Source of the DNA: an uncultured bacterium
GTDB taxonomy: Bacteria; Patescibacteriota; Patescibacteriia; Patescibacteriales; UBA12465
Direction of reading: 5' to 3'
Assembly: GCA_938003925.1 (NCBI GenBank)
Contig: CALKWQ010000047.1
Coordinates: 1,048 to 65,047 of the forward strand
DNA length: 64,000 nucleotides
Part shown: in pieces, positions 1 through 64,000 of the stretch
Layout: each line of letters begins with the position of its first letter
Position numbering within the stretch: the first letter of the stretch is position 1
Made by a program: the position numbers and the translations under genes
The notes under the pieces: model-generated
The model's input: only the letters and a program-made list of their open reading frames with translations
What the model was told of the DNA's origin: nothing
Database searches by the model: none

Positions 1-188
1 CCTCCGAATTGATATTCATATTCATCTTTAAGGGTAATACAAGCTGCTAAAAAAATAGCTAAAATAATTAGGAATCTAATTATTTTTTTAAAAGATGGCC
101 TTTTCCAATTTCTCGGATTTAACGCTTTGTAATTAACCTCGGCTTTACAGATTTTAAATTGTAGAATTCTTTTGAAGAAATTGGGCAT
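1..188 (-). CDS. 5' part of a hypothetical membrane protein gene (runs off the window edge)
   Basis: ATG at 188-186 (minus) opens a frame that stays open to position 1: MPNFFKRILQFKICKAEVNYKALNPRNWKRPSFKKIIRFLIILAIFLAACITLKDEYEYQFG. The hydrophobic stretch is TM-like. An extended -10-like TGGTATAAT lies at 218-210. Not in the supplied ORF track because it is truncated. Confidence 0.35.
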   Translation of the reverse strand, partial: MPNFFKRILQFKICKAEVNYKALNPRNWKRPSFKKIIRFLIILAIFLAACITLKDEYEYQFG

Positions 189-235
189 ATTTTATAAAAT
201 TATATAAAAATTATACCATTTTTTGAAAACAGAAA

Positions 236-387
236 ACAGTAATAGGATTAGAACCTAAAATCTACTTTATTTACGCTTTTTTCTTATTTAACTCCAACAA
301 AAAACATGACCTAAATCATGTTTCTTTGTACTTTGGCTAATGTTTAATGCCTTGTGTCACTCTTAAACACCAAAATTTTGTTGGCTC
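236..387 (-). repeat. Diverged third copy of the ~190-bp tRNA-3'-flank module (see 20501-20688 and 21976-22162)
   Basis: The landmarks occur in the same order as in the other copies. They are a T-loop-like ggattagaacc (245-255), tttatttac, and a hairpin aaacatga-N6-tcatgttt (302-323). Then tcttaaacaccaaaattttgttggctc (361-387) follows, differing at 1 of 27 positions from 22111-22137. Confidence 0.6.
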
Positions 388-480
388 TGCAGATTACATA
401 TTTTCAGAATTATATAACATTTTTCCTGCCGTTAAGATTAGTTTAGACAAATTAAAAAGGATTGCCGTGTTTAGCAACCC
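384..480 (-). repeat. Cassette-boundary module copy R1 (75-bp core + terminator hairpin)
   Basis: The core at 384-458 is gctctgcagattacatattttcagaattatata...attagtttagacaaattaaaaa. It is collinear without indels with 1111-1185, 2544-2618 and 3040-3114. The hairpin at 459-480 (minus: GGGTTGC-taaacac-GGCAATCC followed by TTTTTAATTT) sits just after the stop of gene 507..1028. Confidence 0.8.
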
Positions 481-506
481 TTTGTGATAAGCTAATTTCA
501 ATTTAC

Positions 507-1028
507 TTATTCAAATAAAAATTGAAAATAACCTCTCCTGTCTGTGTCGTCATGCCAGTAGGGCAGCTTGCCCCAATGTTCATCAACATTGTCACAAATT
601 TGGACAAATGAGCTACCGGTAACTTTAGCAAGAACAGCTGCGCTTACAGCAGCATCTTCTTCTGCGGTCAGGCCAGATGTTGACGCTCTTAAAAGTCCTT
701 CATTGTCTTCGTGTCCTGGTAGTTCATTAAGAAATACTGAAAGACTGCCAGAAAATTGCATAGTAGCAACATCTTCCGAATTACCTGATGACATATCAGA
801 CAAAATATGCGATCTTACAGCCTTCTCAACAGCAAAAAATCTGGCAGCCTCGGATGGCTCTTTAATGGAAACCATAACCAAGTTTCTTGTTCCCGGCTCC
901 CAAACGATAACCTGTATTCCGGTTCTTTCTTTGTCGTCCGGACGAACACTTTTCGGCATGTTTACAAACTTTTCAAACATTTCTGTGGCAACAGAAATAA
1001 TATCCTGTCTTTTTTCATTCAAATCCAT
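507..1028 (-). CDS. Hypothetical protein, 173 aa (cassette gene)
   Basis: Clean ORF with an AGGAG ribosome-binding site 7-8 nt upstream of the ATG at 1028. It has its own TTGACA promoter and downstream terminator. GC is visibly higher than in neighbouring cassettes. No family recognised. Confidence 0.6.
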   Translation of the reverse strand: MDLNEKRQDIISVATEMFEKFVNMPKSVRPDDKERTGIQVIVWEPGTRNLVMVSIKEPSEAARFFAVEKAVRSHILSDMSSGNSEDVATMQFSGSLSVFLNELPGHEDNEGLLRASTSGLTAEEDAAVSAAVLAKVTGSSFVQICDNVDEHWGKLPYWHDDTDRRGYFQFLFE

Positions 1029-1076
1029 TTTCTGATCTCCTATTTTTAGTTAAACAAATTGTTAATGTAATAAAAA

Positions 1077-1106
1077 ATAATACCATAAAGATATTATTCT
1101 TGTCAA
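1077..1106 (-). promoter_or_regulatory. Sigma-70-type promoter for gene 507..1028
   Basis: Minus strand reads TTGACA (1106-1101), an 18-nt spacer, then TATTAT (1082-1077). The spacer and -10 form the inverted repeat AATAATA/TATTATT. Confidence 0.55.
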
Positions 1107-1110
1107 TAGA

Positions 1111-1185
1111 GCTCCCCAGATTACATATTTTCAGAACTATGTAATATATTCCCTGCCCTTATGATTAGTTTGGGTAAATTAATAA
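1111..1185 (-). repeat. Cassette-boundary module copy R2 (75-bp core, no terminator hairpin)
   Basis: gctccccagattacatattttcagaactatgtaatatattccctgc...attagtttgggtaaattaataa. It is collinear with R1, R3 and R4 and starts 14 nt after the stop of gene 1199..2362. Confidence 0.75.
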
Positions 1186-1198
1186 GAATTTAGTTAAA

Positions 1199-2362
1199 TT
1201 AAGTCGTTTTAAATTCTTTTTCATGCAAGTTATAGTTCCATTTATCATGATAGTAGGTATCGTTACTATTTTCAGCAATTTCATTAAAGATACGCTTGAA
1301 GAATTCAGGCTTTGTGGTATTGATAAATTGCCTGGAATCTTCAGATAGCTTACCCTTCTTATACAGATCAATTAATTGTTTATAGTGATCATCAGTAAAT
1401 TCTTCACCATATTTCTTTAAACCTAAAGACTCCATTTCCGCCTCTAGTACTTGCTTGCGAGCATAACGTTCTTCTTGACTATTAAAATAATTACCCAAAA
1501 TCCTTTTTGTTTCCTCTAAATCCTTAACGCTAGTATTTTTAAGATAATCTTTAAATTCAGGCTCATCCCAATTAATTTTTTTACCAGAATGGCCTATTAA
1601 CCTATTTGCCTTACGAGAATAATTACGACCATCAACTAATTTATGGCCAATCACTTCATGTTCAACTACAAAGTCATGCTTTTCACTGTTTTTGGGCAGA
1701 ACGACGGAAAATCTTTTTTCATCGCTTGTATAATTAGCTTCATTATCTGCTAAATAATAACCGCCCATCTCTAAATTATTTAATCTTTTTAATTGATGTT
1801 CTTTAGCCGTCTCCATGTCCACATTGTACTCAACCATTAGTTTTTCAAGATATTCGGGACTAGCAATATGCTCTGCCAAAAGTTTGATCTTAGCATCGTA
1901 ATATTCAAAATCTTTCTTATTTTGAATAAAATCTTCTTGCTCAAAGTGAACATTACCAACATTTTTTGTTTCTAAATTAGGATTTTTTAAATATTCTTCA
2001 TAGGCGCTAATGAGCGATTGAATCTCATCTAAATTTTCTACCGAAAGACGTCTTCTCGCTTTTTCTAGAGCTTCTTTTACCCTTTCTATATTATAAGATA
2101 ATAAGCTGTCGGGATTCTCTTGTCGATATCTAACATCAGCTCCGATATAATTCTTCTTCGATAAATCATACTCTCTCTCTACGGGCTGTTCAGGATGAGA
2201 ATATTCTTTATTAATTGTATCCTGATTCTTATCTATTTGCTCCTGAGCTTGAGCTTCTCCCGCAATAATACCAACACCAATACCAGCTATTAGGGCTCCT
2301 TTTCTAAGAATTCTTTCTCCCCGTTCCTTTCCTTTGTGCACAAATGATTCAAATTTAAACAT
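1199..2362 (-). CDS. Hypothetical membrane-anchored or secreted protein, 387 aa (cassette gene)
   Basis: N-terminal hydrophobic segment ALIAGIGVGIIAG followed by a long hydrophilic region. It contains VVEHEVIGH, which is HExxxH-like rather than canonical HExxH. No family recognised. Confidence 0.6.
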   Translation of the reverse strand: MFKFESFVHKGKERGERILRKGALIAGIGVGIIAGEAQAQEQIDKNQDTINKEYSHPEQPVEREYDLSKKNYIGADVRYRQENPDSLLSYNIERVKEALEKARRRLSVENLDEIQSLISAYEEYLKNPNLETKNVGNVHFEQEDFIQNKKDFEYYDAKIKLLAEHIASPEYLEKLMVEYNVDMETAKEHQLKRLNNLEMGGYYLADNEANYTSDEKRFSVVLPKNSEKHDFVVEHEVIGHKLVDGRNYSRKANRLIGHSGKKINWDEPEFKDYLKNTSVKDLEETKRILGNYFNSQEERYARKQVLEAEMESLGLKKYGEEFTDDHYKQLIDLYKKGKLSEDSRQFINTTKPEFFKRIFNEIAENSNDTYYHDKWNYNLHEKEFKTT

Positions 2363-2543
2363 ATGTTTGTATTATAATATGACTATATTATAGCTTAATT
2401 TTGTAAAATTTAAAATTAATTAGTACATTCAATGTTGAAGTACAATACCTGCCTTTTCATAAAATAACTTTATAACGCCAAAAAGTTCTATCTCCCATCC
2501 GGGGTATAACAAAAAACCCAATATTAATGGGGTTTTTAGCTTA

Positions 2544-2645
2544 GCTCTGCGAATTACATATTTTCAGAATTATATAATATATTCCCTGCTATAAAAATTA
2601 GTTTAGATAAATTAAAAACCCTGAAACTTTTTTGTCTCAGGGTTT
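2544..2645 (-). repeat. Cassette-boundary module copy R3 (75-bp core + different terminator hairpin)
   Basis: Core at 2544-2618. The hairpin at 2617-2645 reads on the minus strand AACCCTGA-N11-TCAGGGTT followed by TTTT, after the stop of gene 2664..2960. A second hairpin with a T-run (AAACCC-N9-GGGTTTTTT on minus) lies at ~2513-2537. Confidence 0.75.
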
Positions 2646-2663
2646 AACTAAAAAATAATTGGC

Positions 2664-2960
2664 TTATTCACATTTATCACGAATCATCAAATCTTTGTCT
2701 TCGCGTATAATCACCCAACCATTTTCTAAGAGCGTTTTCGTGAAATATCCCAGTTGAAAATTTAAAACGCTATCAATTACGATATCTGTAACGAATTTGG
2801 AATTTTTTTCACTATAACGATGACTCTCTACCATGCCGAAGTAATTTTCCACGGCTTCAAAAGCTGTTTCTCGAGGCAGCACAAATGGTAAGCTGTCTTC
2901 TTTTTCAAATATAATCCAACAATGAACAGGATTATTTACTCTTAACTGAATTGATTTCAT
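2664..2960 (-). CDS. Hypothetical protein, 98 aa (cassette gene)
   Basis: The track ORF 2664..3035 starts at a TTG that is really the TTGACA -35 box. The first ATG (MKSIQLRVNN) is at 2960, downstream of the promoter at 3007-3035. Confidence 0.55.
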   Translation of the reverse strand: MKSIQLRVNNPVHCWIIFEKEDSLPFVLPRETAFEAVENYFGMVESHRYSEKNSKFVTDIVIDSVLNFQLGYFTKTLLENGWVIIREDKDLMIRDKCE

Positions 2961-3006
2961 TATCTTGATTTTAAGGTTCAACAATACTATTTTAACTAAC
3001 AAAAAA

Positions 3007-3035
3007 AGTATACCATACAGTATACTTTTTGTCAA
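3007..3035 (-). promoter_or_regulatory. Sigma-70-type promoter for gene 2664..2960
   Basis: Minus strand reads TTGACA (3035-3030), a 17-nt spacer, then TATACT (3012-3007). This is the same architecture as the core infA-operon promoter at 59907-59935. The spacer and -10 form the palindrome AGTATAC/GTATACT flanked by A5/T5. Confidence 0.6.
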
Positions 3036-3039
3036 CAGA

Positions 3040-3136
3040 GCTCTGCAGATTATATATTTTCAGAGTTATATAATATATTTCCTGCTGTTAAATTAAGTTT
3101 AGACAAATTAAAAAGGATTGTCGTGTTTGACAATCC
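3040..3136 (-). repeat. Cassette-boundary module copy R4 (75-bp core + terminator hairpin homologous to R1)
   Basis: Core at 3040-3114. The hairpin at 3115-3136 reads on the minus strand GGATTGTC-aaacac-GACAATCC followed by TTTTTAATTT, after the stop of gene 3157..3516. Confidence 0.8.
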
Positions 3137-3156
3137 CCTTAAATAAATTCTTGTTT

Positions 3157-3516
3157 TTAATTAACCGGTGGGGTGTAGCGACAAGAATAGTATTCTACCG
3201 AAAAAGATGGCTTTAACTCCTCAATTTTTCTGATGGCTAAAGCCTCGTCGAAAAAATTACCAGATTTTTCCCTGAGCACATCCTCGCTCACATTTCCGTC
3301 TTTTGCCAAACTTCTCGCCTCTTCAGTAAGTTCAACAATTACTTCAGCCGTAGGGTCAATATACTTTTTAAGGCCACCATCAATTTTCTCATAAACAGTA
3401 ATAATACTGCTTGAAGGCTCAATGGCTATACCAAAGGTTAAAACTGGTAATATATAATCCATAAAAAACTTTTCAATCTCGGCGTTTCTTTCACCGCCCT
3501 TAAGTATTACTTTCAT
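3157..3516 (-). CDS. Hypothetical protein, 119 aa (cassette gene)
   Basis: Strong Shine-Dalgarno (AGGAGG) about 8 nt upstream of the ATG at 3516. It has its own promoter and terminator. No family recognised. Confidence 0.6.
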   Translation of the reverse strand: MKVILKGGERNAEIEKFFMDYILPVLTFGIAIEPSSSIITVYEKIDGGLKKYIDPTAEVIVELTEEARSLAKDGNVSEDVLREKSGNFFDEALAIRKIEELKPSFSVEYYSCRYTPPVN

Positions 3517-3567
3517 TATAAAGTCCTCCTATTTTATGTTGTTAATATGCGATTTGATAACACAAAA

Positions 3568-3596
3568 AGCATACTATAATGTATGCTTTTTGTCAA
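3568..3596 (-). promoter_or_regulatory. Sigma-70-type promoter for gene 3157..3516
   Basis: Minus strand reads TTGACA (3596-3591), a 17-nt spacer, then TATGCT (3573-3568). The spacer and -10 form the palindrome AGCATAC-tataat-GTATGCT flanked by A5/T5. Confidence 0.55.
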
Positions 3597-3600
3597 TAGA

Positions 3601-3635
3601 GCTCCCCGTGTCAGATTAGAACCTTGAATTCGGGG
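3601..3635 (-). repeat. tRNA-3'-end-like remnant (module copy R5, truncated)
   Basis: Minus strand reads CCCCGAATTCAAGGTTCTAATCTGACACGGGGAGC, followed by TCTATTGACA exactly as in R2. GGTTCTAATC resembles a T-loop and ...GGGGAGC an acceptor 3' strand. Compare the real tRNA end GGGTTCGAATCCCACCCTGGGAGCCA. Confidence 0.5.
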
Positions 3636-3784
3636 ATTTATAAGGGGTTTAAGTGGACTATTTAGATGGCAAAATAACGGAAGTCGGTCGGGGTTTCGAG
3701 GGGAAAAATGGGACAAATGGGACAGTACAAAGGTCTTATTTTATTGACTATTTGACAGAATAAGAAAATATTTGTAATAAAAAA

Positions 3785-6481
3785 TTATATTTTAAATTTA
3801 GCCTTCAATAAATGCACATCCCTTTTATTAAATTTTTTAACAAGATTATTTAATATTTTATTCCCTATTTCCGGGGTCCAATATATTTTTAATTTTTCCT
3901 TTGATCTGGTGATTGCTGTATAAAAAATATTATGGGAAATCATTTCTTCTGTTTCATCAGTAATGACAATCTTGACAGAGTTATATTCCAACCCCTGCGC
4001 CTTATGTATAGAAACGGCGTAAGCTACCTGAAAAGGAACGACAGAACTTGAATTGTCACCATCATCATCGGTGCTTTTTAATTTATTCACAGAAAATCTA
4101 ATTACAGATTTATTATTTTTTGATTCTCCTAACAGCTCTAATCCATCATAAGCCACCACATTCATTTCATTTATAGACTTATCAATCTCGATATCAAACT
4201 GCACAATATCACCAAGAACATTTATGCCAAATATTTTTCCTTTAAGATTATTGTGGATTAAAGGACTAAATCTATTAGATTCATTAAATAATATAGGGTC
4301 GCCGACTTTATAAGTATGAATACCCCATTGATAAGACTTATTTCCATTATTGCCCTGCAAGAATCTATTTACATTATTTATTCCATATAACCCATCATAA
4401 TTTAAACACAAAATTATTTCATCATCTTCCGAGCTCTCAAATATAGTTTCATCCAAACATTGTGAATAATGATTATTTACTAAATATTCAGCTATATCAT
4501 CTTCAATATTTCTAACTTTCTCCCATAAAGTAAGCAGGTCTTTGTTTTTCGTTCTGTGCGGTGTAGTAAGCTCAAAAACTGATGTCTTAGGAAGAAATGA
4601 TCTCGCTATTCCAAACCAATTTCCAAATAAAATAGATTCAATTTGGTAATCATCCCCAACTAAAACCAACAATGTAAAGCTTGCTTTCTTTAAAATACCT
4701 AGCATGTCAGAATTACTTACCGTACTGCACTCATCAATAATTAATAAATCAAATTCTAAGTCTTGACCACTTTTTAAAAAGCTCGCTATTGTTTGAAATT
4801 TGGAATTGCCAACATTAATTCTTCTTTCTAAATTTTGAACGGCGGGGTGGGTATTGGCTAGAAAAAGCTTCCTTTCGTCCTTATAGAAATTAGAAATATG
4901 GTTTATGAGTCTTGTCTTTCCAGTACCAGCAGATCCATATATCATTCCAACACAGGAATTTGCAAATACATTTCTGAGAATACCTTTTTTTTCTTCGCAA
5001 TCAACTCCGTGACTATCTGACTGAAGCCATGAATCAATAGAGTTGGAATAATTTTTAATTCCAAAAACAGATAACTCTTTTAATTTTTCTATTATATGAA
5101 GTGCGTCATCCTCATATTCTTTTATATAAACAAAATCTTTATATTTTTCTAGTTTGCGACTTCCGTGTCCACTCCATAATTTATGATTATACGCACTAAT
5201 TTTATTTTCGATATCTTCTATATTTACTAATTCTTTAAGATTCGTATATAGCTGTCCTTTTTGCTCTGTGTTGTTTTTAATTATTCTTGCTAAAAATTCG
5301 TGTTCTCGATTTTCCGTATTAATACAGTCAATTACATCAGTAATCTTAGCACAATGATTAATGGGCATGCTAACAAGCGGCATATCATCAAACGGTTTAC
5401 ATCCCCATTTTAAATTCAAATTTGATAGCCCAGGACATATATTGTTATTATATTGTGGTTTAAGTATTCTGTTATTAAGTTTATATAATAGGTATCTTAA
5501 AATATTACTGCCAGGACTATCTGCTTTTATTAATCTACGACTTTTGTCCAGAATATCAAAAAAATGATTAGCTTTTGCACTTTTTAAAACAGCATTTTTG
5601 AAACGTTGATAATATTCATCAGAAAATTCAATAACATCAACCAAATTCAATCCAGTCGTTGTTAAAAGTGACATTAAATTACTAGATTCACTTGAAGTGT
5701 CAGATAAGTTTGAATGTTTACCAAATATATCAGCAAAGTGATTAAGTTCACACGGACGAATTGCAACACTCCAATTATCAATTATTTGAATCGGCATTGT
5801 TTTACCAAAAACCTCAATAACATCATTGCGGATAATAAGTCTTACCGAATAGTTTGATAATATATCTAATTTAGTAAACGCAATAACTCTGTCAAATTTA
5901 CTCGTATCATCAATAGCTGTTGTAAAAGTTATTTCATAATACACTTCATTATTAACAAAAAATGGTTTAACTTTTCTTATATAATACCTATCGCTGTAAT
6001 CATTTTTTTCTCCTTTTAAAACCGGCTGATTGATTTTTTTAGCAATCTTCTCATAATAATCTTGAAGTGCAGTATCAATTTTAATAGGAAAACTACTAAT
6101 ATTTTCCAAGACATCAAAATTATATTTCTGTTTTAAAAATGATTTAATTTTTAAAAGATATTCATAATACTTGAGCATTAATCTTTCAGCCCCATCTTCA
6201 TCTGGTAAATAATGGGAAACTGTTTTTTGAAGAAACTTGTGAAATTTTTTTAAAAACTGCAAATCGGCTTTTGTAGAAATATACAATTTAGCTTTATTTT
6301 GAAAAATTTTATAACTATATTCACTTTCTCCACAAGCTTTTACGGCGACCGCTTCCACAAAAGTTCTTAGTTGCCCTAAAATAGTTTGCGAGAAAAAACC
6401 TCTTTCGTCAGATTTAAGGTTTTTAATAATATTACATATTGCGTCAGAAGATGTTCTGATTTGCTCATCGGTTTTTCTCAT
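3785..6481 (-). CDS. SF1 (RecD/Dda-like) helicase with a large unassigned N-terminal region, 898 aa
   Basis: The C-terminal ~380 aa carry Walker A GSAGTGKT, Walker B LLIIDECS, VLVGDDYQ, TTPHRTKN, SIHKAQGLEYNSV and FYTAITRSKEKL (AAA_30 / UvrD_C_2-type pattern). The first ~520 aa carry no motif I recognise. The track start at 6490 is GTG; the first ATG is at 6481. Confidence 0.8.
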   Translation of the reverse strand: MRKTDEQIRTSSDAICNIIKNLKSDERGFFSQTILGQLRTFVEAVAVKACGESEYSYKIFQNKAKLYISTKADLQFLKKFHKFLQKTVSHYLPDEDGAERLMLKYYEYLLKIKSFLKQKYNFDVLENISSFPIKIDTALQDYYEKIAKKINQPVLKGEKNDYSDRYYIRKVKPFFVNNEVYYEITFTTAIDDTSKFDRVIAFTKLDILSNYSVRLIIRNDVIEVFGKTMPIQIIDNWSVAIRPCELNHFADIFGKHSNLSDTSSESSNLMSLLTTTGLNLVDVIEFSDEYYQRFKNAVLKSAKANHFFDILDKSRRLIKADSPGSNILRYLLYKLNNRILKPQYNNNICPGLSNLNLKWGCKPFDDMPLVSMPINHCAKITDVIDCINTENREHEFLARIIKNNTEQKGQLYTNLKELVNIEDIENKISAYNHKLWSGHGSRKLEKYKDFVYIKEYEDDALHIIEKLKELSVFGIKNYSNSIDSWLQSDSHGVDCEEKKGILRNVFANSCVGMIYGSAGTGKTRLINHISNFYKDERKLFLANTHPAVQNLERRINVGNSKFQTIASFLKSGQDLEFDLLIIDECSTVSNSDMLGILKKASFTLLVLVGDDYQIESILFGNWFGIARSFLPKTSVFELTTPHRTKNKDLLTLWEKVRNIEDDIAEYLVNNHYSQCLDETIFESSEDDEIILCLNYDGLYGINNVNRFLQGNNGNKSYQWGIHTYKVGDPILFNESNRFSPLIHNNLKGKIFGINVLGDIVQFDIEIDKSINEMNVVAYDGLELLGESKNNKSVIRFSVNKLKSTDDDGDNSSSVVPFQVAYAVSIHKAQGLEYNSVKIVITDETEEMISHNIFYTAITRSKEKLKIYWTPEIGNKILNNLVKKFNKRDVHLLKAKFKI

Positions 6482-6483
6482 AT

Positions 6484-6639
6484 TTAACACATTGAATCAT
6501 TTTTTGGGGGGATAATTTTACCGTCCTTAATCTCATAGCCTTCTTTAATTAAACGGACATGAATCTGCTTTAGCGCATTATAGAATCCAGCAAAATTTTC
6601 TATTTCTTTTTCAGTAAATATATCCTTATTTTTCTTCAT
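6484..6639 (-). CDS. Unannotated micro-ORF, 51 aa, between the DUF6119-like and helicase genes
   Basis: Own translation: MKKNKDIFTEKEIENFAGFYNALKQIHVRLIKEGYEIKDGKIIPPKNDSMC. It starts 10 nt after the upstream stop and ends 2 nt before the helicase ATG, filling the only gap in the operon. It is below the ORF-track length cut-off and has no clear Shine-Dalgarno. Confidence 0.35.
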   Translation of the reverse strand: MKKNKDIFTEKEIENFAGFYNALKQIHVRLIKEGYEIKDGKIIPPKNDSMC

Positions 6640-6649
6640 AGTGTTTTTG

Positions 6650-8344
6650 CTATATCTTTATTTTTTTATCTTCGACTTTTTCAAAATCTATTTTTATTAT
6701 ACCGGCTTTATAATTTCTTTTTTCCAAATCCATTATAGCTTTTCTTAAAGATATCATACTAAATATCGGCAAATTGTTAGTGACTCTGCCTTCCCTTTGA
6801 GATGCGATAGCAAAAATATATTTAATTTTAGATCTTTCATCTAATTTTATTCTAAAATCGCTTTTTACCATATCAATAACCGTTTTTTTATAATTTTCAT
6901 CATCTGCTAATAATTCAGCCGACACGGTTCCTTGAAAAAATAAATGACTGAGGGCGGTTGAAGATTTCTTATATGTTTTAACACAAACAAATTCTCGCTC
7001 TTTAGTGAGTATGTCACAAATTTCAACTGACGCTTTTTTGCCTTTTATTTTTTTTCTGAATAAATCACAATCAAATTTATAGACTGATTTTTTATATAAA
7101 TCCTTTATTCTATCATTGTAGTCTCCCTCATTTTCTATCTTTAATTTTTCCTTGCCCTTTTTCTTATAATATCTAAATTTCATCAACGGCAATTCTATGG
7201 ATAATTTAGTATTCTTTTCTTTTTTTTCTAAAAATTTAAACAATTTGTCATAATAATCTTTTGCTATTAAATACAGCTGATTATTTATATAAATATATTT
7301 TTTTCCTCCTTTTTCTAATTCAAAAACTAAGTAGTCAAATAAATTATATCTTCGTTTTACTTTTGGTTTGCGATAAGTCTCTCCATTCTCGTCTAACAGC
7401 TCTATTTTAATTTTATCGAGATCATCTATCTTAATATTTGAAAAACCTTTCTCATTTAAAAAACCAAATAACTCCTCGATGTTTATATCGTTTAAATATT
7501 TACTTCTATTGTTTAAAATAATTTTATAATTGCAAAAATCATATTCCTCGATTTCCGGATACGCCAAAACTAATTTGGTGTTATCCCTATCATTAATAGC
7601 TTTTACTATCTTTTTTTTCATTTCAAAATAGACTGCGCTATCATTAATCTTTTTTAAATCATCTATAAAATCAAAACCATTGCTAATATATCTTTTCTGC
7701 TTATAAAGAACCAGCAATTCTTTACAAAAATTTAATATTTCTTTTATGTCAAAACGCTTTACAATATTTAGAGATTCTCCACCCTTCATTTTTAAAGCAA
7801 ACTCTGCAGGAGATTTCCCGGATATAGCTTTTAAAAAGTCCTCTCCCGAATCAAAGTCAAAATCTTGCAACGAAGAATTCGAACTTGAAACTTCTCTTTT
7901 TTGATGAGATGCTAATGTTAAATTTCTCGCGTCAACAGACCTCAAAGCCTTGTCTTCAACTTTATTTAAAGCAACTTTTAATCCAAAATCATTTTCTACT
8001 CGATCTTTTAATATTTTTGTATGGCCAAAACTAGTAGTTAAAACTAAAATTCTATTATTCACTTCAATATAAATTATAAGTGCATATATGGAGTTTCTTA
8101 TATTACTGAGATCAAAAATATCACCAAATGAATTTACCCAGTTTGGCATTTTTTCATTATTTCTATAAAGATATGCTTTTGCCTGTCCATTAAAACCATT
8201 AAACATTTTTTCATATTTTTTTGGTACTATGTCTTTTATATCGTTTAGTTTTTTATATCTGTCTTTCAATAAAAAAACTGTTAAATAGTGTTTTTTCTCT
8301 TTTTTTATTTTTGATGACATATATTTTTGGTTAGTATATGACAA
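6650..8344 (-). CDS. Large uncharacterised protein, probably of the TIGR04141/DUF6119 'sporadically distributed' family, 556-564 aa
   Basis: The block ...LVLTTSFGHTKILKDRVENDFGLKVALNKVEDKALRSVDARNLTLASHQKREVSSSNSSLQDFDFDSGEDFLKAISGK matches my memory of the conserved core of that family. The length also fits. This needs an HMM check. The start is TTG at 8344 or ATG at 8320. Confidence 0.6.
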   Translation of the reverse strand: MSYTNQKYMSSKIKKEKKHYLTVFLLKDRYKKLNDIKDIVPKKYEKMFNGFNGQAKAYLYRNNEKMPNWVNSFGDIFDLSNIRNSIYALIIYIEVNNRILVLTTSFGHTKILKDRVENDFGLKVALNKVEDKALRSVDARNLTLASHQKREVSSSNSSLQDFDFDSGEDFLKAISGKSPAEFALKMKGGESLNIVKRFDIKEILNFCKELLVLYKQKRYISNGFDFIDDLKKINDSAVYFEMKKKIVKAINDRDNTKLVLAYPEIEEYDFCNYKIILNNRSKYLNDINIEELFGFLNEKGFSNIKIDDLDKIKIELLDENGETYRKPKVKRRYNLFDYLVFELEKGGKKYIYINNQLYLIAKDYYDKLFKFLEKKEKNTKLSIELPLMKFRYYKKKGKEKLKIENEGDYNDRIKDLYKKSVYKFDCDLFRKKIKGKKASVEICDILTKEREFVCVKTYKKSSTALSHLFFQGTVSAELLADDENYKKTVIDMVKSDFRIKLDERSKIKYIFAIASQREGRVTNNLPIFSMISLRKAIMDLEKRNYKAGIIKIDFEKVEDKKIKI

Positions 8345-8348
8345 TTCT

Positions 8349-9197
8349 CTATATTTTAGATTTTATTTTTTTATTTATATCAACCTCTTGCTTTTCAGTG
8401 AATGGTTTTACTGTAATTATAAATGGCGGTTTACCATTATTAAACTTAGCTTTATAAAAATGCCCTCTATCCACCACCCTATCTATTTCTTCGGACGCAT
8501 AAGCCCTATATCTTCCAATCACCTGAAATTTATCATCTATTTCTTCAAATCTTATTTCGTAATCTGAATCTTTGGTTCTATTTACTACGGAATGGAAGTA
8601 AACCCTAATAATAGTTTGCTGTTCTAAAGCATTATAATCTTCTAATTGAAATTTATCCTTAGTTAATGTTCTGCCCTGCTTAACTGGTATATAGTTAAAA
8701 TTAACCTTTTTAATTTGTTTATGCGTTGCGGATTTTGCCAGCTTATCAACTAGTTTTCTTTCTTCTGTTTTCTTTCCTTTTACCCAATGTATTTCGATTG
8801 GGAAAGCCAATTTTCTTCTTTCTCTATAGTATTCTTTCCAGGCACTAAGATTTTTAATGTCTCCGCCATCATTCTTTTTCCAGCCACTATTTGCCCACTG
8901 GAATACCCATTTATTGCATATATCAACTACGGTGTCGCAATCGTTATATATTATAATTCTCGTCACTCCTTCACTTTTCAAATCTTCTTGATGACCATTA
9001 ACCCATTTTATGGAATTCAGAATGGACAATATTTCCATGTTAGTGCAGGTTCCAATGTTGTACGCCAACTGTATTATTTCATCCGACTTTTCACAATAGT
9101 CTGGGTACTTCACTATTCCAGCACAACCAACCAATGGACCTCGTCCACCAATAGCTGACCCATCGCAGTTTATAACTAAATCATTTGTGGCTGGCAT
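8349..9197 (-). CDS. RNase HI domain fused to an unassigned ~125-aa C-terminal domain, 282 aa
   Basis: RNase H type 1 signature with all four acidic residues: INCDGSA, TNMEILS, IYNDCDT and VDKLAKSA. WKKNDGGDIKNLSAW and HWVKGKK are also present. The C-terminal half has no recognisable motif. The track start at 9221 is TTG and lies inside the promoter region; ATG at 9197 is preferred. Confidence 0.8.
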   Translation of the reverse strand: MPATNDLVINCDGSAIGGRGPLVGCAGIVKYPDYCEKSDEIIQLAYNIGTCTNMEILSILNSIKWVNGHQEDLKSEGVTRIIIYNDCDTVVDICNKWVFQWANSGWKKNDGGDIKNLSAWKEYYRERRKLAFPIEIHWVKGKKTEERKLVDKLAKSATHKQIKKVNFNYIPVKQGRTLTKDKFQLEDYNALEQQTIIRVYFHSVVNRTKDSDYEIRFEEIDDKFQVIGRYRAYASEEIDRVVDRGHFYKAKFNNGKPPFIITVKPFTEKQEVDINKKIKSKI

Positions 9198-9223
9198 ACA
9201 TTTTGTATAATTTTCCCACAAAA

Positions 9224-9239
9224 ATTGACAAAAGTCAAT
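9224..9239. promoter_or_regulatory. Perfect 16-bp palindrome in the divergent control region (candidate operator, back-to-back -35 boxes)
   Basis: ATTGAC-AAAA-GTCAAT. On the plus strand TTGACA (9225-9230) plus 17 nt reaches TAATAA (9248-9253), ahead of the ATG at 9273. On the minus strand TTGTCA (9231-9226) plus 16 nt reaches TATACA (9209-9204), only ~6 nt before the RNase H ATG. That mRNA would be nearly leaderless. Confidence 0.5.
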
Positions 9240-9272
9240 GAAATTAGTAATAATATAAGGAAGTCAAACAAT

Positions 9273-9878
9273 ATGGGAATAACAATTACTAGCCACACAA
9301 AAGCCATAAAAATATATAAAGGAGTTAAAAAAGCAAGGTTAGATTTTATGAAAAAAGTCACCAACCTTGGCCTTCTTGATGATTTGGAAAAATCTATTAA
9401 ACAAACATTCCAGGAAAATAAACCGGATAGACGTGCAATGGAAATATTAAAATTATTGTTAGAAGATAAAGAGTTAAACAAGGAAGCTCTATCAATGGAC
9501 AAGGCATTTTTAGATGTGATGGATAGAGTTGTAAACATTATAGCCGTTTCTAATAAGACAACTCTTGAATCAAGGCTTCCAATATATCTTTCAAGTACTA
9601 CTGGACAATTAAGTCGTGATCCAGCAGAAAAATTTAATTTTATTATTAAGCCGGGTAATAAGAATTTTAAAATACTGGAAACATTAAACAATGAATATAA
9701 ACAAACCGAGGAAATTAAAAAGCATATCAAGGCATTAAATAACCCAGCAACTAGAAAAATGATAAATACTTTGAATGCAAAAATTAAAACAAAGTTAAAG
9801 TTAAATCCAGTGTTGATAGAATCAAAAACTGGTAACGGCTACAGGATAAATAATAAGTACGAATTGATAATTGATTAA
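9273..9878 (+). CDS. Hypothetical protein, 201 aa, divergent from the RNase H operon (possible regulator)
   Basis: ATG at 9273 preceded by AAGGAAG. The track start at 9225 is the TTG of the -35 box. The C-terminal ...TGNGYRINNKYELI faintly resembles the wing of winged-helix regulators. No firm family. Confidence 0.5.
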   Translation: MGITITSHTKAIKIYKGVKKARLDFMKKVTNLGLLDDLEKSIKQTFQENKPDRRAMEILKLLLEDKELNKEALSMDKAFLDVMDRVVNIIAVSNKTTLESRLPIYLSSTTGQLSRDPAEKFNFIIKPGNKNFKILETLNNEYKQTEEIKKHIKALNNPATRKMINTLNAKIKTKLKLNPVLIESKTGNGYRINNKYELIID

Positions 9879-9910
9879 AGTATACCTCTGATAGAGTGGA
9901 TAAACGCATC

Positions 9911-9940
9911 AAAAAGAGCTAAATTTAGCTCTTTTTTATT
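9911..9940 (+). terminator. Rho-independent terminator after gene 9273..9878
   Basis: AAAAAGAGCTAAATTTAGCTCTTTTTTATT, a perfect GAGCTAAA/TTTAGCTC stem followed by a T-run. Confidence 0.7.
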
Positions 9941-10013
9941 TTGTATTTATCTATCGCCAAAGTACTGGTGTCTACTGATATTCTGAAGTTGTAAGAAACT
10001 AAACATTAATTTT

Positions 10014-11345
10014 ATGCAAAACAACAATCTAAAAATCGTGGAAGTTGCGATCAACCAACTTAACCTCGCACCATACAATCCCAGAAAGCACACTCGTGAG
10101 CAGATGATTCAGCTTCAAGAATCAATTAAGAGGTTTGGGATCGTGGACCCCGTGATTCTAAACGGTGTGCCGGAAAGACTAAATGTCGTTATAGGTGGAC
10201 ACATGCGCCTGCAAGCTTTACATGAGCTTGGTGAAACAATAGTTCCGGCTGTCTATGTCCATATAGCAGACATAGAAAAAGAAAAAGAATTAAATTTGCG
10301 TCTTAATAAAAATACTGGCGAATTCGATTATAATCTCTTAGCCGAATTCGATGAATCATTTCTTCAAGACGTTGGATTCAGTAGTGAAGAAATCGATGAC
10401 ATATTCCCGGTCGAAATAGCTACCGATCAATTCGATTTAAAGAAAGAATTGGAAAGACTTCAGATTACTGAAGTAAAAGCCAAGACCGGCGATGTCTATA
10501 ACTTAGATGGGTCAAGACTTCTGGTCGGAGATTCAATGATAGAAGAAAACATGATGACGCTGATGGATGGAAACAAGGCCGACATGTGTCTTACCGATCC
10601 CCCTTACATCCTCGATTACTTAAAAGGAAAAACTAAAAATAAAGATGGAGTAACTGAAGGCTTTGGTGCTAAGAAGAATCGGATATATATCGGTACCGAA
10701 TCATTGCCGGATAATTTTACCGAACTCTGGATGGGCAATATCAGTAAAGTGGCTAAAGATAATTTTTCAATCATCGTCTATGAAAATTGGAAGAACCTAA
10801 GGACTATCTGGAGTGAGATGGAAAAATATTGGAAGGTGAAAAATATGATCGTCTGGCATCTACCCAATCGAGTACAGGGTTTCTCAGTCAAGCATAAATT
10901 TTTCAATAAACATGATATTGCCATAACCGGCGGAAGCGAGGATGTTGAGCTAAATACGGAAAGCGAAGGCGATGAGCTATTGGATAATGAATATGAAACT
11001 GCCCTATATGCTATTTCCGGCAATCCTTATTGGGAATCATATGGCAGGGGCAAAAAGATATGCCCAACCGATTTCATTGAATACATTGCTGATGATGCGA
11101 AATCTTCCGGACAAGGCATTATCTTTGGCACTAAGCCATTAGAGATACTTATCCCCTATATTAAAGTCTTAACTAAACGTGGGGATTTGATAGTTGAACC
11201 TTTTGGCGGAAGCGGGTCGACGCTTATCGCTTCTGTAAGGATGGGGCGCCGCTGCTTCATTATGGAAAAGTGTCCTATCTATGCTGAGGTAATTATCAAA
11301 AGATGGGAAAAAGAAACTGGAAAAACCGCCCTTAAGTTAAATTAA
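10014..11345 (+). CDS. ParB-like nuclease domain fused to a DNA methyltransferase (N6A/N4C type), 443 aa
   Basis: The N-terminus is ParB/Srx-like (LNLAPYNPRKHT...IGGHMRLQAL). The methyltransferase motifs are CLTDPPY and the AdoMet motif EPFGGSGSTLIA. This architecture is typical of phage or plasmid orphan methyltransferases. Confidence 0.8.
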   Translation: MQNNNLKIVEVAINQLNLAPYNPRKHTREQMIQLQESIKRFGIVDPVILNGVPERLNVVIGGHMRLQALHELGETIVPAVYVHIADIEKEKELNLRLNKNTGEFDYNLLAEFDESFLQDVGFSSEEIDDIFPVEIATDQFDLKKELERLQITEVKAKTGDVYNLDGSRLLVGDSMIEENMMTLMDGNKADMCLTDPPYILDYLKGKTKNKDGVTEGFGAKKNRIYIGTESLPDNFTELWMGNISKVAKDNFSIIVYENWKNLRTIWSEMEKYWKVKNMIVWHLPNRVQGFSVKHKFFNKHDIAITGGSEDVELNTESEGDELLDNEYETALYAISGNPYWESYGRGKKICPTDFIEYIADDAKSSGQGIIFGTKPLEILIPYIKVLTKRGDLIVEPFGGSGSTLIASVRMGRRCFIMEKCPIYAEVIIKRWEKETGKTALKLN

Positions 11346-11349
11346 ATAT

Positions 11350-11976
11350 ATGATAGGAGAAGAAACAAAGAAAAAAGTATTAAGCGAGCTAGAAAAATTC
11401 GGAAACGTATTCTATGCCTGTAAAAAGAATGGGGTAAGCACCTCTACTTATTACCGCTGGTTTGAAAATAACAGAGATTTTAGAAAGAAAGCTAAAACAG
11501 CTATTAAAGTCGGGCAAAAGAATTATGTTGATTTAGCCGAAAATAGCTTAATCTCCAATGTCAGCAATAAAGATCAAAGAGCGATAGAATATGTCTTGTC
11601 TCATCTATCAAAAAGATACCGGAAATCAGACGAATCGAAAGTGATAATTGTTCATCGCAAAGATGCTGATAGCTACGCACCAGTAAAAAAGATAACACTT
11701 GAAGATTTATTAGAAGAACATGAAGATAAAGTAGCTAAAGAACAAGCTGAGTGGGATGCAAAAGCTAAACTGGTCTGGGATGAACTGAAAAAGAATGGCG
11801 AAATACCAACAAAACCTACTGGCGAACCAATAGGTTTTGAAGAAGTATATAAATTCAAGGTCTATATAGAAGAATATCAAAAGAAGGCTAAAGAAAATCA
11901 ATCGCAAGCTGGGCTTAAAGTCTTAGACGGAAATGTGGATAATAATGCGGATAGCGAATCAAAAGATCTTAAATAA
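11350..11976 (+). CDS. HTH protein, 208 aa (phage terminase-small-subunit-like or homeodomain-like N-terminus)
   Basis: FYACKKNGVSTSTYYRWFENNRDFRKKAK is a typical HTH pattern. The gene is translationally adjacent to the ParB-methyltransferase (4-nt gap). The C-terminal half is charged and low complexity. Confidence 0.5.
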   Translation: MIGEETKKKVLSELEKFGNVFYACKKNGVSTSTYYRWFENNRDFRKKAKTAIKVGQKNYVDLAENSLISNVSNKDQRAIEYVLSHLSKRYRKSDESKVIIVHRKDADSYAPVKKITLEDLLEEHEDKVAKEQAEWDAKAKLVWDELKKNGEIPTKPTGEPIGFEEVYKFKVYIEEYQKKAKENQSQAGLKVLDGNVDNNADSESKDLK

Positions 11977-13022
11977 CTCGCATCTAAACCTTTCCAGCCA
12001 TCGCAAGATTCAGGATAATAATACTTCGAAGTGCTATATGAGGAAGTGTAATATTTGTTAGACGAGGTTGTGGCGACAGTGCTAGAAACGGTCGAGGATA
12101 CAGAAGATGAATCGGCCGCTTTAGTCGTATCACCATTACAGGTATCAGCCGCCCATAAGCCACGCAGATTAGTGCTTGCTTCTTTTTGAGCTTCCTTAAA
12201 CTGAGCTTGATATTTATATGGCTTGTTATAGGTATATTCATGGGCGTAGCCATCTCTTATCATCTTGTCATTATAGAAAGTGCCGTCTTCTAAATAGACA
12301 TATTTTAATGGCCTGGAATATTTATCTAATTCTTCAGTAGTAGAATCATTTTCTAATCTCACCATCTTGCCGGATAATAATTCTTTGGCCTTAGCTGAAG
12401 CTTCTTTGCCGAAACATTGGACAACTTTCCTCGGGTCAAGAGTTTCCGGAGTATCCATGCCTATCAATCTGATGGTTGTAGTAGCTCCATTCAAATTTAT
12501 TTTGATAGTATCACCATCAACCACTTCTAATACTTGATATAAAGTTACAGATGAAGAAGAGCTCTTATCTTTATCTGACAATTCAATCTTATTCAAATCG
12601 CTGGTCTTAATACCTAAACCTAATTTGCGCATTATCTGATAAGCGGCTTCACCATCTTTTAGATAATTAGCATTGCCATTTGAATCGATATAATAGGCTT
12701 CACCACGGCTTTGAACTTGTAGTAATATTTTGCCGGCCTGTTTCTTAGCATTATTCTTATTTGCTTTTACCTTATCTAAATCAGAGTTAGTAATACCGAC
12801 ACCGAGCGTGCGCATGATGTTATAGGCTTCTGAACCGTTAGCCATATAATATCTTTTGCCGTCTTTTGGACTGACATACCAGGCTTCGCCATGAGATTCG
12901 ACTTGAAGTAGAATCTTTCCCTTCATTTTAGAAGACAAGCTCTCTGCCCCAAATGTTTTAAATGGGATTATTCCTAAAGCAATAATTATTGCTAAAGAAA
13001 TAAATAATAATTTCTTTTTCAT
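11898..13022 (-). CDS. Secreted thermonuclease (staphylococcal-nuclease fold) with duplicated N-terminal repeats, 374 aa
   Basis: A signal peptide MKKKLLFISLAIIIALGIIPF is followed by two ~50-aa repeats (GKILLQV(E/Q)S(H/R)GEA(W/Y)Y...). The SNase core is VVDGDTIKI...IRLIGMDTPE...FGKEASAKAKELL...DKYSRPLKYVYLEDG...MIRDGYA. The tail is Ser-rich with Cys...Cys. Confidence 0.85.
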   Translation of the reverse strand: MKKKLLFISLAIIIALGIIPFKTFGAESLSSKMKGKILLQVESHGEAWYVSPKDGKRYYMANGSEAYNIMRTLGVGITNSDLDKVKANKNNAKKQAGKILLQVQSRGEAYYIDSNGNANYLKDGEAAYQIMRKLGLGIKTSDLNKIELSDKDKSSSSSVTLYQVLEVVDGDTIKINLNGATTTIRLIGMDTPETLDPRKVVQCFGKEASAKAKELLSGKMVRLENDSTTEELDKYSRPLKYVYLEDGTFYNDKMIRDGYAHEYTYNKPYKYQAQFKEAQKEASTNLRGLWAADTCNGDTTKAADSSSVSSTVSSTVATTSSNKYYTSSYSTSKYYYPESCDGWKGLDASYLRSFDSLSALLSTFPSKTLSPACD

Positions 13023-13023
13023 A

Positions 13024-13287
13024 TTATTTCTTTATCATAGATAATATCCATTCCTGGCATTTATTAGCCCAAGTAGCTGGCATCTTTGTTTTAGCTAGCT
13101 CAGCGCCATGGCCGATAATTTTTAATTCCCCCTGCCCTAAACCGACGACATCTACCACGACAGTTTCGATATCGCTAACCATTACCCTGAAAGTCTTACC
13201 ATAGGGATGTTGGAAACAAAGGAAACCATCCTTAATCTTTAAAGTTCCTCCGGCACCCAATAAACCTATCTTCATTTTTTCTTCCAT
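13024..13287 (-). CDS. Small hypothetical protein, 83-87 aa, upstream of and co-transcribed with the nuclease
   Basis: The track ORF starts at GTG 13365, inside the structured GC-rich element. Plausible starts are MEEKMKIG (13287) or MKIG (13275, preceded by GGAAG). Its stop lies 1 nt before the nuclease start. Confidence 0.5.
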   Translation of the reverse strand: MEEKMKIGLLGAGGTLKIKDGFLCFQHPYGKTFRVMVSDIETVVVDVVGLGQGELKIIGHGAELAKTKMPATWANKCQEWILSMIKK

Positions 13288-13337
13288 AAAATAATAATTA
13301 ATTATTAAATGGCTGGGTGAACCGTATAAAACAAAAA

Positions 13338-13487
13338 CGGACACCCGACCTGGTTGCGAAACCACAAACGGTGTCCGCGAAGACGCCTATTTGCATGCGG
13401 TCGGAATGTCCGTTCCTGTATGCAAATAAGCCAAGGCGGCCAACATAGTTAGCGCGTACTTCGCGGAATTTTATTTATGGTTTCGCA
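13338..13487. other. GC-rich block of nested inverted repeats upstream of the serine recombinase gene (att-like site or structured RNA)
   Basis: Complementary pairs read directly from the sequence: cggacacc 13338-45 / ggtgtccg 13370-77, enclosing GGTT-gcga-AACC. tatttgcat 13388-96 / atgcaaata 13420-28, separated by 23 bp. ccgcgaag 13375-82 / cttcgcgg 13459-66. tgcgaaacc 13355-63 / ggtttcgca 13479-87. The block is visibly GC-richer than the flanking island DNA. Confidence 0.5.
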
Positions 13488-13599
13488 CTTAAAATATAGC
13501 TTAAAAACACATAAAAGTAAAATAAAGTTGTCTACAGCTTAGGTCTGGACTTCCCTGCCGCTTTACGTCATTCATTAGGTTAAACTAACAATAAACCAT

Positions 13600-14952
13600 A
13601 TGAATCAGACAAATACTGCTCTTGGGCTTAAAACGGCCGTACAAGGGCAAATAGGGGCTAATTCAGGGCTTTTAGACGGCGAAATAAGGTATTGCTTATA
13701 CGCCAGAAAGTCCACCGAAGAAGATGAAAAACAGGCTCTTTCCATTGAATCCCAAGTTAAGGAAATGATAGAAATGGCTATCAGGGACAATATCCAGATA
13801 GCCGAAATCCGCCGGGAAAGCCATAGTGCTAAGGATTCCGGGCAAAGGCCAATATTTAACCAACTTATAGTCGATATCAAGAGAGGGGCTTTCAACGGAA
13901 TCATCTGCTGGGCGCCGGATAGGTTAAGCCGCAACGCCGGCGACTTAGGTGCGATAGTCGACTTAATGGATCAAGGGCTAATTAAAGAAATCAGGACTCA
14001 TGGCCAAAAATTTACTAATAGTCCCAATGAAAAATTCCTTCTGATGATATTAGGCTCGCAAGCCAAGCTTGAAAACGACCATAAGGGCGAGAATGTTAAA
14101 CGAGGTCTTAGAGCTAAATGCGAACAAGGCTGGCGGCCGGGGCGTCCACCACTAGGGTATCTGCACGACAAATACGCTGACAAAGGTCAGAAGAAAGTAA
14201 CAATCGACCCCAAACGAGCGCCGATAGTGAAAAAGATATTTGAAAAAATGGCTAATGAAGAATTGAGTTGCCGCAAAATACATCAATGGTTAACTACTGA
14301 AACTGATTTTAAAACAAGAAACGGAAAGCCAATGCCGCTTAGCCTTGTCCAAAGAATGATTAGAGAGCCATTTTATTATGGCGAATTTGAATATCCAACC
14401 GGAAGCGACAAATGGTATAAGGGCGGATATGAACCGATAATATCTAAAGAACTTTATACAAAAGCCAACGAAAGATTAAGGAGAAATAATATTTCAAGAC
14501 AAGATTGCAAAGAATTTGCTTTCACTAAACTTATGAAATGCGGATATTGCGGATCGGGAATAACCGCAGAAGAAAAATTCAAAAAACTGGTCGATGGATC
14601 AGTTAGAAGATATGTATATTATGGTTGTGCCAGATCAAAGAATGTTAAATGCGACCATGGCATGCTTAGAGAAGAAGAACTAATAGAGCAATTAGTCGGA
14701 CTGATGGACAAAATTGATATTAATGAAATAGGAATTAAAAACAAATTTGAAGACGAAGTAAGTAGATTCTACAAATTCAGCAAAGGAATACTGGGCGTAA
14801 CTGGAAACGACTTTGAAAAACAAAAAGATTTAGATATTAGAAACTATGCTAAATATGTGCTTAAGGAGGGCTCTATTCTTGAGAAACGAGAGGTTTTAGC
14901 ATGTCTTGAGAGTAAGTTGGTGATGAAGGAGAAGAAAATATATATGAATTAA
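13600..14952 (+). CDS. Large serine recombinase (phage-integrase/transposase type), 450 aa
   Basis: The resolvase catalytic domain is YCLYARKSTEEDEKQALSIESQ, with IICWAPDRLSRN. A recombinase domain follows. The zinc ribbon is CGYCGSGITAEEKF...YYGCARSKNVKC, followed by a coiled-coil-like tail. Confidence 0.85.
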   Translation: MNQTNTALGLKTAVQGQIGANSGLLDGEIRYCLYARKSTEEDEKQALSIESQVKEMIEMAIRDNIQIAEIRRESHSAKDSGQRPIFNQLIVDIKRGAFNGIICWAPDRLSRNAGDLGAIVDLMDQGLIKEIRTHGQKFTNSPNEKFLLMILGSQAKLENDHKGENVKRGLRAKCEQGWRPGRPPLGYLHDKYADKGQKKVTIDPKRAPIVKKIFEKMANEELSCRKIHQWLTTETDFKTRNGKPMPLSLVQRMIREPFYYGEFEYPTGSDKWYKGGYEPIISKELYTKANERLRRNNISRQDCKEFAFTKLMKCGYCGSGITAEEKFKKLVDGSVRRYVYYGCARSKNVKCDHGMLREEELIEQLVGLMDKIDINEIGIKNKFEDEVSRFYKFSKGILGVTGNDFEKQKDLDIRNYAKYVLKEGSILEKREVLACLESKLVMKEKKIYMN

Positions 14953-14956
14953 AACA

Positions 14957-16240
14957 TTACCGATTCTTTATTATTTCTAATTCCTCATTATTGATTAGTG
15001 TCTTCGTACCATTCTCCATAGAAATCTCATTCATTAATCTTCCGTTAATATCTTTTAATTTAATATCATTTATTATTGAATTATCAAACATTTTTCCTAC
15101 AACATCTTTTTTGTAATCAATAATATCTTTAATTCTTTTAAACAATTTATCTTGCATCCCTTTACCAGCACCCTGAGTATATACAGGATCATTAAAAATA
15201 TTTTCCTCCTTTAAATATTTTATGTACACCTTATTCGATTTATTATCAATTCCAATATAATTAAGCAATCTGAAAAGCGCCCCTATTCCTGTTGTCTTAA
15301 AAACTATACTTTTATATTCTTGTCTTACATAATAACCTATAATATTTTTCTTTGGGACTAAATCAATAAAATTCTCTTTTATTATATTAAAAAAATCTTT
15401 TATGCAATCAAGAACAAAGTTAAATGATTCTTTCCCATTATTGCCCTCCTTATACTCATAAAAATATTTATAAAAAATACCATTTTTTTTAACCAAAGGC
15501 ATTATGCATTCTGAAATAAACGACTGAGTTATAATGCCAAATTTTTCATCCCCTAGCATTTTAATCATTCCTTTAAACGGGCTATCCTCATCATTATTTA
15601 AATATTTAGATAAAAAATGAACAAAAGTTATATCATTTTTATCTTCTGGCATTTCTCCAAAAATATCATAATAAAGAGATCTGTTGACTTGTTTTTGATT
15701 AAAATTAACATTAGCAAATACTCCAGATTGCTGATAATAATCGTAATTTAATAAAATAGTTACTGGAAATTCAATGACTAACGAATTTTTTAAATTTGGG
15801 TATTTTTCAAAAAAATCACTAACACCAACATATCGATGTTGTCCATCAACAATTAAGACCGGCTTATTTTCCATCTTTTCTGGAATCAACAGCTCATAGC
15901 TATCCCCGTTTTTACGTATTGTTAAATTATCTAAACTTTGTTCGTTCTCGGTTTCAATAATTTCTGAATCAAACGCCACTATTAATGCGGATGGAAACAA
16001 AGATACAATATCGCTTTTATCCATTAATTTATCTTCGCCTTCAACAAATAAACTCCTCTCAATATATTTAACTATTTTCTTGGTTCTATCGGGATTAATT
16101 CTTCTCTGATATGAATCTTTTTTATTATCATCCTCCCTAACAGTTAATTTAGCTATTTTTTGCAAATCAAAAAAATTAATGTTAGCTACAAATGTATTAC
16201 TAAATATTGAATTATTTTTTAAAATATTTATTTTTTTCAT
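14957..16240 (-). CDS. DGQHR-domain protein (DndB-like, ParB/Srx superfamily), 427 aa
   Basis: Literal motif LIVDGQHRYVG, an upstream SYQRRINPDRTKKIVKYI, and a downstream FANVNFNQKQVNRSLYYDI. These are the three blocks I associate with the DndB/DGQHR family. Confidence 0.8.
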   Translation of the reverse strand: MKKINILKNNSIFSNTFVANINFFDLQKIAKLTVREDDNKKDSYQRRINPDRTKKIVKYIERSLFVEGEDKLMDKSDIVSLFPSALIVAFDSEIIETENEQSLDNLTIRKNGDSYELLIPEKMENKPVLIVDGQHRYVGVSDFFEKYPNLKNSLVIEFPVTILLNYDYYQQSGVFANVNFNQKQVNRSLYYDIFGEMPEDKNDITFVHFLSKYLNNDEDSPFKGMIKMLGDEKFGIITQSFISECIMPLVKKNGIFYKYFYEYKEGNNGKESFNFVLDCIKDFFNIIKENFIDLVPKKNIIGYYVRQEYKSIVFKTTGIGALFRLLNYIGIDNKSNKVYIKYLKEENIFNDPVYTQGAGKGMQDKLFKRIKDIIDYKKDVVGKMFDNSIINDIKLKDINGRLMNEISMENGTKTLINNEELEIIKNR

Positions 16241-16246
16241 ATAAAC

Positions 16247-17017
16247 CTAACCTTTTCTAGGATCTTGGCCCTTAAAATTAAAACTATCTTCAATGGGTTC
16301 TGATAATGCGAGCCCTTTCATAATCTCCTTTACTTCATTAATCCCGGCTTCGTTGGAACCCGGCTGACTAGAAATATATTCTAGTAATTTTTTAGAAATC
16401 CCATCAATTATTTCTCTTGCTGCGATTTGCGATGCATCAATCTTCAGGGAATCAATTTTATCTGCAAGCTTCATGGCATACTGATTTTTAACTTCATCAA
16501 TTTCAGCTATAAACTTATCCTTGATTTCTTTAAAATCTTCTTCCTGCCTCTTAATAACTTTTTCAATATCCGCATTTCCACGATCTATAAATTTATCAAA
16601 ATCTTCTCTAGCACCTTTTATTTCACCGGATTTATAAATACCAAGACCAGTGGCAATTATAAGAAGTAAAACACCATAAACATTAATAAGAATGAACAAT
16701 ATATCCCAATACTTTTCTTTAAAATCTATTCCATCATTTTTTGTATTAACAGCCTCCAATAATTTTTCATTTGCTAATGATATATTTGATTGGTTAGAAA
16801 TCGTTAAATCTAACTGTTTTTTATAATCTTGTTGATTACTTTTTATTGAATTTATATCACTATTTAATGTTGTGTTTTCTTTAACAATTAAATCTATCTT
16901 TTTATTTAAATCATTAATAACTTTTTGATCATTATCAGGAGACGCAAAAACGCATGGAACATAAATAAATATCCCAATTAAAATTACTAAATATTTTATA
17001 CTTTTTATAGACATCAT
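16247..17017 (-). CDS. Membrane coiled-coil protein, 256 aa, co-transcribed with the DGQHR gene
   Basis: N-terminal signal/TM segment (LVILIGIFIYVPCVFA), a central TM segment (WDILFILINVYGVLLLIIATGLGIY), and heptad-like charged segments on both sides. A 6-nt gap separates it from the DGQHR start. No family recognised. Confidence 0.6.
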   Translation of the reverse strand: MMSIKSIKYLVILIGIFIYVPCVFASPDNDQKVINDLNKKIDLIVKENTTLNSDINSIKSNQQDYKKQLDLTISNQSNISLANEKLLEAVNTKNDGIDFKEKYWDILFILINVYGVLLLIIATGLGIYKSGEIKGAREDFDKFIDRGNADIEKVIKRQEEDFKEIKDKFIAEIDEVKNQYAMKLADKIDSLKIDASQIAAREIIDGISKKLLEYISSQPGSNEAGINEVKEIMKGLALSEPIEDSFNFKGQDPRKG

Positions 17018-17112
17018 TACTAACTAATTATTTTTCTAGATTTTATGCCTATTTCATAAAAATAACAAGTCTTTGAAAACTTTAAATATTTAATTTATTA
17101 ATAGCTAAAAAA

Positions 17113-18030
17113 TTATAATATTTTACCTAAAACACCTTTTTCAATCATATCAAGACTAAAAATATAATCATTATGATTAAATGTTTCTCTAAGTGGACGA
17201 GATGTGCCGACCCAACCCCTACCATCAGTAACCCAAACGAATTTATATTTACCATCCAAAACATTAAATAAATCTCTATATTCTCCTGCTGTCGATTTTA
17301 ATTTAGATCCGCCACCACCATAAAAATTTGTTTCAAAAATTATTATATCTTTACCGGTATTCACAACATAGTCGTAACGGCGAGAAGATTTGTCTACTGG
17401 AACATCAAACCCCCATTCCACTTTTATTTTTTCCGCAGTCGCCTCTTTCAAATATTTGAATCCCCTGGTTTTACAAATATCAGCAATAAAGAAACCAACG
17501 ATATCTTCCATTGAATGACCACTTCTATTCTTACGACCATTACTATCCAAACCAGCTTCTACGCCAATCATATAATCAACAAGATTTTTTATTTTTTGAG
17601 ACATTATCAGATCCTTAAGTCCCGTTTCTTTAACAAAAAGAAGGTATTTTTCAATATCTTTGTCCGAGGTCAATGGTTTAGAAAAATCGTAATCTTCGTA
17701 AACCAATTTTTTCTTTTTATAATCAACTAGAATTTTAAATTTATTTGTATTACTGCCATCCCTAACAACTAAAGCTGGAATAACTTTAATAATTTCGGGG
17801 TTTTGTTTAACTAAATACTTAAATTCTTTATCAAAATCTTTTTTGCCAATTAAATAGTTTAAATTATTTAAGGCGATTTCAATTTTTTTGGTGTTAGCAA
17901 AAACCTTTTCCCAATTTACAAAATATGACCAAAGCATATTACTTGGTTTAAGATTTTTTATTAGATAATCAAAAACTTGATCATCACTTTCACACCCAAG
18001 TACTTCCTTATAAAAATTAATAAATTTCAT
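17113..18030 (-). CDS. Type II restriction endonuclease, DpnII/MboI family (GATC-specific family), 305 aa
   Basis: NLVDYMIGVEAGLDSNGRKNRSGHSMEDIV and FETNFYGGGGSKLKSTAGEY closely parallel the R.DpnII sequence as I remember it (NLVDYVTGVEVGMDTNGRKNRTGDAMENIV; EVNFYSGSGSKLNETARSY). It is the last gene of an operon with Dam-type and DpnA-type methyltransferases. Confidence 0.8.
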   Translation of the reverse strand: MKFINFYKEVLGCESDDQVFDYLIKNLKPSNMLWSYFVNWEKVFANTKKIEIALNNLNYLIGKKDFDKEFKYLVKQNPEIIKVIPALVVRDGSNTNKFKILVDYKKKKLVYEDYDFSKPLTSDKDIEKYLLFVKETGLKDLIMSQKIKNLVDYMIGVEAGLDSNGRKNRSGHSMEDIVGFFIADICKTRGFKYLKEATAEKIKVEWGFDVPVDKSSRRYDYVVNTGKDIIIFETNFYGGGGSKLKSTAGEYRDLFNVLDGKYKFVWVTDGRGWVGTSRPLRETFNHNDYIFSLDMIEKGVLGKIL

Positions 18031-18033
18031 ATA

Positions 18034-18798
18034 TTATTTAATTATATATCTCCCTGATTTTACAAATTTAATACTGTTATAGTCGTTGATATCTTTAAAA
18101 ATAAATTGCCAAATAGAGTAAACTCCTGTTTTATCATTTTTTTCAAAAAACAATGTTATAACTTTCTTTTTTGTTATTGATTGCCATTGTCTGAATGGAT
18201 AATACAATTGTCTTATAATAGTATCTTTAGTTTTCTTATTTTTAGCTTCTATTAATACTAGCTGCTTTTCCCCTTCATAGCCAGCATCGACTTCTGTTTG
18301 CACGCTATTAACACTTATTTTTTGTTTTCCCACAAAAAAACTAAATTCCGGAGTAAATTTTCTCCCTCTTATTGTTAAAACTAATGATTTATCATCAATA
18401 AAAGTTCTAATCAAACTAGAGGCATAGGCAAAATCCAAGTGCTGCATTTCAGAATTTCCTACCTTAGAAGAATCCAAAGAAAAATTCAATTTGGTATCAT
18501 ATTCTTTTATTTCTGATGTAATTTCAGGAATATCAATATAGCCCTCGCCTTTTATTATATTATAAAAACCATTTTTTACTGGCAAAATAAACAAATTATT
18601 TGAAATAAAAATATCGGGGCGGCTCTTTCGGCTATCCTGTTTACACAATATTCGTACTTCTTTCTCTGTGGTCTTTTTAAATTTTTGGCAAGATTCCTTT
18701 ATTTGATCAGCCGATAAACAAAAAGGTGATTTATTAAAATCGTGTTTTAATATTTTATAATCTTTAAATATTTGTTCCCAGGATAAATTTTTAGCCAT
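18034..18798 (-). CDS. Uncharacterised protein with a PD-(D/E)xK-like motif, 254 aa, inserted between the methyltransferase and the DpnII-type endonuclease
   Basis: ...SVQTEVDAGYEGEKQLVLIEAKNKK has D-x14-E-A-K spacing, typical of PD-(D/E)xK nucleases. The gene has 3-5 nt gaps to both neighbours. No family recognised. Confidence 0.45.
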   Translation of the reverse strand: MAKNLSWEQIFKDYKILKHDFNKSPFCLSADQIKESCQKFKKTTEKEVRILCKQDSRKSRPDIFISNNLFILPVKNGFYNIIKGEGYIDIPEITSEIKEYDTKLNFSLDSSKVGNSEMQHLDFAYASSLIRTFIDDKSLVLTIRGRKFTPEFSFFVGKQKISVNSVQTEVDAGYEGEKQLVLIEAKNKKTKDTIIRQLYYPFRQWQSITKKKVITLFFEKNDKTGVYSIWQFIFKDINDYNSIKFVKSGRYIIK

Positions 18799-18803
18799 AT
18801 TTT

Positions 18804-19583
18804 TTACGCTAACGCATTTAATCTCTGCAGAGAAAGATCTAAATAGTTTTTATCAGAATCAATTCCGACAAATTTTCTTTTATATAAATTAGCGGCCACA
18901 CCAGTAGTTGAACTGCCAGCGAAAGGATCGAGAATAATATCACCCTCTTTAGTACTAGATAGTATTATTCTTTTAAGTAAATCTAATGGCTTTTGGGTTG
19001 GGTGTTTGCCAAATTGTTTTTCTTCTTTCTTAGGTGTACCCATAGACCAAACCGAGCGCATCTGTAAATATGGTTTCTTAAATTCATCTTCTGACCAATC
19101 ACCATTTTTAATGTCTTGATAATTAAAAGTGTGTTTGGCCTTCTTCTCTTTCCTCGCCCAAATTAAAGTTTCATGACTAGCAGTAAAAAAACGACAACTT
19201 AAATTAGGGGCGGCGTTAGGTTTAAACCAAGAAATGTCATTTAAAATATGATATTTGGTGTTTTGCAATATAAAACCACACTGATATATGGAATGATAAG
19301 TGCCGCTTATCCAAATGGTGCCGTGGGGTTTTAATACTCTACGACATTCTTTAATCCAGTCAAGATGAAAATTAAAATCTTTTTGGAAGCCGTTACTTAA
19401 ATCCCAATCGCCCTTTTTAACACTTACCATTTTCCCGTTTTGGCAACTAAAACTACCGCTCGACAAAAAGTATGGCGGGTCGGCAAAAATCATATCAAAG
19501 TAATTTTCTGGGAATCTTTTCAATTCTTCTAAACAATCACCATGATATAAAGCAAAGTTTTTTTGCTTTTTATACAAACACAT
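18804..19583 (-). CDS. DNA methyltransferase, beta class (DpnA-like N6-adenine/N4-cytosine), 259 aa
   Basis: The catalytic motif IFADPPYF is near the N-terminus and the AdoMet motif DPFAGSSTTGVAA near the C-terminus. This is the circularly permuted beta order, as in M2.DpnII (DpnA). Confidence 0.85.
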   Translation of the reverse strand: MCLYKKQKNFALYHGDCLEELKRFPENYFDMIFADPPYFLSSGSFSCQNGKMVSVKKGDWDLSNGFQKDFNFHLDWIKECRRVLKPHGTIWISGTYHSIYQCGFILQNTKYHILNDISWFKPNAAPNLSCRFFTASHETLIWARKEKKAKHTFNYQDIKNGDWSEDEFKKPYLQMRSVWSMGTPKKEEKQFGKHPTQKPLDLLKRIILSSTKEGDIILDPFAGSSTTGVAANLYKRKFVGIDSDKNYLDLSLQRLNALA

Positions 19584-19586
19584 ATT

Positions 19587-20423
19587 TTATTTATAATTTC
19601 TTACTACAACCTCAGAAACATCGCCTCTTTTTTCCGCCATACAATTAATGAAACGCTTAGCACTAACCTTGGTTATGTTCCATTCTTTATATAGTTTTCT
19701 AATATAAGGAGTATCTGAATTGCTTAACATAAGTATACACCCTCGGGCATCAAGTTTCTTAAAAGTTTCTTTCAATTTTTCCTGTTCTTTTTCTAAAAAG
19801 TTTTCCTTTGTGTAGGTGGTAAAATTTGAGCCAGTATTTAACGGATAGTATGGGGGATCAAAATAAACAAAGTCCCCTTTCTTGGCATTTTGTAATACCT
19901 GTGTAAAATCGGTGTGTTCTATTTTAGTTTTTTTTAATATTTTGCTAGCCGACAATATTCCTTCTTCATTAACCAAAAACTTCTTATGCTGCCCAAACGG
20001 AACATTGAATTCACCTTTACTATTAACCCTATATAAACCATTAAAACAAGTTTTATTAAGATAGATTAAATGAGCCGCCTTATTTATTTTGTCTAGTTTA
20101 TCTGCGTTATATTCTTCTCTAATCTTCAAATAAAACTCTTTACTATGCTTCTTTTCGTATTTCCTCAATAAAGTAATTAACTCCTTTGGATGACTTTTTA
20201 TAATCTTATAAGTTTCAATTAGGTCTTTATTTAAATCAGAGATAATAGCTTCTTTTGGTTCTAAATAAAAAAAGACAGCCCCTCCGCCGATAAACGGTTC
20301 GATATATCTTTTGTAAGTTCCTTCTCTTGGAAATAATGGTTTAAATTGTTCTAATAATTGGGATTTACCACCGGCCCATTTCAAAAATGGCTCGACTCTT
20401 TTCTTTTGTTTATCTAAAATCAT
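19587..20423 (-). CDS. Dam-family N6-adenine DNA methyltransferase (DpnM-like, GATC family), 278 aa
   Basis: FLKWAGGKSQLLEQF, EPFIGGGAVFF and YFDPPYYP are Dam/DpnM hallmark motifs. It is the first gene of the R-M operon. Confidence 0.9.
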   Translation of the reverse strand: MILDKQKKRVEPFLKWAGGKSQLLEQFKPLFPREGTYKRYIEPFIGGGAVFFYLEPKEAIISDLNKDLIETYKIIKSHPKELITLLRKYEKKHSKEFYLKIREEYNADKLDKINKAAHLIYLNKTCFNGLYRVNSKGEFNVPFGQHKKFLVNEEGILSASKILKKTKIEHTDFTQVLQNAKKGDFVYFDPPYYPLNTGSNFTTYTKENFLEKEQEKLKETFKKLDARGCILMLSNSDTPYIRKLYKEWNITKVSAKRFINCMAEKRGDVSEVVVRNYK

Positions 20424-20455
20424 AATTTATGAAAAATTGCTCAAATTATATACAT

Positions 20456-20484
20456 ATTATAGCTTAATAAAAATATATTTGAAA
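20456..20484 (-). promoter_or_regulatory. Candidate promoter of the R-M operon
   Basis: Minus strand reads TTTCAA (20484-20479), a 17-nt spacer, then TATAAT (20461-20456), about 30 nt upstream of the Dam start. Confidence 0.4.
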
Positions 20485-20500
20485 CCACTTTTTTAACCAA

Positions 20501-20688
20501 GTAAAAGCTGATTCTCGGATTCGAACCAAAAATCCCCTTTATTTACAGGCCTTTCCGCTTATTTGACTTAAACAAAAGAACTCAGCGCAAACTGAGTTCT
20601 TCTGATTTTTTGGTAATATTAGACCTCTCCTGTCGGTCTTAAACACCAAAATGTTGTTGGCTCTCGCAGTGATATTCGAACCTGAGTC
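20501..20688 (-). repeat. Direct repeat copy A of the tRNA-3'-flank module (includes a degenerate tRNA 3' end)
   Basis: 20536-20663 aligns without gaps to 22010-22137, with about 6 mismatches in 128 positions by eye. On the minus strand it starts with GGTTCGAATATCACTGCGAGAGCCA, compared with the real tRNA end GGTTCGAATCCCACCCTGGGAGCCA. It contains the terminator hairpin AGAACTCAG-N6-CTGAGTTCT. Confidence 0.85.
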
Positions 20689-20729
20689 GGTCTTAAAACA
20701 CGATTATCCTCTGCTGTATTTAATATTAG

Positions 20730-21374
20730 CTAAAAATCTATTACTTGTCTTAAAACTTTTAACAACGAGTTGAATAAAATTTCATGTCCAGATTCGTTAG
20801 GATGCAACCCATCTTCGCAGAACAATCTCTTATAGTCATTATCCATAAAAGCCGAATTAACATCGATAAGATAAATGCTTTTGTTATCAGCTATTTTCTT
20901 AATTCTTTCATTATACTTGTTTACATACTCATTAAGTCTAGACTTATCTTTGTTAATAGGATGAGCGGTCAATTCTTCATCAACAGGAGCAATATTTAGA
21001 ATAAATATTTTATTACCAAATTTTTTAGCCTGATCTATTGTATTCACCAAATTATTTTCAAAATTATCAACTTCAACTCGAAATTTATTTTGGCTTGGAA
21101 TAATAGCCGAATCATTTGCTCCATAAGCAAAGATAAAAATATTTTCTTCTTGCTTCTCTTCTCTAATTCTCGCTTTGATTTCCGGTAGAAAACGATTGAC
21201 CAAACCTTCAGTTGTTTCGCCTGGAATCCCTAAATTATATGTTAAAAAATAAAGACTATCATCTTCCTCTTGTTTTTTATCTAAATATATTCTTAATTTT
21301 TGTGCCCACCCAGAAGAGTCCACGTCCCAAGCACCATATGTTATGCTATCTCCAAAACAAAATATTTGCGCCAT
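20730..21374 (-). CDS. SGNH/GDSL-family hydrolase, 214 aa
   Basis: Block I is FCFGDSITYG, block III is YGANDS, and block V is DGLHPN. The track ORF is extended upstream; ATG at 21374 (MAQIFCFGDS) fits the family and abuts the upstream gene. Confidence 0.8.
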   Translation of the reverse strand: MAQIFCFGDSITYGAWDVDSSGWAQKLRIYLDKKQEEDDSLYFLTYNLGIPGETTEGLVNRFLPEIKARIREEKQEENIFIFAYGANDSAIIPSQNKFRVEVDNFENNLVNTIDQAKKFGNKIFILNIAPVDEELTAHPINKDKSRLNEYVNKYNERIKKIADNKSIYLIDVNSAFMDNDYKRLFCEDGLHPNESGHEILFNSLLKVLRQVIDF

Positions 21375-21378
21375 ATAA

Positions 21379-21924
21379 TTAGTTAAATATATAATCCCAT
21401 CCTGGCTGCCAGGCTTTTTTCTTTCGCCAATCTTCAACAAAAGCTTGTTCCCATGTCTTGCCCCTTAATAACACATCAAGAGCTAACTGAGGAGCCTTGT
21501 GAGCGACGATGGCCACGGACTTATCGTCATAGTTTTCTTTCAAAAAATTAAGGAAATCGTTTATTCTTATTTTTACATCTTCATAAGATTCTCCCTCTAA
21601 AAATCTATCTGTAATCATCTTCTCTTGCATCGGTTCAACAATATCAGAAGACTGGCCGTTATACTGACCGTAATTGCATTCCCTCAATCTTTTATCCTGA
21701 ATTATTTTTACTTTGCCATTAAACGTAAGTTCGGCAGATTTTACGGCTCTTTTTAAATCAGAACAAAAAACCACATCAAAATGTTTGTCTTTAATCTGAT
21801 CAATTAAATCAATTGATTGTTTAATCCCTAAATCAGAAAGTTCTACATCTAACCAACCAGAAGAGATATTCTTTTCATTATCGGTTGTCGTCCCGTGGAC
21901 GAAATAAGTTATTTTTATGCTCAT
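21379..21924 (-). CDS. Histidine phosphatase (phosphoglycerate-mutase-like) family protein, 181 aa
   Basis: The N-terminal ITYFVHGTTTDN lies at the position of the RHG motif, with Arg replaced by Val. DLGIKQ, CSDLKRAVKSAE and VAIVAHKAPQ fit the family layout. Confidence 0.6.
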   Translation of the reverse strand: MSIKITYFVHGTTTDNEKNISSGWLDVELSDLGIKQSIDLIDQIKDKHFDVVFCSDLKRAVKSAELTFNGKVKIIQDKRLRECNYGQYNGQSSDIVEPMQEKMITDRFLEGESYEDVKIRINDFLNFLKENYDDKSVAIVAHKAPQLALDVLLRGKTWEQAFVEDWRKKKAWQPGWDYIFN

Positions 21925-21975
21925 ATTATTTAATTAAGCTAATTATATAATAGCTTAATAATATATAAATTAAAA

Positions 21976-22162
21976 GTAAAACTGGCAGTGGGATTAGAAC
22001 CACAAATATCCTTTATTTATAGGCATTTCCGCTTATTTGACTTAAACAAAAGAACTCAGTACAAACTGAGTTCTTTCGATTTTTTGGTAATATTAGACCT
22101 CTCCTGTCGGTCTTAAACACCAAAATGTTGTTGGCTCCCAGGGTGGGATTCGAACCCACGAC
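21976..22162 (-). repeat. Direct repeat copy B of the tRNA-3'-flank module (contains the genuine tRNA 3' exon end)
   Basis: See copy A. The portion at 22132-22162 is the T-arm and acceptor 3' strand of the tRNA. The rest is the tRNA downstream region, with the hairpin AGAACTCAG-N6-CTGAGTTCT and a second T-arm-like box GTGGTTCTAATCCCAC (minus, ~21986-22001). Confidence 0.85.
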
Positions 22163-22172
22163 CAATTGGTTA

Positions 22173-22722
22173 CACTTACCCACTAATTTCTTAATGGTGT
22201 GGACTATATCATCATCCAAAATGGATGCAAGGCGCTTCGGGCCGTCTAACTAGACAGACCTACTCCCTTTCGGGATAGTCTCTGAACCTTACCTGAATAC
22301 ACAGGTCTTGGCTGCTGATTACCTTAGCCTCTCGGCCTTAGGCTTCCAGACAGTTCACCTTGTTTTCATTCCTCAATTACTTGAGGAAGCTGCGTGTTGC
22401 TTTCATGCGCCTCACGATGACAGTTTGCACATAACAATAGACACTTATCTAACTCTCTTCTTATGACTGCCCAGCTCCTGGTATAACCTTTTGCAGAGAT
22501 ACCAAAATCTTTTTTGTCAGATTCCAAATGATGGAATTCTAGAGCCTTCAAACATCTATTGTAACCGCAAACGGAACATTTGCCACCTTTGTATTCAAGA
22601 GCCAATTGACGTAGGCGCTTACGCCTCCGATCAACTGCTAACTTCAAATACTGGGCGCGATCAGCATATTTTCTCTTATCCTTTGTCATAATTACTATGA
22701 TAGCAAAAGATAAAGTGTGTTC
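22173..22722 (-). mobile_element. Group I intron in the tRNA anticodon loop, carrying an HNH endonuclease ORF
   Basis: The classical conserved group I elements are readable on the minus strand. Q-like AATCAGCAGCC is at 22320-22310, R GGTTCAGAGACTAT at 22288-22275, and S GATGATATAGTCC ends at 22201. GACTA/TATAGTC can form P7. GNRA-capped hairpins GGCC-GAGA-GGCT and CCC-GAAA-GGG are present. A G precedes the 3' exon. The exact splice sites are inferred. Confidence 0.8.
22366..22689 (-). CDS. HNH homing-endonuclease-like protein, 107 aa (intron-encoded)
   Basis: CSVCGY...LEFHHLESDKKDFGIS...LLLCANCHREAHE is a His-Me finger with CxxC...CxxC zinc ligands. It lies entirely inside the intron and starts ~33 nt after the 5' splice site. 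Confidence 0.8.
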   Translation of the reverse strand: MTKDKRKYADRAQYLKLAVDRRRKRLRQLALEYKGGKCSVCGYNRCLKALEFHHLESDKKDFGISAKGYTRSWAVIRRELDKCLLLCANCHREAHESNTQLPQVIEE

Positions 22723-22864
22723 ACAGCCAACTGCGCTACCGCTGCGCTACCTGGGAATATTAAATTGTTACCAAACAAAAAATGTTGCATTCAACATTTC
22801 CCCTTTATTTTAGGAGAAATCAAGGCCTAAGTCAATAGGCTATTTTCAGCTTAAATTAAGAAAA

Positions 22865-24190
22865 TTAGTAATCTCTGAGCTTCTCTAAGCCTTTGAGCTT
22901 GCGAATCTTTTCCAAGGCTTTGCTCTCAATCTGGCGGATACGTTCACGGGTCACCTCAAACTCCTGGCCCACCTCTTCCAAAGTGTGAGCTACCCCATCG
23001 GTAAGACCGAAGCGCATCTCTAGAATCTTCTGTTCACGAGGGGACAATTGTGCCACAATATTTTTCACGTAATCACGGAGTAATTGCAAAGCTGCTGCCC
23101 GATCAGGAGTGACATTCTTCACATCTTCGATAAAATCTTCCAAGGTAGAATCCTCTTCGTCATCACCAATACTAGTCTCTAAAGAAATAGTGTCCTGAGA
23201 AATCTTGATAATATAACGCACCTTTTCAATATCTTCGCCCATCTCTGAAGCAATTTCCTCTGCTAAAGGCTCACGCCCTAATTCCTGAATCAAGGTGCGC
23301 TGTACTTGCTGGAACTTATTAATAGTCTCCACCATGTGTACAGGAATACGGATGGTGCGACTCTGGTCGGCTAAAGCGCGAGTAATAGCCTGGCGAATCC
23401 ACCAGGTAGCGTAAGTAGAAAACTTATAACCCTTACGGTATTCAAACTTCTCCACCGCCCTAAACAAACCAATATTACCTTCCTGAATCAAATCTAATAG
23501 ACTTAGTCCTTTTGCCCCGGCAAACTTCTTGGCAATAGACACTACTAAACGGAGATTGGCTTCAATAATCTTCTTCTCCGCCTCTTTATCCCCCTTCTCC
23601 TTGCGTTTAGCCAGCTCTACTTCCTCATCACCACTTAATAGCGGCACCTTGCCAATTTCTTTAAGATACATCTGAATAGAGTCAGCGCTGAGCTTGGATA
23701 GATCAAAAGTCACCGCTGCCGCAGCTTTGGCTGAAGTGATGTTAGGATTCTTTTCCTGCACATCTAAAATCCTGCCTGAATCTTCGGCAATGCGAATACC
23801 GTTTTTCTGTAAGTCGCCTAAAAAAACATCAAATTCATAAACATATTCTTCTACTTCAGGAAAAAGATATAACAACTCGGTCTCGGTCACGAAACCACGA
23901 AGGCGCCCTTTGTCCAACAACTTCTTCAGCTGCAACTCATTAGGCTGCACCACTTCCCGCGGCGCTCTTTCTTGTACTTTAGGCTTCACCGGCGCCTTCT
24001 TAACCGCTACCGCCTTGCGCACCACTTTAGCCGCCGGCTTTTTGGCTGCCAGCTTGGATACAACCTTCTTAGCGGGTAGTTTTTTAAGCGGCGCTTTTTT
24101 AGCCACCGGTTTTTTGGCTACCACCTTCTTGGCCGGCACTTTTTTGGCAGTTTTTTTCATGGGTTTTTTTAAATTTTTCTTAGTAGCCAT
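22865..24190 (-). CDS. rpoD: RNA polymerase sigma-70 factor RpoD, 441 aa, with a Lys/Ala/Pro-rich N-terminal tail
   Basis: Region 2 is [16 protein letters not shown]. Regions 3 and 4 include [24 protein letters not shown]. The gene follows dnaG, as in the classical operon. Confidence 0.95.
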
Positions 24191-24194
24191 AGAG

Positions 24195-25997
24195 TTAGAG
24201 ACTATGCAGCGAGTTAAGCTGCTCGGACAAATTTTTTATTTCTGCCATCAAAAGATCTATTCCCTCTTCATTACCACCGGCCTCAGCGGCTCCAATCTGA
24301 TCCTGTAAAGACTTAATACGCCGCTTCAGGCCAAATCTTTTCAATTCGAGTAAGATTTTGGCAATTTCTGCCTTCAACTGATTCAAGTCATGTTCGTAGT
24401 AGTCCTTTTCTCCTAAGAGCGCGAGACGGTCACAAATTTCTACACTACCATCGGCCTGTTCTTGCAAATATAAGCGAAAAGAATTATATTCCAGCAAGGC
24501 AAATTTATTATAATAGATAATCAAGTTCTTGTAAAACGCCTGGACGCCTTCACCCTCTAAATCATCAGGCTCTAGGTGGGAAGCGGTATACATAATGAAA
24601 TCAGGCGCTTTTAGTAATAAGGCGAGTAAAATTTCTGATAAGCGTTCTTCCCTGGTGGCACTGACAACAGGGGCCGCAGCGGGCGGCTGAACCGGACCCA
24701 CGGTCACCGGAGCCTTAGTCTGAAGACTAACTACGCTTTCCCGCAAAACCTGTTCGGATAAACCAATACTTTCAGCTAAACGCTGAAACCAGTAGTCCTG
24801 ATCCATCTTATTAGCCAACTTCACAATCATTTCTAGCATCAGGCGCGCCACTTCTTTTTTGTCTGTTAGCTTGCGTAAATCCTTGTCGGCTTTAACTTTA
24901 TCAAAATAATATTCCATCATCGGCTTAGCTTTGATAAGCGCCTGCTTAAACTCCTCCGGATTAGCTCGTAAGCACTCATCGGGGTCTTTGTACTGTCCGG
25001 GCAAGATGATAATCTTAATATTCATATCCAGACCCATCGCTTCACGAATACCGCGATCGGCTGCCAGTTGCCCCGCCTTATCCATATCGAAAGACAGAGC
25101 TAAATTACTACTAAACCGCTTAATCAAGCCTAGCTGTTCTCCGGTTAGAGCAGTGCCGGAAGAAGCTACGGTATTGCTAAAACCGTGCTGATGACAGGCA
25201 ATAGCGTCCATCTGCCCTTCCACCACAATAGCAAAGCCGCGCTCCTTAATGTCCTTCTTAGCCTTATCTAAAGCAAACAATACCCGGCTCTTGTCATAAA
25301 CTTCGGTCTGAGGACTGTTGATATACTTCCCTCCCGGCACACTGTCTTGCTTGCCTGGATTAACGCGAGCGGTAAAGGCAATAATATTGCCACTGGTGTC
25401 TTTAATGGGAAAAACGATACGATCACGGAAACGATCATAGGTACTGCCCCGTTCACTGCGTCCAGCTAGGCCCGCAGCAAAAATTTCAGCATCGCTAAAT
25501 TTCTGACTGCGCAAATAATCAATCATGGCAGTCCAAGTGTCAGGACTATAACCAACCTGCCAAGCCTTAATCGTGTCAGCGCTTAAACCGCGTTTTAACA
25601 AATAGGCTTTCATTTTTTGACCCGTCACATCACTTTCCAAATAACGGACATACTGCTCCGCGGCAACGCGCAAACAATCTAAAACCCGCCCCCGCCGAGA
25701 ATGCTCTTGCGGCGATTCTTGACGCAAGACCACGCCGGCCTTAGGCGCCAACAAACGCAAAGTATCAGGAAAGCTCAGACCTTCCATTTCTTGAACAAAA
25801 GATAAAATATCGCCACCCTTGCCGCAACCAAAACAATGCCAAATCTGTTTATCAGGAGAAATTACAAAAGACGGGGATTTTTCCCGGTGAAAGGGGCAGA
25901 GCGCCTGAAAGTTGACGCCAGCGGCCTTCACCTGGATGTATTCCCTAATAACCTCCACAATATCCAGTTTGCTCTTAATCTCTTCGGCGGGAGACAT
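24195..25997 (-). CDS. dnaG: DNA primase DnaG, 600 aa
   Basis: The zinc finger is [30 protein letters not shown]. The TOPRIM motif is [11 protein letters not shown]. Confidence 0.95.
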
Positions 25998-26000
25998 AGG

Positions 26001-26480
26001 TTAAGAAAATAATTTTTGCCACCAACGCTTAGTAGCAATTGGGGCTACTGGTCCTAAAACAGGAGCAGACAAACTACGCAAAACATCGCCGTGAGTAGCC
26101 ATAGTTGGCCTACCAGTGGTCGTAGCGACAGTCGGAGATGATTTATCTTTACTCGCCCCTACAACTTCAGTCTGGCCCAATAAGGAGCGTAGGCGGTTAG
26201 CCTCTTCAGTTACGAGTTCCCCATCATAATCAGCGCTATGACGGGTCTGACCAACGTAGCTAGCCCGCTTGTGATCCAAGTGGAGATTGAAAAATAGCGT
26301 GTCGGTGCCAGGCAGAGGCTGAACATAGAGGTGAAAACGGGGATAGAAGTCACGACTAAAACGACGGGCAAAACTGGTTTCTCCGCTCTGACGGTCAACT
26401 AATAGAGCATAACCGCTACGACGCAGCCACTGCTCCGGAGACAGGCCTCCTAATTGTGCAGACAGTACTTTAATTTTCAT
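26001..26480 (-). CDS. Hypothetical protein, ~159 aa
   Basis: ORF with core-like composition. The likely start MKIKVLSAQ at 26480 overlaps the upstream gene end. No family recognised. Confidence 0.5.
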   Translation of the reverse strand: MKIKVLSAQLGGLSPEQWLRRSGYALLVDRQSGETSFARRFSRDFYPRFHLYVQPLPGTDTLFFNLHLDHKRASYVGQTRHSADYDGELVTEEANRLRSLLGQTEVVGASKDKSSPTVATTTGRPTMATHGDVLRSLSAPVLGPVAPIATKRWWQKLFS

Positions 26481-26943
26481 GGCGGCTTTTGCGAAACACA
26501 ATGAATTTATAAGTAAAAAAATTCATGATACCCAAAAAAAGATTAACTATTAACTGAGACAGTAGATACCAAATGCCAAGATTATTAACCAGTAAATGCA
26601 TGCCAAAGCCGTTAAGATTCATATTTAGAAAGGCTGCTCCCACATACAACACTAATTGCCGAGGTAGGCGCTTGTGGCTGTAATTACGGAAAGTCCATAA
26701 TTTCTGTAGACTAAAGCTCACCAAAAAAGAAAATAGAAAAGCTGCCGAAGTGGCCAACACAATATCTAAATGCCACAGACCGTGAAAAATGAACAAAGCA
26801 ATTAAATCAACCGTCCCAGCAAAAGCACCAGCTATAAAAAATTTAATAATCGCCTTACGTCGTTCGCAAAAACAGAATAAGCGCGGACAGCGGCTAGTTA
26901 AAAAAACACGGAAACGGAGATATAAACGATTAATAGTAGGCAT
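26470..26943 (-). CDS. GtrA-like small membrane protein, 157 aa
   Basis: Four hydrophobic segments. FFIAGAFAGTVDLIALFIF and FxTYKFIVF resemble the GtrA family pattern. Confidence 0.6.
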   Translation of the reverse strand: MPTINRLYLRFRVFLTSRCPRLFCFCERRKAIIKFFIAGAFAGTVDLIALFIFHGLWHLDIVLATSAAFLFSFLVSFSLQKLWTFRNYSHKRLPRQLVLYVGAAFLNMNLNGFGMHLLVNNLGIWYLLSQLIVNLFLGIMNFFTYKFIVFRKSRHEN

Positions 26944-26951
26944 AGATTAAA

Positions 26952-27872
26952 TTACCACTGGCAATAAGTAAAGGCCCAAGAGGCGAGCAAGCGGGCTTGG
27001 CGGAAGCGTTCATTTTTACCGCCAGCATCTAAAACAGCAACGATTACACTCCGACCTTGAGCATCGCGGAAACGACCAACAAAACAATATCCAGCCAAAT
27101 CAGTATAGCCAGTCTTACCCCCTAAAGCTTGTAAGCCATCCGGTAACTCACCGTCTAGTAACCAATCGGTTGCTTCCAGGTGTTTAGCGACTCCCTGCTG
27201 GGTGTTAAAGCTATAAACCGGTAGTACTGCTGCCGCCGCAATATCGGGCTGATTTAGCGCTACTTGCGCCAAACGCGCCACATCTTTAGCATCAGATAAA
27301 TTATTATTACTCAAACCGATAGGATCAACGAAAGCGGTTTGCATTAAACCTAAATCGGTGGCTTTTTGATTCATAGCTGCTACAAAATCCTCATCGCTTA
27401 AACCGGTGACTCGAGCTAAAGCTAAAGTAGCACCATTATCAGAGGCAACCAAGCTAGCATAAAAGAGATCTTTAACACTCACGGTCTCACCTAAAAATAG
27501 ATTTACCTTGCCACCCTCTACCGCATCATCACGCTTAATGGTATAAGTCTGTTCCCAGCCAGGATTGTGTTCTAAAAACACTAAGGCTGTCATGAGTTTA
27601 GTGATACTGGCTAGTGGTTGGCGACGATTAGCATCTTTAGCGCTCAGCCAAACGTGTCCGTCATCGCTTAAAATAGCTACACTCCTGGCGGCCACCGTTG
27701 GTGCCGCCTGACTAATCGCTGGACGCTGAGTATCGGTGTTGGTTGGCAAGTGGCTAGAATTATTAGTGCAGGCATCAGTTCCTCGCCAAGCACCGCTGGC
27801 ATAAACCACAGCCACGGGCGGCGTCCACAAAGATAAAGCCACGGCAATTATGTTAGCCACTAAACTTAACAT
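26952..27872 (-). CDS. D-alanyl-D-alanine carboxypeptidase (PBP5/6, peptidase S11 type), 306 aa
   Basis: SxxK motif LASITKLMTA, SxN motif ASDNGA and KTG motif GGKTGYT. Confidence 0.85.
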   Translation of the reverse strand: MLSLVANIIAVALSLWTPPVAVVYASGAWRGTDACTNNSSHLPTNTDTQRPAISQAAPTVAARSVAILSDDGHVWLSAKDANRRQPLASITKLMTALVFLEHNPGWEQTYTIKRDDAVEGGKVNLFLGETVSVKDLFYASLVASDNGATLALARVTGLSDEDFVAAMNQKATDLGLMQTAFVDPIGLSNNNLSDAKDVARLAQVALNQPDIAAAAVLPVYSFNTQQGVAKHLEATDWLLDGELPDGLQALGGKTGYTDLAGYCFVGRFRDAQGRSVIVAVLDAGGKNERFRQARLLASWAFTYCQW

Positions 27873-28417
27873 GCTGTTTCCTCCGCCGCTAAGAGGGTAT
27901 TTAGTGCTTCTGGGTGGTGTAAACGCTCGTAATCGGGCAGTTCTTTAATATTATTCAAACCTAAGAAACGGACAAAATCTAAAGTAACCTGATAATAGTT
28001 TTCGTTTTTCTGTTTGTCAAAAGTTTCTTCCACTAAACCGCGCAACAACAAGTTGCGGATAATCAAACTGCAGTTAACCCCACGGATACGTTCCAGCTCT
28101 AATTTGCTCACCGGTCCACGATAGGCAATAATAGTCAGAGCTTCTAAGCTAGGTTGAGATAATTCGCTATTGGCTTCGCTCTTTAAAAAATCCTTAATTA
28201 AAGAAGCGTGTTCGCCGGCGCTAGACAGCTGATAATTATTAGCCGCGCTCACCAAGCGCCAGCCACGTTGCGACTGTTCATACTCAGCACTCAGCTCTGC
28301 CAGAGCCTGTTCGGTTTCCGCCGTCTTTAAGCCGACGGCCACGCTTAACTCTTTCAAGCTAACCGGCTTATTGGCTACTAGGAGCAAAGCTTCTAACTGT
28401 GAAGAAATCTTGGACAT
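27866..28417 (-). CDS. scpB: Segregation and condensation protein B
   Basis: QLEALLLVANKPVSLKEL...EALTIIAYRGPVSKLELERIRGV is a ScpB winged-helix repeat pattern. The gene is adjacent to scpA. Confidence 0.85.
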   Translation of the reverse strand: MSKISSQLEALLLVANKPVSLKELSVAVGLKTAETEQALAELSAEYEQSQRGWRLVSAANNYQLSSAGEHASLIKDFLKSEANSELSQPSLEALTIIAYRGPVSKLELERIRGVNCSLIIRNLLLRGLVEETFDKQKNENYYQVTLDFVRFLGLNNIKELPDYERLHHPEALNTLLAAEETAC

Positions 28418-28440
28418 AAGAAAAAAATGGCAAAAATTAT

Positions 28441-29157
28441 TTATATTTTCAAGACTCTGATTTCGCTAAACAACTCTTCTTGTTCAAACACGAGCTCGCG
28501 TTGTTTGGCTAATTCCAACACTGCCAAAATATTTACAATTACCTCCACTCGCGACTGTGCCTTTTCTAAAAAACGTTGAAAACTCAAAGACAATTGATCA
28601 GCCAGCAAAGCTCTAATGTGTACAATGCGTTCATCAATACTAATTTTTGGCTCCAACCTCTCTTCCGGTAATTTTTTTTCGGCTGGCCGCAAACGCCCTA
28701 ACAATTGACGCCAAGTGTTAGCCAAATCCACAGCGGTAAGTTTAGTCGGCGGCGCAAACACCGCTTCTAGCTGCAAACCGCGACGACCACCTTTTGCAAA
28801 CACCGGAGCAAACAGCATTTGTCCGCGGCTAATTAGAGATTGCACTTGCAAGCTAGCCTCTACAAACTCTTTATACATCCTTAACTGTCGTTCTAAATCG
28901 CTAATGTCCTCTTCCTCAGATTCGGTGCTAAGATAAGGCAGGAGCGCCTTGGATTTGATATATAACAGACGAGCAGCAATGACTAAAAAATCAGCAATCT
29001 CCTCCGGATCAATATTTTCAGCCTGTTCTACGTAGGCAACATACTGATCAGCAATAGTAGCCAAAGCGATTTCGGTGATATCCATCTGCTCGCTCTCAAT
29101 GAGCTGCAGTAACAAGCCTAAAGGCCCTTGGAATTTGTCGGTACTAAAATCAATCAT
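28441..29157 (-). CDS. scpA: Segregation and condensation protein A (kleisin)
   Basis: The N-terminus FQGPLGLLLQLIESEQMDITEIALATIADQY is typical ScpA. Confidence 0.85.
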   Translation of the reverse strand: MIDFSTDKFQGPLGLLLQLIESEQMDITEIALATIADQYVAYVEQAENIDPEEIADFLVIAARLLYIKSKALLPYLSTESEEEDISDLERQLRMYKEFVEASLQVQSLISRGQMLFAPVFAKGGRRGLQLEAVFAPPTKLTAVDLANTWRQLLGRLRPAEKKLPEERLEPKISIDERIVHIRALLADQLSLSFQRFLEKAQSRVEVIVNILAVLELAKQRELVFEQEELFSEIRVLKI

Positions 29158-29159
29158 AA

Positions 29160-30080
29160 TTATTTAATCATGGCCTCCGCCTCGGTCTTGCCCCATAACT
29201 GCCCTTCTAAACAATCATAGCCGGCCTGATGGTTTTTACTGCCCAAACCGGTTGGCCTGGTGGCCTCATCTTCATCGCTGCTGGCGGTACGAAAGGTAGC
29301 ACAAAAAGAAAATTTCTTTTCACCTTCAACCTGATAGACAATCATCTGTTTTGTTTCCGGGTCTACCATGCTTTTAGCGTCAAAATAAATATCGGCGCTA
29401 TCTCTAATCTCCTCCAAGCTAACCGGCAGCCTTTCATAGGTAGCATAATAACTATTAACCGCATTTTCCAGCTGATAAATATTGTTAACCACCATCTGGT
29501 CCAGACGCTTAGCCCTCGCTATTTGGGGTGACTCCACAAAAAACCAAGCCGCCACAAAAGCTGCCACCACAAAAGCCGCTGAAACCCAAGCAAACAGACG
29601 CATCACTATATCCTTAGACTTTACCGACTGACGCTTGATGTCGTAGAAATAAAAAGAAAAAACCGTTGCCGCAATCACGAGCATCGTAGCTGCTTTCAAT
29701 AAGAAACGAACGGTAAGTTCGCCGGACAAAAAATTATTAATCACTCCAATAAACACACCCAGGATAATAACCGAAGATACTAGGATGATGAAATAAGTCA
29801 ACCAGCGACGCAAAGGCGAAGCTAATTCTAATTCTTGTTTATGCAAACCCTGATTTAACAAACGGGAGAGGAAATAATAAGTCGGACCAGCAATAAAGAG
29901 TGCCGAGATAGCAAATTTGAGCTGGCCATCTACACTGTTATAGCTATTATAATTTAAAGCATCGGCGACCGTCTTATCAATAATACCAAACACAATCATA
30001 CCAACTGATAGCGCCGTAAAGATCAGTGCGGCCAACGAGAGCAAGTAATAAAAAGCGTATTTCGCGTTGTGACTGCTCAT
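29160..30080 (-). CDS. Integral membrane protein, 306 aa (DUF5671-like)
   Basis: Five to six hydrophobic helices in the N-terminal 200 aa followed by a soluble C-terminal domain. The family call is from memory only. Confidence 0.5.
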   Translation of the reverse strand: MSSHNAKYAFYYLLSLAALIFTALSVGMIVFGIIDKTVADALNYNSYNSVDGQLKFAISALFIAGPTYYFLSRLLNQGLHKQELELASPLRRWLTYFIILVSSVIILGVFIGVINNFLSGELTVRFLLKAATMLVIAATVFSFYFYDIKRQSVKSKDIVMRLFAWVSAAFVVAAFVAAWFFVESPQIARAKRLDQMVVNNIYQLENAVNSYYATYERLPVSLEEIRDSADIYFDAKSMVDPETKQMIVYQVEGEKKFSFCATFRTASSDEDEATRPTGLGSKNHQAGYDCLEGQLWGKTEAEAMIK

Positions 30081-30106
30081 AGATTTTTAATTAGTTAATA
30101 AAAAAA

Positions 30107-31495
30107 CTAAAACTTAGCATTTTTAGGCGTACGTGGAAATGGAATCACGTCGCGGATATTAGCCATGCCGGATAAATACATAATCGCCCGCTCAAAGCCC
30201 AAGCCAAAACCGGCGTGCTTAATAGAACCATACTGGCGTAAATCTAAATACCAGCGATAATCCTCTGGATTCATTCCCATCTCAGCAATACGTTGCTCTA
30301 AGCGCTCGTAACGCTCTTCTCTTTGGCTACCCCCGATAATTTCTCCAATACCGGGAACTAGTAAATCCATAGCCGCTACAGTTTTATCGTCTTCATTCTG
30401 GCGCATATAGAAAGCCTTGATCTCTTTGGGGTAATCAGTCAAGAACATCGGCTTGTTAAAAATCTTCTCAGCCAGATAGCGCTCATGTTCGGTTTGCAAA
30501 TCAATACCCCAGCTTACAGGATAAGCAAACTTTTCGCCGCTCTTGATCAATAAATCAATAGCTTCGGTGTAGGTAACACGCCCAAAATCAGCCGCTGCTA
30601 CCGCCTGCAATCTAGCAATCAGACCGTTATCAATAAACTGGTTGAAAAATTCCATCTCTTCGGGCAATTCCTGCAAAACATAATTAATCAAGTATTTTAA
30701 CATCTTCTCCGCCAAATCCATGTTGTCTTTCAGCTCCGCAAAAGCCACCTCCGGCTCCACCATCCAAAACTCAGAGGCATGGCGGGTAGTATTAGAGTTT
30801 TCCGCCCGAAAGGTTGGCCCAAAAGTATAGACTTTATTCAAACCCATAATCAGAGCTTCCGCGTTGAGCTGACCACTGACAGTTAAACCTGCCTTCTGAC
30901 CAAAAAAATCTTTACTAAAATCAACTTGCCGCTCTGGATCTAAAGGCATTTTCTGCAAATTCAAAGTCGTCACCTGAAACATTTCCCCCGCCCCCTCACA
31001 ATCACTGGTAGAAATAATTGGTGTGTGCACGTAAGCAAAACTCTCTTCTTGAAAAAATTTATGAATCGCGTAACTCAAAGCGGAGCGCAACCGAAACACC
31101 GCCGCAAAGGTATTGCTGCGCGGACGCAAATGAGCAATCTCCCGCAGAAACTCAAAGCTGTGGCGCTTCTTTTGCAAAGGATAATCTTCTTTAGCCTCAT
31201 TAATCACCACCACCTGCCGTGCCTGCAACTCAAAGGGTTGCCCAGCTGCTGGTGACGGAATCAAGGTGCCCCGCACCTCTAAAGAAGAACCGATGTTAAT
31301 ATTCTCTAAAGTGCTGAAATTGTCTAAGTCGCGATTTAAAACCACCTGTAAACCTTTAAAAAAACTGCCGTCATTGAGTTCAATGAAAGCGACCTCCCCT
31401 GAGGAACGAGCTGTACGTACCCAGCCGCCAACAGTTACTTCTTGTTGCAAATAAGTCTCTGTCTGGCGATAAAGTTGTTTAATGGCAATATACAT
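30107..31495 (-). CDS. asnS: Asparaginyl-tRNA synthetase
   Basis: [21 protein letters not shown], class II motifs, and the C-terminal [10 protein letters not shown] typical of AsnRS. Confidence 0.9.
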
Positions 31496-31514
31496 AAATA
31501 AAAATTAATTAGTC

Positions 31515-32819
31515 TTAGGGGCGCAAACGTTTGACGTCACGAGGCAAGAAACAGACTTCCTTGACGTTCTCAGCGCCCACTATCTTCATTACTAACCTCG
31601 CCGGACCGATACCTACGCCACCATGAGGCGGACAACCGTAGCGAAAGAAGTTAAGGTAGTCCTTTAGCTCTTCTAAGACCATCTCTTTCTCTTGCGCCTG
31701 TTTCTCTAAGACCTCCAAACGGTGCTCGCGCTGAGCACCAGTGGTAACCTCCACCCCGCGATAAAGTAAGTCAAAACTCTTAGTTAAGCCGGGATTATCA
31801 GCATGACGCATATGATAAAAAGGTCTGGCCGCAATCGGGTAATCAGTTACAAATACAAAATCATGACCCTGCTCCTCTTTAATCAGGCGGCAAATTTCTC
31901 TTTCTTCTTCTGGCGATAAATCATGATCTTTTTCACTGGGCACTCCAACTGCCTGCAATTTAGCCTTCACTTCCAGTAAGGTAAGGCGAGGAAAAGGCAA
32001 ACTAGGCACGGTTACCTCTGGTAATACTTCCTGCACTTTAGTTAAAGCGCTAGCTAAAGCCCGTTCTTCTTGGTCCATGATATCGTGATGAGAGCTGATG
32101 TTAGCAAACTCAAAATCCCAACCGGTAAATTCTGTCACGTGACGACTAGTATAAGAAGCCTCGGCTCTAAAGACTGGGCCGGTCATAAACACTTTTTCAA
32201 AACCAGCAGCAATAGCCATCTGCTTGTAGAATTGCGGAGATTGTGACAGATAGGCTTTACGGTCAAAATACTTGACCTCAAATACTTCAGAACCAGTTTC
32301 ACTGGCCGTATTCATTAAACACGGAGTATAAATCTGTAAAAAATTCTCACTCAATAGTTGACTGCGGAATCCTTCCTCTAATTTAGTCCAGACCTGGAAG
32401 ATTAAACGGTGCTCAGGTCGACGTAAATCTAGCCAGCGCCAATCTAAACGATTCTCTAAATTAGCTTCGTTGTCAGCCTTAGCCAGCACAGGAATTGGCA
32501 AATTAGCCTCGGCTAAACTCAAAATTTCTAAATCAGTCAATAATAATTCAAAATCTTTAACCGGATTGGGGTCATTCTTTTTAGCCGGTTTCTCTTTGAG
32601 CTCTCCTGTGACCTTAATTACGCTTTCTAAAGTCAGGGTCTCAGCAGCTGCAAATGCCGCACCGCTCTTTTCTTCCACTACCAACTGCATATTGCCGCTC
32701 AAATCGCGCAGGTCAATAAAAGCTAAACCTTTCATCAGGCGCAAGTTATGGACGAAGCCGATGAGTTCCACGCTGCCCTCGGCCTGAGCCTTGGCGGCGG
32801 CAATACTTATTCTTGACAT
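31515..32819 (-). CDS. aspS: Aspartyl-tRNA synthetase, short archaeal/type-2 form, 434 aa
   Basis: Class IIb core without the bacterial insertion domain. The C-terminal FLPRDVKRLRP is typical of archaeal-type AspRS. Confidence 0.85.
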   Translation of the reverse strand: MSRISIAAAKAQAEGSVELIGFVHNLRLMKGLAFIDLRDLSGNMQLVVEEKSGAAFAAAETLTLESVIKVTGELKEKPAKKNDPNPVKDFELLLTDLEILSLAEANLPIPVLAKADNEANLENRLDWRWLDLRRPEHRLIFQVWTKLEEGFRSQLLSENFLQIYTPCLMNTASETGSEVFEVKYFDRKAYLSQSPQFYKQMAIAAGFEKVFMTGPVFRAEASYTSRHVTEFTGWDFEFANISSHHDIMDQEERALASALTKVQEVLPEVTVPSLPFPRLTLLEVKAKLQAVGVPSEKDHDLSPEEEREICRLIKEEQGHDFVFVTDYPIAARPFYHMRHADNPGLTKSFDLLYRGVEVTTGAQREHRLEVLEKQAQEKEMVLEELKDYLNFFRYGCPPHGGVGIGPARLVMKIVGAENVKEVCFLPRDVKRLRP

Positions 32820-32963
32820 ATTTTCACAATTTAATTATAAAAACACCCATTTTTAAAGGCTTTTTCACCTTTTTATCTTAACTCATTTCCCGGCTTTTAG
32901 CAAGTTGGGTTAAGGAGCTAATTTAAGCTGTTTCTCCAGTAAAAATCCAATAAACGCTGTCTG

Positions 32964-33704
32964 CTAACTCCCCAGCCAATTACTCAATTGTCCATTTAAA
33001 TATTCCCACTCTTTCAGCAGGCGTGGAGAAAATTTCACATTTTTCCACTGGCCGACCTCAACTAGACGAAGCAGCTTGATGCAATTATCAGACAACGGCA
33101 CCAGAGAACCATGACTGAAGTTTTTAACGGCTTGCCCAGAACAAGCAGCACAGATTAAACCCCCTTTATCCAAAGCAAAGTTATTCTTCCCTGCAGGTAA
33201 ATTTTGACCACAGGACACGCAAACTTGTAGTTGCGGACCATAGCCCAACAACGCAAATAAGCGCCAGGAAAACAGAGCTAAACGGAAGCGACCATCTTCT
33301 TTATTTAAAGTAGCCCCGTCGCTAGCACCATCTAAACTCAGCAGCCATTTCTCTAGCCAAACAAATAACTCCGGATCACGTTCGCCTTCTTTTACTAACA
33401 AATTAAAGCGTCTTAAGGCCTGACCAGCAAAATACAACTTATTTAAATCCTGTTTGATACCTAACAAGGGCTCAGTCATTAAAGCTGCACCTACATAATC
33501 AAAGCCCCTCCCCTTAACCACTAACAAACTGCTTAAACTGATGGGTTCCAGGTGAGGCGCTAATTTAGAACCTAATTTACGCGCCCCACGAGCTAAGAGG
33601 GTTAAGCTACCATAAGTAGGAGTATAAACAGAAACGAGGCGGTCAGCCTCGCGGTAATCACGCCTATTTAAAATAATCGCTGTGGTGGGAAAAGTAGAAT
33701 CCAT
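32964..33704 (-). CDS. recO: DNA repair protein RecO
   Basis: N-terminal OB fold (IILNRRDYREADRLVSVYT...GSLTLLARGARK) plus the zinc motif CVSCG...CAAC. Confidence 0.85.
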   Translation of the reverse strand: MDSTFPTTAIILNRRDYREADRLVSVYTPTYGSLTLLARGARKLGSKLAPHLEPISLSSLLVVKGRGFDYVGAALMTEPLLGIKQDLNKLYFAGQALRRFNLLVKEGERDPELFVWLEKWLLSLDGASDGATLNKEDGRFRLALFSWRLFALLGYGPQLQVCVSCGQNLPAGKNNFALDKGGLICAACSGQAVKNFSHGSLVPLSDNCIKLLRLVEVGQWKNVKFSPRLLKEWEYLNGQLSNWLGS

Positions 33705-33709
33705 AGTAA

Positions 33710-34105
33710 TTAGGTCGGTAACTTATCTAAATAATCTTGCAACAACAACGTGGCCGCAATCTCATCCCGGCCAGCCTTATCACGCTTAGCACCCGCTAAA
33801 GCATCAGCCGCCTTACTAGATAAGCGCTCATCTACTGTCACTACCGGCACCTGAGCCTGGGCCTGCAAATCACGCAGAAAACTTAAAAACAAAGGCGTGG
33901 AAGCGGCTTCACCAGCCATTTTCCGCGGTGAGCCAATAACAATTAAACCGACGTTTTCCGCCGCTACCACAGCTAACAGCGAACGTAAGTCGGGAACAGT
34001 CAGAAAAGGTAGTGCCATTTTTGTCTCTACATCAGCTAGAGCAAGGCCGATACGCTTCTCGCCCCAATCTACCCCTAAATATTGTTGGTCGCCGCTTAGA
34101 GCCAT
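33710..34105 (-). CDS. ruvX: Pre-16S rRNA nuclease / Holliday-junction-resolvase-like YqgF
   Basis: YLGVDWGEKRIGLALAD...VDERLSS. Confidence 0.85.
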   Translation of the reverse strand: MALSGDQQYLGVDWGEKRIGLALADVETKMALPFLTVPDLRSLLAVVAAENVGLIVIGSPRKMAGEAASTPLFLSFLRDLQAQAQVPVVTVDERLSSKAADALAGAKRDKAGRDEIAATLLLQDYLDKLPT

Positions 34106-34106
34106 A

Positions 34107-34940
34107 TTATTCTAAAGTTAACACCTGATAACCGGTCGGGGTAACGGCAATAGTGTGCTCAAAATGAGCGCTTAAAGACCGGTCGGCACTAATAATGGTA
34201 TAACCATTATCAGCCACATCCACGCGATGAGTACCGATATTAATCATCGGCTCAATACAAATTACCATCCCTGCCTTTAACTCCAAATTGGCTCCAGAAC
34301 GAGGATTAATTAGATAATGATAGACCTCCGGGTCTTCGTGGGCTTGATAACCAACACCATGTCCGACTAAATCACGCACAACGCCATAACCAGCTGCCTC
34401 AGCAATTTTCTGCACTGTACCGCCGATATCGTTTAAATAAGCTCCTGGTCGCACTTGCTTAATCGCTGCCTGCAAACACTCCTGAGTCACCCGCAGTAGC
34501 TTTTGTGCAGCAGGACTAATCTGGCCCACCGCCACCGTGGCACACATATCAGTATAAAAACCACCGCCAGCAGAATGAGAATTTAGAGGTAGGCCGAGAC
34601 TTTTTCTTAACTCTGGTCGCACAGGCCATTCCATGCCGATATCTAAATCAATAATATCCCCCTCCTGCAGAATACGGCCCGGAATAGCGGCACCATGCAC
34701 CACCTCCTCGTTAATAGAAGCACAGATAGCGGAAGGAAAAAAAATACCACCACCCATAGGATAATCCTTGAAGGCAGGACGACCACCAGCTTCAGTAACC
34801 ATGGCGAGCATAATCGCCTCCAAATCAGCCGTATTAACGCCAGGTTTAACCGCGGCAACTAAGGTCTTTAAAATCTTAGCTAAAATACGACCGCCGGCAC
34901 GCATGGCTTCAATCTCAGCAGCTGTTTTAATATATATCAT
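34107..34940 (-). CDS. map: Methionine aminopeptidase type I
   Basis: IIDLDIG, GHGVG, CIEPM and HFEHT metal-ligand blocks. Confidence 0.9.
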   Translation of the reverse strand: MIYIKTAAEIEAMRAGGRILAKILKTLVAAVKPGVNTADLEAIMLAMVTEAGGRPAFKDYPMGGGIFFPSAICASINEEVVHGAAIPGRILQEGDIIDLDIGMEWPVRPELRKSLGLPLNSHSAGGGFYTDMCATVAVGQISPAAQKLLRVTQECLQAAIKQVRPGAYLNDIGGTVQKIAEAAGYGVVRDLVGHGVGYQAHEDPEVYHYLINPRSGANLELKAGMVICIEPMINIGTHRVDVADNGYTIISADRSLSAHFEHTIAVTPTGYQVLTLE

Positions 34941-34945
34941 AGTTA

Positions 34946-35242
34946 TTATTGTTTGAAACCTTCCAGAATATCGCGGATATGTTCACGATCTACTTCGGTT
35001 AATTCCATCTTATGGCGATTCTGATATAGATTATACATATCCCTATTAATAGTATACTGGGAAACGCCCACACCAGTTCTAAGTTTATCCTTATACTTCT
35101 TAACCAGGGATAACACTAAATCTTTGTTATCGCTACTTAAATTTTTGAAATGATAATTCTTGCGCACCAACTCGTTAAGTTTCCGCTCTACGATGTAACT
35201 GGGCTCATCATTGATGCCCTTTAAAAAGTCTGCTAAATCCAT
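34946..35242 (-). CDS. Hypothetical protein, 98 aa, sitting between secY and map where adk is usually found
   Basis: Clean ORF, visibly more AT-rich than its neighbours. It is preceded by the secY terminator. No family recognised. Confidence 0.5.
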   Translation of the reverse strand: MDLADFLKGINDEPSYIVERKLNELVRKNYHFKNLSSDNKDLVLSLVKKYKDKLRTGVGVSQYTINRDMYNLYQNRHKMELTEVDREHIRDILEGFKQ

Positions 35243-35269
35243 ATTTTTAAGATTATATACCTATTATAA

Positions 35270-35296
35270 CACAAAAATGTAGCTCAAGCTACATTT
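35270..35296 (-). terminator. Terminator after secY
   Basis: Minus strand reads AAAAATGTAGCTTGAGCTACATTTTTGT (stem ATGTAGC/GCTACAT plus T-run). Confidence 0.6.
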
Positions 35297-35326
35297 TTGT
35301 TAGGTCTAAATACAATGAAAAAGTGA

Positions 35327-36598
35327 TTATAAGCCGTCGTATTCTCTCATCGTTAATTGTGATTCTATCTGTTTTACCGTCTCAATCACCACAGAGACAA
35401 CGATTAATAAACTGGTGCCGCCAATAGCTAAAGACTGCAAGCCGGTAAAATACTGCATGACTAAAGGCAAGATAGCAATTAAACTTAAGAACAAAGCACC
35501 TACGAAAATAATACGGTGAGCAGTAAAAGACAGGTAGTCGCTAGTTGGTTTGCCCGGACGGATACCAGGGATAAAACCACCCTGCTTCTGCAAATTCTCG
35601 GCAATACGATCGGGGTGGAAAATAACTTCGGTGTAGAAATAAGTGAAAGCAAAAACCAGTAAGAAATATACTACGCCGTAAAATAATTGATTATTGAAAA
35701 TTTCAATTACCTTAGTCGCCAAAGAAGCAATCCAGGCAGTGCGAGCATGCAAGAAGAATTGGGCAATCATCGGAGGAAATAACACTACGGAAATAGCAAA
35801 AATAATCGGAATCACGCCCGCCATATTAACCCGTAAAGGCAAATGGGTGCTGGAGCCGCCGAAAGCGCGATTACCACGAATCTGACGAGCATATTGCACT
35901 GGGATATTACGCTGTCCTTCGTTAATAATAACCACGCCCACCACCGTTAAGATAGCGATGATAACAAAACCGACTAAGGTAAAAATCTGTGACTGATCAA
36001 AAGTCAAAATAAACTGCTGAATCTGTTGCCATAAACCGGCAACAATACCAGCAAAAATAAGCAAAGAGATGCCGTTGCCAATTTTCTTCTCCGAAATCAG
36101 TTCGCCGATCCACATCAAGAAAATTGTACCAGCCGTAATAGTTAAAATAATGGCACCAAAATCAAAGGCGCTAATATTTCCCAAGATGCCCTGACTGGAG
36201 CGCTGCAATAAAGTAATCATGCCGTAAGCTTGCATGGCAGCTAAAGGCACAGTCGCCCAGCGAGTCCACATGTTGATTTTTTGCCGACCACTCTCCTCTT
36301 TCTGCATCTCCTCAATCTTAGGCACAATCATGCCCAAAAGCTGAAAGATAATGGAAGAAGTGATATAGGGAGCGATACCCATCATAACAATGGAGAAATT
36401 TTCCATACCGCCACCGGAAAAAATATTCATCAAGCCTAAAATCTGATTGGACGCGAAAAGATTTTTCAGTGCTGCTGCGTCTACGCCTGGCACCGGAATA
36501 TGAGCTGCTAAACGGAAAATAACCAACATCCCTAAAACGAATAGGATGCTGTTGCGCAAATCTTTAGCTTTCCAAATTTGTTCTAATTTTGCGAACAT
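35327..36598 (-). CDS. secY: Preprotein translocase subunit SecY
   Basis: Ten hydrophobic segments, GIxPYITSSII, and a position directly after rplO. Confidence 0.95.
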   Translation of the reverse strand: MFAKLEQIWKAKDLRNSILFVLGMLVIFRLAAHIPVPGVDAAALKNLFASNQILGLMNIFSGGGMENFSIVMMGIAPYITSSIIFQLLGMIVPKIEEMQKEESGRQKINMWTRWATVPLAAMQAYGMITLLQRSSQGILGNISAFDFGAIILTITAGTIFLMWIGELISEKKIGNGISLLIFAGIVAGLWQQIQQFILTFDQSQIFTLVGFVIIAILTVVGVVIINEGQRNIPVQYARQIRGNRAFGGSSTHLPLRVNMAGVIPIIFAISVVLFPPMIAQFFLHARTAWIASLATKVIEIFNNQLFYGVVYFLLVFAFTYFYTEVIFHPDRIAENLQKQGGFIPGIRPGKPTSDYLSFTAHRIIFVGALFLSLIAILPLVMQYFTGLQSLAIGGTSLLIVVSVVIETVKQIESQLTMREYDGL

Positions 36599-36638
36599 AA
36601 ATCTTTAAATTATGATTTAATAGGCAAAAGCCAAATAT

Positions 36639-37055
36639 CTAGGCAGATATCTGGCTCCTGACCGACGCGCTCATGCCTAACTTCTCGAACTTAGGCTTAA
36701 TCGTCAATTTCTCTTTGCCTAAAATTTTAACCGGTCCAGAAGCATCCTTGATTAACTCTTTAGCAAACAAAGTGGCAGGGTTAACAGTATCGCCGTCCTT
36801 AAAATGTTTATTAATAGTAGCCACGGAGACGATCTGGTTTTTAGCTTGCAGAGACCGGAAACCGCGTAACTTAGGAGTTTGCAACAATTGCTTGCGCATA
36901 CCTAAGCGCTTGAGGCCGCTCACACCGGAGCGAGACTTCTGCCCCTTTAAACCACGGGTGCTGTAAGTACCGTGACCGGAAGCGTTACCGCGACCAACGC
37001 GCTTTTTTTTATGAGTAGCGCCGACAGAGCGCTTGATGTTATTCAGTGACAGCAT
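36639..37055 (-). CDS. rplO: 50S ribosomal protein L15
   Basis: KKKRVGRGNASGHGTYSTRGLKGQKSRSG; spc-operon position. Confidence 0.95.
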   Translation of the reverse strand: MLSLNNIKRSVGATHKKKRVGRGNASGHGTYSTRGLKGQKSRSGVSGLKRLGMRKQLLQTPKLRGFRSLQAKNQIVSVATINKHFKDGDTVNPATLFAKELIKDASGPVKILGKEKLTIKPKFEKLGMSASVRSQISA

Positions 37056-37086
37056 AGAATTAAATGATTATCTTAAAAATACGCGC

Positions 37087-37752
37087 TTATTTTTTAACAG
37101 CTGCTTTCTTAGATTCAGACTTAAGCTCAGTTTTTTCAACATTATCCGCCTTAACTACCGGCTGTTTTTTATCTCTAACCCTGAGACTGGCCAAGGCCGC
37201 TAAAGTACAGCGAGCATTATTAATCTTATTGTTAGTACCTAAGACCTTGCTGGTGACATTCTTAATGCCAGCTAACTCTAAAATAGCTCTGGCTACACCG
37301 CCAGCAATAACACCGCGACCCTGCTTGGCTGGTTTGAAAATAATAGAAGCTGCTCCTAATTTCTGGTGGACAACATGGGGGATGGTTTCATTAACGACCG
37401 GCACCTTAAATAAAGTTTTCTTAGCGCGATTCACTGCTTTATTGACGGCCATAGTGACATCAGCGCCCTTGCCCAAGCCTACGCTGACACTGCCTTTACG
37501 ATCGCCAATAGCAACACAGGCTCGGAAATTCATACGCTTGCCACCTGCCATCACGCGGGTTACGCGAGCGATTTCCAAGATGCGCTGTTCAAATTCATCC
37601 TTATGCTCATCGCGACCGCCGCGATTATCCCGGCGCGGAGAACGACCGCCACGTTGGCGCTTATCCTTATCACCGTATAAATCTTTCGCGACAGCGGCTG
37701 CGACCTGCTGGTCAGGAGTGCTGGCTTCTACTTTTTTGTTATCGTCTGCCAT
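37087..37752 (-). CDS. rpsE: 30S ribosomal protein S5 with an N-terminal extension (221 aa)
   Basis: ILEIARVTRVMAGGKRMNFRACVAIGD...GRGVIAGG. About 55 extra Arg/Gly/Asp-rich residues at the N-terminus. Confidence 0.95.
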   Translation of the reverse strand: MADDNKKVEASTPDQQVAAAVAKDLYGDKDKRQRGGRSPRRDNRGGRDEHKDEFEQRILEIARVTRVMAGGKRMNFRACVAIGDRKGSVSVGLGKGADVTMAVNKAVNRAKKTLFKVPVVNETIPHVVHQKLGAASIIFKPAKQGRGVIAGGVARAILELAGIKNVTSKVLGTNNKINNARCTLAALASLRVRDKKQPVVKADNVEKTELKSESKKAAVKK

Positions 37753-37778
37753 ATTAAGTATCTTAATGCTTATTAAGT

Positions 37779-38138
37779 TTAGAAAATTAAGCCTTGAGCG
37801 CGAGCGCCATCAGCTACAGCCTTAATGCGGCCATGGTAGCGATAGGAACTGCGGTCAAATACTACTTCTTTCAAGCCCAGAGCCAAAGCTTTGTCAGCTA
37901 AGAGCTTACCTAAAGCTTCTGCTGCCTCTACCTTCTTTAAGCTCTTGCCAGTTAATTCACGCACGTGGGCACTAGCTAAGGTGCGGCCGGCATTATCGTC
38001 AATCAATTGCAGATATAAACCGCGATTGGAACGAAAAACGTTTAAACGCGGACGAGCAGCGCTGCCGCTGATTTTAGCGCGCACCCGAGCCTGGCGACGT
38101 GCCTGGCGAGCTTTTTCTTTTTTGATAACATTCATCAT
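37779..38138 (-). CDS. rplR: 50S ribosomal protein L18
   Basis: RPRLNVFRSNRGLYLQLIDD...YHGRIKAVADGAR. Start taken at MMNVIKK. Confidence 0.9.
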   Translation of the reverse strand: MMNVIKKEKARQARRQARVRAKISGSAARPRLNVFRSNRGLYLQLIDDNAGRTLASAHVRELTGKSLKKVEAAEALGKLLADKALALGLKEVVFDRSSYRYHGRIKAVADGARAQGLIF

Positions 38139-38158
38139 ATAATTTAAAAACAATTGCC

Positions 38159-38698
38159 TTATTTTTTAGCGGCAGTCTTGCCGGCCTTGCGACGCAACAC
38201 TTCATCGGCATATTTAACACCCTTGCCCTTATAAGGTTCCGGTACACGCAGCTTCCTAACCTTAAAAGCGGTGTTGCCTAATAATTCGTTATCGATACCG
38301 CTCAAGGTGATTGCATTACCTTCTACTGCCGCACTGATGCCGGCTGGCAAAACGAATTCAATCGGATGGGAATAGCCTAAATTTAGGTTGAGTTTGTTGC
38401 CGCTAACAGCAGCTCTATAACCCACACCATTGATTTCTAACTTCTTGCTAAAACCAGTGGTCACGCCAGTTACCATATTATCTACTAAAGCGCGATACAA
38501 ACCCCAATAAGCACTAGCATCTTTAGCTGCTAAATCAACATTAACACGCACAAACTCTTCCGTAATTTCTATAGACGCTGGAGCTTTAATGGCACGAGAC
38601 AGTTCTCCTTTTGGTCCTTTAATGGTCAATAGGCCGTCTTTAAACTGAGCGCTAACGCCAGCAGAGAGTTTAATTGGTAATTTTCCTAAACGAGACAT
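38159..38698 (-). CDS. rplF: 50S ribosomal protein L6
   Basis: MSRLGKLPIKL...GVGYRA...GYSHPIEF. Confidence 0.95.
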   Translation of the reverse strand: MSRLGKLPIKLSAGVSAQFKDGLLTIKGPKGELSRAIKAPASIEITEEFVRVNVDLAAKDASAYWGLYRALVDNMVTGVTTGFSKKLEINGVGYRAAVSGNKLNLNLGYSHPIEFVLPAGISAAVEGNAITLSGIDNELLGNTAFKVRKLRVPEPYKGKGVKYADEVLRRKAGKTAAKK

Positions 38699-38755
38699 AT
38701 TTTCTGGGCACGGCGCGAAGATAAGCTATGAAGCTAAACTCGCCCGCAAAATTAG

Positions 38756-39166
38756 TTAGTACACCTCACCGATCAGTTCGCCACCGATATTCTTGCGGTG
38801 CGCTTCTCTATTCGTCATTAACCCGGAAGAAGTGGATAAAATAGCAATACCAAAATTATTTAATACCGTCGGAATACGGTCTTTACCCACATAAACCCTA
38901 GCGCCGGATTTGCTGACGCGCTTGATGCCACGAATGAAGGGGCTGCCGTTCTTTTGGTATTTCAAAACCAACTTCAGCTGATCAAACTGGCTATGGCGGG
39001 CATTTAGGCCTCCAGCCACGATTTCAACCTGGCTAATCCAGCCTTCTTTCTCCAAAATCTTGGCGATTTCATATTTCATTTTACTCATCGGCATCAGCAC
39101 CTCGGTCTTGCGGACTAAGGAAGCATTGCGGATTCTTGTAAACATGTCTGCGATGGGATCTGTCAT
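38756..39166 (-). CDS. rpsH: 30S ribosomal protein S8
   Basis: MTDPIADMFTRIRNA... Confidence 0.95.
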   Translation of the reverse strand: MTDPIADMFTRIRNASLVRKTEVLMPMSKMKYEIAKILEKEGWISQVEIVAGGLNARHSQFDQLKLVLKYQKNGSPFIRGIKRVSKSGARVYVGKDRIPTVLNNFGIAILSTSSGLMTNREAHRKNIGGELIGEVY

Positions 39167-39205
39167 ATTGTTATGCTATTTTTAGATAATATTGGCGGCC
39201 GGAAT

Positions 39206-39391
39206 TTACCAGCTAGATTTTGTAATACCCGGCAGGTCGCCGTTATCCGCTAATTCACGAAAGCAAATACGGCACAAGCCAAAATCGCGCATATAGCCGT
39301 GGTTGCGACCGCAGCGCCAGCAACGATTAATCTTGCGAGTGGAGAATTTTGGTTTGCGCTTTGCTTTAACGATGAGAGCTGTTCTTGCCAT
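39206..39391 (-). CDS. rpsN: 30S ribosomal protein S14, zinc-binding type Z (61 aa)
   Basis: [25 protein letters not shown]...W. Confidence 0.95.
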
Positions 39392-39402
39392 AAATATGTA
39401 AA

Positions 39403-39948
39403 TTATTTTTCGTTCTTTTTGAAAGGAAAGCCAAAAGCGGTGAATAGCGCCAAGCCTTCTGCGCGAGTCTTCGCGCTGGTATTTAAGGAAACCTCTAAAC
39501 CGTAAATCTGATCAACATCTTCAGCTCGAAGTTCAGGAAAACAAGAATAATCTTTAAAGCCAACTGTCATATTGCCACTGCGATCTACGCCCTTATCACT
39601 AATGCCGCGGAAATCACGTACGCGAGGGAAAGAAACATCTACCAACTTCTGGACAAAATCATACATCCGATCACCACGCAGAGTAGCTACCGCACCAATA
39701 ACCTGACCTTCACGTACTTTGAAAGCGGAAATAGATTTCTTAGCTTTAGTCATAATCGGTTTCTGGCCGCTGATTTTGGTTAAAGCTTTTTCAATCGCGC
39801 TAATCGCTTCTTTTTCCTTGGCGTGTTTACCAAAGCCGATGTTGATGACGACTTTTTGCAAACGCGGAACCAAGAGGCTGTTCTTATAAGCGAACTGCTC
39901 TTTTAGCTTCGGTACGATTTCTTTTTGATATTTTTCTTTTAAGCGCAT
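39403..39948 (-). CDS. rplE: 50S ribosomal protein L5
   Basis: [15 protein letters not shown]...KVVINIGFG...FPRVRDFRG. Confidence 0.95.
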
Positions 39949-39958
39949 AGAATTGAAA

Positions 39959-40279
39959 TTACTCGATTACAGTCTGGCATTTCTTGCAGACCCGATATTT
40001 TTTGGAGCCTTTTTCACCGGCAACGAGCTTAGCGCCAACTCTAGTCTGGCGGCCGCAGGCAGGGCAGATTAAAGCGACATTAGAGGCATTGATAAAAGCC
40101 GGAAACTCAATTCTCTGGCCTTTTTCACCTTCACGATTAGGGCGCATATGCTTGACTAGCAAATTCAAACCCTCCACGCTCACCTTGCCTTCAGCAGGCA
40201 ACACTTGGAGAACTTTGCCAGTCTTGCCGCTATCTTTGCCGGCTAATATTTTAACATTGTCATTTTTCTTGATGTTCAT
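39959..40279 (-). CDS. rplX: 50S ribosomal protein L24
   Basis: KKNDNVKILAGKDSGKTGKVLQV, with a C-terminal CxxC...CxxC ribbon. Confidence 0.9.
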   Translation of the reverse strand: MNIKKNDNVKILAGKDSGKTGKVLQVLPAEGKVSVEGLNLLVKHMRPNREGEKGQRIEFPAFINASNVALICPACGRQTRVGAKLVAGEKGSKKYRVCKKCQTVIE

Positions 40280-40301
40280 ATGTTCAATGTGTCGCTCTTA
40301 A

Positions 40302-40676
40302 TTATAAAACCTCAGGAGCTAAAGAGGCGATTTTCACGAAACCAGCGCGCCGAACTTCCCTGGCCACTGGGCCGAAAATTCTCGTTCCCTTCGGATCCTT
40401 CTTCTCTTTATCAACAATAATGACGCAGGCGTTATCATCAAAACGGACATAAGTACCATCTTGGCGACGAATCTCTTTACTAGTACGCACAATTACGGCC
40501 TTCACCACATCGCTTTTCTTGACGGCGGCGTGAGGAGAGGCGCTCTTAACTGCGCCAATAATAACATCGCCAACATGAGCATAGCGCTTGCGGTAGCCGC
40601 CTAAAACGCGGATGCACATCACTTCTTTCGCGCCGGAATTATCGGCCACCTTTAATCTTGTCTGTACTTGAATCAT
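40302..40676 (-). CDS. rplN: 50S ribosomal protein L14
   Basis: [17 protein letters not shown]... The track ORF is extended 21 codons upstream into rpsQ. Confidence 0.95.
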
Positions 40677-40728
40677 AACAGTATCGTTAGCCGCCGCCCT
40701 TGTACAAGGCCGGAACGGCAAACCTGCT

Positions 40729-41007
40729 TTAGTTCTCAATTATTCTCCAGCGTTTGTTCTTGCTCATAGGGCGACATTCAATAAAAGTAACCTTGTCGCC
40801 TTCCTTGCAACTATTATTTTCATCATGAACCTGGTAGTTGCGACTAACGGTATAACGCTTTTGATATTTTTGGTTAAGTTTAACGGTCTCCACTCTGACG
40901 ACAGCTGTCTTCTCGCCTTTGTCGCTAACGACAACGCCGCTGAAGCGCTTCACGATCTTAGCGATCGCTGGTGTAGTGGCACTGACTGTTTTTTTGTTTG
41001 CGGGCAT
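40729..41007 (-). CDS. rpsQ: 30S ribosomal protein S17
   Basis: [17 protein letters not shown]...YQVHDENN. Confidence 0.9.
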
Positions 41008-41018
41008 AAAAGTTTAAA

Positions 41019-41204
41019 TTAAGCTTTGGTGTTAAGAACCGTTAGGATCCGGGCAGTCGTAGCACGCACTTCCCTGATTTCGCGGATATTTTTCAACTGG
41101 CGATTAGAATCTTTAAAACGCAATTCGCGCAGCTTTTCCCGATGTTGGGCTAACAGCTTATGTAAATCGGCCGGAGTTTTAGTTGTGAGCTCTTTTATTT
41201 CCAT
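41019..41204 (-). CDS. rpmC: 50S ribosomal protein L29
   Basis: ELRELRFKDSNRQLKN. Confidence 0.9.
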   Translation of the reverse strand: MEIKELTTKTPADLHKLLAQHREKLRELRFKDSNRQLKNIREIREVRATTARILTVLNTKA

Positions 41205-41237
41205 ATGATTGATTAAAATAATTTCAAGGGCACGATT

Positions 41238-41636
41238 TTACTTAGTAACAACCTTACATTTAACCGGTAGTTTGTGAGAGGCTAAAGTCATCGCCTCCCG
41301 AGCAGTCTTTTCATCCACACCTTCCATTTCAAACATGACAGTACCGGGCTTAATAACCGCTACATAATGGTCAACCGCGCCTTTACCTTTACCCATGGGA
41401 ATTTCTCCACCGTGAGCAGTAACTGGCTTATCCGGAAAAATACGAATCCAGAGCTTACCCGTTTTCTTAATATAACGGGTCATAACGCGACGCGCAGACT
41501 CAATCTGGCGAGAATCAACCCAGTGAGCACTCATCGCCTTCAAGCCGTAGCTGCCAAAGCTCACTTCTACCATACGAGTGGCAACACCACCACGACGGCG
41601 CTTGTGATCTTTCCGGTATTTAGTTTTCTTGGGCAT
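41238..41636 (-). CDS. rplP: 50S ribosomal protein L16
   Basis: MPKKTKYRKDHKRRRGG... Confidence 0.95.
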   Translation of the reverse strand: MPKKTKYRKDHKRRRGGVATRMVEVSFGSYGLKAMSAHWVDSRQIESARRVMTRYIKKTGKLWIRIFPDKPVTAHGGEIPMGKGKGAVDHYVAVIKPGTVMFEMEGVDEKTAREAMTLASHKLPVKCKVVTK

Positions 41637-41672
41637 TAACATATCGGTAATGAAAATCGTTTAATTTTTATT

Positions 41673-42353
41673 TTAAGCGGCGATAAGTTCTCCTTTGCCG
41701 TCTTTTTCTTTCTCAAAAACTTCACCTTTATAAATCCAGATTTTGATGCCGATAGCACCATAACTGGTGTGAGCAGCACCGCGAGCATAACTGATGTCAG
41801 CGCGCAAAGTCTGCAACGGCACCTTGCCCCAAACTAATTTTTCAGTACGGGCAATTTCAGCACCATTTAAGCGACCACTGATAACCACCTTGACACCCAG
41901 GGCTCCAGCGCGTTCAACACGCCCCAGCAACTGCTTCATCACTTTACGAAAAGGCATGCGCTTTTCTAATTCCATGATAGTAGTCTGAACGGCAATCTGA
42001 GCGCTGAGTTGCGGACGGTTCGCTTCTTTAATATTCAAGTTGATTTCACCCATGCGGAAATTACGCAAAAATTGATCATGAATTTTCTTCTTCAAATCTT
42101 CCACGCCGTTACCACCGCGACCGATGATTAAACCTGGTTTAGCGGTGTGGATATCAATGGTGATTTTATTCAAACTACGAATAATCTCAACTCTATCAAC
42201 GCCAGCTTCGCGCATGGTCTTGATCAGGTGCTTGCGGATAGCAACGTCCTGTTGAACGTTCTTGATATAGGTCTTTCCGCTTTCGAACCAGATGGAAGGC
42301 CAGGTTTTGGTAACGCCTAAGCGCATTACGTTTGGATTTACTTTTTTACCCAT
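41673..42353 (-). CDS. rpsC: 30S ribosomal protein S3
   Basis: MGKKVNPNVMRLG... KH domain ...GRLNGAEIAR. Confidence 0.95.
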   Translation of the reverse strand: MGKKVNPNVMRLGVTKTWPSIWFESGKTYIKNVQQDVAIRKHLIKTMREAGVDRVEIIRSLNKITIDIHTAKPGLIIGRGGNGVEDLKKKIHDQFLRNFRMGEINLNIKEANRPQLSAQIAVQTTIMELEKRMPFRKVMKQLLGRVERAGALGVKVVISGRLNGAEIARTEKLVWGKVPLQTLRADISYARGAAHTSYGAIGIKIWIYKGEVFEKEKDGKGELIAA

Positions 42354-42386
42354 ACTATTGGTTATGCGTGATTAATTGCTAAAAAT

Positions 42387-42917
42387 TTATTTACTACCAG
42401 CCTTGCGATTGAAAACTTTAGTAGTGAAGCCTTTGCCAGATTTAGTGTCGGTCTTAGCCTTTGCGGACTTAGTTCCTTCTTTCTTGGTTGAAGCAACAGC
42501 ACGTTTTTCTGCTTCTGCTGCTACCTGTTCTAATTTGACCGGAGCCTCAACTTTATCCTTACGAGCAACTTTCTTACCGCTGGCAACTATTTCCGCCAAA
42601 GTAACATGCACATGACAGCCGCGTTTGCGAATCACAGTAGCACGTCCGTGAGCCTTAGGCATCCAGCGCTTCAAAGTAACGGCCTCGTCAGCTTTAATCT
42701 CCTTAATTAACAGATTATTTTTATCCAAACTGAAGTTATGTTCCGCGTTAGCAATAGCAGACTCAATTAATTTCTTAATCGGTTCGGCAGCCAACTTATT
42801 TAAAAACTGCAATTGATCTAAGGCCTTATTCACCGGCAGCTTGCGGACCACATCAATCACTAAGCGTGCTTTACGCGCCGACATTCTTAAATGATTTAAA
42901 CTTGCTTTAATTTCCAT
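42387..42917 (-). CDS. rplV: 50S ribosomal protein L22 with a Lys/Ala-rich C-terminal extension (176 aa)
   Basis: LRMSARKARLVIDVVRK...KAHGRATVIRKRGCHVHV. About 60 extra residues follow. Confidence 0.9.
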   Translation of the reverse strand: MEIKASLNHLRMSARKARLVIDVVRKLPVNKALDQLQFLNKLAAEPIKKLIESAIANAEHNFSLDKNNLLIKEIKADEAVTLKRWMPKAHGRATVIRKRGCHVHVTLAEIVASGKKVARKDKVEAPVKLEQVAAEAEKRAVASTKKEGTKSAKAKTDTKSGKGFTTKVFNRKAGSK

Positions 42918-42974
42918 AGGATTCGCTTATCGGCAGAATCAGCGCTGGCTGCGCGTAACCGCCTCTCATTTTAA

Positions 42975-43268
42975 TTATTTGCCGCCCTTAGTCTGAGACT
43001 GAGCTTTAGCCATCTTACCACCATGGGAAACGAACTTTCTGGTCGGCGCAAATTCACCCAAACGATGACCAACCATGTTTTCCACAACATAAACAGGCAC
43101 ATGCACGCGACCGTTATGAACAGCGATGGTCAAACCAACCATTTCCGGAACAACCGAGCAGGCACGATCCCAAACCTTGAGAACGGTCTTGTCGCCCGGC
43201 TTCAAAGCCTGTACTTTCTTTAAAATACGAGGATTGATGTATGGCCCTTTTTTAGAACTTCTTGACAT
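42975..43268 (-). CDS. rpsS: 30S ribosomal protein S19
   Basis: [11 protein letters not shown]...[11 protein letters not shown]...[11 protein letters not shown]. Confidence 0.95.
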
Positions 43269-43304
43269 ATACTTATTATAATTTGATGGATAAATTCAGC
43301 TTAA

Positions 43305-44141
43305 CTATTTTCTCTTCGCACGGCGCTTAATAATCAATTTATTGGAAGAACGCTTGCGGCGAGTCTTAACACCCAAAGCCGGCTTGCCCCAAGGAGTCTT
43401 GGGATGGCGCAGACCAATGGACTGGTTACCTTCACCACCGCCATGAGGATGATCAACCGGATTCATAGCTGTACCACGGACAGTCGGACGAATACCCATA
43501 TGACGGCTACGCCCAGCCTTGCCTAATACGATATGGCGCTTATCAGGATTACTAGCTTGGCCAACAGTACATAGACACTCTTTCTTAACTAAGCGGATTT
43601 CGCCGCTCGGCATCTTTACCTGAGCAAACCTACCCTCGACGCCCATCACAAATACGGCATTACCAGCGCCACGAGCGATACGAGCACCGCGACCTGGTTC
43701 AAATTCTAAATTACTAATGGCCACGCCGGCTGGAATATGTTGCACGGGCATAGCATTGCCCACTTTGATTTCAATTAAATTCTTGGAACTTAAAACTTTT
43801 TCGCCGACTACTAAGCCAATCGGAGCGATAATATAGCGCTTTTCACCATCGGCATAGTTTAATAAAGCCAAACGAGCACCGCGATTAGGGTCATACTCAA
43901 TGGCAGCTACGGTAGCCGGGATATCAAATTTATCACGTTTGAAATCAACCAAACGAATATATCTCTTTTCTCCGCCACCACGATGACGTGTGGTAATTTT
44001 ACCCTGGCTGTTGCGACCGCTAGTTTTTTTCTTAATTACAATCAGTCTCTTTTCCGGAGTGGTTTTAGTAATGTCAGCGCAATCATCAAAAGTGGCGTTG
44101 CGGCGGCCAGGAGTATTGGCTCGTACTTTTTTAATACCCAT
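43305..44141 (-). CDS. rplB: 50S ribosomal protein L2
   Basis: GRRNA...GGGEKR...MNPVDHPHGGGEG. Confidence 0.95.
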   Translation of the reverse strand: MGIKKVRANTPGRRNATFDDCADITKTTPEKRLIVIKKKTSGRNSQGKITTRHRGGGEKRYIRLVDFKRDKFDIPATVAAIEYDPNRGARLALLNYADGEKRYIIAPIGLVVGEKVLSSKNLIEIKVGNAMPVQHIPAGVAISNLEFEPGRGARIARGAGNAVFVMGVEGRFAQVKMPSGEIRLVKKECLCTVGQASNPDKRHIVLGKAGRSRHMGIRPTVRGTAMNPVDHPHGGGEGNQSIGLRHPKTPWGKPALGVKTRRKRSSNKLIIKRRAKRK

Positions 44142-44172
44142 ATATAGTCAATTACTTGTTTATGATTTAAAA

Positions 44173-44649
44173 TTAAACGCCTTCGTAAATCTTGATGCTA
44201 TCACCTTTCTTTAAAGTGACAATCGCCTTCTTCCAGTCTTTGCGTTGGCCCCGAATGCGCCCGCGAGTCACAACCTTTCCTTGCATGGAAATAATATTGA
44301 CACTAGCAGGCTTAACTCCGTAAACGGCATAAATAGCTTTCGCAACTTCAATTTTATTAGCAGCCATAGAGACCACAAAAGCATATTTATTCTGAACATT
44401 CAGTTCAGTCGCTTTTTCGGTAATCAATGGTTTAACTAACACACGGAAAGCACCATCATAGCGTGAGGTGTTGGCGGTTTTTTTAGCCCGGGTGGTTTTT
44501 TTCTCAGCGCCAGCCTCCGCATACAACTCCTGCATGCTGACTTCCGCCGCCGGAGACTCCTTAATCTCTTTAGCTGCAGTCTTAGCACCGTTTTTCTTCA
44601 CGGTCGCAGTTTTCTGTGCACTAGTTTGTTTTGCTCCAAATAAAGCCAT
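44173..44649 (-). CDS. rplW: 50S ribosomal protein L23 with an N-terminal extension (158 aa)
   Basis: LVKPLITEKAT...KYAFVV...KIEVAKAIYAVYGVKP. About 60 extra Ala/Lys-rich residues at the N-terminus. Confidence 0.9.
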   Translation of the reverse strand: MALFGAKQTSAQKTATVKKNGAKTAAKEIKESPAAEVSMQELYAEAGAEKKTTRAKKTANTSRYDGAFRVLVKPLITEKATELNVQNKYAFVVSMAANKIEVAKAIYAVYGVKPASVNIISMQGKVVTRGRIRGQRKDWKKAIVTLKKGDSIKIYEGV

Positions 44650-44681
44650 ATGGTTAATTCAAAAAATTCAAAATTGCAAAC

Positions 44682-45341
44682 TTATTCCTTATCCTTGCTG
44701 TACTTAGCAGCAAGAGATAGAACACCTTCTTCTGTCATTAGTACTTGGCGAGAGGTAAGAATATCAACAATGTTTATATTCTCAGGGTTAATAATATTAA
44801 CACCTTTGAGATTACGACCGGAATATCTAGCCTTTTCATCTTTCTCACCGTTTATAACTAGTAAGCTGCGGCGATCAGCCGGCAACACGCTTTTTTCGAA
44901 AGCTTTCAACATGGCATCAAATTGTTTAGTCTTAAACTCAGCCATTTTCAAAGTATCGATAATTAATAAACTAGACTGGGCAATTTTGTCGGACAAGGCC
45001 ATCATAATCGCTTTTTGGCGCATCTTTCGGTTCAATTTCTTGGAAAAATTACGATCTTTAGTCGGGCCGAAAGTAACACCGCCGCCAATCCATAATGGAG
45101 AACGGCTAGAGCCAACGCGAGCGCGACCAGTACCTTTCTGTTTCCAGGGTTTCTTGCCGCCACCACGAACTTCGCTGCGATCCTTAGTATGAGCTAAGAC
45201 CTGGCGCTCGTTAGCCTGTTGTGCTACTACCGCCTGATGTAAGAGGTCAGCGTTGGCTTTCAAACCGAAAACTTTAGCCGATAACTCCAAATCTTTAACT
45301 GGAGCAGCACTTTGATTATAAACTTTGACTTTGATGGACAT
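44682..45341 (-). CDS. rplD: 50S ribosomal protein L4
   Basis: EVRGGGKKPWKQKGTGRARVGSSRSPLWIGGG. Confidence 0.95.
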   Translation of the reverse strand: MSIKVKVYNQSAAPVKDLELSAKVFGLKANADLLHQAVVAQQANERQVLAHTKDRSEVRGGGKKPWKQKGTGRARVGSSRSPLWIGGGVTFGPTKDRNFSKKLNRKMRQKAIMMALSDKIAQSSLLIIDTLKMAEFKTKQFDAMLKAFEKSVLPADRRSLLVINGEKDEKARYSGRNLKGVNIINPENINIVDILTSRQVLMTEEGVLSLAAKYSKDKE

Positions 45342-45364
45342 ATATTTAAAACCGGACTTATTGA

Positions 45365-46153
45365 TTAAGCGGCCGGAGCCTCTTCTTTATTTTCTTCAGT
45401 GACGCTTGCCTCTACTTGTTCGGCGACTGCTGCTACTTCTTCTGGGACTGCCACCGCTTCCGCCGTAGTCTCAGTCACTGGTTCTTCTACGGAAGTCGTT
45501 TCAGCTGTGGTTGTCACCGGAGCTACGTTCATCAACAATTCACCTTGACCTTTAATTAACAACAAACCGCCGTTGGCACCAGGAACCGCGCCTTTGATAT
45601 ATAAAATATTTTTTTCTAAATCTACGGAAACAATTTCTAAATTCTGTACAGTCACTCTCTCATTGCCCATGCGTCCACCCATGCGCATACCCTTAAAAAT
45701 ATGAGCTGGACCTTTAGGACCAACGGAACCGGGCATGCGTAATTGGTCTTTATTACCATGGCTCTTGCGTCCACCCTGGAAACCATGACGCTTAACTACG
45801 CCCTGGAAACCACGGCCTTTAGAAGTGCCAGTAACAGCAATGATGTCGCCGGCAGCAAAGGTAGCGGCGCTAATTTCATCACCAACTTTAGCTTCAATAT
45901 CAGTCTCTAATCTAAATTCACGTACATGCATCGGAGAAACTCCTGCTTTCTTAAAATGACCGCGCTGAGGTTTCTTCAAGTTCTTTTCTTTGCGTACACC
46001 GAAAGCTAACTGAAGAGCGGAATATTTATCAGTGGTTTTAGTTTTAACCTGAGACACGACACAAGGACCAGCTAGAACCGGAGTAACGGCTAAAACTTTG
46101 TCATTGTCCCAAATCTGGGTCATCTGCATTTTCTTCGCTAAAATAAATTTCAT
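45365..46153 (-). CDS. rplC: 50S ribosomal protein L3 with an acidic C-terminal tail
   Basis: MKFILAKKMQMTQIW...GKGFQGVVKRHGFQGG. Start taken at the internal ATG at 46153. The track extension covers a hairpin. Confidence 0.9.
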   Translation of the reverse strand: MKFILAKKMQMTQIWDNDKVLAVTPVLAGPCVVSQVKTKTTDKYSALQLAFGVRKEKNLKKPQRGHFKKAGVSPMHVREFRLETDIEAKVGDEISAATFAAGDIIAVTGTSKGRGFQGVVKRHGFQGGRKSHGNKDQLRMPGSVGPKGPAHIFKGMRMGGRMGNERVTVQNLEIVSVDLEKNILYIKGAVPGANGGLLLIKGQGELLMNVAPVTTTAETTSVEEPVTETTAEAVAVPEEVAAVAEQVEASVTEENKEEAPAA

Positions 46154-46360
46154 ATTTTTAAAACAAAAAACTGGTAAATTTACCAGCCCTAAAAACAAAA
46201 TCTAAAATTGCGCATTCCTCCTTGCCTTCAATTTTCTTTTTGTTTTTTTGCTGTTTTCTCCCATTAAGCCACTCATTTATCAGCCCGCACTTTCTGCTAT
46301 AATTATAGGAGAGTTACGGGAAAACGCCTCAGTGGCACTTAATCAATATTTGATTGTATC

Positions 46361-46699
46361 TTACTGCATTTTTATCTCCACGTCAACCCCTGCTGGCAAA
46401 TTCAAATTTGTCAGATCTTCAATGGTCTTAGCACTCGGATCAGTGATATCAATAATGCGCTTATGAATACGCATTTCATACTGATCGCGAGCATCCTTAT
46501 GCACGAAAGTAGAACGGTTAACCGTGTACTTGCGTTTCTCGGTCGGCAACGGAATCGGACCGAAAAAACTAGCATCACTGCGTTCAATAGTATCAACGAT
46601 AGTCTTGGTGGACTGATCGATAATCTTGTGATCAAAAGCTTTGATCTTAATGCGGATTCTCTGTTTGTAATCCTTTTCCTCTTTCTTGGGTTCAGACAT
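46361..46699 (-). CDS. rpsJ: 30S ribosomal protein S10
   Basis: QRIRIKIKAFDHKIIDQS...HKDARDQYEMRIHKRIIDI. Confidence 0.95.
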   Translation of the reverse strand: MSEPKKEEKDYKQRIRIKIKAFDHKIIDQSTKTIVDTIERSDASFFGPIPLPTEKRKYTVNRSTFVHKDARDQYEMRIHKRIIDITDPSAKTIEDLTNLNLPAGVDVEIKMQ

Positions 46700-46788
46700 A
46701 GAAGAATGTACTTTTATTTTCTAAATTAATTGATAAATTAACACTACAAGCCTGCCCTACTATAGGCAGAGCAGGCTTAAGTGCTGAC

Positions 46789-47976
46789 TTATTTAGTAAT
46801 CTTGACTACAGCGCCGGCGCCGACAGTGCGGCCACCTTCGCGGATAGCAAAGCGTTGTTTTTCTTCCAAAGCTACCGGTGAGATTAACTTAACGGTAATG
46901 GTGACGGTATCGCCAGGCATAACCATTTCAGTACCAGCCGGTAATTCTACTTCACCAGTAACATCAGTCGTGCGGATGTAGAATTGGGGTTTATAACCCT
47001 TGAAGAAAGGCTTGTGACGGCCACCTTCTTCTTTGGATAAAACGTAAATCTGAGCTTCAAATTCGGTGTGAGGAGTAACGGAGCCCGGTTTGCATAAAAC
47101 CTGACCGCGTTCTACTTCATTCTTCTTAGTACCGCGGAGCAATAAACCGGCATTATCACCAGCTTCACCACGGTCTAGAGACTTGTTAAACATTTCTACG
47201 CCAGTGATGGTAGTCTTCTTGGTATCCATCAAACCAACGATTTCAACTTCTTCACCAACTTTGATAACACCGCGTTCAATGCGACCAGTAACTACGGTGC
47301 CGCGACCTTCAATAGAGAAGATGTCTTCTACCGGCATTAAGAAAGGTTGATCCATGTCGCGAGGAGGTAACGGAATGTATTCGTCTAATTGCTTCATTAA
47401 ATCCATCACCGGAGCGGCATCAGGACCAGTCGGGTTTTCCAAGGCCTTTAAAGCGCTACCGCGAATAATCGGAGTGGTATCGCCCGGGAATTCATATTTC
47501 TTTAATAAATCACGAATTTCCTCTTCTACGAGATCAATCAGCTCTTTATCTTCCACCATATCGCACTTGTTCAAGAAAACCACGATGTAAGGCACACCTA
47601 CTTGACGAGCCAACACAATGTGTTCGCGAGTCTGAGGCATGGGGCCATCAGTGGCGGAAACGACTAAAATCGCACCATCCATCTGAGCAGCACCAGTAAT
47701 CATGTTCTTCACATAATCAGCGTGGCCAGGACAATCAACGTGCGCATAGTGACGAGCAGCTGATTCATATTCAACGTGAGCGGTGGCGATAGTAATACCG
47801 CGTTCGCGCTCTTCCGGAGCGGCATCAATTTCATTCACACCTTTTTTAGAAGCGTTCATGCCATTAGCGCCGAACACCGCCAACATCGCGGCGGTCAAAG
47901 TAGTTTTGCCATGATCTACGTGGCCGATAGTGCCAACATTGACATGGGGTTTTGTGCGTTCAAATTTTTCTGCCAT
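46789..47976 (-). CDS. tuf: Elongation factor Tu
   Basis: [22 protein letters not shown], and full-length collinearity with EF-Tu. Confidence 0.98.
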
Positions 47977-48061
47977 GTTTTTATGCTTACGGCCCCCTAA
48001 AGGGGTTTCTTTCCTGTATAGAGGAAACCAGCCGCGAAATTAATTAATATATTTTTTAAAT

Positions 48062-48388
48062 CTAAGCGTTGTTAGTGGCTTTGTCCTTAATCTGAGGAGG
48101 TATGTTCCAATTTTTACGAGTTTTGCTTTCTTCAGCTAAATATTCAGCCTGATCTTCATTTTTCCAGTCGGATATTTCGCGATTTATTTTATCAGCTAAA
48201 TCTTCTTCTGTCAAATTAGGCTGGAATACTGCTTCTTTTTTATCTAAATTTAGCGGATTAACCATTTGCTCGTAACGATCTAAATCAACTATAGCAAAGG
48301 AATCTTCTGGGGTCTCGGCATCAAAAAATATGATGGCGTCATTGGTTTTTCTAGCTAACTTTAAAGCTTTTTTCAATTGCTCGCGCAT
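48062..48388 (-). CDS. Hypothetical acidic protein, 108 aa, inserted between fusA and tuf (Phd/YefM-like N-terminus?)
   Basis: KALKLARKTNDAIIFFDAETPEDSFAIVDLDRYEQMV resembles the antitoxin-fold N-terminal pattern. The remainder is acidic and low complexity. Confidence 0.45.
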   Translation of the reverse strand: MREQLKKALKLARKTNDAIIFFDAETPEDSFAIVDLDRYEQMVNPLNLDKKEAVFQPNLTEEDLADKINREISDWKNEDQAEYLAEESKTRKNWNIPPQIKDKATNNA

Positions 48389-48418
48389 AATATTGGCGCT
48401 ACCCTCCCAAGTGGCGCA

Positions 48419-50500
48419 TTATTTGCCGGACTTTTCTTTAATCTGTTCCAAAACATTACGTGGTACTTCACTGTAGTGAGAAAACTCCATCACAGAATTA
48501 GCTCGACCCTGAGACATGGAGCGCAAAGCGGTGACATAACCAAACATTTCCGCCAACGGTACCTTAGCCTTAATAGCTTTAATCTTATTGGGTCTATCAA
48601 TCATTTCTTCAATCTGACCACGTTTAGAATTAAGGTCGCCAATGATGTTACCCATATAATCTTCCGGGGTAGTTACCTCAACCTTCATCACTGGTTCAAG
48701 CAAAATCGGTTTAGCCTTCTGACAAGCGTCCTTAAAGGCAAAGATGCCAGCCATCTTAAAGGCAATTTCCGAAGAATCAACTTCATGATAACTACCATAA
48801 TAGACAGCCACTTTGACATCCACCATCGGATAACCAGCGACTACACCAGACAACAGACCTTCTTTAACACCTTTCTCAATGGCCGGAATATATTCTCTCG
48901 GGATAACGCCACCCTTAACTTCATCCAAGAATTCGTAACCCTTCCCTTCGCCCGCTGGCTCCACGCGCAAACAGCAATGGCCATATTGACCACGACCGCC
49001 AGACTGCTTGATATATTTATGTTCAGCTTCAGCTGTTTGAGTAATGGTTTCGCGATAAGAAACTTGGGGCTTACCAACATTAGCTTCTACTCCGAATTCA
49101 CGTTTCATGCGATCAACAATAATATCCAAATGTAATTCACCCATACCAGAAATCAAAATCTGATTAGTCTCTTCATCTGTTTCTACTCGGAAAGTGGGAT
49201 CTTCTTCAGCTAAACGAGATAAAGCAACCCCCATCTTTTCTTGATCAACTTTAGTCTTCGGCTCTACCGCAATCTTGATAACCGGTTCTGGGAAGACGAT
49301 GGATTCTAACAAGACTGGAGCATTTTCATCACTTAAAGTATTGCCGGTAGTAGTATTTTTCAGACCAATCACGGCAGCAATATCACCAGCATAAATTTCC
49401 TTAATTTCTTCACGGTGATTAGCATGCATACGCACTAAACGACCGATGCGTTCTTTGTTACCGGTAGAGGCATTAACTATATAAGAGCCGGCTTGCAGCA
49501 CGCCTTGATAAACGCGGACGAAACAGAGCTTACCGACAAAAGGATCGGTAGCAATTTTAAAAGCTAAGCCAACAAAAGGAGAGTTATCATCGGCCTTAAT
49601 CGGGATCTTCTTCTCAGCATCATCTACGTCAGAAGCTTCAATCGGCTTAATGTCTAAAGGAGAAGGAAGATACTCATTAACTGCATCTAAGGCAAACTGA
49701 ACTCCAATATTTTGCAAAGCGGTGCCGCACAAAACTGGATAAATAGCATTATCAAGCACGCCCAAACGTATGGCTTTTTTTAAATCAGCCACACTGATTT
49801 CTTCGCCACTTAAAAATTTTTCCATGGTGGCCTCTTCGCACTCTACAGCTCGTTCCACTAATTCAGCGCGGAAAGTTTCAACCTTTTCTTTCATGTCTTC
49901 CGGAATCGGCACTTCAGTAATATTTTCGCCAAAGTTACCAGCGAAAGTATAAGCTTTTCTGTCTAATAAATCGATGACACCAGTCAGATGATCTTCTGCG
50001 CCAATCGGCAATTGAATAGCCACGGCCTTGGAATTTAAACGTTGTTTAATAGAGTTAAGACTCATGTAAAAATCGGCGCCCATCTTATCCATTTTATTAA
50101 CAAAACAGAGACGAGGCACCTGATATTTATCCGCTTGACGCCACACGGTTTCCGACTGCGGCTCTACTCCGGCCTGACCGTCAAAAACAGCGATAGCTCC
50201 GTCTAATACACGCAAAGAGCGCTCTACCTCTACAGTAAAGTCGACGTGCCCGGGAGTATCAATGATATTAATTTTATTGCCCTTCCAAAAACAAGTGGTT
50301 GCGGCAGAAGTAATGGTAATACCGCGCTCCTTCTCTTGTTCCATCCAATCCATTTCAGCAGCACCTTCATGCACTTCACCAATTTTATGCTTCTTACCGG
50401 TATAAAAGAGGACGCGCTCAGTAAAAGTAGTCTTGCCGGCATCGATGTGAGCCATGATGCCGATATTTCTGATTTTATCAAGAGAATAATCACGGGGCAT
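48419..50500 (-). CDS. fusA: Elongation factor G
   Basis: [21 protein letters not shown], and domains II-V collinear with EF-G. Confidence 0.98.
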
Positions 50501-50553
50501 AAGTATTTGTTGCTAATTATTTATGAAGATAATAAATGATGTTTTAACAGCTC

Positions 50554-51021
50554 TTAGCGAGAGAAATGAGCAAAAGCTTTATTAGCCTCAGCCATCTTAT
50601 GAACTGCTTCCCTCTTCTTAACCGCTGCGCCTTCACCATTAGAAGCATCCAGGATTTCGCCAGCTAATTTTTCAGCCATGGAGCGACCACGACGGGCATG
50701 TGCCGCGGTAATCATCCAGTGACAACCAAGATAAAAACGACGTTCGCCGCGCACTTGAAAAGGCACCTGATAATTGGCACCACCCACGCGCTTACCTCGG
50801 ACTTCCACCAAAGGAGAAACCTTCTTCATCGCCTTATTAAACACATGACGCGGGTCCTGCTTAGTCTTGTCTTTGATCAAATTAAAAGAACCGTAAACGA
50901 TTCTCTCGGCTACGCTTTTCTTGCCATCCTGCATCACGTAGTTGATCAGTTTGGTAATATTTTTATCATTGTATTTGCTGTCCCCGGCAATATCTCTTTT
51001 AGGGGCTTGTTTTCCTCTCAT
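50554..51021 (-). CDS. rpsG: 30S ribosomal protein S7
   Basis: LINYVMQDGKKSVAERIVY...EVRGKRVGGANYQVP. Confidence 0.95.
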   Translation of the reverse strand: MRGKQAPKRDIAGDSKYNDKNITKLINYVMQDGKKSVAERIVYGSFNLIKDKTKQDPRHVFNKAMKKVSPLVEVRGKRVGGANYQVPFQVRGERRFYLGCHWMITAAHARRGRSMAEKLAGEILDASNGEGAAVKKREAVHKMAEANKAFAHFSR

Positions 51022-51114
51022 AATTGCTTGAAAGGGCGCATCAACAGCTATTACTAATGCGCACCTGATTATATGAAGGAGTGACCGTTAACAGCCGCTC
51101 CGAAATAAACAAAA

Positions 51115-51540
51115 TTATTTAGCCGCTTTCGGACGCTTAGCACCATAGCAGCTACGCCCTTGACGACGAGCTTCTACACCGGAAGCGTCATAGACTCCGC
51201 GCACCACTTTATAGCGCACACCCGGAAGATCTTTAGTCTTACCACCCTTGACCAACACGATGGAGTGTTCTTGAAGATTATGCCCCATGCCCGGGATATA
51301 AGCAGTCACTTCCATACCGTTAGACAAGCGAACGCGAGCAATTTTACGTAAAGCGGAGTTAGGTTTTTTTGGCGTCGTAGTTGTCACCTTCACACACACA
51401 CCCTGCTTAAAAGGAGCGCCCTTAGCGTTCACATTCTTCTTACGATGAAGAGAATCTAAACTAGTGTGAAGCGCCAAAAATGACTGGCGACTTTTCTTGG
51501 ATTTTCTGCCCTTGCGGACCAATTGATTGATTGTCGGCAT
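51115..51540 (-). CDS. rpsL: 30S ribosomal protein S12
   Basis: [12 protein letters not shown]...[10 protein letters not shown]...VRGVYD. Confidence 0.95.
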
Positions 51541-51781
51541 AATGCTTCAGCGGTTTTAAAACCTCAGGATAATGTTTATAAATATAAGGGCAAAAAGCCC
51601 AGAAAAAGAAGGGACGGTCCTATCCTTGACCGCTCTCTTTTGCTTAAATTAATTTCTTGTGATAACAAAATATCCTGACTCATCAGGATAGAGTTATTAC
51701 CCGCTTACTTTATCAAAATCAAAAAAATAAGTCAAGATAAGCGAATAATTACTACTTCCAATCTCTAGACCGGACTGGCTG

Positions 51782-52381
51782 TTAAGCTCCCACGATGACC
51801 CTAAACAGAAAATCAAGCACTGGCAATAAGTAAGAAAAACCTAACCAGGCAAATAAAATCACCAAAATGAAACCAAAACGCTCCAAACTGAGATATTTCA
51901 CACGCCAGGCGGGAGTTAAAAATGGTGCTAAAATTTTAGAACCGTCTAAGGGTGGAATGGGTAATAAATTGAACAGCATCAACACCAAATTAATATACAC
52001 GATTAGGGCAATCAAACCAGAGAAAGTAAGACTAATAAAAGGCAAGAATCTCAACATCAAACCAAAAACCAGGGCCACCAACAAGTTGGCCGCCGGACCG
52101 GCGAGAGCAACTTTAGCGTCACTATAACGTCCGCCTCTTAAATTATAGGGGTTATATGGCACCGGTTTTGCCCAACCGAATACAAACGGCATACCAGCTA
52201 ATAACATCATCCCTGGCAAGAGCAAAGAACCGAACCACTCTAGGTGGGCAATGGGGTTAAGCGTTAGGCGGCCAGCGTGCCTAGCGGTGGGGTCGCCCAA
52301 ACGATCAGCCATCCAGCCATGCATATATTCATGAATTATGGCCGAAAAAATCAATACAATCACTTGAAACAAAACTAGCAT
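51782..52381 (-). CDS. Site-2 protease (peptidase M50) family membrane protein, 199 aa
   Basis: HEYMHG (HExxH) in the first TM helix, a second ligand region NLLPIPPLDG, and 5-6 hydrophobic helices. Confidence 0.8.
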   Translation of the reverse strand: MLVLFQVIVLIFSAIIHEYMHGWMADRLGDPTARHAGRLTLNPIAHLEWFGSLLLPGMMLLAGMPFVFGWAKPVPYNPYNLRGGRYSDAKVALAGPAANLLVALVFGLMLRFLPFISLTFSGLIALIVYINLVLMLFNLLPIPPLDGSKILAPFLTPAWRVKYLSLERFGFILVILFAWLGFSYLLPVLDFLFRVIVGA

Positions 52382-52547
52382 AAAAATTAAGAATAAAGCT
52401 TAATCATTAATAATCTTGATTATATTTTAGCATAACTTGATTAATTTTAAAAATATGCTAATATTTAAGCATCAAAATTTTAAACATAGCGGCCGCCGAA
52501 AAAGCCCGTTTTTTGGTGCATTCCTCTCGGCCGTTTAACCAATGTAT

Positions 52548-52727
52548 ATGGCTAAAAGATGTGACTTATGCAAGCGAGGTGCCACCAAAGGCGCTAGCCG
52601 CTCCCATTCTAAAATCCAAACCCTCAAGCGCCAGAATATCAACCTGCAGACTAAAAATGTTGGTGATTTGAAATTGAAGATTTGCACCAGCTGCATGCGC
52701 ACCATGGCCAAACACGACAAAGCATAA
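52548..52727 (+). CDS. rpmB: 50S ribosomal protein L28
   Basis: MAKRCDLCKRGATKGASRSHS...LKICTSCMR. It is the only plus-strand core gene. A candidate promoter TTGATT-16-TAATAT lies ~90 nt upstream. Confidence 0.85.
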   Translation: MAKRCDLCKRGATKGASRSHSKIQTLKRQNINLQTKNVGDLKLKICTSCMRTMAKHDKA

Positions 52728-52734
52728 ACTCTGG

Positions 52735-54234
52735 CTACTGCTTCGTTATTCTAAAAAGCCCCTCTCGGGGCTTTTTAGTTAAACGCCAATAAGCTAAAAC
52801 TAATAATATCAACCCGAAATAATATCCAGCTGCTTGAATACTGGTAAAATCGGGGGTCTCTAGATAAGACCACGACCAGTTGGCGCTCATACGACCTAGT
52901 CGTAGTAAATATTCTAACAGAATATAACTAGGTGACCACAGTATTAACGGAACTCCTGGCCAGATAGCGGTAATAATCAGCGCTAGTAGCAAAAATAATA
53001 CCAAGGGGGCAAAAACAGCGAAAGCTAATACGTTAGTAAAAGGGGCAATCAAAGAAAAGCCACCCATCTTCAGAGCTAAAAGCGGCCAAACTGCTAATTG
53101 AGCCGCCAGTGACAGATTAAAGGCCTGTGCCACTGGACGTAAGTAATTATATCGAAACCTACTTGAGCAGAGTTCTAGACCGGCACTTAAAATAGGATTA
53201 AGAGCGATCATCCCTGCCAGCGCTAAAAAGGACAATTGAAAGCCTAAATCTCTTTGCCACAACAAAGGGTTTTGCCATAACATCAACGCTGCCGCCCAGG
53301 CTAAAGGCAACCAAGCATTAGCCAGTCTCCCTCTTCTCCAAGCATACAAAGCGATACCGCCCATTAATAAAGAGCGCCAGGCCGAAGCTTGAAATCCAGT
53401 CAAAGCAACGTAGAGCACCACGAGCATTAAAGCTGGCCAAATAGCGTGTTTTCTATTAAGGCCACCATAGATAAACAAACTGATTAACAATTCTAAAAAC
53501 AAACTAATATGTCCACCGGAAATGGCAACTAAATGACTAAGACCGGCTATCTGTAATTTTTTTTCTTCAGCAGGAAATAAAGTCTTTTTATAACCCAGCA
53601 ACAAGGCTGTAGCCAGGCCGGCCGCCGGCTCCGGCAAAGCTAGGTTCAGGGTTTGCCGTGCACGATATTTAACAAGAAATAAACGCTGCCACCAAACCTT
53701 ATTCCCCCTACTTGGCTCAACTCTTAACACCGTTGGCCAAGAGCAAATAGCACCAATACCTTTAGCTGCTAAATAAGCGGCATAGTTAAAGTCGGCAAAT
53801 ACCGGCGGCGCCTCTAAACGACATTTTAGTTGTAAATAATCACCGTAGTAGACACGAGGATAAAGTGGTAAATTAGCGATCACTTTTTCCTTGGTCGCCT
53901 TGGACAAGACTGGTGACAGCGGACATAATACCACCACTTGTTTATCCCAGGCGGGCTCAGGGTCAGCACAAATTTGAAATTCCCATTCAGCTGTTTGGCC
54001 AAAATAGAGTTGTAAATGTTCATTAGCTGGCGCTATGGTTTGTGCTCGCCACATACCCAAACTCAAACAAGCTAACAGTAAGAAAAATTGACGCCAATAA
54101 ATATAACGCTTAAGCAGCCTACTGGCTAACCAAAATCCGCCAGGCCACCAAACCGCAATAGGCAGCTGATAAAGACCGGCTAATAACAGGCCCAGAAAAA
54201 AAGCGCCTAAACGCCAAAAAAGAGATGCTAGCAT
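52735..54234 (-). CDS. comEC: ComEC/Rec2-family DNA-uptake channel protein, short form (499 aa)
   Basis: Polytopic membrane protein with the competence-domain pattern (...AGLSHLVAISGGHISL...). No C-terminal metallo-beta-lactamase-like segment is visible. Confidence 0.75.
   Translation of the reverse strand: MLASLFWRLGAFFLGLLLAGLYQLPIAVWWPGGFWLASRLLKRYIYWRQFFLLLACLSLGMWRAQTIAPANEHLQLYFGQTAEWEFQICADPEPAWDKQVVVLCPLSPVLSKATKEKVIANLPLYPRVYYGDYLQLKCRLEAPPVFADFNYAAYLAAKGIGAICSWPTVLRVEPSRGNKVWWQRLFLVKYRARQTLNLALPEPAAGLATALLLGYKKTLFPAEEKKLQIAGLSHLVAISGGHISLFLELLISLFIYGGLNRKHAIWPALMLVVLYVALTGFQASAWRSLLMGGIALYAWRRGRLANAWLPLAWAAALMLWQNPLLWQRDLGFQLSFLALAGMIALNPILSAGLELCSSRFRYNYLRPVAQAFNLSLAAQLAVWPLLALKMGGFSLIAPFTNVLAFAVFAPLVLFLLLALIITAIWPGVPLILWSPSYILLEYLLRLGRMSANWSWSYLETPDFTSIQAAGYYFGLILLVLAYWRLTKKPREGLFRITKQ
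52753..52776 (+). terminator. Terminator of rpmB, embedded in the 3' end of the convergent comEC ORF
   Basis: AAAAAGCCCC-tctc-GGGGCTTTTT, a perfect bidirectional hairpin. Confidence 0.75.
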
Positions 54235-54272
54235 CTCTTTATTATAAACATGAAGCTTAAATTCTAGTTAAC

Positions 54273-55391
54273 TTAATCGGCGGTTAACAACAATTGCCGC
54301 TGCCAGCGTAAATAAGCGGCCACAAAATCATCTAGATGGCCATCCATCACCGCGTCAACATTGGTATCTTCATGGCCACTGCGATGGTCTTTAACTAAAC
54401 GGTTACCATAAAACCAATAAGAACGGACTTGTTGACCCCATTCCGCCTTCACTACCCCGCCCTTCAAACGGCGCTCTTCTTCGTCCTTCTTTTGTAGCTC
54501 CATTTGTGCCAAACGAGCCCGCAAAATAGCAAAAGCATTTTCCCGGTTTTGATGCTGCGAACGTTCACTCTGACAACTAATGGTAATGCCAGTAGGCAAA
54601 TGTACTAAACGCACAGCGGAATCTGTAGTATTAACGCTCTGTCCCCCGGGACCACTGGAACGGAAGACATCTAAACGTACGTCCTCATCCTTAATCACTA
54701 TATCAGTGGCGGGCATATCTGGAATTACCTCCACGGAAGCAAAAGAGGTCTGTCTTAAACCGTCAGCGTTAAAGGGAGAATTACGTAATAAACGATGGGT
54801 ACCGTTTTCACTCTTTAAGCTACCATAAGAGCGCTGACCACTAATTTTCAACATCACACTTTTTAACCCAGCTTCATTGCCACTAAGCCTATCTAAAATC
54901 TCTACGCGCCAACCTTGACGTTCTGCAAAGCGCAGATACATCCTTTCCAACATCTGCGTCCAATCCTGAGCATCCACGCCACCAGTACCGGCATTAATGC
55001 TGAGTAAGGCATCTCGATCATCATAGGTTCCGGTATAAAGAGAGGCGGTCTCCAAACGATCTAATTCCTTTGACCAAACAGACGCTTTAGCCGCTAAATC
55101 TTGAGTTAAAGCAACATCTGCTTCAGCGGTAGCTAAAACGCTCAACTCCTTGGCTTCCGTTAACGCTTGAGCGAGCTCTAACCATTGTCGATAATCCTTC
55201 TGCAAGGTTTCTGCTCGCCGACTAATCATGACCGCTCTCTCCTGATCTTGCCAAAAATCAGACGCCTCCATCTGCAAACGCAACTGGTCCGCCTCTATTC
55301 TTAGCTGATCTATATGCAGAGACCGTGCTAAAGTTTGGTAGCGATAGTCTAAATCACTTAAATATTTATCTAGGTTATCAATAATATCCAT
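54273..55391 (-). CDS. prfB: Peptide chain release factor 2 (uninterrupted ORF, no programmed frameshift)
   Basis: The SPF tripeptide (RNSPFNA) and the GGQ motif (SGPGGQSVNTTDSAVR). Confidence 0.95.
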   Translation of the reverse strand: MDIIDNLDKYLSDLDYRYQTLARSLHIDQLRIEADQLRLQMEASDFWQDQERAVMISRRAETLQKDYRQWLELAQALTEAKELSVLATAEADVALTQDLAAKASVWSKELDRLETASLYTGTYDDRDALLSINAGTGGVDAQDWTQMLERMYLRFAERQGWRVEILDRLSGNEAGLKSVMLKISGQRSYGSLKSENGTHRLLRNSPFNADGLRQTSFASVEVIPDMPATDIVIKDEDVRLDVFRSSGPGGQSVNTTDSAVRLVHLPTGITISCQSERSQHQNRENAFAILRARLAQMELQKKDEEERRLKGGVVKAEWGQQVRSYWFYGNRLVKDHRSGHEDTNVDAVMDGHLDDFVAAYLRWQRQLLLTAD

Positions 55392-55488
55392 ATTATTTAT
55401 GTTACTATAAAAGCCTGATTATTACAAAAACGCCCGCGACCGCAAAAGCGGTAACACGGACGTCTGAAGCGTAAAAAATTTATAGTAA

Positions 55489-55971
55489 TTAGCGCTTGCT
55501 CCACTGCGGTCTCTTTCTCGCACCCTTGAAACCTGGCTTCTTTCTCTCTTTCTTTCTTGGGTCGCGAGTCAAAAATTTGTTTACTTTCAAAGCTTCCTTT
55601 AATAAAGGATCCAACATCATTAAAGCCCTAGAAATACCATGACGACAAGCTTCAATTTGACCAGTAACCCCACCGCCTTTAACGATAATGGAGAAATTTA
55701 AATCACGGACATGACCAGTGGCTTTCAAAGACTGAGTAACAATATTAAAACCTTCACCGACAAAATATTGTGAGCCCTTCTTGCCGTTAATCATAATAGC
55801 GCCCTTGCCATCTTTATACATGCGCACCTGAGCTACTGAAGTCTTACGACGTCCCACCGTCTTAATATATTCACCAGTAAATTCAACCGTTTCCGTTACC
55901 GGCGCCTCTTTGGCCACCTCTACGGCTTCAACCGGTTTCTTTTCTTTAACAGTTTTTTGTTTCGTTTCCAT
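55489..55971 (-). CDS. rpsI: 30S ribosomal protein S9 with an N-terminal extension
   Basis: GRRKTSVAQVRM...ends KRPQWSKR. Confidence 0.95.
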   Translation of the reverse strand: METKQKTVKEKKPVEAVEVAKEAPVTETVEFTGEYIKTVGRRKTSVAQVRMYKDGKGAIMINGKKGSQYFVGEGFNIVTQSLKATGHVRDLNFSIIVKGGGVTGQIEACRHGISRALMMLDPLLKEALKVNKFLTRDPRKKERKKPGFKGARKRPQWSKR

Positions 55972-55983
55972 AAAACAATGAAA

Positions 55984-56340
55984 TTATCTAATAATTAAGC
56001 GCTTCATCTGCGCGTCACGCAGCTTGGTCGGAGGTAACATCTGCTTCACGGCTCGGCGCAAAACTTCGCCTGGATCATTACTAAACACTTCTGACATTCT
56101 CTTGGTTTTTAAGCCGCTGAGGTAACCAGAAAAACTGAAATATTTTTTCTGTAACAGTTTTTTGCCACTAAAAGACATTTGGCCGGCATTTATTACTTCA
56201 ACGATATCGCCGCCATCAACATGAGGCTGAAACTCGGGTTTATTCTTACCCCGCAAAATCATAGCGATCTGGCTGGCTAAGCGACCGACTGCCTGGTCAG
56301 TAGCATCAAGCTTATGGATTGTTCTTTCTATTTTAATCAT
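55984..56340 (-). CDS. rplM: 50S ribosomal protein L13
   Basis: DATDQAVGRLASQIAMILRGKNKPEFQPHVDGGD. Start taken at MIKIERT; the track ORF is extended into rplQ. Confidence 0.9.
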   Translation of the reverse strand: MIKIERTIHKLDATDQAVGRLASQIAMILRGKNKPEFQPHVDGGDIVEVINAGQMSFSGKKLLQKKYFSFSGYLSGLKTKRMSEVFSNDPGEVLRRAVKQMLPPTKLRDAQMKRLIIR

Positions 56341-56359
56341 ATAATGGATAACACGTAAA

Positions 56360-56710
56360 TTAAACGAGTTCAATCTGCACCATTTCAGCGCCATCACCCT
56401 TGCGCGGACCCAACTTAGTCATACGAGTATAGCCGCCATTGCGGTCCTGATAACGTTTTCCTAAAACTTCCATCGCTTTCTTAATGGCATTTTTCTGGAG
56501 CAAAACCTTAATTAAACCACGGCGGGCAGTCAAATCACCAGCCTTAGCAGCGGTAATCAACCTCTCCACCAAAGGACGAACTGCCTGGGCTTTAGCCTTG
56601 GTTGTTTTTACTTTTTCATAAATCAAGATGCTGGAAGCCATGTTACGAAGCATGAGCTCGCGTGGTCCCTTTTCTCGGTCTAAAATTTTATTCGCGTTTT
56701 TATGGCGCAT
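56360..56710 (-). CDS. rplQ: 50S ribosomal protein L17
   Basis: MRHKNANKILDREKGPRELMLRNMASSILIYEKVKTT. Confidence 0.95.
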   Translation of the reverse strand: MRHKNANKILDREKGPRELMLRNMASSILIYEKVKTTKAKAQAVRPLVERLITAAKAGDLTARRGLIKVLLQKNAIKKAMEVLGKRYQDRNGGYTRMTKLGPRKGDGAEMVQIELV

Positions 56711-56737
56711 ATATTAAGAGTTATAATGAGGAAGCGC

Positions 56738-57544
56738 TTATTTCTTGCTTTTCTTTTTCGCCGATTTTTCCGTCTCCACAACGGCGGCAACCGCTTCTTC
56801 TTCAGTATGTAAATCTGCAGCTTCTTCCTCTACTTCCAGAATCGGGGCAGATTCGTGAGTTTGAGGTAAAAGTGCGCTAAACTGATCAACTAAAATCTGA
56901 GTAGCCTGCTGGAAGGCTTCCACTGGGCTTAAGGTGCCATCCGTCTTTAAAGTGATCAGCAATTTATCCCAGTTGGTCATCTTACCGACACGAGTATTTT
57001 CCACATCTAGACTAACAGATAAAACTGGTGAAAAAATAGAATCGATTTCAATATAACCTAATTCGTTGTTTTCCCGTTTAGCACCTTCACTTAAACGATA
57101 ACCGCGGCCAGGACGAACAACAATTTCTACTTCCAGATTAGCTTTGTCCTCGGTAAGGGTAGCTAAAACTAAATCTTGGTTCTTAATTTCCACTTCGCTA
57201 TTTTTAGAAATATTGGCAGCAGTAACTACTTGTTTGCCTTTAGCCTTAAGTTCCAAGCGTACTTCTTCATCACCATAAACTTTCAAACGCAGTTGCTTGA
57301 TATTCAAAATAACTTCCAATACATCCTCCTGAACACCAGGTAGGGTCATAAATTCATGGCTAGCACCCTTAATCTTCACGCCGACAACAGCTGCCCCCGG
57401 CAAAGAAGATAATAAGACGCGGCGCAAAGAATTACCCAAAGTCATACCGTAGCCGGGATACAAAGGTTCCACTACGATTACGCCTTCGTTGTCATTCTTT
57501 CCTGCCAGGAAATCTACTTTTTTTGGCAAAGCGATATTTTCCAT
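56738..57544 (-). CDS. rpoA: RNA polymerase alpha subunit, N-terminal domain only (268 aa; no recognisable alpha-CTD)
   Basis: The NTD pattern is VEPLYPGYGMTLGNSLRRVLLSSLPGAAV...IEIDSIFSPV. After ~residue 230 only an acidic low-complexity tail ending KKKSKK remains. Confidence 0.9.
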   Translation of the reverse strand: MENIALPKKVDFLAGKNDNEGVIVVEPLYPGYGMTLGNSLRRVLLSSLPGAAVVGVKIKGASHEFMTLPGVQEDVLEVILNIKQLRLKVYGDEEVRLELKAKGKQVVTAANISKNSEVEIKNQDLVLATLTEDKANLEVEIVVRPGRGYRLSEGAKRENNELGYIEIDSIFSPVLSVSLDVENTRVGKMTNWDKLLITLKTDGTLSPVEAFQQATQILVDQFSALLPQTHESAPILEVEEEAADLHTEEEAVAAVVETEKSAKKKSKK

Positions 57545-57626
57545 AGAAACATATGCCCTCAACGCGCAGTTTTACACTTAAATCTGCTAACAGATCTAAG
57601 GCCTCCTCAGCGCGCTAAACGACAGA

Positions 57627-58259
57627 TTATTTTGAATAATACTCAATGATCATTTGCACGTTCAGGTTAGTTGGTAAATCGGTATCAGCTGGTTCGTGCA
57701 AAACCTTAGCCTTCATGTCAGCAGCCTGTAAATTTAACCAAGCTGGCAATTCAGCTTTCTTTAACTTCTCAGCCGTCTGTTTGAAATAAGGATTTTTACG
57801 GCTGCGGGCGCGTACAGCAATCTCCTGACCTGGCTTAACAATAAAGGAAGCGATATCGGTCTTCACACCATTAACATCAAAATGACCGTGGTTTACCAAT
57901 TGACGAGCCTGATTGCGGGAAGAGGCAAAACCGAGACGGAAGACAACATTGTCTAAACGCATCTCTAAGAGGCGCAAGAAATTCTTACCAGAGTCACCAG
58001 TCTTCTTAGCGGCCTTCTCAAAAGTCAGACGAAACTGCTTTTCCATGACGTTATAATATTTCTTAGCCTTCTGCTTTTCCATTAATTGAGTGCCGTAATC
58101 GCTGGCTTTACGACGACCACGAGTAGGACCATGAAAACCCGGAGGATAATTACGCTTAACCATCGCACACTTTGGTGTATTACAACGCTCGCCCTTTAAG
58201 AATAATTTCTCACCGACGCGGCGACACTGTTGGCATTTGCTGTCTAAATTTCTTCCCAT
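57627..58259 (-). CDS. rpsD: 30S ribosomal protein S4
   Basis: CxxC...C zinc-type N-terminus, RLDNVVFRLGFASSRNQARQLVNHGH (S4 domain). Confidence 0.95.
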   Translation of the reverse strand: MGRNLDSKCQQCRRVGEKLFLKGERCNTPKCAMVKRNYPPGFHGPTRGRRKASDYGTQLMEKQKAKKYYNVMEKQFRLTFEKAAKKTGDSGKNFLRLLEMRLDNVVFRLGFASSRNQARQLVNHGHFDVNGVKTDIASFIVKPGQEIAVRARSRKNPYFKQTAEKLKKAELPAWLNLQAADMKAKVLHEPADTDLPTNLNVQMIIEYYSK

Positions 58260-58290
58260 ATTAGTTATTGATATAGATCCTTATTATTAA

Positions 58291-58890
58291 TTACACTCTT
58301 CTCGGCTTTTTCGGACGGCAGCCGTTATGAGGTACTGGGGTGGTGTCCTTGATAGAGGATACCTCCAAACCGTTAGCATTTAAGGCGCGAATAGCTGCCT
58401 CTCTGCCCGTGCCGACACCAGAAACAAACACACTCACTTCCTGTAAGCCGTACTCTTCCTTGGCTTTCTGAGCAGCAATCTTGGTAATAATTTGAGCAGC
58501 GTAAGGAGTTGCCTTCTTAGCACCCTTGAAACCAGCCATACCAGCGCTAGCCCAAGCAATCACGTCACCGTTAGCGTCAGCTAAAGTAACCATGGTGTTA
58601 TTATAAGTAGCATTAATGTAGGCGCGACCAACTTTAACAGTACGAGCAGCGCGCTTCTTGCGCTTCTTAACCAATTTTTTCTTAGCTCTGGCCTGCTTGT
58701 TCTTCTCTAATTTTTGTTTAATTTCTTCCGGTAATTCTTCGTCAGCGGAGGAATCAAGAGAAAAAGGAACGTCATCGCGTTCTTCGTCGACCTCCTCTGC
58801 GGAAGCCACTTTGACCGTCGCATCAGCAGCGGGGGCAACCACTAACTGCTCTTGGTCTTCTTCGGTATTTAATTTCTTTTCATCGGACAT
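58291..58890 (-). CDS. rpsK: 30S ribosomal protein S11 with a ~70-aa acidic/basic N-terminal extension (199 aa)
   Basis: [30 protein letters not shown]...[16 protein letters not shown]. Confidence 0.95.
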
Positions 58891-58926
58891 AAATGATTGA
58901 TAAATTTATCTAAACAGAAGCTGAGA

Positions 58927-59319
58927 CTAGGTCTTTAAGCCAGCCTTAGCGCGACCACTAGAAGCGGTCATGCGTTTGTTACCTCTGACCGTACGGCTAT
59001 TGGTCTTAGTGCGCTGGCCACGAACCGGCAAATTACGCATATGGCGCAAACCGCGGTAACAGCCAATTTCTTTCAAGCGCTTGATATTGCTCGCAACTTC
59101 ACGACGCAAATCTCCCTCCACCGTGTTTTTCTTTTCAATCTGTTCGCGCAACCGATTAGTTTCTTCTTCTTTTAAATCCTTAACTTTGGTCTCCGGATTG
59201 ATATTGACCTCAGCCAAAATCTTCTGCGCCCGGCTATTGCCGATACCGTAGATATAGGTGAGGGATATGTCCACTCTTTTGTCGTTGGGGATACTTACGC
59301 CCGCGATTCTAATAGCCAT
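58927..59319 (-). CDS. rpsM: 30S ribosomal protein S13
   Basis: [27 protein letters not shown]. Confidence 0.95.
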
Positions 59320-59364
59320 AAATATAATAATACGGTTCCGCCAAAAGCGGACCCTGATACTTAA

Positions 59365-59478
59365 TTATCCTTGTCTTTGCTTGTGTTTAGGATTTTTACA
59401 AATTACATATACGCGGCCTTTGCGGCGAACAGTCTTGCAATCCTTACAAATTTTCTTGGCACTCGCTCTTACTTTCAT
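59365..59478 (-). CDS. rpmJ: 50S ribosomal protein L36 (37 aa)
   Basis: [37 protein letters not shown]. The track ORF is extended upstream into infA. Confidence 0.95.
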
Positions 59479-59557
59479 AAAGTCATGAAAAATATAAATA
59501 AAGGGGGTTAAATCCAAATTGATAATGGTTGGCGATTTAAGGTGGGTAAGGCGCCAA

Positions 59558-59815
59558 TTAGAGCCTAAACACAATCCGACCTTTAGTCAGATCGTAAGGG
59601 CTCATTTGTAGGCGCACGCGATCACCCGGTAAGAGACGGATACGGTTCATTCTCATCTTACCAGAAAGATGGGCTAAAATTTCATGGCCGCTATCCAGTT
59701 TTACCCGGAAGGTAGCTGCTGGCATTAGCTCCATCACTTCGCCTTGCATTTCTAAAAAATCTTTGGCGTTCAAAGTTTCTACGCTCTCTTGATTTTTAGT
59801 TTTATTTTTTGACAT
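59558..59815 (-). CDS. infA: Translation initiation factor IF-1 with a short N-terminal extension
   Basis: [63 protein letters not shown]. Confidence 0.95.
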
Positions 59816-59906
59816 TAACACAAAAAAATTTGATAAAGACAGACTATAGCCTTATCAAAATTTTTGAAATATTCCTGTTTAATCTTTTTCTATTCTCAAT
59901 GGCAAT

Positions 59907-59935
59907 AGTATATAGACAAGAGTAAAAATTGTCAA
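59907..59935 (-). promoter_or_regulatory. Strong sigma-70-type promoter of the infA-rpmJ-rpsM... operon
   Basis: Minus strand reads TTGACA (59935-59930), a 17-nt spacer, then TATACT (59912-59907). Confidence 0.65.
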
Positions 59936-59958
59936 TACTAGCTATCAGGACCAACCTT

Positions 59959-61773
59959 CTACTCTAATACTGCCTTAATTCTACGCACACCTGAAGAAGA
60001 AGCTTCTTCTTTTTGTATTTTAAACTTACCTAATCCTAGCAAACTATTAACGTGAGGGCCGCCACAGATTTCTCTGGAAAAAATATTGTCCCAAGTGGCT
60101 TGAGTAGAGCCATTATTACGACCAACCGTATAGACTTTAACCCGCTCACCGTACTTAGAATCAAAAACGCCTGTCGCTCCTGTCGCCTTAGCTTCGAGCA
60201 GAGGAATCTCTTCATAAGCGACATCTAAGCCCTGATCAATCGCGCCATTAACTAGAGATTCTATCTGTGATAACTGTTCGGGAGAAACTTTTTCTGGATG
60301 TGAAAAATCAAAACGCAAGCGTTCGGCAGTAATATTACTACCCCTTTGAGCAACATGTTCACCTAATACCTGTCTCAGCGCTGCTAATAATAAATGGGCA
60401 GCGGTATGCAAACGAGTAGTCTCTTCGCTGTGGTCAGATAGACCGCCCTTAAACTTCCCCGCCGAAGCGGTACGTGATAATTCCTGATGTTTCTGTAATT
60501 CAGCTAAAAACCCAGCCCGATCTAATTCTAAGCCGCGCTCACCGGCTAATTCCATACTTAACTCTAAAGGAAAGCCGTAGCTTTGATACAAATTAAAAGC
60601 ATCTACACCACTTATTTTACCCTGCTCAGCTCTAACCTTGTCAAACTCTTTGAGCCCGTTTTCTAAAGTGTGTTGAAATTTTTCCGTTTCTTTTTCCACC
60701 TCAGCTAAAACAAAATCTTGGTTATCTTGGAGTTCGGGATAAATTGATGCATAGATTTTTACCGTCGCGGCGATGAGGCTCAGTATCCAATCATGACCAT
60801 TTTTGACATCCACTCCGATTCTACCAGCCTGCACAATGGCCCGCCTTAACAAGCGACGAACCACATAACCCTGACCAACGTTAGAAGGTGAGACGCCACG
60901 CTGATCACCAATAATAAAAACGGCGGCCTTGACGTGATCGGCGATGATACGCAACGAACGCGTCACAGCTAAATCAGCGCCATAAGTCTGACCAGACAGC
61001 TTCTCTAACTCTACGATTAAAGGACGAAAGAGCTCGGTCTGATAATTATCACAATTATTTAAAACGGCTAACACTCTTTCTAAGCCCAAGCCAGTATCTA
61101 CATTGCGTTGTTCTAATAAACTAAAATTACCCTCAACATCTTTAAAGTATTGCATGAAAACGTTATTCCAAATCTCGACCCAAGAGGCATGATCGTCGTT
61201 AAAGCTAGACGGAACAGACGTCGCATCACCAGACCAATAAAAAATTTCTGTATCGGGACCACAAGGTCCAGTTTGTCCAGCCGGTCCCCACCAGTTATTT
61301 TTCTTTGGCAACTTAGCAATCCTCGCCGCTGGTAAACCCAAAGACAGCCAGAGCTGATAAGATTCTTCATCAAAAGGAGCGTCATCATCACCAGCAAAAA
61401 CTGAAACAGCAATTAAATTAGGGTCTAAATTAAGCCACTGCGCACCAGTTAAAAATTCCCAGCTCCAGGTGATAGCTTCGCGTTTAAAATAATCTCCTAA
61501 AGACCAATTACCCATCATTTCAAAAAAAGTATGATGGGTGGAGTCGCCGACTTCATCAATGTCATCGGTACGCACACATTTTTGAGCGTCAACTAAGCGC
61601 TGGCCAGCTGGATGTTTTTCCCCAAGTAAATAAGGCACTAAGGGATGCATGCCGGCAGTGGTAAATAGTACTGAGGGATCATTTTCCGGCAATAAAGAAG
61701 CGCTGGAAATAATCGCATGCTCTTTGCTCTTAAAAAAATCCAGATATTTTTGACGTAATTCATTAGCTGTCAT
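59959..61773 (-). CDS. alaS: Alanyl-tRNA synthetase, short form (604 aa; catalytic, tRNA-recognition and editing domains, no C-Ala domain)
   Basis: The N-terminus is LRQKYLDFFKSKEHAIISSASLLPENDPSVLFTTAGM...FFEMMGNWS. The editing motifs are HTAAHLL and CGGPHV. The protein ends ~30 aa after the latter. Confidence 0.9.
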   Translation of the reverse strand: MTANELRQKYLDFFKSKEHAIISSASLLPENDPSVLFTTAGMHPLVPYLLGEKHPAGQRLVDAQKCVRTDDIDEVGDSTHHTFFEMMGNWSLGDYFKREAITWSWEFLTGAQWLNLDPNLIAVSVFAGDDDAPFDEESYQLWLSLGLPAARIAKLPKKNNWWGPAGQTGPCGPDTEIFYWSGDATSVPSSFNDDHASWVEIWNNVFMQYFKDVEGNFSLLEQRNVDTGLGLERVLAVLNNCDNYQTELFRPLIVELEKLSGQTYGADLAVTRSLRIIADHVKAAVFIIGDQRGVSPSNVGQGYVVRRLLRRAIVQAGRIGVDVKNGHDWILSLIAATVKIYASIYPELQDNQDFVLAEVEKETEKFQHTLENGLKEFDKVRAEQGKISGVDAFNLYQSYGFPLELSMELAGERGLELDRAGFLAELQKHQELSRTASAGKFKGGLSDHSEETTRLHTAAHLLLAALRQVLGEHVAQRGSNITAERLRFDFSHPEKVSPEQLSQIESLVNGAIDQGLDVAYEEIPLLEAKATGATGVFDSKYGERVKVYTVGRNNGSTQATWDNIFSREICGGPHVNSLLGLGKFKIQKEEASSSGVRRIKAVLE

Positions 61774-61810
61774 AGAAAAACAAAGTTAAAAAAATATTTA
61801 AAGCTGCTCC

Positions 61811-62248
61811 TTATTGTATCAGATTTAAGTCTCCATTCAAGACCACTGGCGCCATTTCGGCTAATTCGTCGGCATAATTACCAGGCGCCGGCGGGTTCAT
61901 TAAAAATAATTTCTTATCTAATACATGAGCAAAGCCTATTTCTAAAAAAGTATTAGCGCCAATATAACCGGACACACCGCGCTTAGTAGCATTAATGACT
62001 AATACGGCCTCTGCTTCTTGAATCAAATCATAGTAGCGTTTAATTAAACTACCAGGCTCTGCTTGACGAAAAGCAATATCGCCATTACTTGCCTTAGTGG
62101 CCATAAAATCATCGTAACTAATTTCTCCGGCCATAATTTTCTGCGTCAGTCGTGGCACCTCAACACTATGACCGGCTTTAGTTAAAAAATCGGCCGCAAC
62201 TATAATCTGAGGGCTAAAGTCAATGCTACCGCAAATAACTATTTTCAT
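61811..62248 (-). CDS. Small Rossmann-like protein, possibly nucleoside 2-deoxyribosyltransferase-like, 145 aa
   Basis: MKIVICGS...AGHSVEVP...EAEAVLVIN...YIGANTFLEIGFA resembles that family's layout. The assignment is weak. Confidence 0.35.
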   Translation of the reverse strand: MKIVICGSIDFSPQIIVAADFLTKAGHSVEVPRLTQKIMAGEISYDDFMATKASNGDIAFRQAEPGSLIKRYYDLIQEAEAVLVINATKRGVSGYIGANTFLEIGFAHVLDKKLFLMNPPAPGNYADELAEMAPVVLNGDLNLIQ

Positions 62249-62253
62249 AACAA

Positions 62254-63276
62254 TTAAACAATATTTACTTCGGGCTCAATTTTAACAGCAAACTTTTTCC
62301 AAACCGCTGCCTGCACGCGATCAACTTGAGCTAAGGCTTGTCGGGCAGTAGCGCCGCCATAATTAACTAAAATCAAAGCCTGCTTTTCATACATACCAAC
62401 TGCTCCAAAGCGTTTACCCTTAAAACCAGCCTGCTCTATCAACCAACCAGCTGGAATTTTTACTAAAGACTTACGAGAAGCAGGAAAAAATTTAATATCT
62501 GGGAAACGAGTTTGTAACTTCTTAAAAGCACTCAAACTAATCTCTGGATTCTTGAAAAAAGAGCCGGCGTTAGCCAGGACAGCCGGATTGGGCAATTTGC
62601 TATCGCGAATCTGCCGAATCGCTTCTGCTAACTCTTGGATACTGGGGTGTTTAATACCCTGTTCAGCTAGTTTAGCCCTAATGTCGCCGTAATCTAGGCG
62701 CAAAATCGGGCGTTTACTAAGCTTAACGGTGACACCGGTGATAAAATAACGTCCTTTATACTTCTTTTTAAATACACTGTCGCGATAGCCAAAAGCGCAG
62801 TCGGCAGCGGTAAAAATCTTTTCTCGACCGGTGTGCAAGTCTATCGCCCGCAGACTAACAAAAGCGTCTTTCAATTCTACTCCATAAGCACCGATATTTT
62901 GTACTGGAGCCGCTCCCACCGTCCCGGGTACATAATAAAGATTTTCAATGCCACCCCAATTTCTTTCTACTGCAAAATAAACGAGAGCGCTCCACCACTC
63001 GCCAGAACGAGCCTCTATCCAAGCCGAGGCATTGGTTTCTTTTACCACCCGCACCCCCTTAAGTTCATTTTTAAGCACCAAAGCTGATAATGGTTTAGTA
63101 ATCAATATATTAGAGCCCCCACCCAACACAAAGAGGGGTAAGTTTTTGCTCCGAGCAAAAGTAATTGCCTCCTGTATTTCTTCTTCCTCCCTAATAACAG
63201 CAAAATAGGCGGCCTTGGCGCCGATTTTTAAGGTAGTATAATTGGCTAAATTAACTTGTCTTTGTATTTTAAGCAT
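62254..63276 (-). CDS. murB: UDP-N-acetylenolpyruvoylglucosamine reductase MurB
   Basis: LANYTTLKIGAKA...LFVLGGGSNIL...AGWLIEQAGFKG. Confidence 0.9.
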   Translation of the reverse strand: MLKIQRQVNLANYTTLKIGAKAAYFAVIREEEEIQEAITFARSKNLPLFVLGGGSNILITKPLSALVLKNELKGVRVVKETNASAWIEARSGEWWSALVYFAVERNWGGIENLYYVPGTVGAAPVQNIGAYGVELKDAFVSLRAIDLHTGREKIFTAADCAFGYRDSVFKKKYKGRYFITGVTVKLSKRPILRLDYGDIRAKLAEQGIKHPSIQELAEAIRQIRDSKLPNPAVLANAGSFFKNPEISLSAFKKLQTRFPDIKFFPASRKSLVKIPAGWLIEQAGFKGKRFGAVGMYEKQALILVNYGGATARQALAQVDRVQAAVWKKFAVKIEPEVNIV

Positions 63277-63314
63277 AAGTTTATTATAACCCTAAATTAC
63301 CTCAAAAGTCTACT

Positions 63315-63346
63315 AAAATAAAAACCCGCCTCTAAAAGAAGCGGGC
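63315..63346 (-). terminator. Terminator after the lipoprotein gene
   Basis: Minus strand reads GCCCGCTTCTTTTAGAGGCGGGTTTTTATTTT. Confidence 0.7.
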
Positions 63347-63353
63347 GCTATGA

Positions 63354-63890
63354 TTAATAACTTTTTATTATCCAGTTTCCATCAAACTGACGAAATTGTA
63401 TCATTCTTTTCTCTGTGTCGCCAGCAGCATGACTCCATAAAGGTAAATCGAATTTGATGGTTTTTACATCATTAACAAATAATGTCTTAGCAACCGCATT
63501 TAATAGTATGTGGTTTGAGTAGCGAAAATCAACTAAAACGCCACCATCAAATGCTCCCGTGCTAAGCGTGAAATTATCTGGATGCCATCCACCCATAATC
63601 TCTCCATAGCTATCAGGCAAAAATCGAGCAAGCAATTCTTCGCCCCGATATACAGATAATGACTGGCAAATTTGACTGTTAAATACGGTGTCCCAAGCAA
63701 CTATGGCAATTATATTATAATTAGCGGCAACAGCAATGATAGAATCCAAGCAACCATTTTTATAAATTACATTATTTGGAGCGTGCTCTAGATTAATTGA
63801 CTGCATGCCGGCAGAAAGTTCTTCTTTCTGACACGACGTAAAAAAAGACGTAAAAATAACAAACACTAAAAGAACAAAATAGTTTTTCAT
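63354..63890 (-). CDS. Putative lipoprotein, 178 aa
   Basis: Signal peptide MKNYFVLLVFVIFTSFFTSC with a lipobox-like FTSC. The gene is AT-rich compared with the adjacent murB. No family recognised. Confidence 0.55.
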   Translation of the reverse strand: MKNYFVLLVFVIFTSFFTSCQKEELSAGMQSINLEHAPNNVIYKNGCLDSIIAVAANYNIIAIVAWDTVFNSQICQSLSVYRGEELLARFLPDSYGEIMGGWHPDNFTLSTGAFDGGVLVDFRYSNHILLNAVAKTLFVNDVKTIKFDLPLWSHAAGDTEKRMIQFRQFDGNWIIKSY

Positions 63891-63919
63891 GATAAAATAG
63901 TTTAAAGAGTTAAAAAATT

Positions 63920-63968
63920 AGGTTAAAAATCCTGTTTTCTAAAATATAGAAAACAAAATTTTTAACCT
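63920..63968. promoter_or_regulatory. Nested 49-bp palindrome upstream of the lipoprotein gene (terminator of the next upstream gene or an operator)
   Basis: AGGTTAAAAAT-cct-GTTTTCT-aaaatat-AGAAAAC-aaa-ATTTTTAACCT. Confidence 0.4.
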
Positions 63969-64000
63969 AACATCCTCTTATTTGTTAACGAGCTAATAAC

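What the first reader, a model, noticed from the sequence alone, without database searches (positions are those of the whole stretch)
384..3635. Array of single-gene cassettes separated by a conserved 75-bp module that ends like a decayed tRNA 3' end
Four small unrelated ORFs (173, 387, 98 and 119 aa), all on the minus strand, are each bounded by the same intergenic module. The 75-bp core occurs at 384-458, 1111-1185, 2544-2618 and 3040-3114. The four copies are collinear without indels and have high identity by eye. In the direction of transcription each unit reads as follows. After the gene stop comes a GC-rich terminator hairpin, homologous in R1 and R4, different in R3 and absent in R2. 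Next comes TTTTTAATTTGTCTAAAC...TATATAATTCTGAAAATATGTAATCTGCAGAGC. Then comes either CCAacaaaattttggtgtttaaga, the sequence that follows the real tRNA at 22132, or TCTnTTGACA-17/18-TATnnT, the promoter of the next gene. The segment TTCTGAAAATATGTAATCTGCAGAGCCA looks like a degraded version of the copy-A remnant TTCGAATATCACTGCGAGAGCCA. That remnant is in turn a degraded version of the tRNA end TTCGAATCCCACCCTGGGAGCCA. The pattern suggests repeated site-specific insertion of promoter-gene-terminator cassettes into an att site derived from the tRNA 3' end. This is an integron-like accretion logic, but no IntI or attC signature is visible. Alternatively, the core contains a conserved TATAAT and each module has a downstream hairpin with a T-run. 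Each module could therefore encode a ~55-100-nt small RNA.
Basis: partly seen in the sequence, partly recalled or inferred. Interest (0 to 1): 0.7.

Follow-up and report, generated by a model that had tools for sequence, protein, structure and literature searches.

The report
tRNA-anchored array of single-gene cassettes
Four unrelated small genes at the far end of a 22-kb defence island are separate insertion units that piled up behind a tRNA-Asn gene, and the repeated 77-base module is the conserved right-end junction of each unit, which resembles an integron but probably depends on a serine recombinase.

Summary
Four collinear, indel-free copies of a 77-nt module lie at 384-460, 1111-1187, 2544-2620 and 3040-3116. 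Each follows one minus-strand ORF and ends in GAGC.

- **Hotspot.** The window is a Falkowbacteria-like Patescibacteria genome. Its 30%-GC island sits behind an intron-split tRNA-Asn(GUU). In six relatives, six different sequences follow this tRNA's ...GGGAGC.
- **Filled site.** One relative (L010) carries only the 173-aa cassette plus module, inserted between the tRNA end and a motif that follows the tRNA directly in another relative.
- **Recombinase.** One large serine recombinase (LSR) element shows the same junction, GAGC|ATTGAAGAAAAATC, behind tRNA-Asn, tRNA-Gln and a tRNA-like remnant.
- **Wider pattern.** Other genomes hold arrays of up to about ten units built as promoter, ORF, terminator, tRNA-like remnant ending in GAGC or a near variant.
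- **Module.** It occupies the position of that remnant. It has no conserved fold and no Rfam match, so the sRNA reading is not supported.
- **Left ends.** They resemble the PeSL promoter/stem-loop motifs of T4-type phages.

Best reading: accretion of cassettes at a tRNA 3' end, with integron-like logic. LSR action on the small cassettes in trans is inferred, not shown. I rate it a new variant of known kinds, interest about 0.6.

The parts
384..460 (-). Module R1. It is the right end of the 173-aa cassette, ends in GCAGAGC, and is followed by CAACAAAATTTTGG (a copy of the tRNA-downstream block).
456..483 (-). Terminator hairpin type A of the 173-aa cassette (AAAGGGTTGCTAAACACGGCAATCCTTT followed by a T-run).
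   Evidence: the same hairpin type occurs at R4 and in L010 and L019
507..1028 (-). 173-aa ORF (C173 family). Homologues occur in many Falkowbacteria genomes and in at least five different neighbourhoods. The predicted fold is GlcG/DUF336-like.
1077..1110 (-). [quoted passage not shown]
1111..1187 (-). Module R2. It is the right end of the 387-aa cassette, ends in GGGGAGC, and has no terminator hairpin upstream.
1199..2362 (-). 387-aa ORF. By my reading it has a hydrophobic N-terminal segment and an HEVIGH (HExxH) motif. No family match.
2477..2543 (-). Left end of the 387-aa cassette: TAAGCTAAAAACCCCATTAATATTGGGTTTTTTG, a terminator hairpin homologous to the sequence following tRNA-Asn in L009.
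2544..2620 (-). Module R3, the right end of the 98-aa cassette. It is 94% identical to the L003 copy that follows an unrelated 118-aa ORF.
2616..2645 (-). Terminator hairpin type B (AAACCCTGAGAC...GTTTCAGGGTTT), shared with copies in L003, L005 and L007.
2664..2960 (-). 98-aa ORF (ATG at 2960), an ORFan.
3007..3039 (-). Left end of the 98-aa cassette: TCTG, then TTGACA-17-TATACT with the palindrome AAAAAGTATAC/GTATACTTTTT.
3040..3116 (-). Module R4, the right end of the 119-aa cassette.
3111..3140 (-). Terminator hairpin type A of the 119-aa cassette.
3157..3516 (-). 119-aa ORF, an ORFan.
3568..3600 (-). Left end of the 119-aa cassette: TCTA, then TTGACA-17-TATGCT with the palindrome AAAAAGCATAC/GTATGCTTTTT (compensatory relative to the 98-aa cassette).
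3601..3623 (-). tRNA-like 3' remnant GGTTCTAATCTGACACGGGGAGC. It is the right end of the large island segment and the junction to the first cassette.
226..383 (-). Copy B of the roughly 155-nt 'tRNA-downstream' block. It begins CAACAAAATTTTGG and ends in a second T-loop-like motif. It marks the distal border of the island.
20660..20736 (-). 'Type 2' end module (copy A). It has a T-loop-like GGTTCGAAT, ends in GAGAGC, and is homologous to L002 6832-6905. Its 5' block aligns with the 77-nt module.
20504..20659 (-). Copy A of the tRNA-downstream block, part of a 179-nt repeat that is 88% identical to the copy behind the tRNA.
21978..22131 (-). The tRNA-downstream block directly behind the tRNA.
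22132..22172 (-). tRNA-Asn(GUU) exon 2. The attachment point is after GGGAGC (GAGC spans 22137-22134).
22173..22722 (-). Group I intron in the anticodon loop, with an HNH ORF at 22689-22366.
22723..22756 (-). tRNA-Asn(GUU) exon 1.

Best explanation
The 77-nt module is the conserved right-end junction sequence of small integrase-less gene cassettes. The cassettes have piled up one behind another at the 3' end of tRNA-Asn(GUU) in a Falkowbacteria-like Patescibacteria genome.

**Unit structure.** Read in the tRNA direction, each unit has four parts:
- A left end that starts 0-5 nt after a GAGC. In three of the four window cassettes it is TTGACAAAAA plus a stem-loop that overlaps the -10 box. This is a composite promoter and stem-loop.
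- One ORF.
- An intrinsic terminator.
- A right end that finishes in GAGC. This is either a tRNA-3'-like remnant or, in this lineage, the 77-nt module.

**Proposed mechanism.** Insertion happens immediately after the discriminator G and first C of the tRNA (...GGGAGC|), and probably also after the GAGC of an existing unit. Older units are therefore pushed away from the tRNA. In the window, the four cassettes now lie about 19-22 kb from the tRNA, behind a 17-kb defence island and a 1.5-kb element.

**Proposed enzyme.** The most likely enzyme is a large serine recombinase of the family seen in relatives. Its gene lies antisense against the tRNA end, with the junction GAGC|ATTGAAGAAAAATC. The cassettes would be passengers mobilised in trans: their left end mimics the recombinase element's P' arm (TTGAAGAAAAA versus TTGACAAAAA) and the module's last 26 nt mimic its P arm. 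After insertion, homologous exchange between the repeated promoter and terminator-module blocks probably reshuffles them.

**Shown by sequence comparison:** the units, the exact junctions, the hotspot, the filled-site comparison and the LSR junctions.

**Inferred:** LSR action on the small cassettes, the role of the module as a half-site, and the order of accretion.
For: 1. **The module marks ends.** All 13 copies found (window x4, L001, L002, L003 x2, L004, L005 x2, L007, L010) sit at the 3' end of a different ORF. All have the same orientation relative to the local cassette genes and tRNA-like remnants. Each is followed either by a cassette promoter or by a tRNA-downstream-type hairpin.

2. 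**Filled-site comparison.** L010 reads tRNA-Asn ...CCCTGGGAGC|AAACCTTGACA, then a 172-aa orthologue (85% nt identity), hairpin A, module ...GCAGAGC|AAATATTAAATAGGCTAATATTAG. L015 reads tRNA-Asn ...GGGAGC|AAGAAAAATAGGCTAATATTAG.

3. **Hotspot.** Six different sequences follow the same GAGC of tRNA-Asn in six related genomes.

4. **Recombinase.**
- An identical P' arm, ATTGAAGAAAAATCGCTTTTATTTGTGATTTC, follows tRNA-Asn (L026), tRNA-Gln (L027) and a tRNA-like remnant (L001), always after GAGC.
- Thirteen of the 14 sampled homologues of this LSR end in antisense-tRNA peptide tails such as ...SSMLGDRDSNP or ...RRERDSNPR.
- A second, 25%-identical LSR lies antisense against tRNA-Asn in L017.

5. **Arrays elsewhere.** L019 (about ten gene units), L024, L027 and L028 show the pattern terminator, tRNA-like remnant ending in GAGC or a near variant, 0-5 nt, TTGACAAAAA-palindrome promoter. 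L024's array starts at a tRNA scored by Rfam.

6. **C173 homologues have five different upstream neighbours**.

7. **Module 3' end resembles the right-end remnants of L019.** Identity is 12-13 of 22 positions, shuffle p 0.002-0.005. The module's 5' block aligns with the 'type 2' end module, which carries a T-loop-like motif.

8. **A remnant in L027 keeps GAGC|ATTGAAGAAAAAT followed by a hairpin.** This is intermediate between the LSR P' arm and a cassette left end.
Against: - No recombinase of the junction-associated family is in the window. The window's LSR (13600-14952) is 35% identical to it, lies in a nested higher-GC segment, and has no tRNA-like 3' end.
- The spacer between GAGC and TTGACA varies from 0 to 5 nt. 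This is awkward for a serine-recombinase half-site at a fixed register.
- An LSR half-site needs only about 25 bp, so the conserved 5' 50 nt of the module is unexplained.
- Module similarity to tRNA-Asn itself is not significant. The P-arm comparison was chosen after inspection and is not corrected for multiple tests.
- C173 is widespread in the clade, and its divergence could be largely vertical. Part of its varying context could therefore come from insertions and deletions around a resident gene.
- No circular or excised forms were observed, because no reads were available.
Confidence: 0.6

Rival explanations
1. Modular shuffling of the PeSL type without a dedicated recombinase. In this view the repeated blocks (terminator plus module plus promoter/stem-loop) are regulatory cassettes. 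Their sequence identity lets homologous or microhomology-mediated recombination delete, duplicate and swap the ORFs between them, as described for T4-type phage hyperplastic regions.
For: - The left ends have a sigma-70 promoter with a stem-loop between or overlapping the -35 and -10 boxes. This is the commonest PeSL layout (PMC2839356).
- Five different stem sequences keep perfect complementarity.
- Two promoter/5'UTR subtypes and two terminator subtypes occur with unrelated ORFs.
- Module relationships are network-like rather than orthologous. L010's copy is closer to wR4 (92%) than to its positional orthologue wR1 (86%).
Against: - The junctions to genuine tRNA ends share only GAGC with the module. 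That is too short for homologous recombination.
- The same junction point is used by LSR-bearing elements.
- This process could reshuffle an array but cannot found one. It is best seen as a complement to the main explanation.
Confidence: 0.2
2. Each module encodes a small RNA, or an antisense RNA, transcribed from the TATAAT-like box inside it and ending at the next hairpin.
For: - The core contains an almost invariant TATATAAT-like box.
- A plus-strand TTGTCA-18-TATATT/CATATT match exists at R4 and R2.
- Hairpins with T-runs lie downstream of R2 and R4.
Against: - RNAalifold on 12 copies gives -3.7 kcal/mol and no compensatory pair.
- There is no Rfam match at gathering threshold or at E-value up to 1.
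- No -35 element is conserved. R1 and R3 lack the plus-strand match.
- What lies downstream differs completely between copies.
- In other arrays the same position is filled by a roughly 30-nt tRNA-like remnant.
Confidence: 0.05
3. The cassettes are non-autonomous single-strand (HUH / IS200-IS605-like) or MITE-like transposable units. They would insert 3' of the tetranucleotide GAGC and carry the same tetranucleotide at their own right end.
For: - Insertion occurs immediately 3' of a fixed tetranucleotide that is repeated at the element's right end.
- A subterminal perfect hairpin with compensatory variation lies about 10 nt inside the left end.
Against: - None of the ORFs submitted to Pfam from the window island, L001 or L005 matched a Y1/HUH transposase or TnpB family.
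- The module has no stable hairpin.
- No terminal inverted repeats were found.
- Copies occur only in tRNA-linked arrays.
- LSR genes sit exactly at these junctions.
Confidence: 0.05
4. The array is debris. Repeated integration of full-size LSR elements, followed by deletions, left one cargo gene and one att remnant each time. The small units were never mobile themselves, and the module is a passively inherited scar.
For: - L027 holds a scar, GAGC|ATTGAAGAAAAAT, in which the LSR gene has been deleted.
- Tandem integration and degenerate remnants are documented for tRNA-targeting elements (tycheposon preprint 10.1101/2020.12.28.424599).
Against: - A scar would decay independently in each copy. 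Instead, 12 copies behind unrelated ORFs in at least six assemblies keep one consensus, with 38 of 77 columns invariant.
- The best matches of window copies are in other genomes (94%, 92%).
- The left ends are equally uniform promoters placed 0-5 nt after GAGC.
- L010 shows a clean one-cassette insertion.
Confidence: 0.1

Closest known systems
Integrons (IntI, attI, attC cassette arrays)
   Same: - Array of mostly single-ORF units, all in one orientation.
- Each unit carries a conserved recombination-site-like sequence at its 3' end.
- Units appear to accrete at one fixed entry point, and cassette content differs between close relatives.
- The cassettes encode no recombinase.
   Different: - No IntI-type tyrosine recombinase was found.
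- The module has no attC-like folded hairpin.
- Each cassette has its own strong promoter and terminator, instead of relying on a common Pc promoter.
- The entry point is a tRNA 3' end, not attI.
- The shared core is only GAGC, and the candidate enzyme is a serine recombinase.
tRNA-targeting integrative elements with tandem accretion (tycheposons of Prochlorococcus; by my own recollection also CIME/ICE accretion in streptococci and mobilisable genomic islands)
   Same: - An intact tRNA lies at one end, with partial tRNA-like copies between successive elements.
- Newer elements push older ones into the island.
- Some elements use large serine recombinases.
- Some units lack an integrase.
- The cargo includes defence genes (for tycheposons).
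   Different: - Units here can be as small as about 500 bp with one ORF.
- Units have uniform promoter and terminator ends.
- The crossover lies at the extreme 3' end (after the discriminator plus C), so almost no tRNA sequence is duplicated.
- In this lineage the inter-unit repeat is a derived 77-nt module, not a recognisable partial tRNA.
- The host is a CPR bacterium.
PeSL mobile regulatory cassettes of T4-type phages (Arbiol et al. 2010, PMC2839356)
   Same: - Conserved intergenic motifs combine a sigma-70 promoter with a stem-loop placed between or over the -35 and -10 boxes.
- The motifs flank ORFans in hyperplastic regions.
- They are proposed to mediate modular shuffling and mini-circle formation.
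   Different: - PeSLs are in lytic phage genomes and act through recombination between the motifs themselves.
- Here the motifs lie in a bacterial chromosome behind a tRNA.
- Each motif is coupled to a GAGC-terminated att-like sequence and, in relatives, to a serine recombinase.
Large-serine-recombinase integrative elements (phiC31/Bxb1-type attP x attB integration)
   Same: - In relatives, an LSR with Resolvase, Recombinase and Zn-ribbon domains lies at the element edge.
- The hybrid junctions share only a few bases.
- Integration is directional and leaves the target gene intact.
   Different: - One element uses at least three different tRNA or tRNA-like 3' ends as targets.
- The LSR ORF reads antisense into the tRNA.
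- Integrase-less one-gene passengers have not, to my knowledge, been described for LSR systems.

Membership tests
Integron | IntI-type tyrosine recombinase next to the array | tested here: not met
   Pfam scan of 24 ORFs across window 1-24 kb found no Phage_integrase domain. The only recombinase found is an LSR.
Integron | attC sites: imperfect inverted repeats that fold into a conserved hairpin | tested here: not met
   The consensus fold of 12 module copies is -3.7 kcal/mol with 0 compensatory pairs. No inverted repeat was reported within the module.
Integron | Mostly promoterless cassettes expressed from a common Pc promoter | tested here: not met
   Each cassette has its own promoter match (9-11 of 12 positions), and three of four have an intrinsic terminator.
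Integron | Array of single-ORF cassettes in one orientation, with content varying between strains | tested here: met
LSR-mediated integrative element | Large serine recombinase (Resolvase + Recombinase + Zn_ribbon_recom) at the element border | tested here: inconclusive
   Met in relatives: L001, L026 and L027, plus a frameshifted copy in L017. In the window the LSR lies mid-island and not at a GAGC junction.
LSR-mediated integrative element | attL and attR share only a very short core, and the same P' arm is joined to different B arms | tested here: met
   GAGC is the only shared block. An identical P' arm follows three different tRNA or tRNA-like ends.
LSR-mediated integrative element | Recombinase-dependent attP x attB recombination of the cassette ends | not testable with these tools
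   This needs an in vivo or in vitro recombination assay.
tRNA-anchored island built by tandem accretion (tycheposon-like / CIME-like) | Intact tRNA at one border and repeated partial tRNA 3' ends or att copies inside and at the far border | tested here: met
   tRNA-Asn at 22132-22756. tRNA-like ends at 20660-20682 and 3601-3623. Three copies of the downstream block.
tRNA-anchored island built by tandem accretion (tycheposon-like / CIME-like) | Elements carry integrase plus replication modules | tested here: inconclusive
   The L001 and L027 elements carry an LSR plus a Rep_ORF2-G2P/RepSA-like protein. The window cassettes carry neither.
PeSL regulatory cassette | Sigma-70 promoter combined with a stem-loop between or overlapping the -35 and -10 boxes, upstream of ORFans | tested here: met
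   definition taken from PMC2839356
PeSL regulatory cassette | Located in hyperplastic regions of T4-type phage genomes | tested here: not met
   The setting is a bacterial chromosome flanked by rpoD, dnaG and other core genes. There was no match in phage records or viral contigs.
Small RNA gene | Own promoter, defined 3' end, conserved secondary structure or a known family | tested here: not met
MITE / IS200-IS605-type non-autonomous element | Terminal inverted repeats or subterminal hairpins at both ends, a cognate transposase, dispersed copies | tested here: not met
   No TIRs. No hairpin in the module. No transposase family matched among the ORFs scanned in the window island, L001 and L005. 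Copies occur only in tRNA-linked arrays.

The most novel reading that the evidence does not exclude
A serine-recombinase counterpart of the integron exists in CPR/Patescibacteria. In this reading, integrase-less one-ORF expression cassettes are excised as circles and re-inserted in trans by a tRNA-3'-end-specific large serine recombinase. Each cassette has a P'-like promoter/stem-loop left end and a terminator plus P-like module right end. Insertion would occur both at tRNA ends and at the GAGC of resident cassettes, giving these tiny genomes a dedicated gene-capture and expression platform.
Probability: 0.35. Interest if true: 0.85.

Novelty: new variant of a known kind. Interest (0 to 1): 0.62.

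Why it matters
Patescibacteria have very small genomes, and little is known about how they acquire genes. Three points would make this locus useful if the reading holds.

- **A different way to build cassette arrays.** It would be a compact, self-expressed cassette system fed by a serine recombinase at tRNA 3' ends. That is a different enzyme class and a different site type from integrons, yet it produces a similar array.
- **A possible tool.** The LSR family seems to accept several tRNA 3' ends with a crossover right after the discriminator. The tRNA stays intact. Such an enzyme, with conserved and ubiquitous landing sites, could be of practical interest.
- **A link between two systems.** The locus combines the promoter/stem-loop shuffling motifs known from T4-type phages with site-specific integration.

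If the cassettes prove to be inert scars, the finding reduces to an ordinary tRNA-linked island with unusually tidy remnants.

Tried and rejected
- **Module in viral contigs, phage records and plasmid records.** No relevant match, so the module is not a known phage or plasmid repeat.
- **Conserved RNA or ssDNA structure in the module.** None found. Rfam gave nothing relevant at gathering threshold or at a permissive E-value.
- **dif/Xer-like or other tyrosine-recombinase core inside the module.** By eye there is a 9-8-9 imperfect inverted repeat, ATTATATAA-TTCTGAAA-ATATGTAAT. I rejected it as the crossover site because a crossover there would replace the tRNA's 3' end, whereas L010 keeps the authentic tRNA sequence up to GAGC.
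- **The window's own LSR as the responsible enzyme.** It has no att-like sequence at its 3' end and lies in a separate higher-GC segment.
- **Exact look-up of the 173-aa protein.** This failed. A homologue search worked instead.
- **Function of cassette proteins.** Pfam, PADLOC and PHROGs gave no match for the window ORFs. Only C173 gave a fold hint, DUF336/GlcG-like.
- **Right end (attR) of the L001 LSR element.** I could not define it within the 8 kb held.
- **Direct alignment of the module to tRNA-Asn.** Not significant.
- **GC-rich segments before tRNA-like ends in L001 and L027.** No Rfam family matched.

Full report
**1. Observation**

The repeat is real. The repeat finder returns one family of four direct copies at 384-480, 1111-1207, 2544-2640 and 3040-3136. 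They are in register without gaps. A 29-nt core pattern with up to three mismatches hits only these four places in 64 kb, against zero hits in 100 shuffles. Over the 77-nt core the copies are 77-90% identical to each other.

The four ORFs (173, 387, 98 and 119 aa) are all on the minus strand. None matches a Pfam, PADLOC or PHROG family.

**2. Anatomy of one unit, read on the minus strand**

- After the stop codon comes an intrinsic-terminator-like hairpin at R1, R3 and R4 (483-456, 2645-2616, 3140-3111). R2 has none.
- Next comes the module, TTTTTAATTTGTCTAAAC...TATATAATTCTGAAAATATGTAATCTGCAGAGC.
- R2 and R4 are followed by TCTnTTGACA-17/18-TATnnT, the two best sigma-70 matches in the region (11 of 12 positions).
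- A third such promoter follows a tRNA-like remnant at 3623-3601, GGTTCTAATCTGACACGGGGAGC|TCTATTGACA.
- R1 is followed by CAACAAAATTTTGGTGTTTAAGA. With one mismatch, the same sequence follows the tRNA end and the 'copy A' remnant.
- R3 is followed by a different terminator hairpin (2543-2477).

**3. Setting**

- Positions 1-22,000 have about 30% GC, against about 44% for the rest of the window.
- The border is a tRNA that ARAGORN misses because a group I intron splits its anticodon loop. The intron is RF00028 at 79.6 bits and carries an HNH ORF.
- Intron-less orthologues in L009 and L017 are called tRNA-Asn(GUU).
- The island carries a DpnII restriction-modification system, a DndB/DpdB-like gene, a full-length PDC-S53 helicase, DUF6119, an RNase H, and a nested higher-GC segment with a large serine recombinase.
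- The roughly 155-nt block that follows the tRNA occurs three times: 21978-22131, 20504-20659 and 226-383.
- The island is therefore composite. In the tRNA direction the order is: tRNA, a 1.5-kb element, a 17-kb defence segment, four cassettes, then the distal copy of the downstream block.

**4. The module elsewhere**

- Exact-pattern scans found the module in three other MAGs and three metagenome contigs. All are Patescibacteria-like. L004 and L006 come from contigs of identical length with the same profile score, so I treat them as the same contig.
- A profile search added a diverged copy in L005 and one in L010.
- Viral contigs, phage records and plasmid records gave nothing relevant.
- All 13 copies sit at the 3' end of a different ORF. 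All have the same orientation relative to the local cassette genes and tRNA-like remnants.
- Each is followed either by a cassette promoter or by a hairpin of the tRNA-downstream type.
- In L004/L006 a single copy closes a restriction/defence island.

**5. Cassette gain and loss at one point**

I fetched the rpoD neighbourhood of relatives.

- L010 is about 90% identical in the core. It reads tRNA-Asn ...CCCTGGGAGC|AAACCTTGACA, then the orthologue of the 173-aa gene (85% nt identity), hairpin A, and the module ...GCAGAGC|AAATATTAAATAGGCTAATATTAG.
- L015 reads tRNA-Asn ...GGGAGC|AAGAAAAATAGGCTAATATTAG.
- The shared 17-nt motif (AAATAGGCTAATATTAG) follows the tRNA directly in L015 and follows the cassette in L010. 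GAGC is present on both sides of the L010 insert. I read this as a filled versus unoccupied site, although L015's flank continues into its own small-gene region.
- Across six relatives, six different sequences follow the same GAGC.
- In L009 the occupant starts with the hairpin that in the window follows R3.

**6. A recombinase at exactly this junction**

- L001 carries an LSR with Resolvase, Recombinase and Zn-ribbon domains, 35% identical to the window's LSR.
- Its 3' end overlaps, in antisense, a tRNA-like sequence.
- Thirteen of the 14 sampled homologues end in antisense-tRNA peptide tails, such as ...KSDFSSMLGDRDSNP or ...RRERDSNPR.
- At DNA level the same arm, ATTGAAGAAAAATCGCTTTTATTTGTGATTTC, follows GAGC in three places: behind tRNA-Asn (L026), tRNA-Gln (L027) and a tRNA-like remnant (L001).
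- A second LSR, 25% identical and frameshifted, lies antisense against tRNA-Asn in L017.
- One LSR element therefore uses several tRNA 3' ends, with the junction immediately after the discriminator G and the first C.
- This fits serine-recombinase chemistry, in which partner sites share little beyond a 2-bp core (established knowledge). It does not fit tyrosine integrases, which need a longer identical overlap.

**7. Arrays are common in the clade**

- Homologues of the 173-aa protein lie in long one-orientation arrays of small genes in L019 (about ten gene units), L024 and L028. L027 has a similar array behind its LSR element.
- The intergenic regions there read: terminator; a 25-30-nt tRNA-like remnant (CCGTTCCRAnTATATCYCAAAYTCCGAGC or GGTTCGAACATCGTCCATGACCCCGAGC, with some copies ending in a near variant of GAGC); 0-5 nt; then TTGACAAAAA, a palindrome and a -10 box.
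- L024's array begins at a tRNA recognised by Rfam. L003's array lies about 90 nt downstream of another.
- The 173-aa gene has five different upstream neighbours.

**8. What the module is**

- It occupies the position of the tRNA-like remnant.
- Its last 22 nt before GAGC match the L019 remnants at 12-13 positions (shuffle p 0.002-0.005). The comparison was chosen after inspection and is uncorrected.
- Direct similarity to tRNA-Asn is not significant.
- A second end-module type (window 20660-20736, L002 6832-6905) shares the module's 5' block and carries a T-loop-like GGTTCGAAT. I regard it as a plausible intermediate.
- The module has no conserved fold and no Rfam match.
- It keeps one consensus behind unrelated ORFs, with 38 of 77 columns invariant in 12 copies.
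- The closest relatives of window copies are in other genomes (94% and 92%).
- It is therefore either under constraint or spreading, and is not a passively decaying scar.

**9. Left ends**

- Twenty-two TTGACA sites passed a screen for a -10-like hexamer plus either a G-N-G-C within 6 nt upstream or a perfect inverted repeat of at least 6 bp. Fifteen of them carry the G-N-G-C and 18 carry the inverted repeat.
[quoted passage not shown] Five different stem sequences occur.
- This is the commonest layout of the PeSL motifs of T4-type phages (PMC2839356).
- The stem-loop plus T-run would also supply a terminator for the tRNA after insertion. This is my inference.
- TTGACAAAAA resembles the LSR element's arm TTGAAGAAAAA.
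- L027 contains the scar GAGC|ATTGAAGAAAAAT followed by a hairpin, which is intermediate between the two.

**10. Mechanism and rivals**

- Best explanation (confidence about 0.6): site-specific accretion of one-gene units at the tRNA 3' end, probably by an LSR acting in trans. The module would serve as the P-arm-like right end, and later shuffling would occur by homologous exchange between the repeated blocks.
- Shown: the units, the junctions, the hotspot, the filled-site comparison and the LSR junctions.
- Inferred: LSR action on cassettes and any function of the module.
- Points against: no junction-type LSR in the window, the variable GAGC-TTGACA spacer, and the unexplained 5' 50 nt of the module.
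- Rivals: PeSL-style shuffling alone (0.2), deletion debris (0.1), an sRNA gene (0.05) and an HUH or MITE-type element (0.05).

**11. Comparison and verdict**

- The logic is integron-like, but three of the four integron features tested are not met. There is no IntI, no attC fold, and the cassettes carry their own promoters.
- The locus fits the known class of tRNA-anchored islands built by tandem integration. It is unusual in its one-ORF granularity, its uniform expression ends, its extreme-3' crossover and its host.
- I rate it a new variant of known kinds, with interest 0.62.

Noticed in passing
window 22132-22756 (minus): tRNA-Asn(GUU) is interrupted in the anticodon loop by a 550-nt group I intron carrying an HNH ORF (22689-22366). 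Relatives show an intron-less allele (L009, L017). L015 and L026 have a much shorter interruption that seems to lack the ORF.
   Followed up: partly
L001 4576-6102; L026 104-1732; L027 10001-11539; proteins P0121-P0213: ORFs of one large-serine-recombinase family run antisense into, and sometimes through, the adjacent tRNA. This gives C-terminal tails such as GDRDSNP or RRERDSNPR that change with the tRNA targeted.
   Followed up: yes
L001 6640-6830 (minus); L027 2230-2440 and 3750-3960 (minus): GC-rich segments of about 170 nt, rich in GAGCGA, lie directly before tRNA-like ...CCCCGAGC ends. The L027 2227-2440 stretch that contains one of them folds better than shuffles (z = -2.6). No Rfam family matched in L027. 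Their nature is unknown.
   Followed up: partly
L003 4365-4478 (minus); L024 7477-7547: L003 has a 114-nt tRNA (Rfam 48 bits) with an insertion of about 38 nt in the anticodon loop, just upstream of its cassette array. L024 has a tRNA that ARAGORN misses (by my reading, a CCA anticodon). It is followed directly by a cassette promoter (GTGC|TATTGACA).
   Followed up: partly
window 3785-6490, 14957-16240, 17113-20423: The island is a defence island. It holds a full-length match to the PADLOC candidate system PDC-S53 (901-aa SF1 helicase), a DndB/DpdB-like protein, and a DpnII-type restriction-modification system with two methylases, a DpnII endonuclease and a DUF6996/6997 protein.
   Followed up: partly
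window about 10000-15000: A segment with 38-40% GC lies inside the 30%-GC island. It carries a ParB-methylase fusion, a terS-like HTH protein, a staphylococcal-nuclease homologue and the window's LSR. It is probably a nested element with its own, unidentified att sites.
   Followed up: no
window 507-1028 (minus) and homologues P0241-P0304: The 173-aa cassette protein belongs to a family found in many Falkowbacteria-like genomes. AlphaFold2 models it with pLDDT 94.7. The nearest solved folds are DUF336/GlcG-like heme- or ligand-binding proteins (ORFY, EfgA, HbpS, PduO-C; TM about 0.5).
   Followed up: partly
window 1199-2362 (minus): By my reading of the sequence, the 387-aa cassette protein has a hydrophobic N-terminal segment and an HEVIGH (HExxH) motif. 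This suggests a secreted or membrane-anchored metallopeptidase-like protein. It has no family match.
   Followed up: no
window 226-273, 20498-20545, 21972-22019: Each copy of the roughly 155-nt tRNA-downstream block ends in a second T-loop-like motif (GGTTCTAATCC or GGTTCGAATCC). These may be older tRNA-end remnants nested inside the repeated block.
   Followed up: no
L007 10856-11806: A 316-aa ORF that looks like an rve/DDE-type transposase (not scanned against Pfam) lies between a tRNA-like remnant (...CTCCGAGC) and a cassette promoter. This suggests the junctions also attract insertion sequences.
   Followed up: no
L003 6794-6900 (minus): A SAM riboswitch (RF00162, 61 bits) lies in the flank of the L003 island.
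   Followed up: no

Follow-up and report, generated by a model that had tools for sequence, protein, structure and literature searches.

Terminator-coupled leaders and riboswitches of the ZTP, preQ1, and fluoride type are promoter-proximal RNAs upstream of co-oriented ORFs, with a multi-helix fold, a pseudoknot between a loop and the 3' tail, and a conserved alternative pairing that forms an intrinsic terminator. Phages are generally known to encode small RNAs derived from the 5' part of an operon as well; among these, the CI RNA of P4 and the c4 RNAs of P1/P7 control replication or antirepressor operons. Phage morons, such as ltp of Streptococcus phage TP-J34, represent autonomous promoter-to-terminator units, and we know of no conserved structured RNA between promoter and ORF in classical morons. 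With respect to large serine recombinases, att sites are, to our knowledge, recognised by protein domains alone. For the Patescibacteria (CPR) and their phages, almost no regulatory RNAs have been experimentally characterised.

The whole stretch of DNA analysed here, 64,000 nt in length and referred to as the window, includes a real host chromosome segment. As delimited before, an intergenic region extends from the start of a minus-strand ORF at 13287 to the ATG of a large serine recombinase gene at 13600. It contains a GC-rich block of inverted repeats, which a preliminary description had interpreted either as an att site or as a structured RNA, the latter being a recombinase leader or a stand-alone ncRNA. 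According to our analysis, the block very probably represents a minus-strand RNA gene of a new family rather than an att site or a leader of the recombinase. The RNA shares with the ZTP, preQ1, and fluoride riboswitches the promoter-proximal position upstream of co-oriented ORFs, the multi-helix fold with a loop-to-3'-tail pseudoknot, and the conserved alternative pairing forming an intrinsic terminator, whereby both pairings covary in the present case. Similar to the P4 CI and P1/P7 c4 RNAs, it is encoded by a phage and formed as a small RNA from the 5' part of an operon, with several mutually complementary segments per transcript and with termination as the likely output.

Promoter, predicted ends and fold of the RNA gene

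Homologues were collected with search patterns that fixed parts of the loop and the tail and left stems and N positions unconstrained. In metagenomes and Patescibacteria (CPR) genomes, 54 further distinct sequences were identified (the window copy excluded), beside which two divergent lineages are given by L003 and L212. The hosts of the RNA-bearing loci are Patescibacteria metagenome-assembled genomes. The gene and its signals in the window are the following:

13329..13487, minus strand: structured RNA gene of ~155-160 nt (covariance-model match at 13333-13486, 172 bits, E 4e-43)
~13486-13488 (5' end) and ~13328-13333 (3' end, in the U tract), minus strand: predicted termini of the RNA gene, derived from promoter and U tract
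13516..13521, minus strand: -35 hexamer TTTACT of the RNA promoter (promoter scan)
13493..13498, minus strand: -10 hexamer TATATT of the RNA promoter (promoter scan)
13328..13337, minus strand: U tract UUUUUGUUUU of the predicted intrinsic terminator (from the sequence; kept in all homologues)

The RNA gene is directed from ~13487 to 13329, i.e., away from the serine recombinase, and the covariance-model scores of the homologues amount to 74-181 bits on the RNA strand vs 20-29 bits on the opposite strand. Its promoter is of the sigma-70 type (TTTACT-17-TATATT). Among 48 distinct homologous upstream regions, the -35 hexamer reads TTTACT or TTGACT in 43 and the spacer comprises 17 nt in 46; the end of the -10 hexamer and the first G of P1, which is the first paired base, are separated by exactly 6 nt in 47 of 48 homologues. 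The sigma-70 consensus is matched at at least 8 of 12 positions in 47 of 49 distinct upstream regions. In case of the divergent homologues, the -35/-10 geometry is kept but the promoter sequence has changed. An 8-bp G+C-rich stem (13370-77/13338-45) with UUUUUGUUUU behind it makes up the predicted terminator, which 46 of the 54 sequences retain; a simple terminator scan misses it due to a hairpin loop of more than 8 nt. As expected of an sRNA gene, the promoter keeps a constant distance to the 5' end, a terminator is predicted, and covariation supports the structure on one strand. Hence, of the two forms proposed for a structured RNA of ~150 nt, the stand-alone ncRNA is supported by covariation among 54 distinct sequences, but the 5' leader of the recombinase is not: an RNA on the minus strand with its own promoter and terminator cannot be the leader of that gene, and this reading was ruled out by the strand evidence (promoter scan, promoter geometry, and the counts of G.U vs A.C given below).

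All four inverted-repeat pairs noticed before were found in the sequence and by a repeat finder, at the positions given for them. In detail, the pair 13338-45/13370-77 (repeat I10) comprises 8 nt with 100% complementarity and contains GGTT-GCGA-AACC at 13352-13363, the dyad TATTTGCAT-N23-ATGCAAATA at 13388-13428 extends to 12 nt with 92% complementarity (13385-96/13420-31, repeat I3), the pair 13374-82/13459-67 (repeat I7) comprises 9 nt (100%), and the pair 13355-68/13474-87 (repeat I1) 14 nt (93%). An additional long-range pairing of 13336-13350 with 13399-13414 (repeat I2) was absent from the preliminary description. All of these pairs, including I2, are conserved by compensatory change in the homologues.

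RNAalifold applied to the raw MAFFT alignment gave only the pseudoknot, since the variable stems were misaligned; for the covariation counts this alignment was replaced by a covariance-model alignment. Among the 54 homologues aligned in this way, compensatory changes occur in 36 of 43 modelled base pairs. The cells are paired to 93.6% vs 36-45% in slid controls, and none of 500 shuffles reaches the observed values. At the modelled pairs, 145 G.U stand against 23 A.C, a strand-specific ratio. The minimum free energy is -63.6 kcal/mol (z -5.30) for the plus strand and -68.7 kcal/mol (z -5.13) for the minus strand, and 0 of 200 dinucleotide shuffles fold as well in either case. Folded singly, every homologue has the identical architecture. 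The RNA folds into a Y shape, with a rod of P1 and P2 and a three-way junction that bears the variable P4 and a 12-bp P3, the latter being capped by an invariant loop of ~20 nt:

13473..13486, minus strand: 5' strand of P1, GCGAAACCAUAAAU, paired with 13356-13369
13356..13369, minus strand: 3' strand of P1, GUUUGUGGUUUCGC (repeat I1 and covariation)
13456..13467, minus strand: 5' strand of P2, paired with 13374-13384 (repeat I7)
13374..13384, minus strand: 3' strand of P2 (repeat I7 and covariation)
13436..13455, minus strand: P4 hairpin, variable branch of the three-way junction (helices 3 and 4)
13420..13431, minus strand: 5' strand of P3, one arm of the dyad (helix 5)
13385..13396, minus strand: 3' strand of P3, other arm of the dyad (repeat I3 and covariation)

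In P1 (helix 1), 9 of the 14 pairs are changed on both sides and 96% of the cells are paired. Compensatory changes were observed for 9 of 11 pairs of P2 (helix 2), for all 6 modelled pairs of P4, the hairpin of which was seen in each singly folded homologue, and for all 12 pairs of P3 (helix 5), where 98.9% of the cells are paired and one pair is most often of the U.G type. Only the stems vary, and the unpaired segments are either invariant (P3 loop and 3' strand of the internal loop) or short and A/U-rich. Loop, tail, and the first 7 bp of P1 are sequence-invariant to a larger extent than structure alone requires, although the invariance of loop and tail is partly an effect of the search, since the patterns fixed these positions.

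By eye, no match to the SRP, RNase P, tmRNA, 6S, or common riboswitch consensus sequences had been seen before, and Rfam 15 was scanned with the window region and with 14 further loci. At the gathering threshold, the sole match in the whole window was a group I intron at 22180-22438, a permissive scan of 13200-13700 (E up to 10, both strands) gave just two chance miRNA matches of 16-17 bits with E > 1, and no Rfam family was found at the RNA position in the 14 further loci. Neither did a BLAST search of deposited phage genomes with the intergenic region yield a match, nor was a paper describing the RNA found in the literature searched by topic and by sequence string. The ~155-nt structured RNA is a previously undescribed family, absent from Rfam 15 and the searchable literature. 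Elements of this kind adjoin tRNA genes, which might suggest that a known host RNA gene (tRNA, tmRNA, SRP, RNase P, 6S, or riboswitch) was captured or disrupted by integration and is seen here as a fragment or a divergent copy. Such an origin is extremely improbable, considering the Rfam results for the window region and the 14 loci, the blank ARAGORN result at the RNA position (no tRNA or tmRNA gene in the window), and the fact that every locus contains a complete RNA with a promoter and terminator of its own.

The neighbouring serine recombinase and the att-site question

On the other side of the RNA promoter, two features were annotated:

13600..14952, plus strand: large serine recombinase gene, a divergent neighbour and not part of the RNA (Pfam Resolvase, Recombinase, and Zn_ribbon_recom)
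13545..13570, plus strand: recombinase-side motif CTGGAC-N~12-TTTACGTCA (consensus CTAGAC...TTGCGTCA), outside the RNA

The motif recurs ahead of recombinase genes whether or not the RNA is present, and may serve the recombinase as promoter or operator.

A pairing of RNA and serine recombinase had been suggested, in which the RNA would act as guide, bridge, or directionality cofactor. Starting from the RNA, the recombinase is indeed found at a distance of 190-280 nt and in divergent orientation in about half of the loci, and the divergent lineages L003 and L212 hold the same position and orientation. Starting from the recombinase, however, the RNA was detected in merely ~4 of 67 relatives (42-64% identity) and is absent from ~94% of them; in most of these relatives a terminase gene is located directly upstream. 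Conversely, RNA-bearing loci occur without a recombinase within several kb, some of which adjoin tRNA-Ser genes, e.g., with the RNA 170 nt past these genes. Furthermore, the RNA varies in its stems and in a compensatory manner, whereas the loops are invariant, and none of the unpaired segments, be they invariant or A/U-rich, covaries with the flanking DNA. We consider a partnership with the recombinase very unlikely, and the role of a guide or cofactor was rejected on the basis of the recombinase-first search, according to which the two are not coupled. Finding a structured RNA next to a recombinase gene does not in itself indicate an RNA-guided recombinase.

Due to the integrase gene close by and the length of 41 bp, which is about the size of an att site, the TATTTGCAT-N23-ATGCAAATA dyad had also been considered as a DNA recombination site of the serine integrase. 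The probability of this reading is vanishingly small. The arms of the dyad differ between elements and yet are complementary, with compensatory changes in 12 of 12 pairs and G.U on one strand only. In case of L159, the recombinase is 98% identical and the flanks are ~99% identical to those of the window, but the arms read TAATTGTAT/ATACAATTA vs TATTTGCAT/ATGCAAATA, with 2 differences each, which are compensatory; a near-identical integrase is thus accompanied by different arms. Moreover, the dyad is embedded inside the promoter-to-terminator unit. Half-sites expected elsewhere did not turn up within the window, where TATTTGCAT is confined to the two arms, as expected by chance. Finally, RNA and recombinase are adjacent within large chromosomal contigs, and therefore a site between or within them is not where the elements recombined. 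Compensatory variation, the comparison with L159, and the lack of further half-sites led us to reject the att site.

L073 and L050, in which RNA and recombinase are convergent and situated at opposite ends of a mini-island, hinted at an attP located between recombinase and RNA promoter. Due to the adjacency of RNA and recombinase in chromosomal contigs, and with the other junctions lying beyond the contig ends, such an attP is not established.

Variable cargo, alternative tail pairings and possible function

The promoter and the RNA form the constant head of a cassette with variable cargo, which in temperate phages and integrative elements of the Patescibacteria is inserted beside the integrase gene. 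In relatives without the RNA, the large terminase gene runs directly into the recombinase upstream region, whereas in RNA-bearing loci a unit of cargo, RNA, and promoter, transcribed from the promoter toward the cargo, is inserted between both. Homology between loci stops at the -35 hexamer of the RNA. The cargo of the window consists of two ORFs:

13024..13287, minus strand: cargo ORF 1, 87 aa, starting ~40 nt past the U tract (no Pfam or PHROG match)
11898..13022, minus strand: cargo ORF 2, staphylococcal-nuclease-domain protein (Pfam SNase, E 4e-23)

A homologue of cargo ORF 1 occupies the equivalent position in L092 and L159. The RNA has the position of a leader, i.e., 5' of a co-oriented gene (ORF start at 13287 in the window), and roughly 20 of 26 loci have a first co-oriented ORF that begins 29-42 nt past the U tract. 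This spacing of ~30-40 nt in most loci argues for RNA and cargo as one transcription unit. An AT-rich promoter-like match at 13330-13301 overlaps the terminator, so the cargo could have a promoter of its own. Across the loci, the cargo genes encode an Ltp lipoprotein, membrane-anchored proteins of the OB-fold, bPH_2, and DUF4352 types, a Zn-ribbon protein, and nucleases (GIY-YIG, NucS-like, and SNase). These types are typical of lysogenic conversion or superinfection exclusion, but as downstream genes they are heterogeneous and do not point coherently to a ligand.

Two alternative pairings of the 3' tail were identified and termed PK-A and PK-B:

13336..13350, minus strand: 3' tail GGUCGGGUGUCCGUU, 3' partner common to PK-A and PK-B (covariation of both pairings)
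13399..13414, minus strand: apical-loop segment of P3, AACGGACAUUCCGACC, 5' partner of PK-A, paired with the tail at 13336-13350
13370..13377, minus strand: CGGACACC, end of the P2 3' strand and internal loop, 5' arm of PK-B, paired with 13338-13345 (repeat I10)

PK-A is a loop-tail pseudoknot of 14 bp with a duplex energy of about -24 kcal/mol. All 14 pairs are formed in 100% of the 54 sequences, and one of them alternates between A-U (47 sequences) and G-C (7 sequences). PK-B, the pairing of the tail with the internal-loop strand CGGACACC, is a canonical local terminator hairpin; all 8 of its pairs, with at most one G.U, are present in 46 of 54 sequences, and 5 of 6 sequences with a U-to-C variant of the tail are compensated in PK-B. 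Exceptions are given by L099, which is devoid of the PK-B arm, and L048 with two mismatches in the arm. The divergent L003 has kept both pairings, PK-A with further compensations. As in an attenuator, two mutually exclusive pairings are conserved, one of which is a terminator hairpin. Both, however, place a helix directly before the U tract, and therefore either could terminate; if both do so, the RNA has no switch and is no more than a stand-alone sRNA.

As we infer from the above, the RNA most likely functions as a leader/attenuator or as a stable small RNA within a lysogenic-conversion cassette of a prophage. In the proposed sequence of events, transcription would start from the sigma-70-type promoter at ~13487 on the minus strand. 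After closure of P1, the tail GGUCGGGUGUCCGUU would pair with the P3 loop (PK-A) or with CGGACACC (PK-B). Most transcripts would stop at the U tract, giving a compact product of ~155 nt in which both ends are paired, and the split between PK-A and PK-B would set the read-through of the polymerase into the cargo. The RNA may thus serve in cis as a leader/attenuator shared by cargo genes that have nothing else in common, and the released RNA may act in trans as well. Such a role in cis falls just short of an even chance; the explanation as a whole, i.e., an RNA gene with a putative cis role on a lysogenic-conversion cassette, we regard as evenly balanced.

It is possible, albeit doubtful, that the RNA is instead a stand-alone prophage sRNA, acting in trans or as a scaffold or decoy, with transcription ending at the U tract in every case. 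One would then have to assume, with a similar degree of doubt, a target in host or phage, e.g., in immunity or anti-defence, together with cargo that gathers at a recombination hot spot. Promoter and predicted terminator are complete, the RNA would be stable since both ends are paired, and it is kept in very different contexts. The invariance of loop, tail, and the first 7 bp of P1 above the structural need suggests recognition by a partner. PK-A likewise ends at the U tract, and therefore termination may be constitutive. Against this stand the sequestration of the conserved loop by the tail and, in most loci, the ~30-40 nt spacing to the co-oriented ORF. Furthermore, no complementary target was found in 55 loci except for the start of one cargo family: the trans targets identical to tail or loop were only the start of the MKKCPFC... 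cargo family, a match for which the CPFC codons account, and a remnant terminator in L171.

Returning to the role in cis, it is tempting to speculate that the RNA represents a new class of cis-acting sensors, in which the competition of loop-tail pseudoknot and terminator would respond to a signal, be it a metabolite, a protein of host or phage, or a second infecting phage, and switch on superinfection-exclusion or defence cargo. We consider this unlikely. If true, Patescibacteria prophages would possess a portable regulatory head for their cargo. In a more extreme version, the promoter-RNA module might even mark a cassette-exchange site used with the adjacent serine recombinase.

With its defined promoter, predicted terminator, three-way junction, and pseudoknot, the RNA constitutes a well-supported new family unreported in Patescibacteria and a candidate for a new attenuator or riboswitch-like mechanism. 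It also offers a handle for locating lysogenic-conversion and superinfection-exclusion genes in CPR prophages.

Comparison with known systems

Like attP/attB of phiC31, Bxb1, and TP901-1, the RNA gene is close to an integrase gene and contains a dyad of ~41 bp as a sub-element. Unlike these att sites, the sequence of the dyad is not conserved even with a near-identical integrase, and the dyad lies inside a transcription unit with compensatory change and strand-specific G.U. With integron attC the locus has in common a folded element beside variable cassettes and a divergent recombinase gene. In contrast to attC, a promoter and a U-tract terminator are present, the recombinase is of the serine and not the tyrosine type, and there is one element per locus and not per cassette; an integron-like reading was rejected, as the element is single even in loci with several cargo genes.

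The bridge or seek RNAs of IS110/IS1111 are likewise structured ncRNAs of ~150-190 nt in non-coding DNA beside a recombinase gene. In the present case, however, the neighbour is a serine recombinase and not a DEDD (RuvC-like) one, programmable internal loops are absent, and the RNA is transcribed away from the recombinase gene. In addition, it is missing from ~94% of the recombinase relatives and occurs without an adjacent recombinase as well.

Compared to the P4 CI and P1/P7 c4 RNAs, sequence and structure are dissimilar, processing by RNase P is not indicated, and the genes downstream of the RNA are variable cargo. The ZTP, preQ1, and fluoride riboswitches differ from the present RNA, which has no Rfam match, in the arrangement of the alternative pairings: here, the strand that takes part in both pairings forms the terminator's 3' arm, and therefore both states end at the U tract. 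Moreover, in contrast to classical riboswitches, the RNA precedes heterogeneous prophage cargo and not the genes of one pathway, and a ligand pocket or partner was not found.

The cassette as a whole resembles phage morons in its organisation. Like ltp of TP-J34, it is an autonomous promoter-to-terminator unit between packaging genes and integrase, and its cargo has an Ltp-family lipoprotein as well as other surface proteins. Unlike in classical morons, the RNA is the conserved part of the unit and the ORF the variable one.

Structure and strand of the RNA

The intergenic region 13290-13599 is flanked by a minus-strand ORF starting at 13287 and by the ATG (13600) of a large serine recombinase gene (450 aa; Resolvase, Recombinase, and Zn_ribbon_recom domains). 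The locus is part of a low-GC island (1 to 22 kb) that adjoins a host segment (22 to 64 kb, 44% GC) encoding RpoD, DnaG, SecY, EF-Tu, EF-G, and AlaRS. All inverted pairs listed in the preliminary description of this GC-rich block were recovered by a repeat search, together with one additional pairing, and folding exceeded that of shuffled sequence on either strand (z of -5.3 and -5.1; 0 out of 200 shuffles as good).

Inverted pairs in the intergenic region
13338-45 / 13370-77: 8 nt, 100%
13385-96 / 13420-31: extended arms of the 41-bp dyad at 13388-13428, including the perfect TATTTGCAT / ATGCAAATA
13374-82 / 13459-67: 9 nt, 100%
13355-68 / 13474-87: 14 nt, 93%
13331-43 / 13407-19: additional pairing, beyond the earlier list

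Relatives of the recombinase in IMG/VR yielded seven loci. The block is recognisable upstream of the gene in two of them (L001 and L003), with clearly compensatory differences to the window copy, and is absent in the other five. Using a two-block DNA pattern built from two invariant segments, ~38 distinct copies were found in JGI metagenomes and, by the same approach, 22 in GTDB species genomes, nearly all of them Patescibacteria (CPR), with Magasanikbacteria, Falkowbacteria, Paceibacterota, and Saccharibacteria as host groups.

Folded individually, each homologue adopts the same Y shape. Helix P1 (12-15 bp) is followed by an internal loop, P2 (9-11 bp), and a three-way junction from which the variable hairpin P4 and the 12-bp helix P3 branch. 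The ~20-nt P3 loop is invariant, but the invariance of loop and 3' tail is partly an artefact because the search patterns fixed parts of both, while covarying positions were left unconstrained. A covariance model derived from a hand-checked seed gave 56 aligned matches, 54 of them distinct, with 93.6% paired cells compared to 36-45% with slid partners. The alignment was fitted to the model; independent support for the same structure comes from folding single sequences and from the controls with slid partners. Among the 54 distinct sequences, two-sided changes affect 36 out of 43 pairs, and 0 out of 500 shuffles attained the observed values. The dyad corresponds to P3, in which all 12 pairs covary, one of them being most often U.G.

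All homologues open with a sigma-70-type promoter read on the minus strand of the window. At least 8 of 12 consensus positions are matched in 47 out of 49 distinct upstream regions, with the hexamers TTTACT or TTGACT, and TATATT. The spacer measures 17 nt in 46 out of 48 homologues and the distance from the end of the -10 to the first paired G exactly 6 nt in 47 out of 48; in divergent loci this geometry is kept despite a different promoter sequence. At the 3' end, all homologues possess a G+C-rich stem followed by UUUUUGUUUU. Furthermore, the modelled helices contain 145 G.U pairs versus 23 A.C mismatches, and covariance-model scores amount to 74-181 bits on the minus strand versus 20-29 bits on the other. 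Promoter, 3' end, G.U excess, and model scores all point to an RNA of ~155-160 nt directed away from the recombinase gene. Thus, of the structured-RNA reading put forward earlier, the RNA itself holds, whereas a 5' leader of the recombinase is ruled out by the opposite strand.

Promoter and predicted RNA
13521-13516, minus: RNA promoter -35 (promoter scan)
13498-13493, minus: RNA promoter -10 (promoter scan)
~13487 to ~13329, minus: predicted RNA, approximate ends

In about half of the homologues a CGG(A/C) or CGGAC motif is situated 2-5 nt past the U tract (window 13322-13325). This fourth copy of the CGGAC element is able to pair with GUCCG of the tail, turning the U tract into a hairpin loop.

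Two pairings of the 3' tail

Once P1 closes, the 3' tail has two possible partners, giving the pairings PK-A and PK-B.

Tail and partners
13350-13336, minus: 3' tail, GGUCGGGUGUCCGUU
13414-13399, minus: P3 loop, PK-A partner, AACGGACAUUCCGACC
13377-13370, minus: P2 end and internal loop, PK-B partner, CGGACACC

PK-A comprises 14 bp (duplex energy ~ -24 kcal/mol) with 100% of cells paired and, in 7 sequences, an A-U pair replaced by G-C. PK-B is a canonical terminator hairpin, complete in 46 out of 54 sequences and often containing a G.U that the other strand would read as A.C. A U-to-C variant of the tail is compensated in 6 out of 6 cases in the P3 loop and in 5 out of 6 in the hairpin arm, and both pairings persist in L003, despite its much greater divergence and different sequence. 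Thus, PK-A and PK-B, although mutually exclusive, are both under selection.

Relation to the recombinase and candidate att DNA

Counted from the RNA, the recombinase gene is divergent and 190-280 nt away in about half of the loci. Counted from the recombinase, 67 IMG/VR loci with relatives of 42-64% identity contained only two copies matching the model, both on one contig. A broader model added one weak match (26.8 bits, L212) in the same position and orientation, and a tail-motif scan detected L188, L212, and L213 only. Hence, roughly 6% of the relatives have the RNA, and the recombinase family clearly functions without it. The unpaired RNA segments are invariant or A/U-rich, none being of programmable appearance. 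Both observations speak against the RNA being a guide, bridge, or cofactor, and the pairing of a structured RNA with a serine recombinase considered in the preliminary description was therefore rejected.

The dyad had also been read as a possible att site. Positions 1-3781 of L159, from another metagenome-assembled genome, and window 11156-14939 are essentially one and the same element. Protein identity between the two recombinases is 98%, and both the promoter and the flanks towards the recombinase agree at ~99%, yet the RNA stems, dyad arms included, differ by compensatory substitutions; divergence is confined to the stems and arose through compensatory change or allele exchange. A search for further half-sites found no occurrence of TATTTGCAT elsewhere in the window, and RNA and recombinase gene are still adjacent within chromosomal contigs, the longest measuring 747 kb. 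Taken together, these observations rule out the dyad as att site. Between L159 and the window, homology extends only as far as the stop codon of the recombinase gene, where GC also drops in the window (~14.95 kb).

A better candidate for regulatory (promoter/operator) or att DNA of the recombinase is the motif CTAGAC-N~15-TTGCGTCA (window 13545-13570), separated by 25-60 nt from the start codon of the downstream recombinase gene, together with the GTTRCCAAC region. Both are kept with or without the RNA, and the motif also occurs in L002 and L004-L007. Direct repeats GTAGRYAAN, two copies 11 nt apart, lie just upstream of the RNA -35 (window 13528-13548) and may be an operator serving both divergent promoters, that of the RNA and that of the recombinase. 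L036, L091, and L136 show them most clearly; the window has a degenerate first copy, and L050 loses homology between the two repeats.

Two copies of the recombinase family were observed on each of six IMG/VR viral contigs of 24-55 kb (3300042286_000458, 3300000970_000154, 3300014205_009253, 3300014208_000734, 3300032737_000190, and 3300009873_002614), the first of which also has two RNA cassettes. Possible explanations are tandem or related elements, or concatenation during assembly.

Cassette, integration context, and possible role

The recurrent gene order starts with a ParB-domain methyltransferase, a small-terminase-like HTH protein, and sometimes the large terminase TerL (all plus strand), followed by variable cargo genes and the RNA (minus), the recombinase (plus), and further variable cargo (minus). 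In relatives lacking the RNA, TerL leads directly into the region upstream of the recombinase; promoter, RNA, and cargo therefore form an inserted cassette, the conserved edge of which is the RNA -35. In most loci 29-42 nt separate the U tract from the start of the first cargo ORF, leaving little space for a separate promoter. Cargo families are mutually unrelated, yet typical of lysogenic conversion: Ltp surface lipoprotein, membrane-anchored tRNA_anti-like OB-fold, bPH_2, and DUF4352 proteins, a Zn-ribbon membrane protein, and GIY-YIG, NucS-like, and SNase nucleases. The Zn-ribbon family (MKKCPFCAEE...) is found ~47 nt after the RNA in L038, L104, L157, L164, and L172. Its start-codon region contains AAGUGUCCGUUUUG, a near-copy of the RNA tail and, as such, complementary to the P3 loop. 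This may be a coincidence due to the CPFC codons or a family-specific regulatory contact.

In the window, a defence-type cluster (14957-19583; DndB-like protein, DpnII-type restriction enzyme, and further ORFs) directly follows the recombinase gene, with an N6/N4 DNA methyltransferase gene behind it (19587-20423). Genes for capsid proteins or a large terminase are missing from the element in the window; instead of a full prophage it may therefore represent a remnant or a satellite-like island.

Islands that begin at the 3' end of a tRNA-Ser gene, with four different isoacceptor genes involved, have the RNA as their first gene in four genomes. The interval of 170 nt is nearly identical across these loci (L072/L168, L156, L162, and L172), with no recombinase found within several kb. 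In L073, tRNA-Ser is followed by the RNA, three cargo genes, and a convergent serine recombinase gene. This hints at tRNA-Ser as integration target and, for some lineages, at an att site close to the promoter of the RNA.

A tRNA gene in the window (22130-22765, minus; missed by ARAGORN) is interrupted by a group I intron (Rfam RF00028, 22180-22438) with an HNH-type endonuclease ORF. Acceptor stem TCCCAGG/CCTGGGA, T arm GTGGGTTCGAATCCCAC, and 3' GCCA are recognisable, and the position of the gene coincides precisely with the change from host chromosome (44% GC) to low-GC island. Its 3' end and downstream sequence are duplicated in a ~190-nt direct repeat (21960-22150 and 20480-20700; tRNA end degenerate in the second copy) flanking a ~1.5-kb insert with genes for an SGNH/lipase-like protein and a histidine phosphatase. 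The repeat resembles an att-type duplication left by an integration event at the tRNA gene.

Gene structure, fold, the two competing tail pairings, and cassette organisation are demonstrated by these comparisons. Judged from sequence, the RNA could be a portable leader or attenuator for prophage cargo. Transcription from the strong promoter would mostly end at the U tract, yielding a compact RNA with both ends paired, and cargo would be expressed from the fraction escaping termination, which the competition between PK-A and PK-B might set. However, since both pairings abut the U tract and both could terminate, a constitutively terminated sRNA, trans-acting or serving as a scaffold, is a possible main alternative. 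The two readings are compatible and not mutually exclusive.

The RNA had not been matched by eye to known classes, and Rfam 15 likewise gave no family at its position (E-value up to 10) nor in 14 homologous loci. ARAGORN predicted no tRNA or tmRNA at the locus, no similar sequence was found in the deposited phage genomes searched, and literature searches by topic and sequence string found no description of it. To our knowledge, structured RNAs of such kind are essentially unknown among CPR phages. The finding is interesting rather than revolutionary, the exciting reading of an RNA-guided serine recombinase being unsupported: the RNA is a new family of a familiar general kind, the structured small RNA or leader on a mobile element.

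Follow-up and report, generated by a model that had tools for sequence, protein, structure and literature searches.

A group I intron with an HNH endonuclease gene at site 35/36 of a tRNA-Asn(GUU) gene in a Patescibacteria genome

Which tRNA, if any, is encoded in a 64-kb stretch of bacterial DNA across which ARAGORN, in its default mode, reports zero tRNAs? When introns are allowed, the same program gives exactly one match in this stretch (64,000 nucleotides, from here on the window), a split cloverleaf at 22756-22132. The sole tRNA gene of the window is a tRNA-Asn(GUU), and it is interrupted between anticodon bases 35 and 36. Its two exons are:

22723..22756, minus strand: 5′ exon of tRNA-Asn(GUU), with the acceptor, the D arm and the 5′ strand of the anticodon stem (sequence; ARAGORN with introns)
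22132..22172, minus strand: 3′ exon of tRNA-Asn (sequence; ARAGORN with introns; in-silico splicing)

The 5′ exon has 34 nt and ends in CUGU, which are loop nucleotides 32-35. The 3′ exon has 41 nt, and it runs from U36, A37 and A38 through the 3′ strand of the anticodon stem, the variable loop, the T arm and the acceptor to a discriminator G and an encoded CCA. Joined together (22756-22723 and 22172-22132, minus strand), they make a 75-nt tRNA whose predicted ligated junction, obtained in silico, reads ...GGCUGUUAACC... These are, exact to the base, the halves that a preliminary description of this DNA had put together, and ARAGORN with introns gives the same cloverleaf. Reading straight through the 5′ half one would arrive at His(GUG). 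We discarded that candidate because no 3′ half comes after it, and because without an intron ARAGORN finds nothing.

Where exactly is the gene split? ARAGORN itself outputs Thr(tgt) i(33,550) for this locus, that is, a tRNA-Thr(UGU) with the intron at 33/34 (CU/...G/UGUAA, where slashes mark the junctions), and under this placement, too, the 5′ exon ends in U and the intron in G. We consider it extremely unlikely to be correct. The rule CUGU/intron...G/UAA fits 71/71 loci (the window plus the 70 homologues in which both junctions can be located), all of them giving tRNA-Asn(gtt), and ARAGORN also calls Asn(gtt) on the in-silico spliced sequences of the window and the 70 homologues. CTGT closes the 5′ exon in 78 loci. 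Against the Thr placement, many homologous loci lack a G 2 nt upstream of the 3′ junction, or a GU after the CU, and several, L045 (...CACTTG/TAA) and L052 (...AAGCG/TAA) among them, are compatible with Asn only. The acceptor stem, the discriminator G and the whole body of the molecule match intron-less tRNA-Asn at 97% (the uninterrupted genes of loci L099 and L131 are both 73/75 identical to the spliced window product), and the guide GCAGCU sets a U.G pair after CUGU. Moreover, the same 2-nt mis-call has been documented before, and the spliced product of a homologue has been sequenced (PMC13011429). On the comparative junctions we thus dismiss Thr(UGU) as a 2-nt shift artefact of ARAGORN. The preliminary description had weighed both junctions and preferred CTGT/TAA, with Asn-GTT and a discriminator G; that preference was correct, and the 71 loci, the guide pairing and an intron-less allele all agree with it.

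What interrupts the gene is a group I intron, with these parts (all on the minus strand):

22173..22722: group I intron, probably of IA type, with 550 nt, at tRNA site 35/36 (Rfam RF00028; comparative junctions)
22723..22728: P1 5′ strand, exon GGCUGU, pairing with GCAGCU; the U.G pair at the splice site takes its U from U22723
22388..22393: P1 3′ strand, or internal guide, GCAGCU, immediately 5′ of P2
22370..22387: P2 hairpin UCCUCAA-GUAA-UUGAGGA (7/7 pairs changed on both sides; in the MFE fold)
22356..22362: P3 5′ strand CAAGGUG (P3 98.4% paired; 4 pairs changed on both sides)
22228..22234: P3 3′ strand CGCCUUG (covariation test)
22286..22352: P4-P5-P6 domain (P4: 99.2% paired, 4 pairs covarying; P5 and P6 with conserved bases; MFE fold)
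22320-22310: AATCAGCAGCC, J5/4-P4′-P6
22288-22275: GGTTCAGAGACTAT, J6/7-P7
22213-22201: GATGATATAGTCC, J8/7-P7′
22275..22282: P7 5′ strand, inside GGUUCAGAGACUAU (6/7 P7 pairs invariant in 44 sequences)
22201..22207: P7 3′ strand, inside GAUGAUAUAGUCC (invariant AUAGUCC)
22240..22274: P7.1 (CCC-GAAA-GGG) and P7.2 (GGUCUGUCU-AGUU-AGACGGCC) hairpins, between P7 and P3′ (MFE fold)
22214..22226: P8 hairpin AUCCA-UUU-UGGAU (5/5 pairs changed on both sides; MFE fold)
22180..22197: P9 hairpin CCAUUAA-GAAA-UUAGUGG (6/7 pairs covary; GAAA loop near-invariant)
22173..22173: omega-G, the final intron nucleotide (G in 71/71 loci)

The single Rfam match in the window is Intron_gpI (RF00028), at 22438-22180 on the minus strand, which covers the full model (1-253) with 79.6 bits and E = 1.4e-18, where the gathering score is 50 bits. 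This is the Rfam check that the preliminary description had proposed for its group I intron of about 550 nt. The Q-like, R and S core motifs announced there are indeed present as the first three sequences tabulated for the joining regions, and the GNRA-capped hairpins lie in L2 (GUAA), L5 (GAGA), L7.1 (GAAA) and L9 (GAAA). P5 has a GAAA-receptor-like CCUAAG/CUAAGG motif as well as its GAGA loop, and P3 and P7 make a pseudoknot.

The helices P2-P9 of the ribozyme are strongly supported by covariation. Over 47 base pairs in 9 helices, 93.9% of the alignment cells are paired, and 31/47 pairs have changed on both sides; when partners are slid, at most 44.7% are paired, and 0/500 shuffles attain the observed values. 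The MFE fold returns the same helices (z=-3.39). The signal is distributed unequally. P7 is near-invariant and so uninformative for covariation, and P7.1 has across the intron family 3 covarying pairs, yet only 75.6% of its cells are paired. P7.1 and P7.2 are hairpins of the kind typical of subgroup IA. P1 is invariant, so it gets no covariation support of its own: the guide GCAGC[U/C] is the same across 70 loci, and it fails to covary at exon position -5 (G/A/C), which makes P1 effectively a helix of only 4-6 bp that must close a loop of about 327 nt. A homologue free of the endonuclease gene, whose splicing has been validated, shares this P1 (GGCUGU/uaaag/GCAGCC). Rfam places its own "P2" inside the ORF (22434-22400). 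We rejected that placement, since the validated homologue without the endonuclease gene agrees instead with a P1′ of GCAGCU and, directly after it, the GNRA hairpin at 22387-22370, which covaries.

The element is confirmed as genuine and intact, far above what chance would give. Could the locus nonetheless be a dead tRNA pseudogene with an intron unable to splice, the working tRNA-Asn being encoded by an intron-less gene somewhere else in the genome? Our view is restricted to 64 kb, with no second tRNA in it, which leaves room for this. We still regard it as very improbable, given that the intron keeps all invariant core positions of its family and all its helices pair, and that the exons are identical to those of a close relative (locus L001) over the stretch that the L001 contig covers, and agree at 97% with functional genes that lack the intron. 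The published Patescibacteria genomes chosen for splicing assays have no tRNA-Asn gene other than the interrupted one (PMC13011429). The core of the window intron is 71% identical over 210 nt to the intron of GCA_016700035.1, which self-splices in experiments, and from this kind of comparison we infer that the window copy splices as well.

The large loop closed by P1 is occupied by a gene:

22366..22689, minus strand: HNH (His-Me finger) homing-endonuclease ORF of 107 aa (ORF call; PHROG; homologues; AF2 and Foldseek)

Its ATG is 33 nt downstream of the 5′ splice site, as the preliminary description had it to within its rounding, and at its other end the final 9 codons, with the stop, run into P1′, P2 and J2/3. 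PHROG HNH families match the 107-aa ORF with a best E-value of 1.4e-27. The Pfam HNH family PF01844 scores 18.6 bits, slightly below the cut-off of 21.4. The AF2 model has a pLDDT of 81.5, and the top 38 PDB matches reported by Foldseek are all HNH-type nuclease domains, although weak (E of at least 0.029). A sequence search of the PDB gives marginal matches only, to the HNH domain of McrA and to the nuclease domain of a group II intron maturase. In an alignment of 28 homologues, 28 columns are invariant, including CxxC...CxxC and HH/H; C38, C41, C87, C90, H53, H54, N89, H91 and H95 vary little or not at all. The ORF is intact, and the gene is under purifying selection: its differences from L001 number 10/8/49 by codon position, concentrated at third positions, and it is unbroken in 68/71 spliced loci.

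Comparison with relatives gives the other half of the argument, the site without the intron. In 78/80 related genome loci the split tRNA encloses the HNH ORF. The metagenome contig L099 has the same rpoD-tRNA-Asn locus and upstream region as the window, with a 95.4% identical RpoD, and its tRNA-Asn is uninterrupted and reads GGCTGT-TAACC, which is the exact empty site; an intron-less allele in relatives had been suggested as something to look for, and here it is. L001 (RpoD 94%) has the intron. Presence and absence of the intron are therefore polymorphic at an orthologous site among genomes with 94-95% identical RpoD. The exact spliced junction occurs in at least 120 metagenome contigs, and 113/120 are called tRNA-Asn.

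Taken together, we think it very probable that the host tRNA-Asn(GUU) gene is interrupted at 35/36 by a mobile group IA-type intron with an HNH homing gene. Transcription would yield a precursor of ~625 nt or more, in which the intron would fold into P1-P9, with P1 formed by exon GGCUGU and the internal guide GCAGCU, 329 nt downstream. The first step would be an attack by exogenous guanosine at the U.G pair, just behind U35. The terminal G22173 would next enter the G-binding site, and exon ligation would give a normal 75-nt tRNA-Asn, whose anticodon loop reads CUGUUAA. The P1 loop has been colonised by the gene for the 107-aa HNH endonuclease (His-Me finger, with a predicted Cys4 zinc site). 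The most probable activity of this enzyme is to nick or cut tRNA-Asn genes that lack the intron, close to the sequence of the anticodon loop, and repair of the nicked or cut empty allele would copy the intron and the endonuclease gene into it (homing).

Is the endonuclease still at work? Homing-endonuclease genes are generally known to pass through invasion, decay and loss, and the ribozyme might splice while its HNH gene no longer drives homing, being inactive, decaying, or employed as an RNA maturase or general nuclease, so that the intron is inherited only vertically. An endonuclease gene is found in only 12/333 tRNA introns, no Shine-Dalgarno sequence is visible upstream of the ATG of the ORF, and the conservation of the ORF C-terminus is in part imposed by the overlapping RNA. 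We nevertheless find such an arrest of homing unlikely. The ORF is unbroken in all but three of the spliced loci and retains its metal-binding and catalytic residues, most substitutions fall at third codon positions, the intron is polymorphic between genomes as close as those of L099 and L001, and free-standing members of the family adjoin phage tRNA-Asn genes, as an active target-specific enzyme would.

The sequence around the gene has two further features:

22807..22835, minus strand: sigma-70-like putative promoter TTGACT-17-TAAAAT, upstream of the tRNA (consensus scan 10/12)
22049..22076, strand not assigned: 12-bp terminator-like hairpin, ~56 nt past the encoded CCA, a candidate terminator

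The TTGACTT and TAAAAT/TAGAAT blocks of the putative promoter are kept in L099 and L001. The hairpin was scored on the plus strand; on the minus strand it is then followed by UUUUGUUU. Downstream of the tRNA lies a low-GC block with restriction-modification and recombinase genes, which speaks for the island integration hotspot that the preliminary description saw here. However, we found no att-like repeat copying the 3′ end of the tRNA in the window, with up to 3 mismatches allowed, so that the hotspot is plausible only. At 21982-22003 there is a T-arm-like fragment, which the window contains only once.

How far does this endonuclease family reach? HNH-bearing relatives occur in at least 508 species genomes (species representatives), non-CPR phyla included. 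In all, more than 500 genome loci and more than 570 viral loci came to light. Among viruses, 52/80 loci link the HNH family with tRNA-Asn genes, which speaks indirectly for cleavage of the intron-less allele, and free-standing HNH relatives adjoin tRNA-Asn genes in phage tRNA arrays. An nhmmer search of the 80 viral loci with a profile of the core finds the intron in L201 and L202 only, the remaining HNH genes being free-standing; if L201 and L202 are truly viral, theirs would be group I introns of phage tRNA genes. At L069, L074 and L202 the endonuclease gene stands outside but beside the intron-containing tRNA-Asn. A possible, though in our judgement rather doubtful, reading is that the small HNH is a tRNA-Asn-gene-specific lineage that would shift between three lifestyles (as a separate gene next to tRNA-Asn in the tRNA arrays of phages, as a separate gene at the side of a tRNA-Asn that has the intron, and embedded in the P1 loop), and that phages would have carried the intron-endonuclease pair across at least 6 bacterial phyla. 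If true, this lineage would be a natural record, in many snapshots, of a free-standing endonuclease capturing a ribozyme, from "collaborative homing" (in PMC3984707, an ORF-less intron served by a free-standing endonuclease) to a mobile intron. The HNH might, in addition, serve to attack incoming DNA with intron-less tRNA-Asn genes.

Is any of this new? The preliminary description believed an ORF-bearing intron in a CPR-like genome to be undescribed, which is outdated: the HNH-bearing 35/36 intron of Patescibacteria tRNA-Asn is already known, having been described in 2025-26. Nakagawa et al. (mSystems 2026, PMC13011429; preprint 2025, 10.1101/2025.07.03.662931) report group IA introns at site 35/36 of tRNA-Asn(GUU) genes of Patescibacteria, the source of the subgroup IA assignment, and four of these encode HNH (PF01844) endonucleases. 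In vitro, the intron of GCA_016700035.1 spliced itself out exactly at 35/36, and changing omega-G to C blocked splicing. In Williams 2020 (bioRxiv 10.1101/2020.01.27.920355), these introns correspond to class "Asn.4Ug". The window copy is a further example of this published element, and for that reason raises no new question by itself.

The additions of the present work are modest, and consist of the distribution over those species and of the free-standing HNH relatives in phage tRNA arrays. The wider survey corrects two impressions left by the study of complete genomes: endonuclease-bearing 35/36 tRNA-Asn introns are neither rare nor confined to Patescibacteria. Standard tools miss the tRNA-Asn at such loci or mis-call it as tRNA-Thr, which lowers completeness estimates of CPR genomes and may falsely suggest tRNA loss. 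And the tie of the HNH family to phage tRNA arrays offers a concrete, testable route for the spread of the intron across phyla.

Among known systems, the introns of Azoarcus tRNA-Ile and of cyanobacterial and plastid tRNA-Leu(UAA) are, like the window copy, compact anticodon-loop ribozymes in which the anticodon stem adjoins P1 and GNRA loops cap P2 and P9. They differ from it in belonging to subgroup IC3, in their sites (34/35 or 36/37), and in having neither an endonuclease nor P7.1/P7.2; they are ORF-less (Reinhold-Hurek & Shub 1992; Zaug et al. 1993).

The introns of Nakagawa et al. are much closer, with the same host tRNA, insertion site, P1 (GGCUGU/GCAGCY) and P2-P9 architecture, and even the same Thr mis-call by ARAGORN. 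Their validated copy, however, has 234 nt, a 5-nt P1 loop and no endonuclease gene, whereas the window copy has the ORF in that loop. Their survey, restricted to complete genomes, found the endonuclease-bearing 35/36 IA introns in Patescibacteria only, in contrast to the other phyla reached by our scan. The intron in the tRNA-fMet of Synechocystis, with I-Ssp6803I (Bonocora & Shub 2001, as cited in PMC3984707; PF11645 class in PMC13011429), is cyanobacterial, and by those accounts it combines a PD-(D/E)XK endonuclease with a tRNA-fMet host and site 33/34, where the window has HNH, tRNA-Asn and 35/36.

Finally, phages have HNH homing endonucleases both encoded in introns, as I-HmuI, I-TevIII and I-PfoP3I (PMC3428280), and free-standing, as MobE (PMC2790892). 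They share with the window family the HNH catalytic fold and the two lifestyles, intron-borne and free-standing, and the phage arrangements in which the endonuclease gene sits beside an intron-containing target gene resemble L069, L074 and L202. The phage enzymes are larger and multi-domain, and they target protein-coding genes, while the HNH of the window, at 107 aa, is linked to a tRNA gene.

The tRNA gene is split within its anticodon loop by a group I intron, and joining its two exons gives a 75-nt cloverleaf with an encoded CCA. The observation made in the preliminary description holds in every detail, coordinates included. The parts of the gene, read from the sequence, are:

22756-22723, minus strand: tRNA 5′ exon, TCCCAGG-TA-GCGC-AGCGGTA-GCGC-A-GTTGG-CTGT
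22722-22173, minus strand: intervening sequence, 550 nt, last base G
22689-22366, minus strand: HNH ORF, 107 aa, starting 33 nt past the 5′ splice site (PHROG HNH families, E = 1.4e-27)
22172-22132, minus strand: tRNA 3′ exon, TAA-CCAAT-TGGTC-GTGGG-TTCGAAT-CCCAC-CCTGGGA-G-CCA

ARAGORN in its default mode finds no tRNA across the whole 64 kb; with introns allowed, the split gene is the sole tRNA in the window, and the program calls it Thr. From the window alone two junction readings are possible (slashes mark splice sites): CU/...G/UGUAA, which gives Thr, or CUGU/...G/UAA, which gives Asn. To decide between them we used relatives gathered through the HNH protein, which has more than 1000 homologues. 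At least 508 genomes, in a scan with one genome per species, encode an HNH relative, and the best 80 loci were taken. A split tRNA lies around or beside the HNH gene in 78 of these 80 loci. Across the related loci the 5′ exon invariably terminates in CTGT and the 3′ exon always starts with TAA[C/T]C, with a G just before it. In many loci, L045 (CACTTG/TAA) and L052 (AAGCG/TAA) among them, the Asn solution alone satisfies the U(-1)/omega-G rule, and under that rule the product is tRNA-Asn(gtt) in all 71 loci where both junctions were located. Thus the Thr reading of the window gene is dropped, and of the two options that had been offered for it, Asn-GTT and Thr-TGT, the former stands. Because the rule gives tRNA-Asn(gtt) in 71 of 71 loci, the comparison of sequences places the intron between tRNA positions 35 and 36.

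Uninterrupted genes provide independent support for both the Asn reading and the 35/36 site. The exact spliced junction occurs uninterrupted in at least 120 metagenome contigs, 113 of them called tRNA-Asn(gtt). An intron-less allele in a related genome, another check proposed at the outset, is found in the metagenome contig L099 (RpoD 95.4% identical to that of the window), where the rpoD-tRNA-Asn locus and its upstream region are as in the window, the site is empty, and the tRNA-Asn, reading GGCTGT-TAACC, is identical to the spliced product at 73 of 75 positions. The genome locus L001 (RpoD 94% identical) carries both the intron and the endonuclease gene. Since the same locus is occupied in L001 and empty in L099, the intron is polymorphic among close relatives, a pattern that would fit a recent gain or loss.

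The group I assignment was borne out by Rfam: Intron_gpI matches 22438-22180 on the minus strand with 79.6 bits (E = 1.4e-18), no other match in the window exceeding the gathering score, and the three core motifs quoted in the preliminary description lie at 22320-22310, 22288-22275 and 22213-22201. A homologue without a homing-endonuclease gene (HEG; GCA_016700035.1) that self-splices in vitro begins GGCUGU/uaaag-GCAGCC-P2 (PMC13011429, supplementary table). As at the start of that validated intron, the window has GCAGCU (22393-22388) with a hairpin, UCCUCAA-GUAA-UUGAGGA, after it, and GCAGC[U/C] does not vary across 70 loci. Because GCAGCU is 329 nt from the splice site, the ORF occupies the P1 loop.

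We scored a hand-drawn structure (P2, P3, P4, P5, P6, P7, P7.1, P8 and P9, with P3/P7 pseudoknotted) on the core alignment A2, which holds 44 cores including the validated intron. Overall, 93.9% of cells are paired, compared with at most 44.7% in a slid-partner control; 31 of 47 pairs show changes on both sides, and none of 500 shuffles matches the observed values. P7 is nearly invariant, as expected of the catalytic core. The window core shares 71% identity with the validated intron across 210 aligned positions, and its minimum free energy fold independently recovers P2, P3, P4-P6, P7.1, P7.2, P8 and P9 (z = -3.39). The two hairpins between P7 and P3′ in the window are consistent with subgroup IA, as in the literature. 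In P5, most family members have CCUAAG...UAUGG, the canonical 11-nt receptor for a GAAA tetraloop, of which the window has the variant CCUAAG...CUAAGG (22322-22343), and the L9 GAAA is near-invariant in the family (22187-22190 in the window). The receptor-like motif and the L9 GAAA suggest an L9-P5 tertiary contact of the usual kind.

That the ORF encodes an HNH protein, as first described, is upheld by the PHROG match; its Pfam HNH score is slightly below the cut-off. Twenty-eight columns are invariant among 28 homologues, including C38/C41...C87/C90, H53, H54, H91 and H95. Differences from eleven close relatives cluster at third codon positions (10/8/49 by position against L001). In the AF2 model (pLDDT 81.5) the N-terminus forms a long helix and a beta-beta-alpha unit comes after it; the top 38 PDB matches of the model, with weak E-values (0.029 or larger), are all HNH-type nuclease domains, among them Cap5, the Gme HNH nickase, Cas9 HNH, ZRANB3 and T4 endonuclease VII. 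The final nine codons (TQLPQVIEE) and the stop overlap P1′, P2 and J2/3 (at 22366-22393); ORF and ribozyme overlap by a median of 55 nt (range 13-214 nt) in 68 loci. The conserved tail ...VIEVEKQGE... of longer homologues is translated ribozyme core (J2/3-P3-P4). Because the 3′ end of the ORF is read from ribozyme sequence, the C-terminal tail TQLPQVIEVEKQGE... (columns 101-147 of alignment A1) mirrors RNA constraint, not protein constraint.

Upstream of the window tRNA-Asn are dnaG and rpoD, and 30 of the 80 genome loci likewise have rpoD ahead of tRNA-Asn. Around the gene we find:

22835-22807: promoter-like site TTGACT-17-TAAAAT, upstream of the tRNA gene
22766-22797, minus strand: AT-rich hairpin and U-run AAAUGUUGAAUGCAACAUUUUUUGUUU, which L099 and L001 conserve, after the promoter-like site and before the 5′ end of the tRNA
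22076-22049: hairpin downstream of the tRNA gene
18804-19583 and 19587-20423: two methyltransferases of a DpnII cassette, in a low-GC block
17113-18030: DpnII, in the low-GC block
13600-14952, plus strand: large serine recombinase, just beyond the far edge of the block, GC about 36-42%

The hairpin and U-run could be a leader element or else the terminator of rpoD. Immediately past the 3′ side of the tRNA gene, GC falls from about 44% to 27-34% over about 15000-22000, in a block with a histidine phosphatase, a GDSL hydrolase, the DpnII-type restriction-modification cassette, DUF6996/6997 and a DndB-like protein. This block and the recombinase make the island integration hotspot of the preliminary description plausible, but a search for an att-like repeat of the tRNA end found none, and the island is not demonstrated. 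In the 80 genome loci, neither the genes of the downstream block nor the recombinase occur closer than 2.5 kb to tRNA-Asn; in L096, however, both methyltransferases (90-94% identical) lie downstream of an intron-less tRNA-Asn. Any island beside tRNA-Asn is independent of the intron. Separately, a T-arm-like fragment, GTGGTTCTAATCCCACTGCCAG, unique in the window, lies at 21982-22003 (minus strand), about 130 nt past the tRNA-Asn 3′ end; neither ARAGORN nor Rfam makes a call there, and the fragment may be what is left of another tRNA or of an old attachment site.

The window intron is real, intact, and known as a kind. Nakagawa et al. (PMC13011429) reported 15 tRNA-Asn genes, from 95 complete Patescibacteria genomes, with a group I intron at 35/36, placed these introns in subgroup IA, showed that one self-splices precisely in vitro, noted that ARAGORN/tFind mis-call such genes as Thr, and found HNH (PF01844) endonucleases encoded in four copies; the authors credit Williams 2020 with an earlier listing of the class, as 'Asn.4Ug'. 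The claim that an ORF-bearing tRNA intron in a CPR-like genome was undescribed therefore fails, and the window locus is another copy. What remains new is how widely the element is distributed, together with the relatives that are free-standing or in phages.

In complete genomes, endonuclease-bearing 35/36 IA introns were seen in Patescibacteria only, a picture that draft genomes were expected perhaps to alter (PMC13011429); draft genomes do extend them beyond that phylum. A group I match above the Rfam gathering score is present in 16 of 18 loci checked, including two complete Pyrinomonadaceae chromosomes (L058, OY970389.1; L072, OZ252034.1), Nitrospira (L056, L070) and Acetothermia (L054). 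These five and L048, L063, L061 and L077, with Rfam scores of 52-102 bits across the set, take the HNH-bearing intron outside Patescibacteria, to Pyrinomonadaceae, Nitrospira, Acetothermia, Elusimicrobia, Aerophobetes and Planctomycetia-labelled MAGs. Other HNH loci are assigned by record title only (Omnitrophota, Planctomycetia, further phyla), and phylum counts are approximate because some MAG titles are placeholders. In L061 (1-2735), from a MAG of Aerophobetes, a 23S-5S rRNA operon comes immediately before the intron-bearing tRNA-Asn; the element therefore sits in rRNA-operon-distal tRNA genes as well as downstream of rpoD.

At least 576 loci on IMG/VR viral contigs encode HNH relatives (48-63% identity). 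In the best 80 (L201-L280), the HNH gene is free-standing inside tRNA arrays (for example L205 1501-1737, L214 1501-1794, L224 1501-1734). The nearest tRNA is tRNA-Asn(gtt) in 44 of the 74 of these loci having any tRNA, and one lies within 300 nt of the HNH gene in 52 of the 80, while Asn accounts for only 71 of their 488 tRNAs. This proximity suggests that the HNH family recognises tRNA-Asn gene sequence, and that a tRNA-Asn-specific endonuclease lineage exists in phages. Among these 80 loci only L201 (1434-2053, ORF inside the intron) and L202 (869-1149) have the intron in tRNA-Asn, with Rfam scores of 70 and 67 bits, on contigs classed as viral; a 2014 review places all known phage introns in protein-coding genes.

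In L202 (616-1149) and in bacterial L069 (2501-3132, HNH gene between rpoD and the tRNA) and L074 (2026-2785), the HNH gene adjoins a tRNA-Asn that holds a HEG-less intron and is not inserted in it; L066 (2501-3101) is similar, without Rfam confirmation. The four introns are 206-251 nt long. Such an arrangement might capture an endonuclease gene on its way into or out of an intron, or it may correspond to 'collaborative homing', a stage that has been proposed in the origin of mobile introns (PMC3984707) and that the pairing of an adjacent HNH gene with a HEG-less intron resembles.
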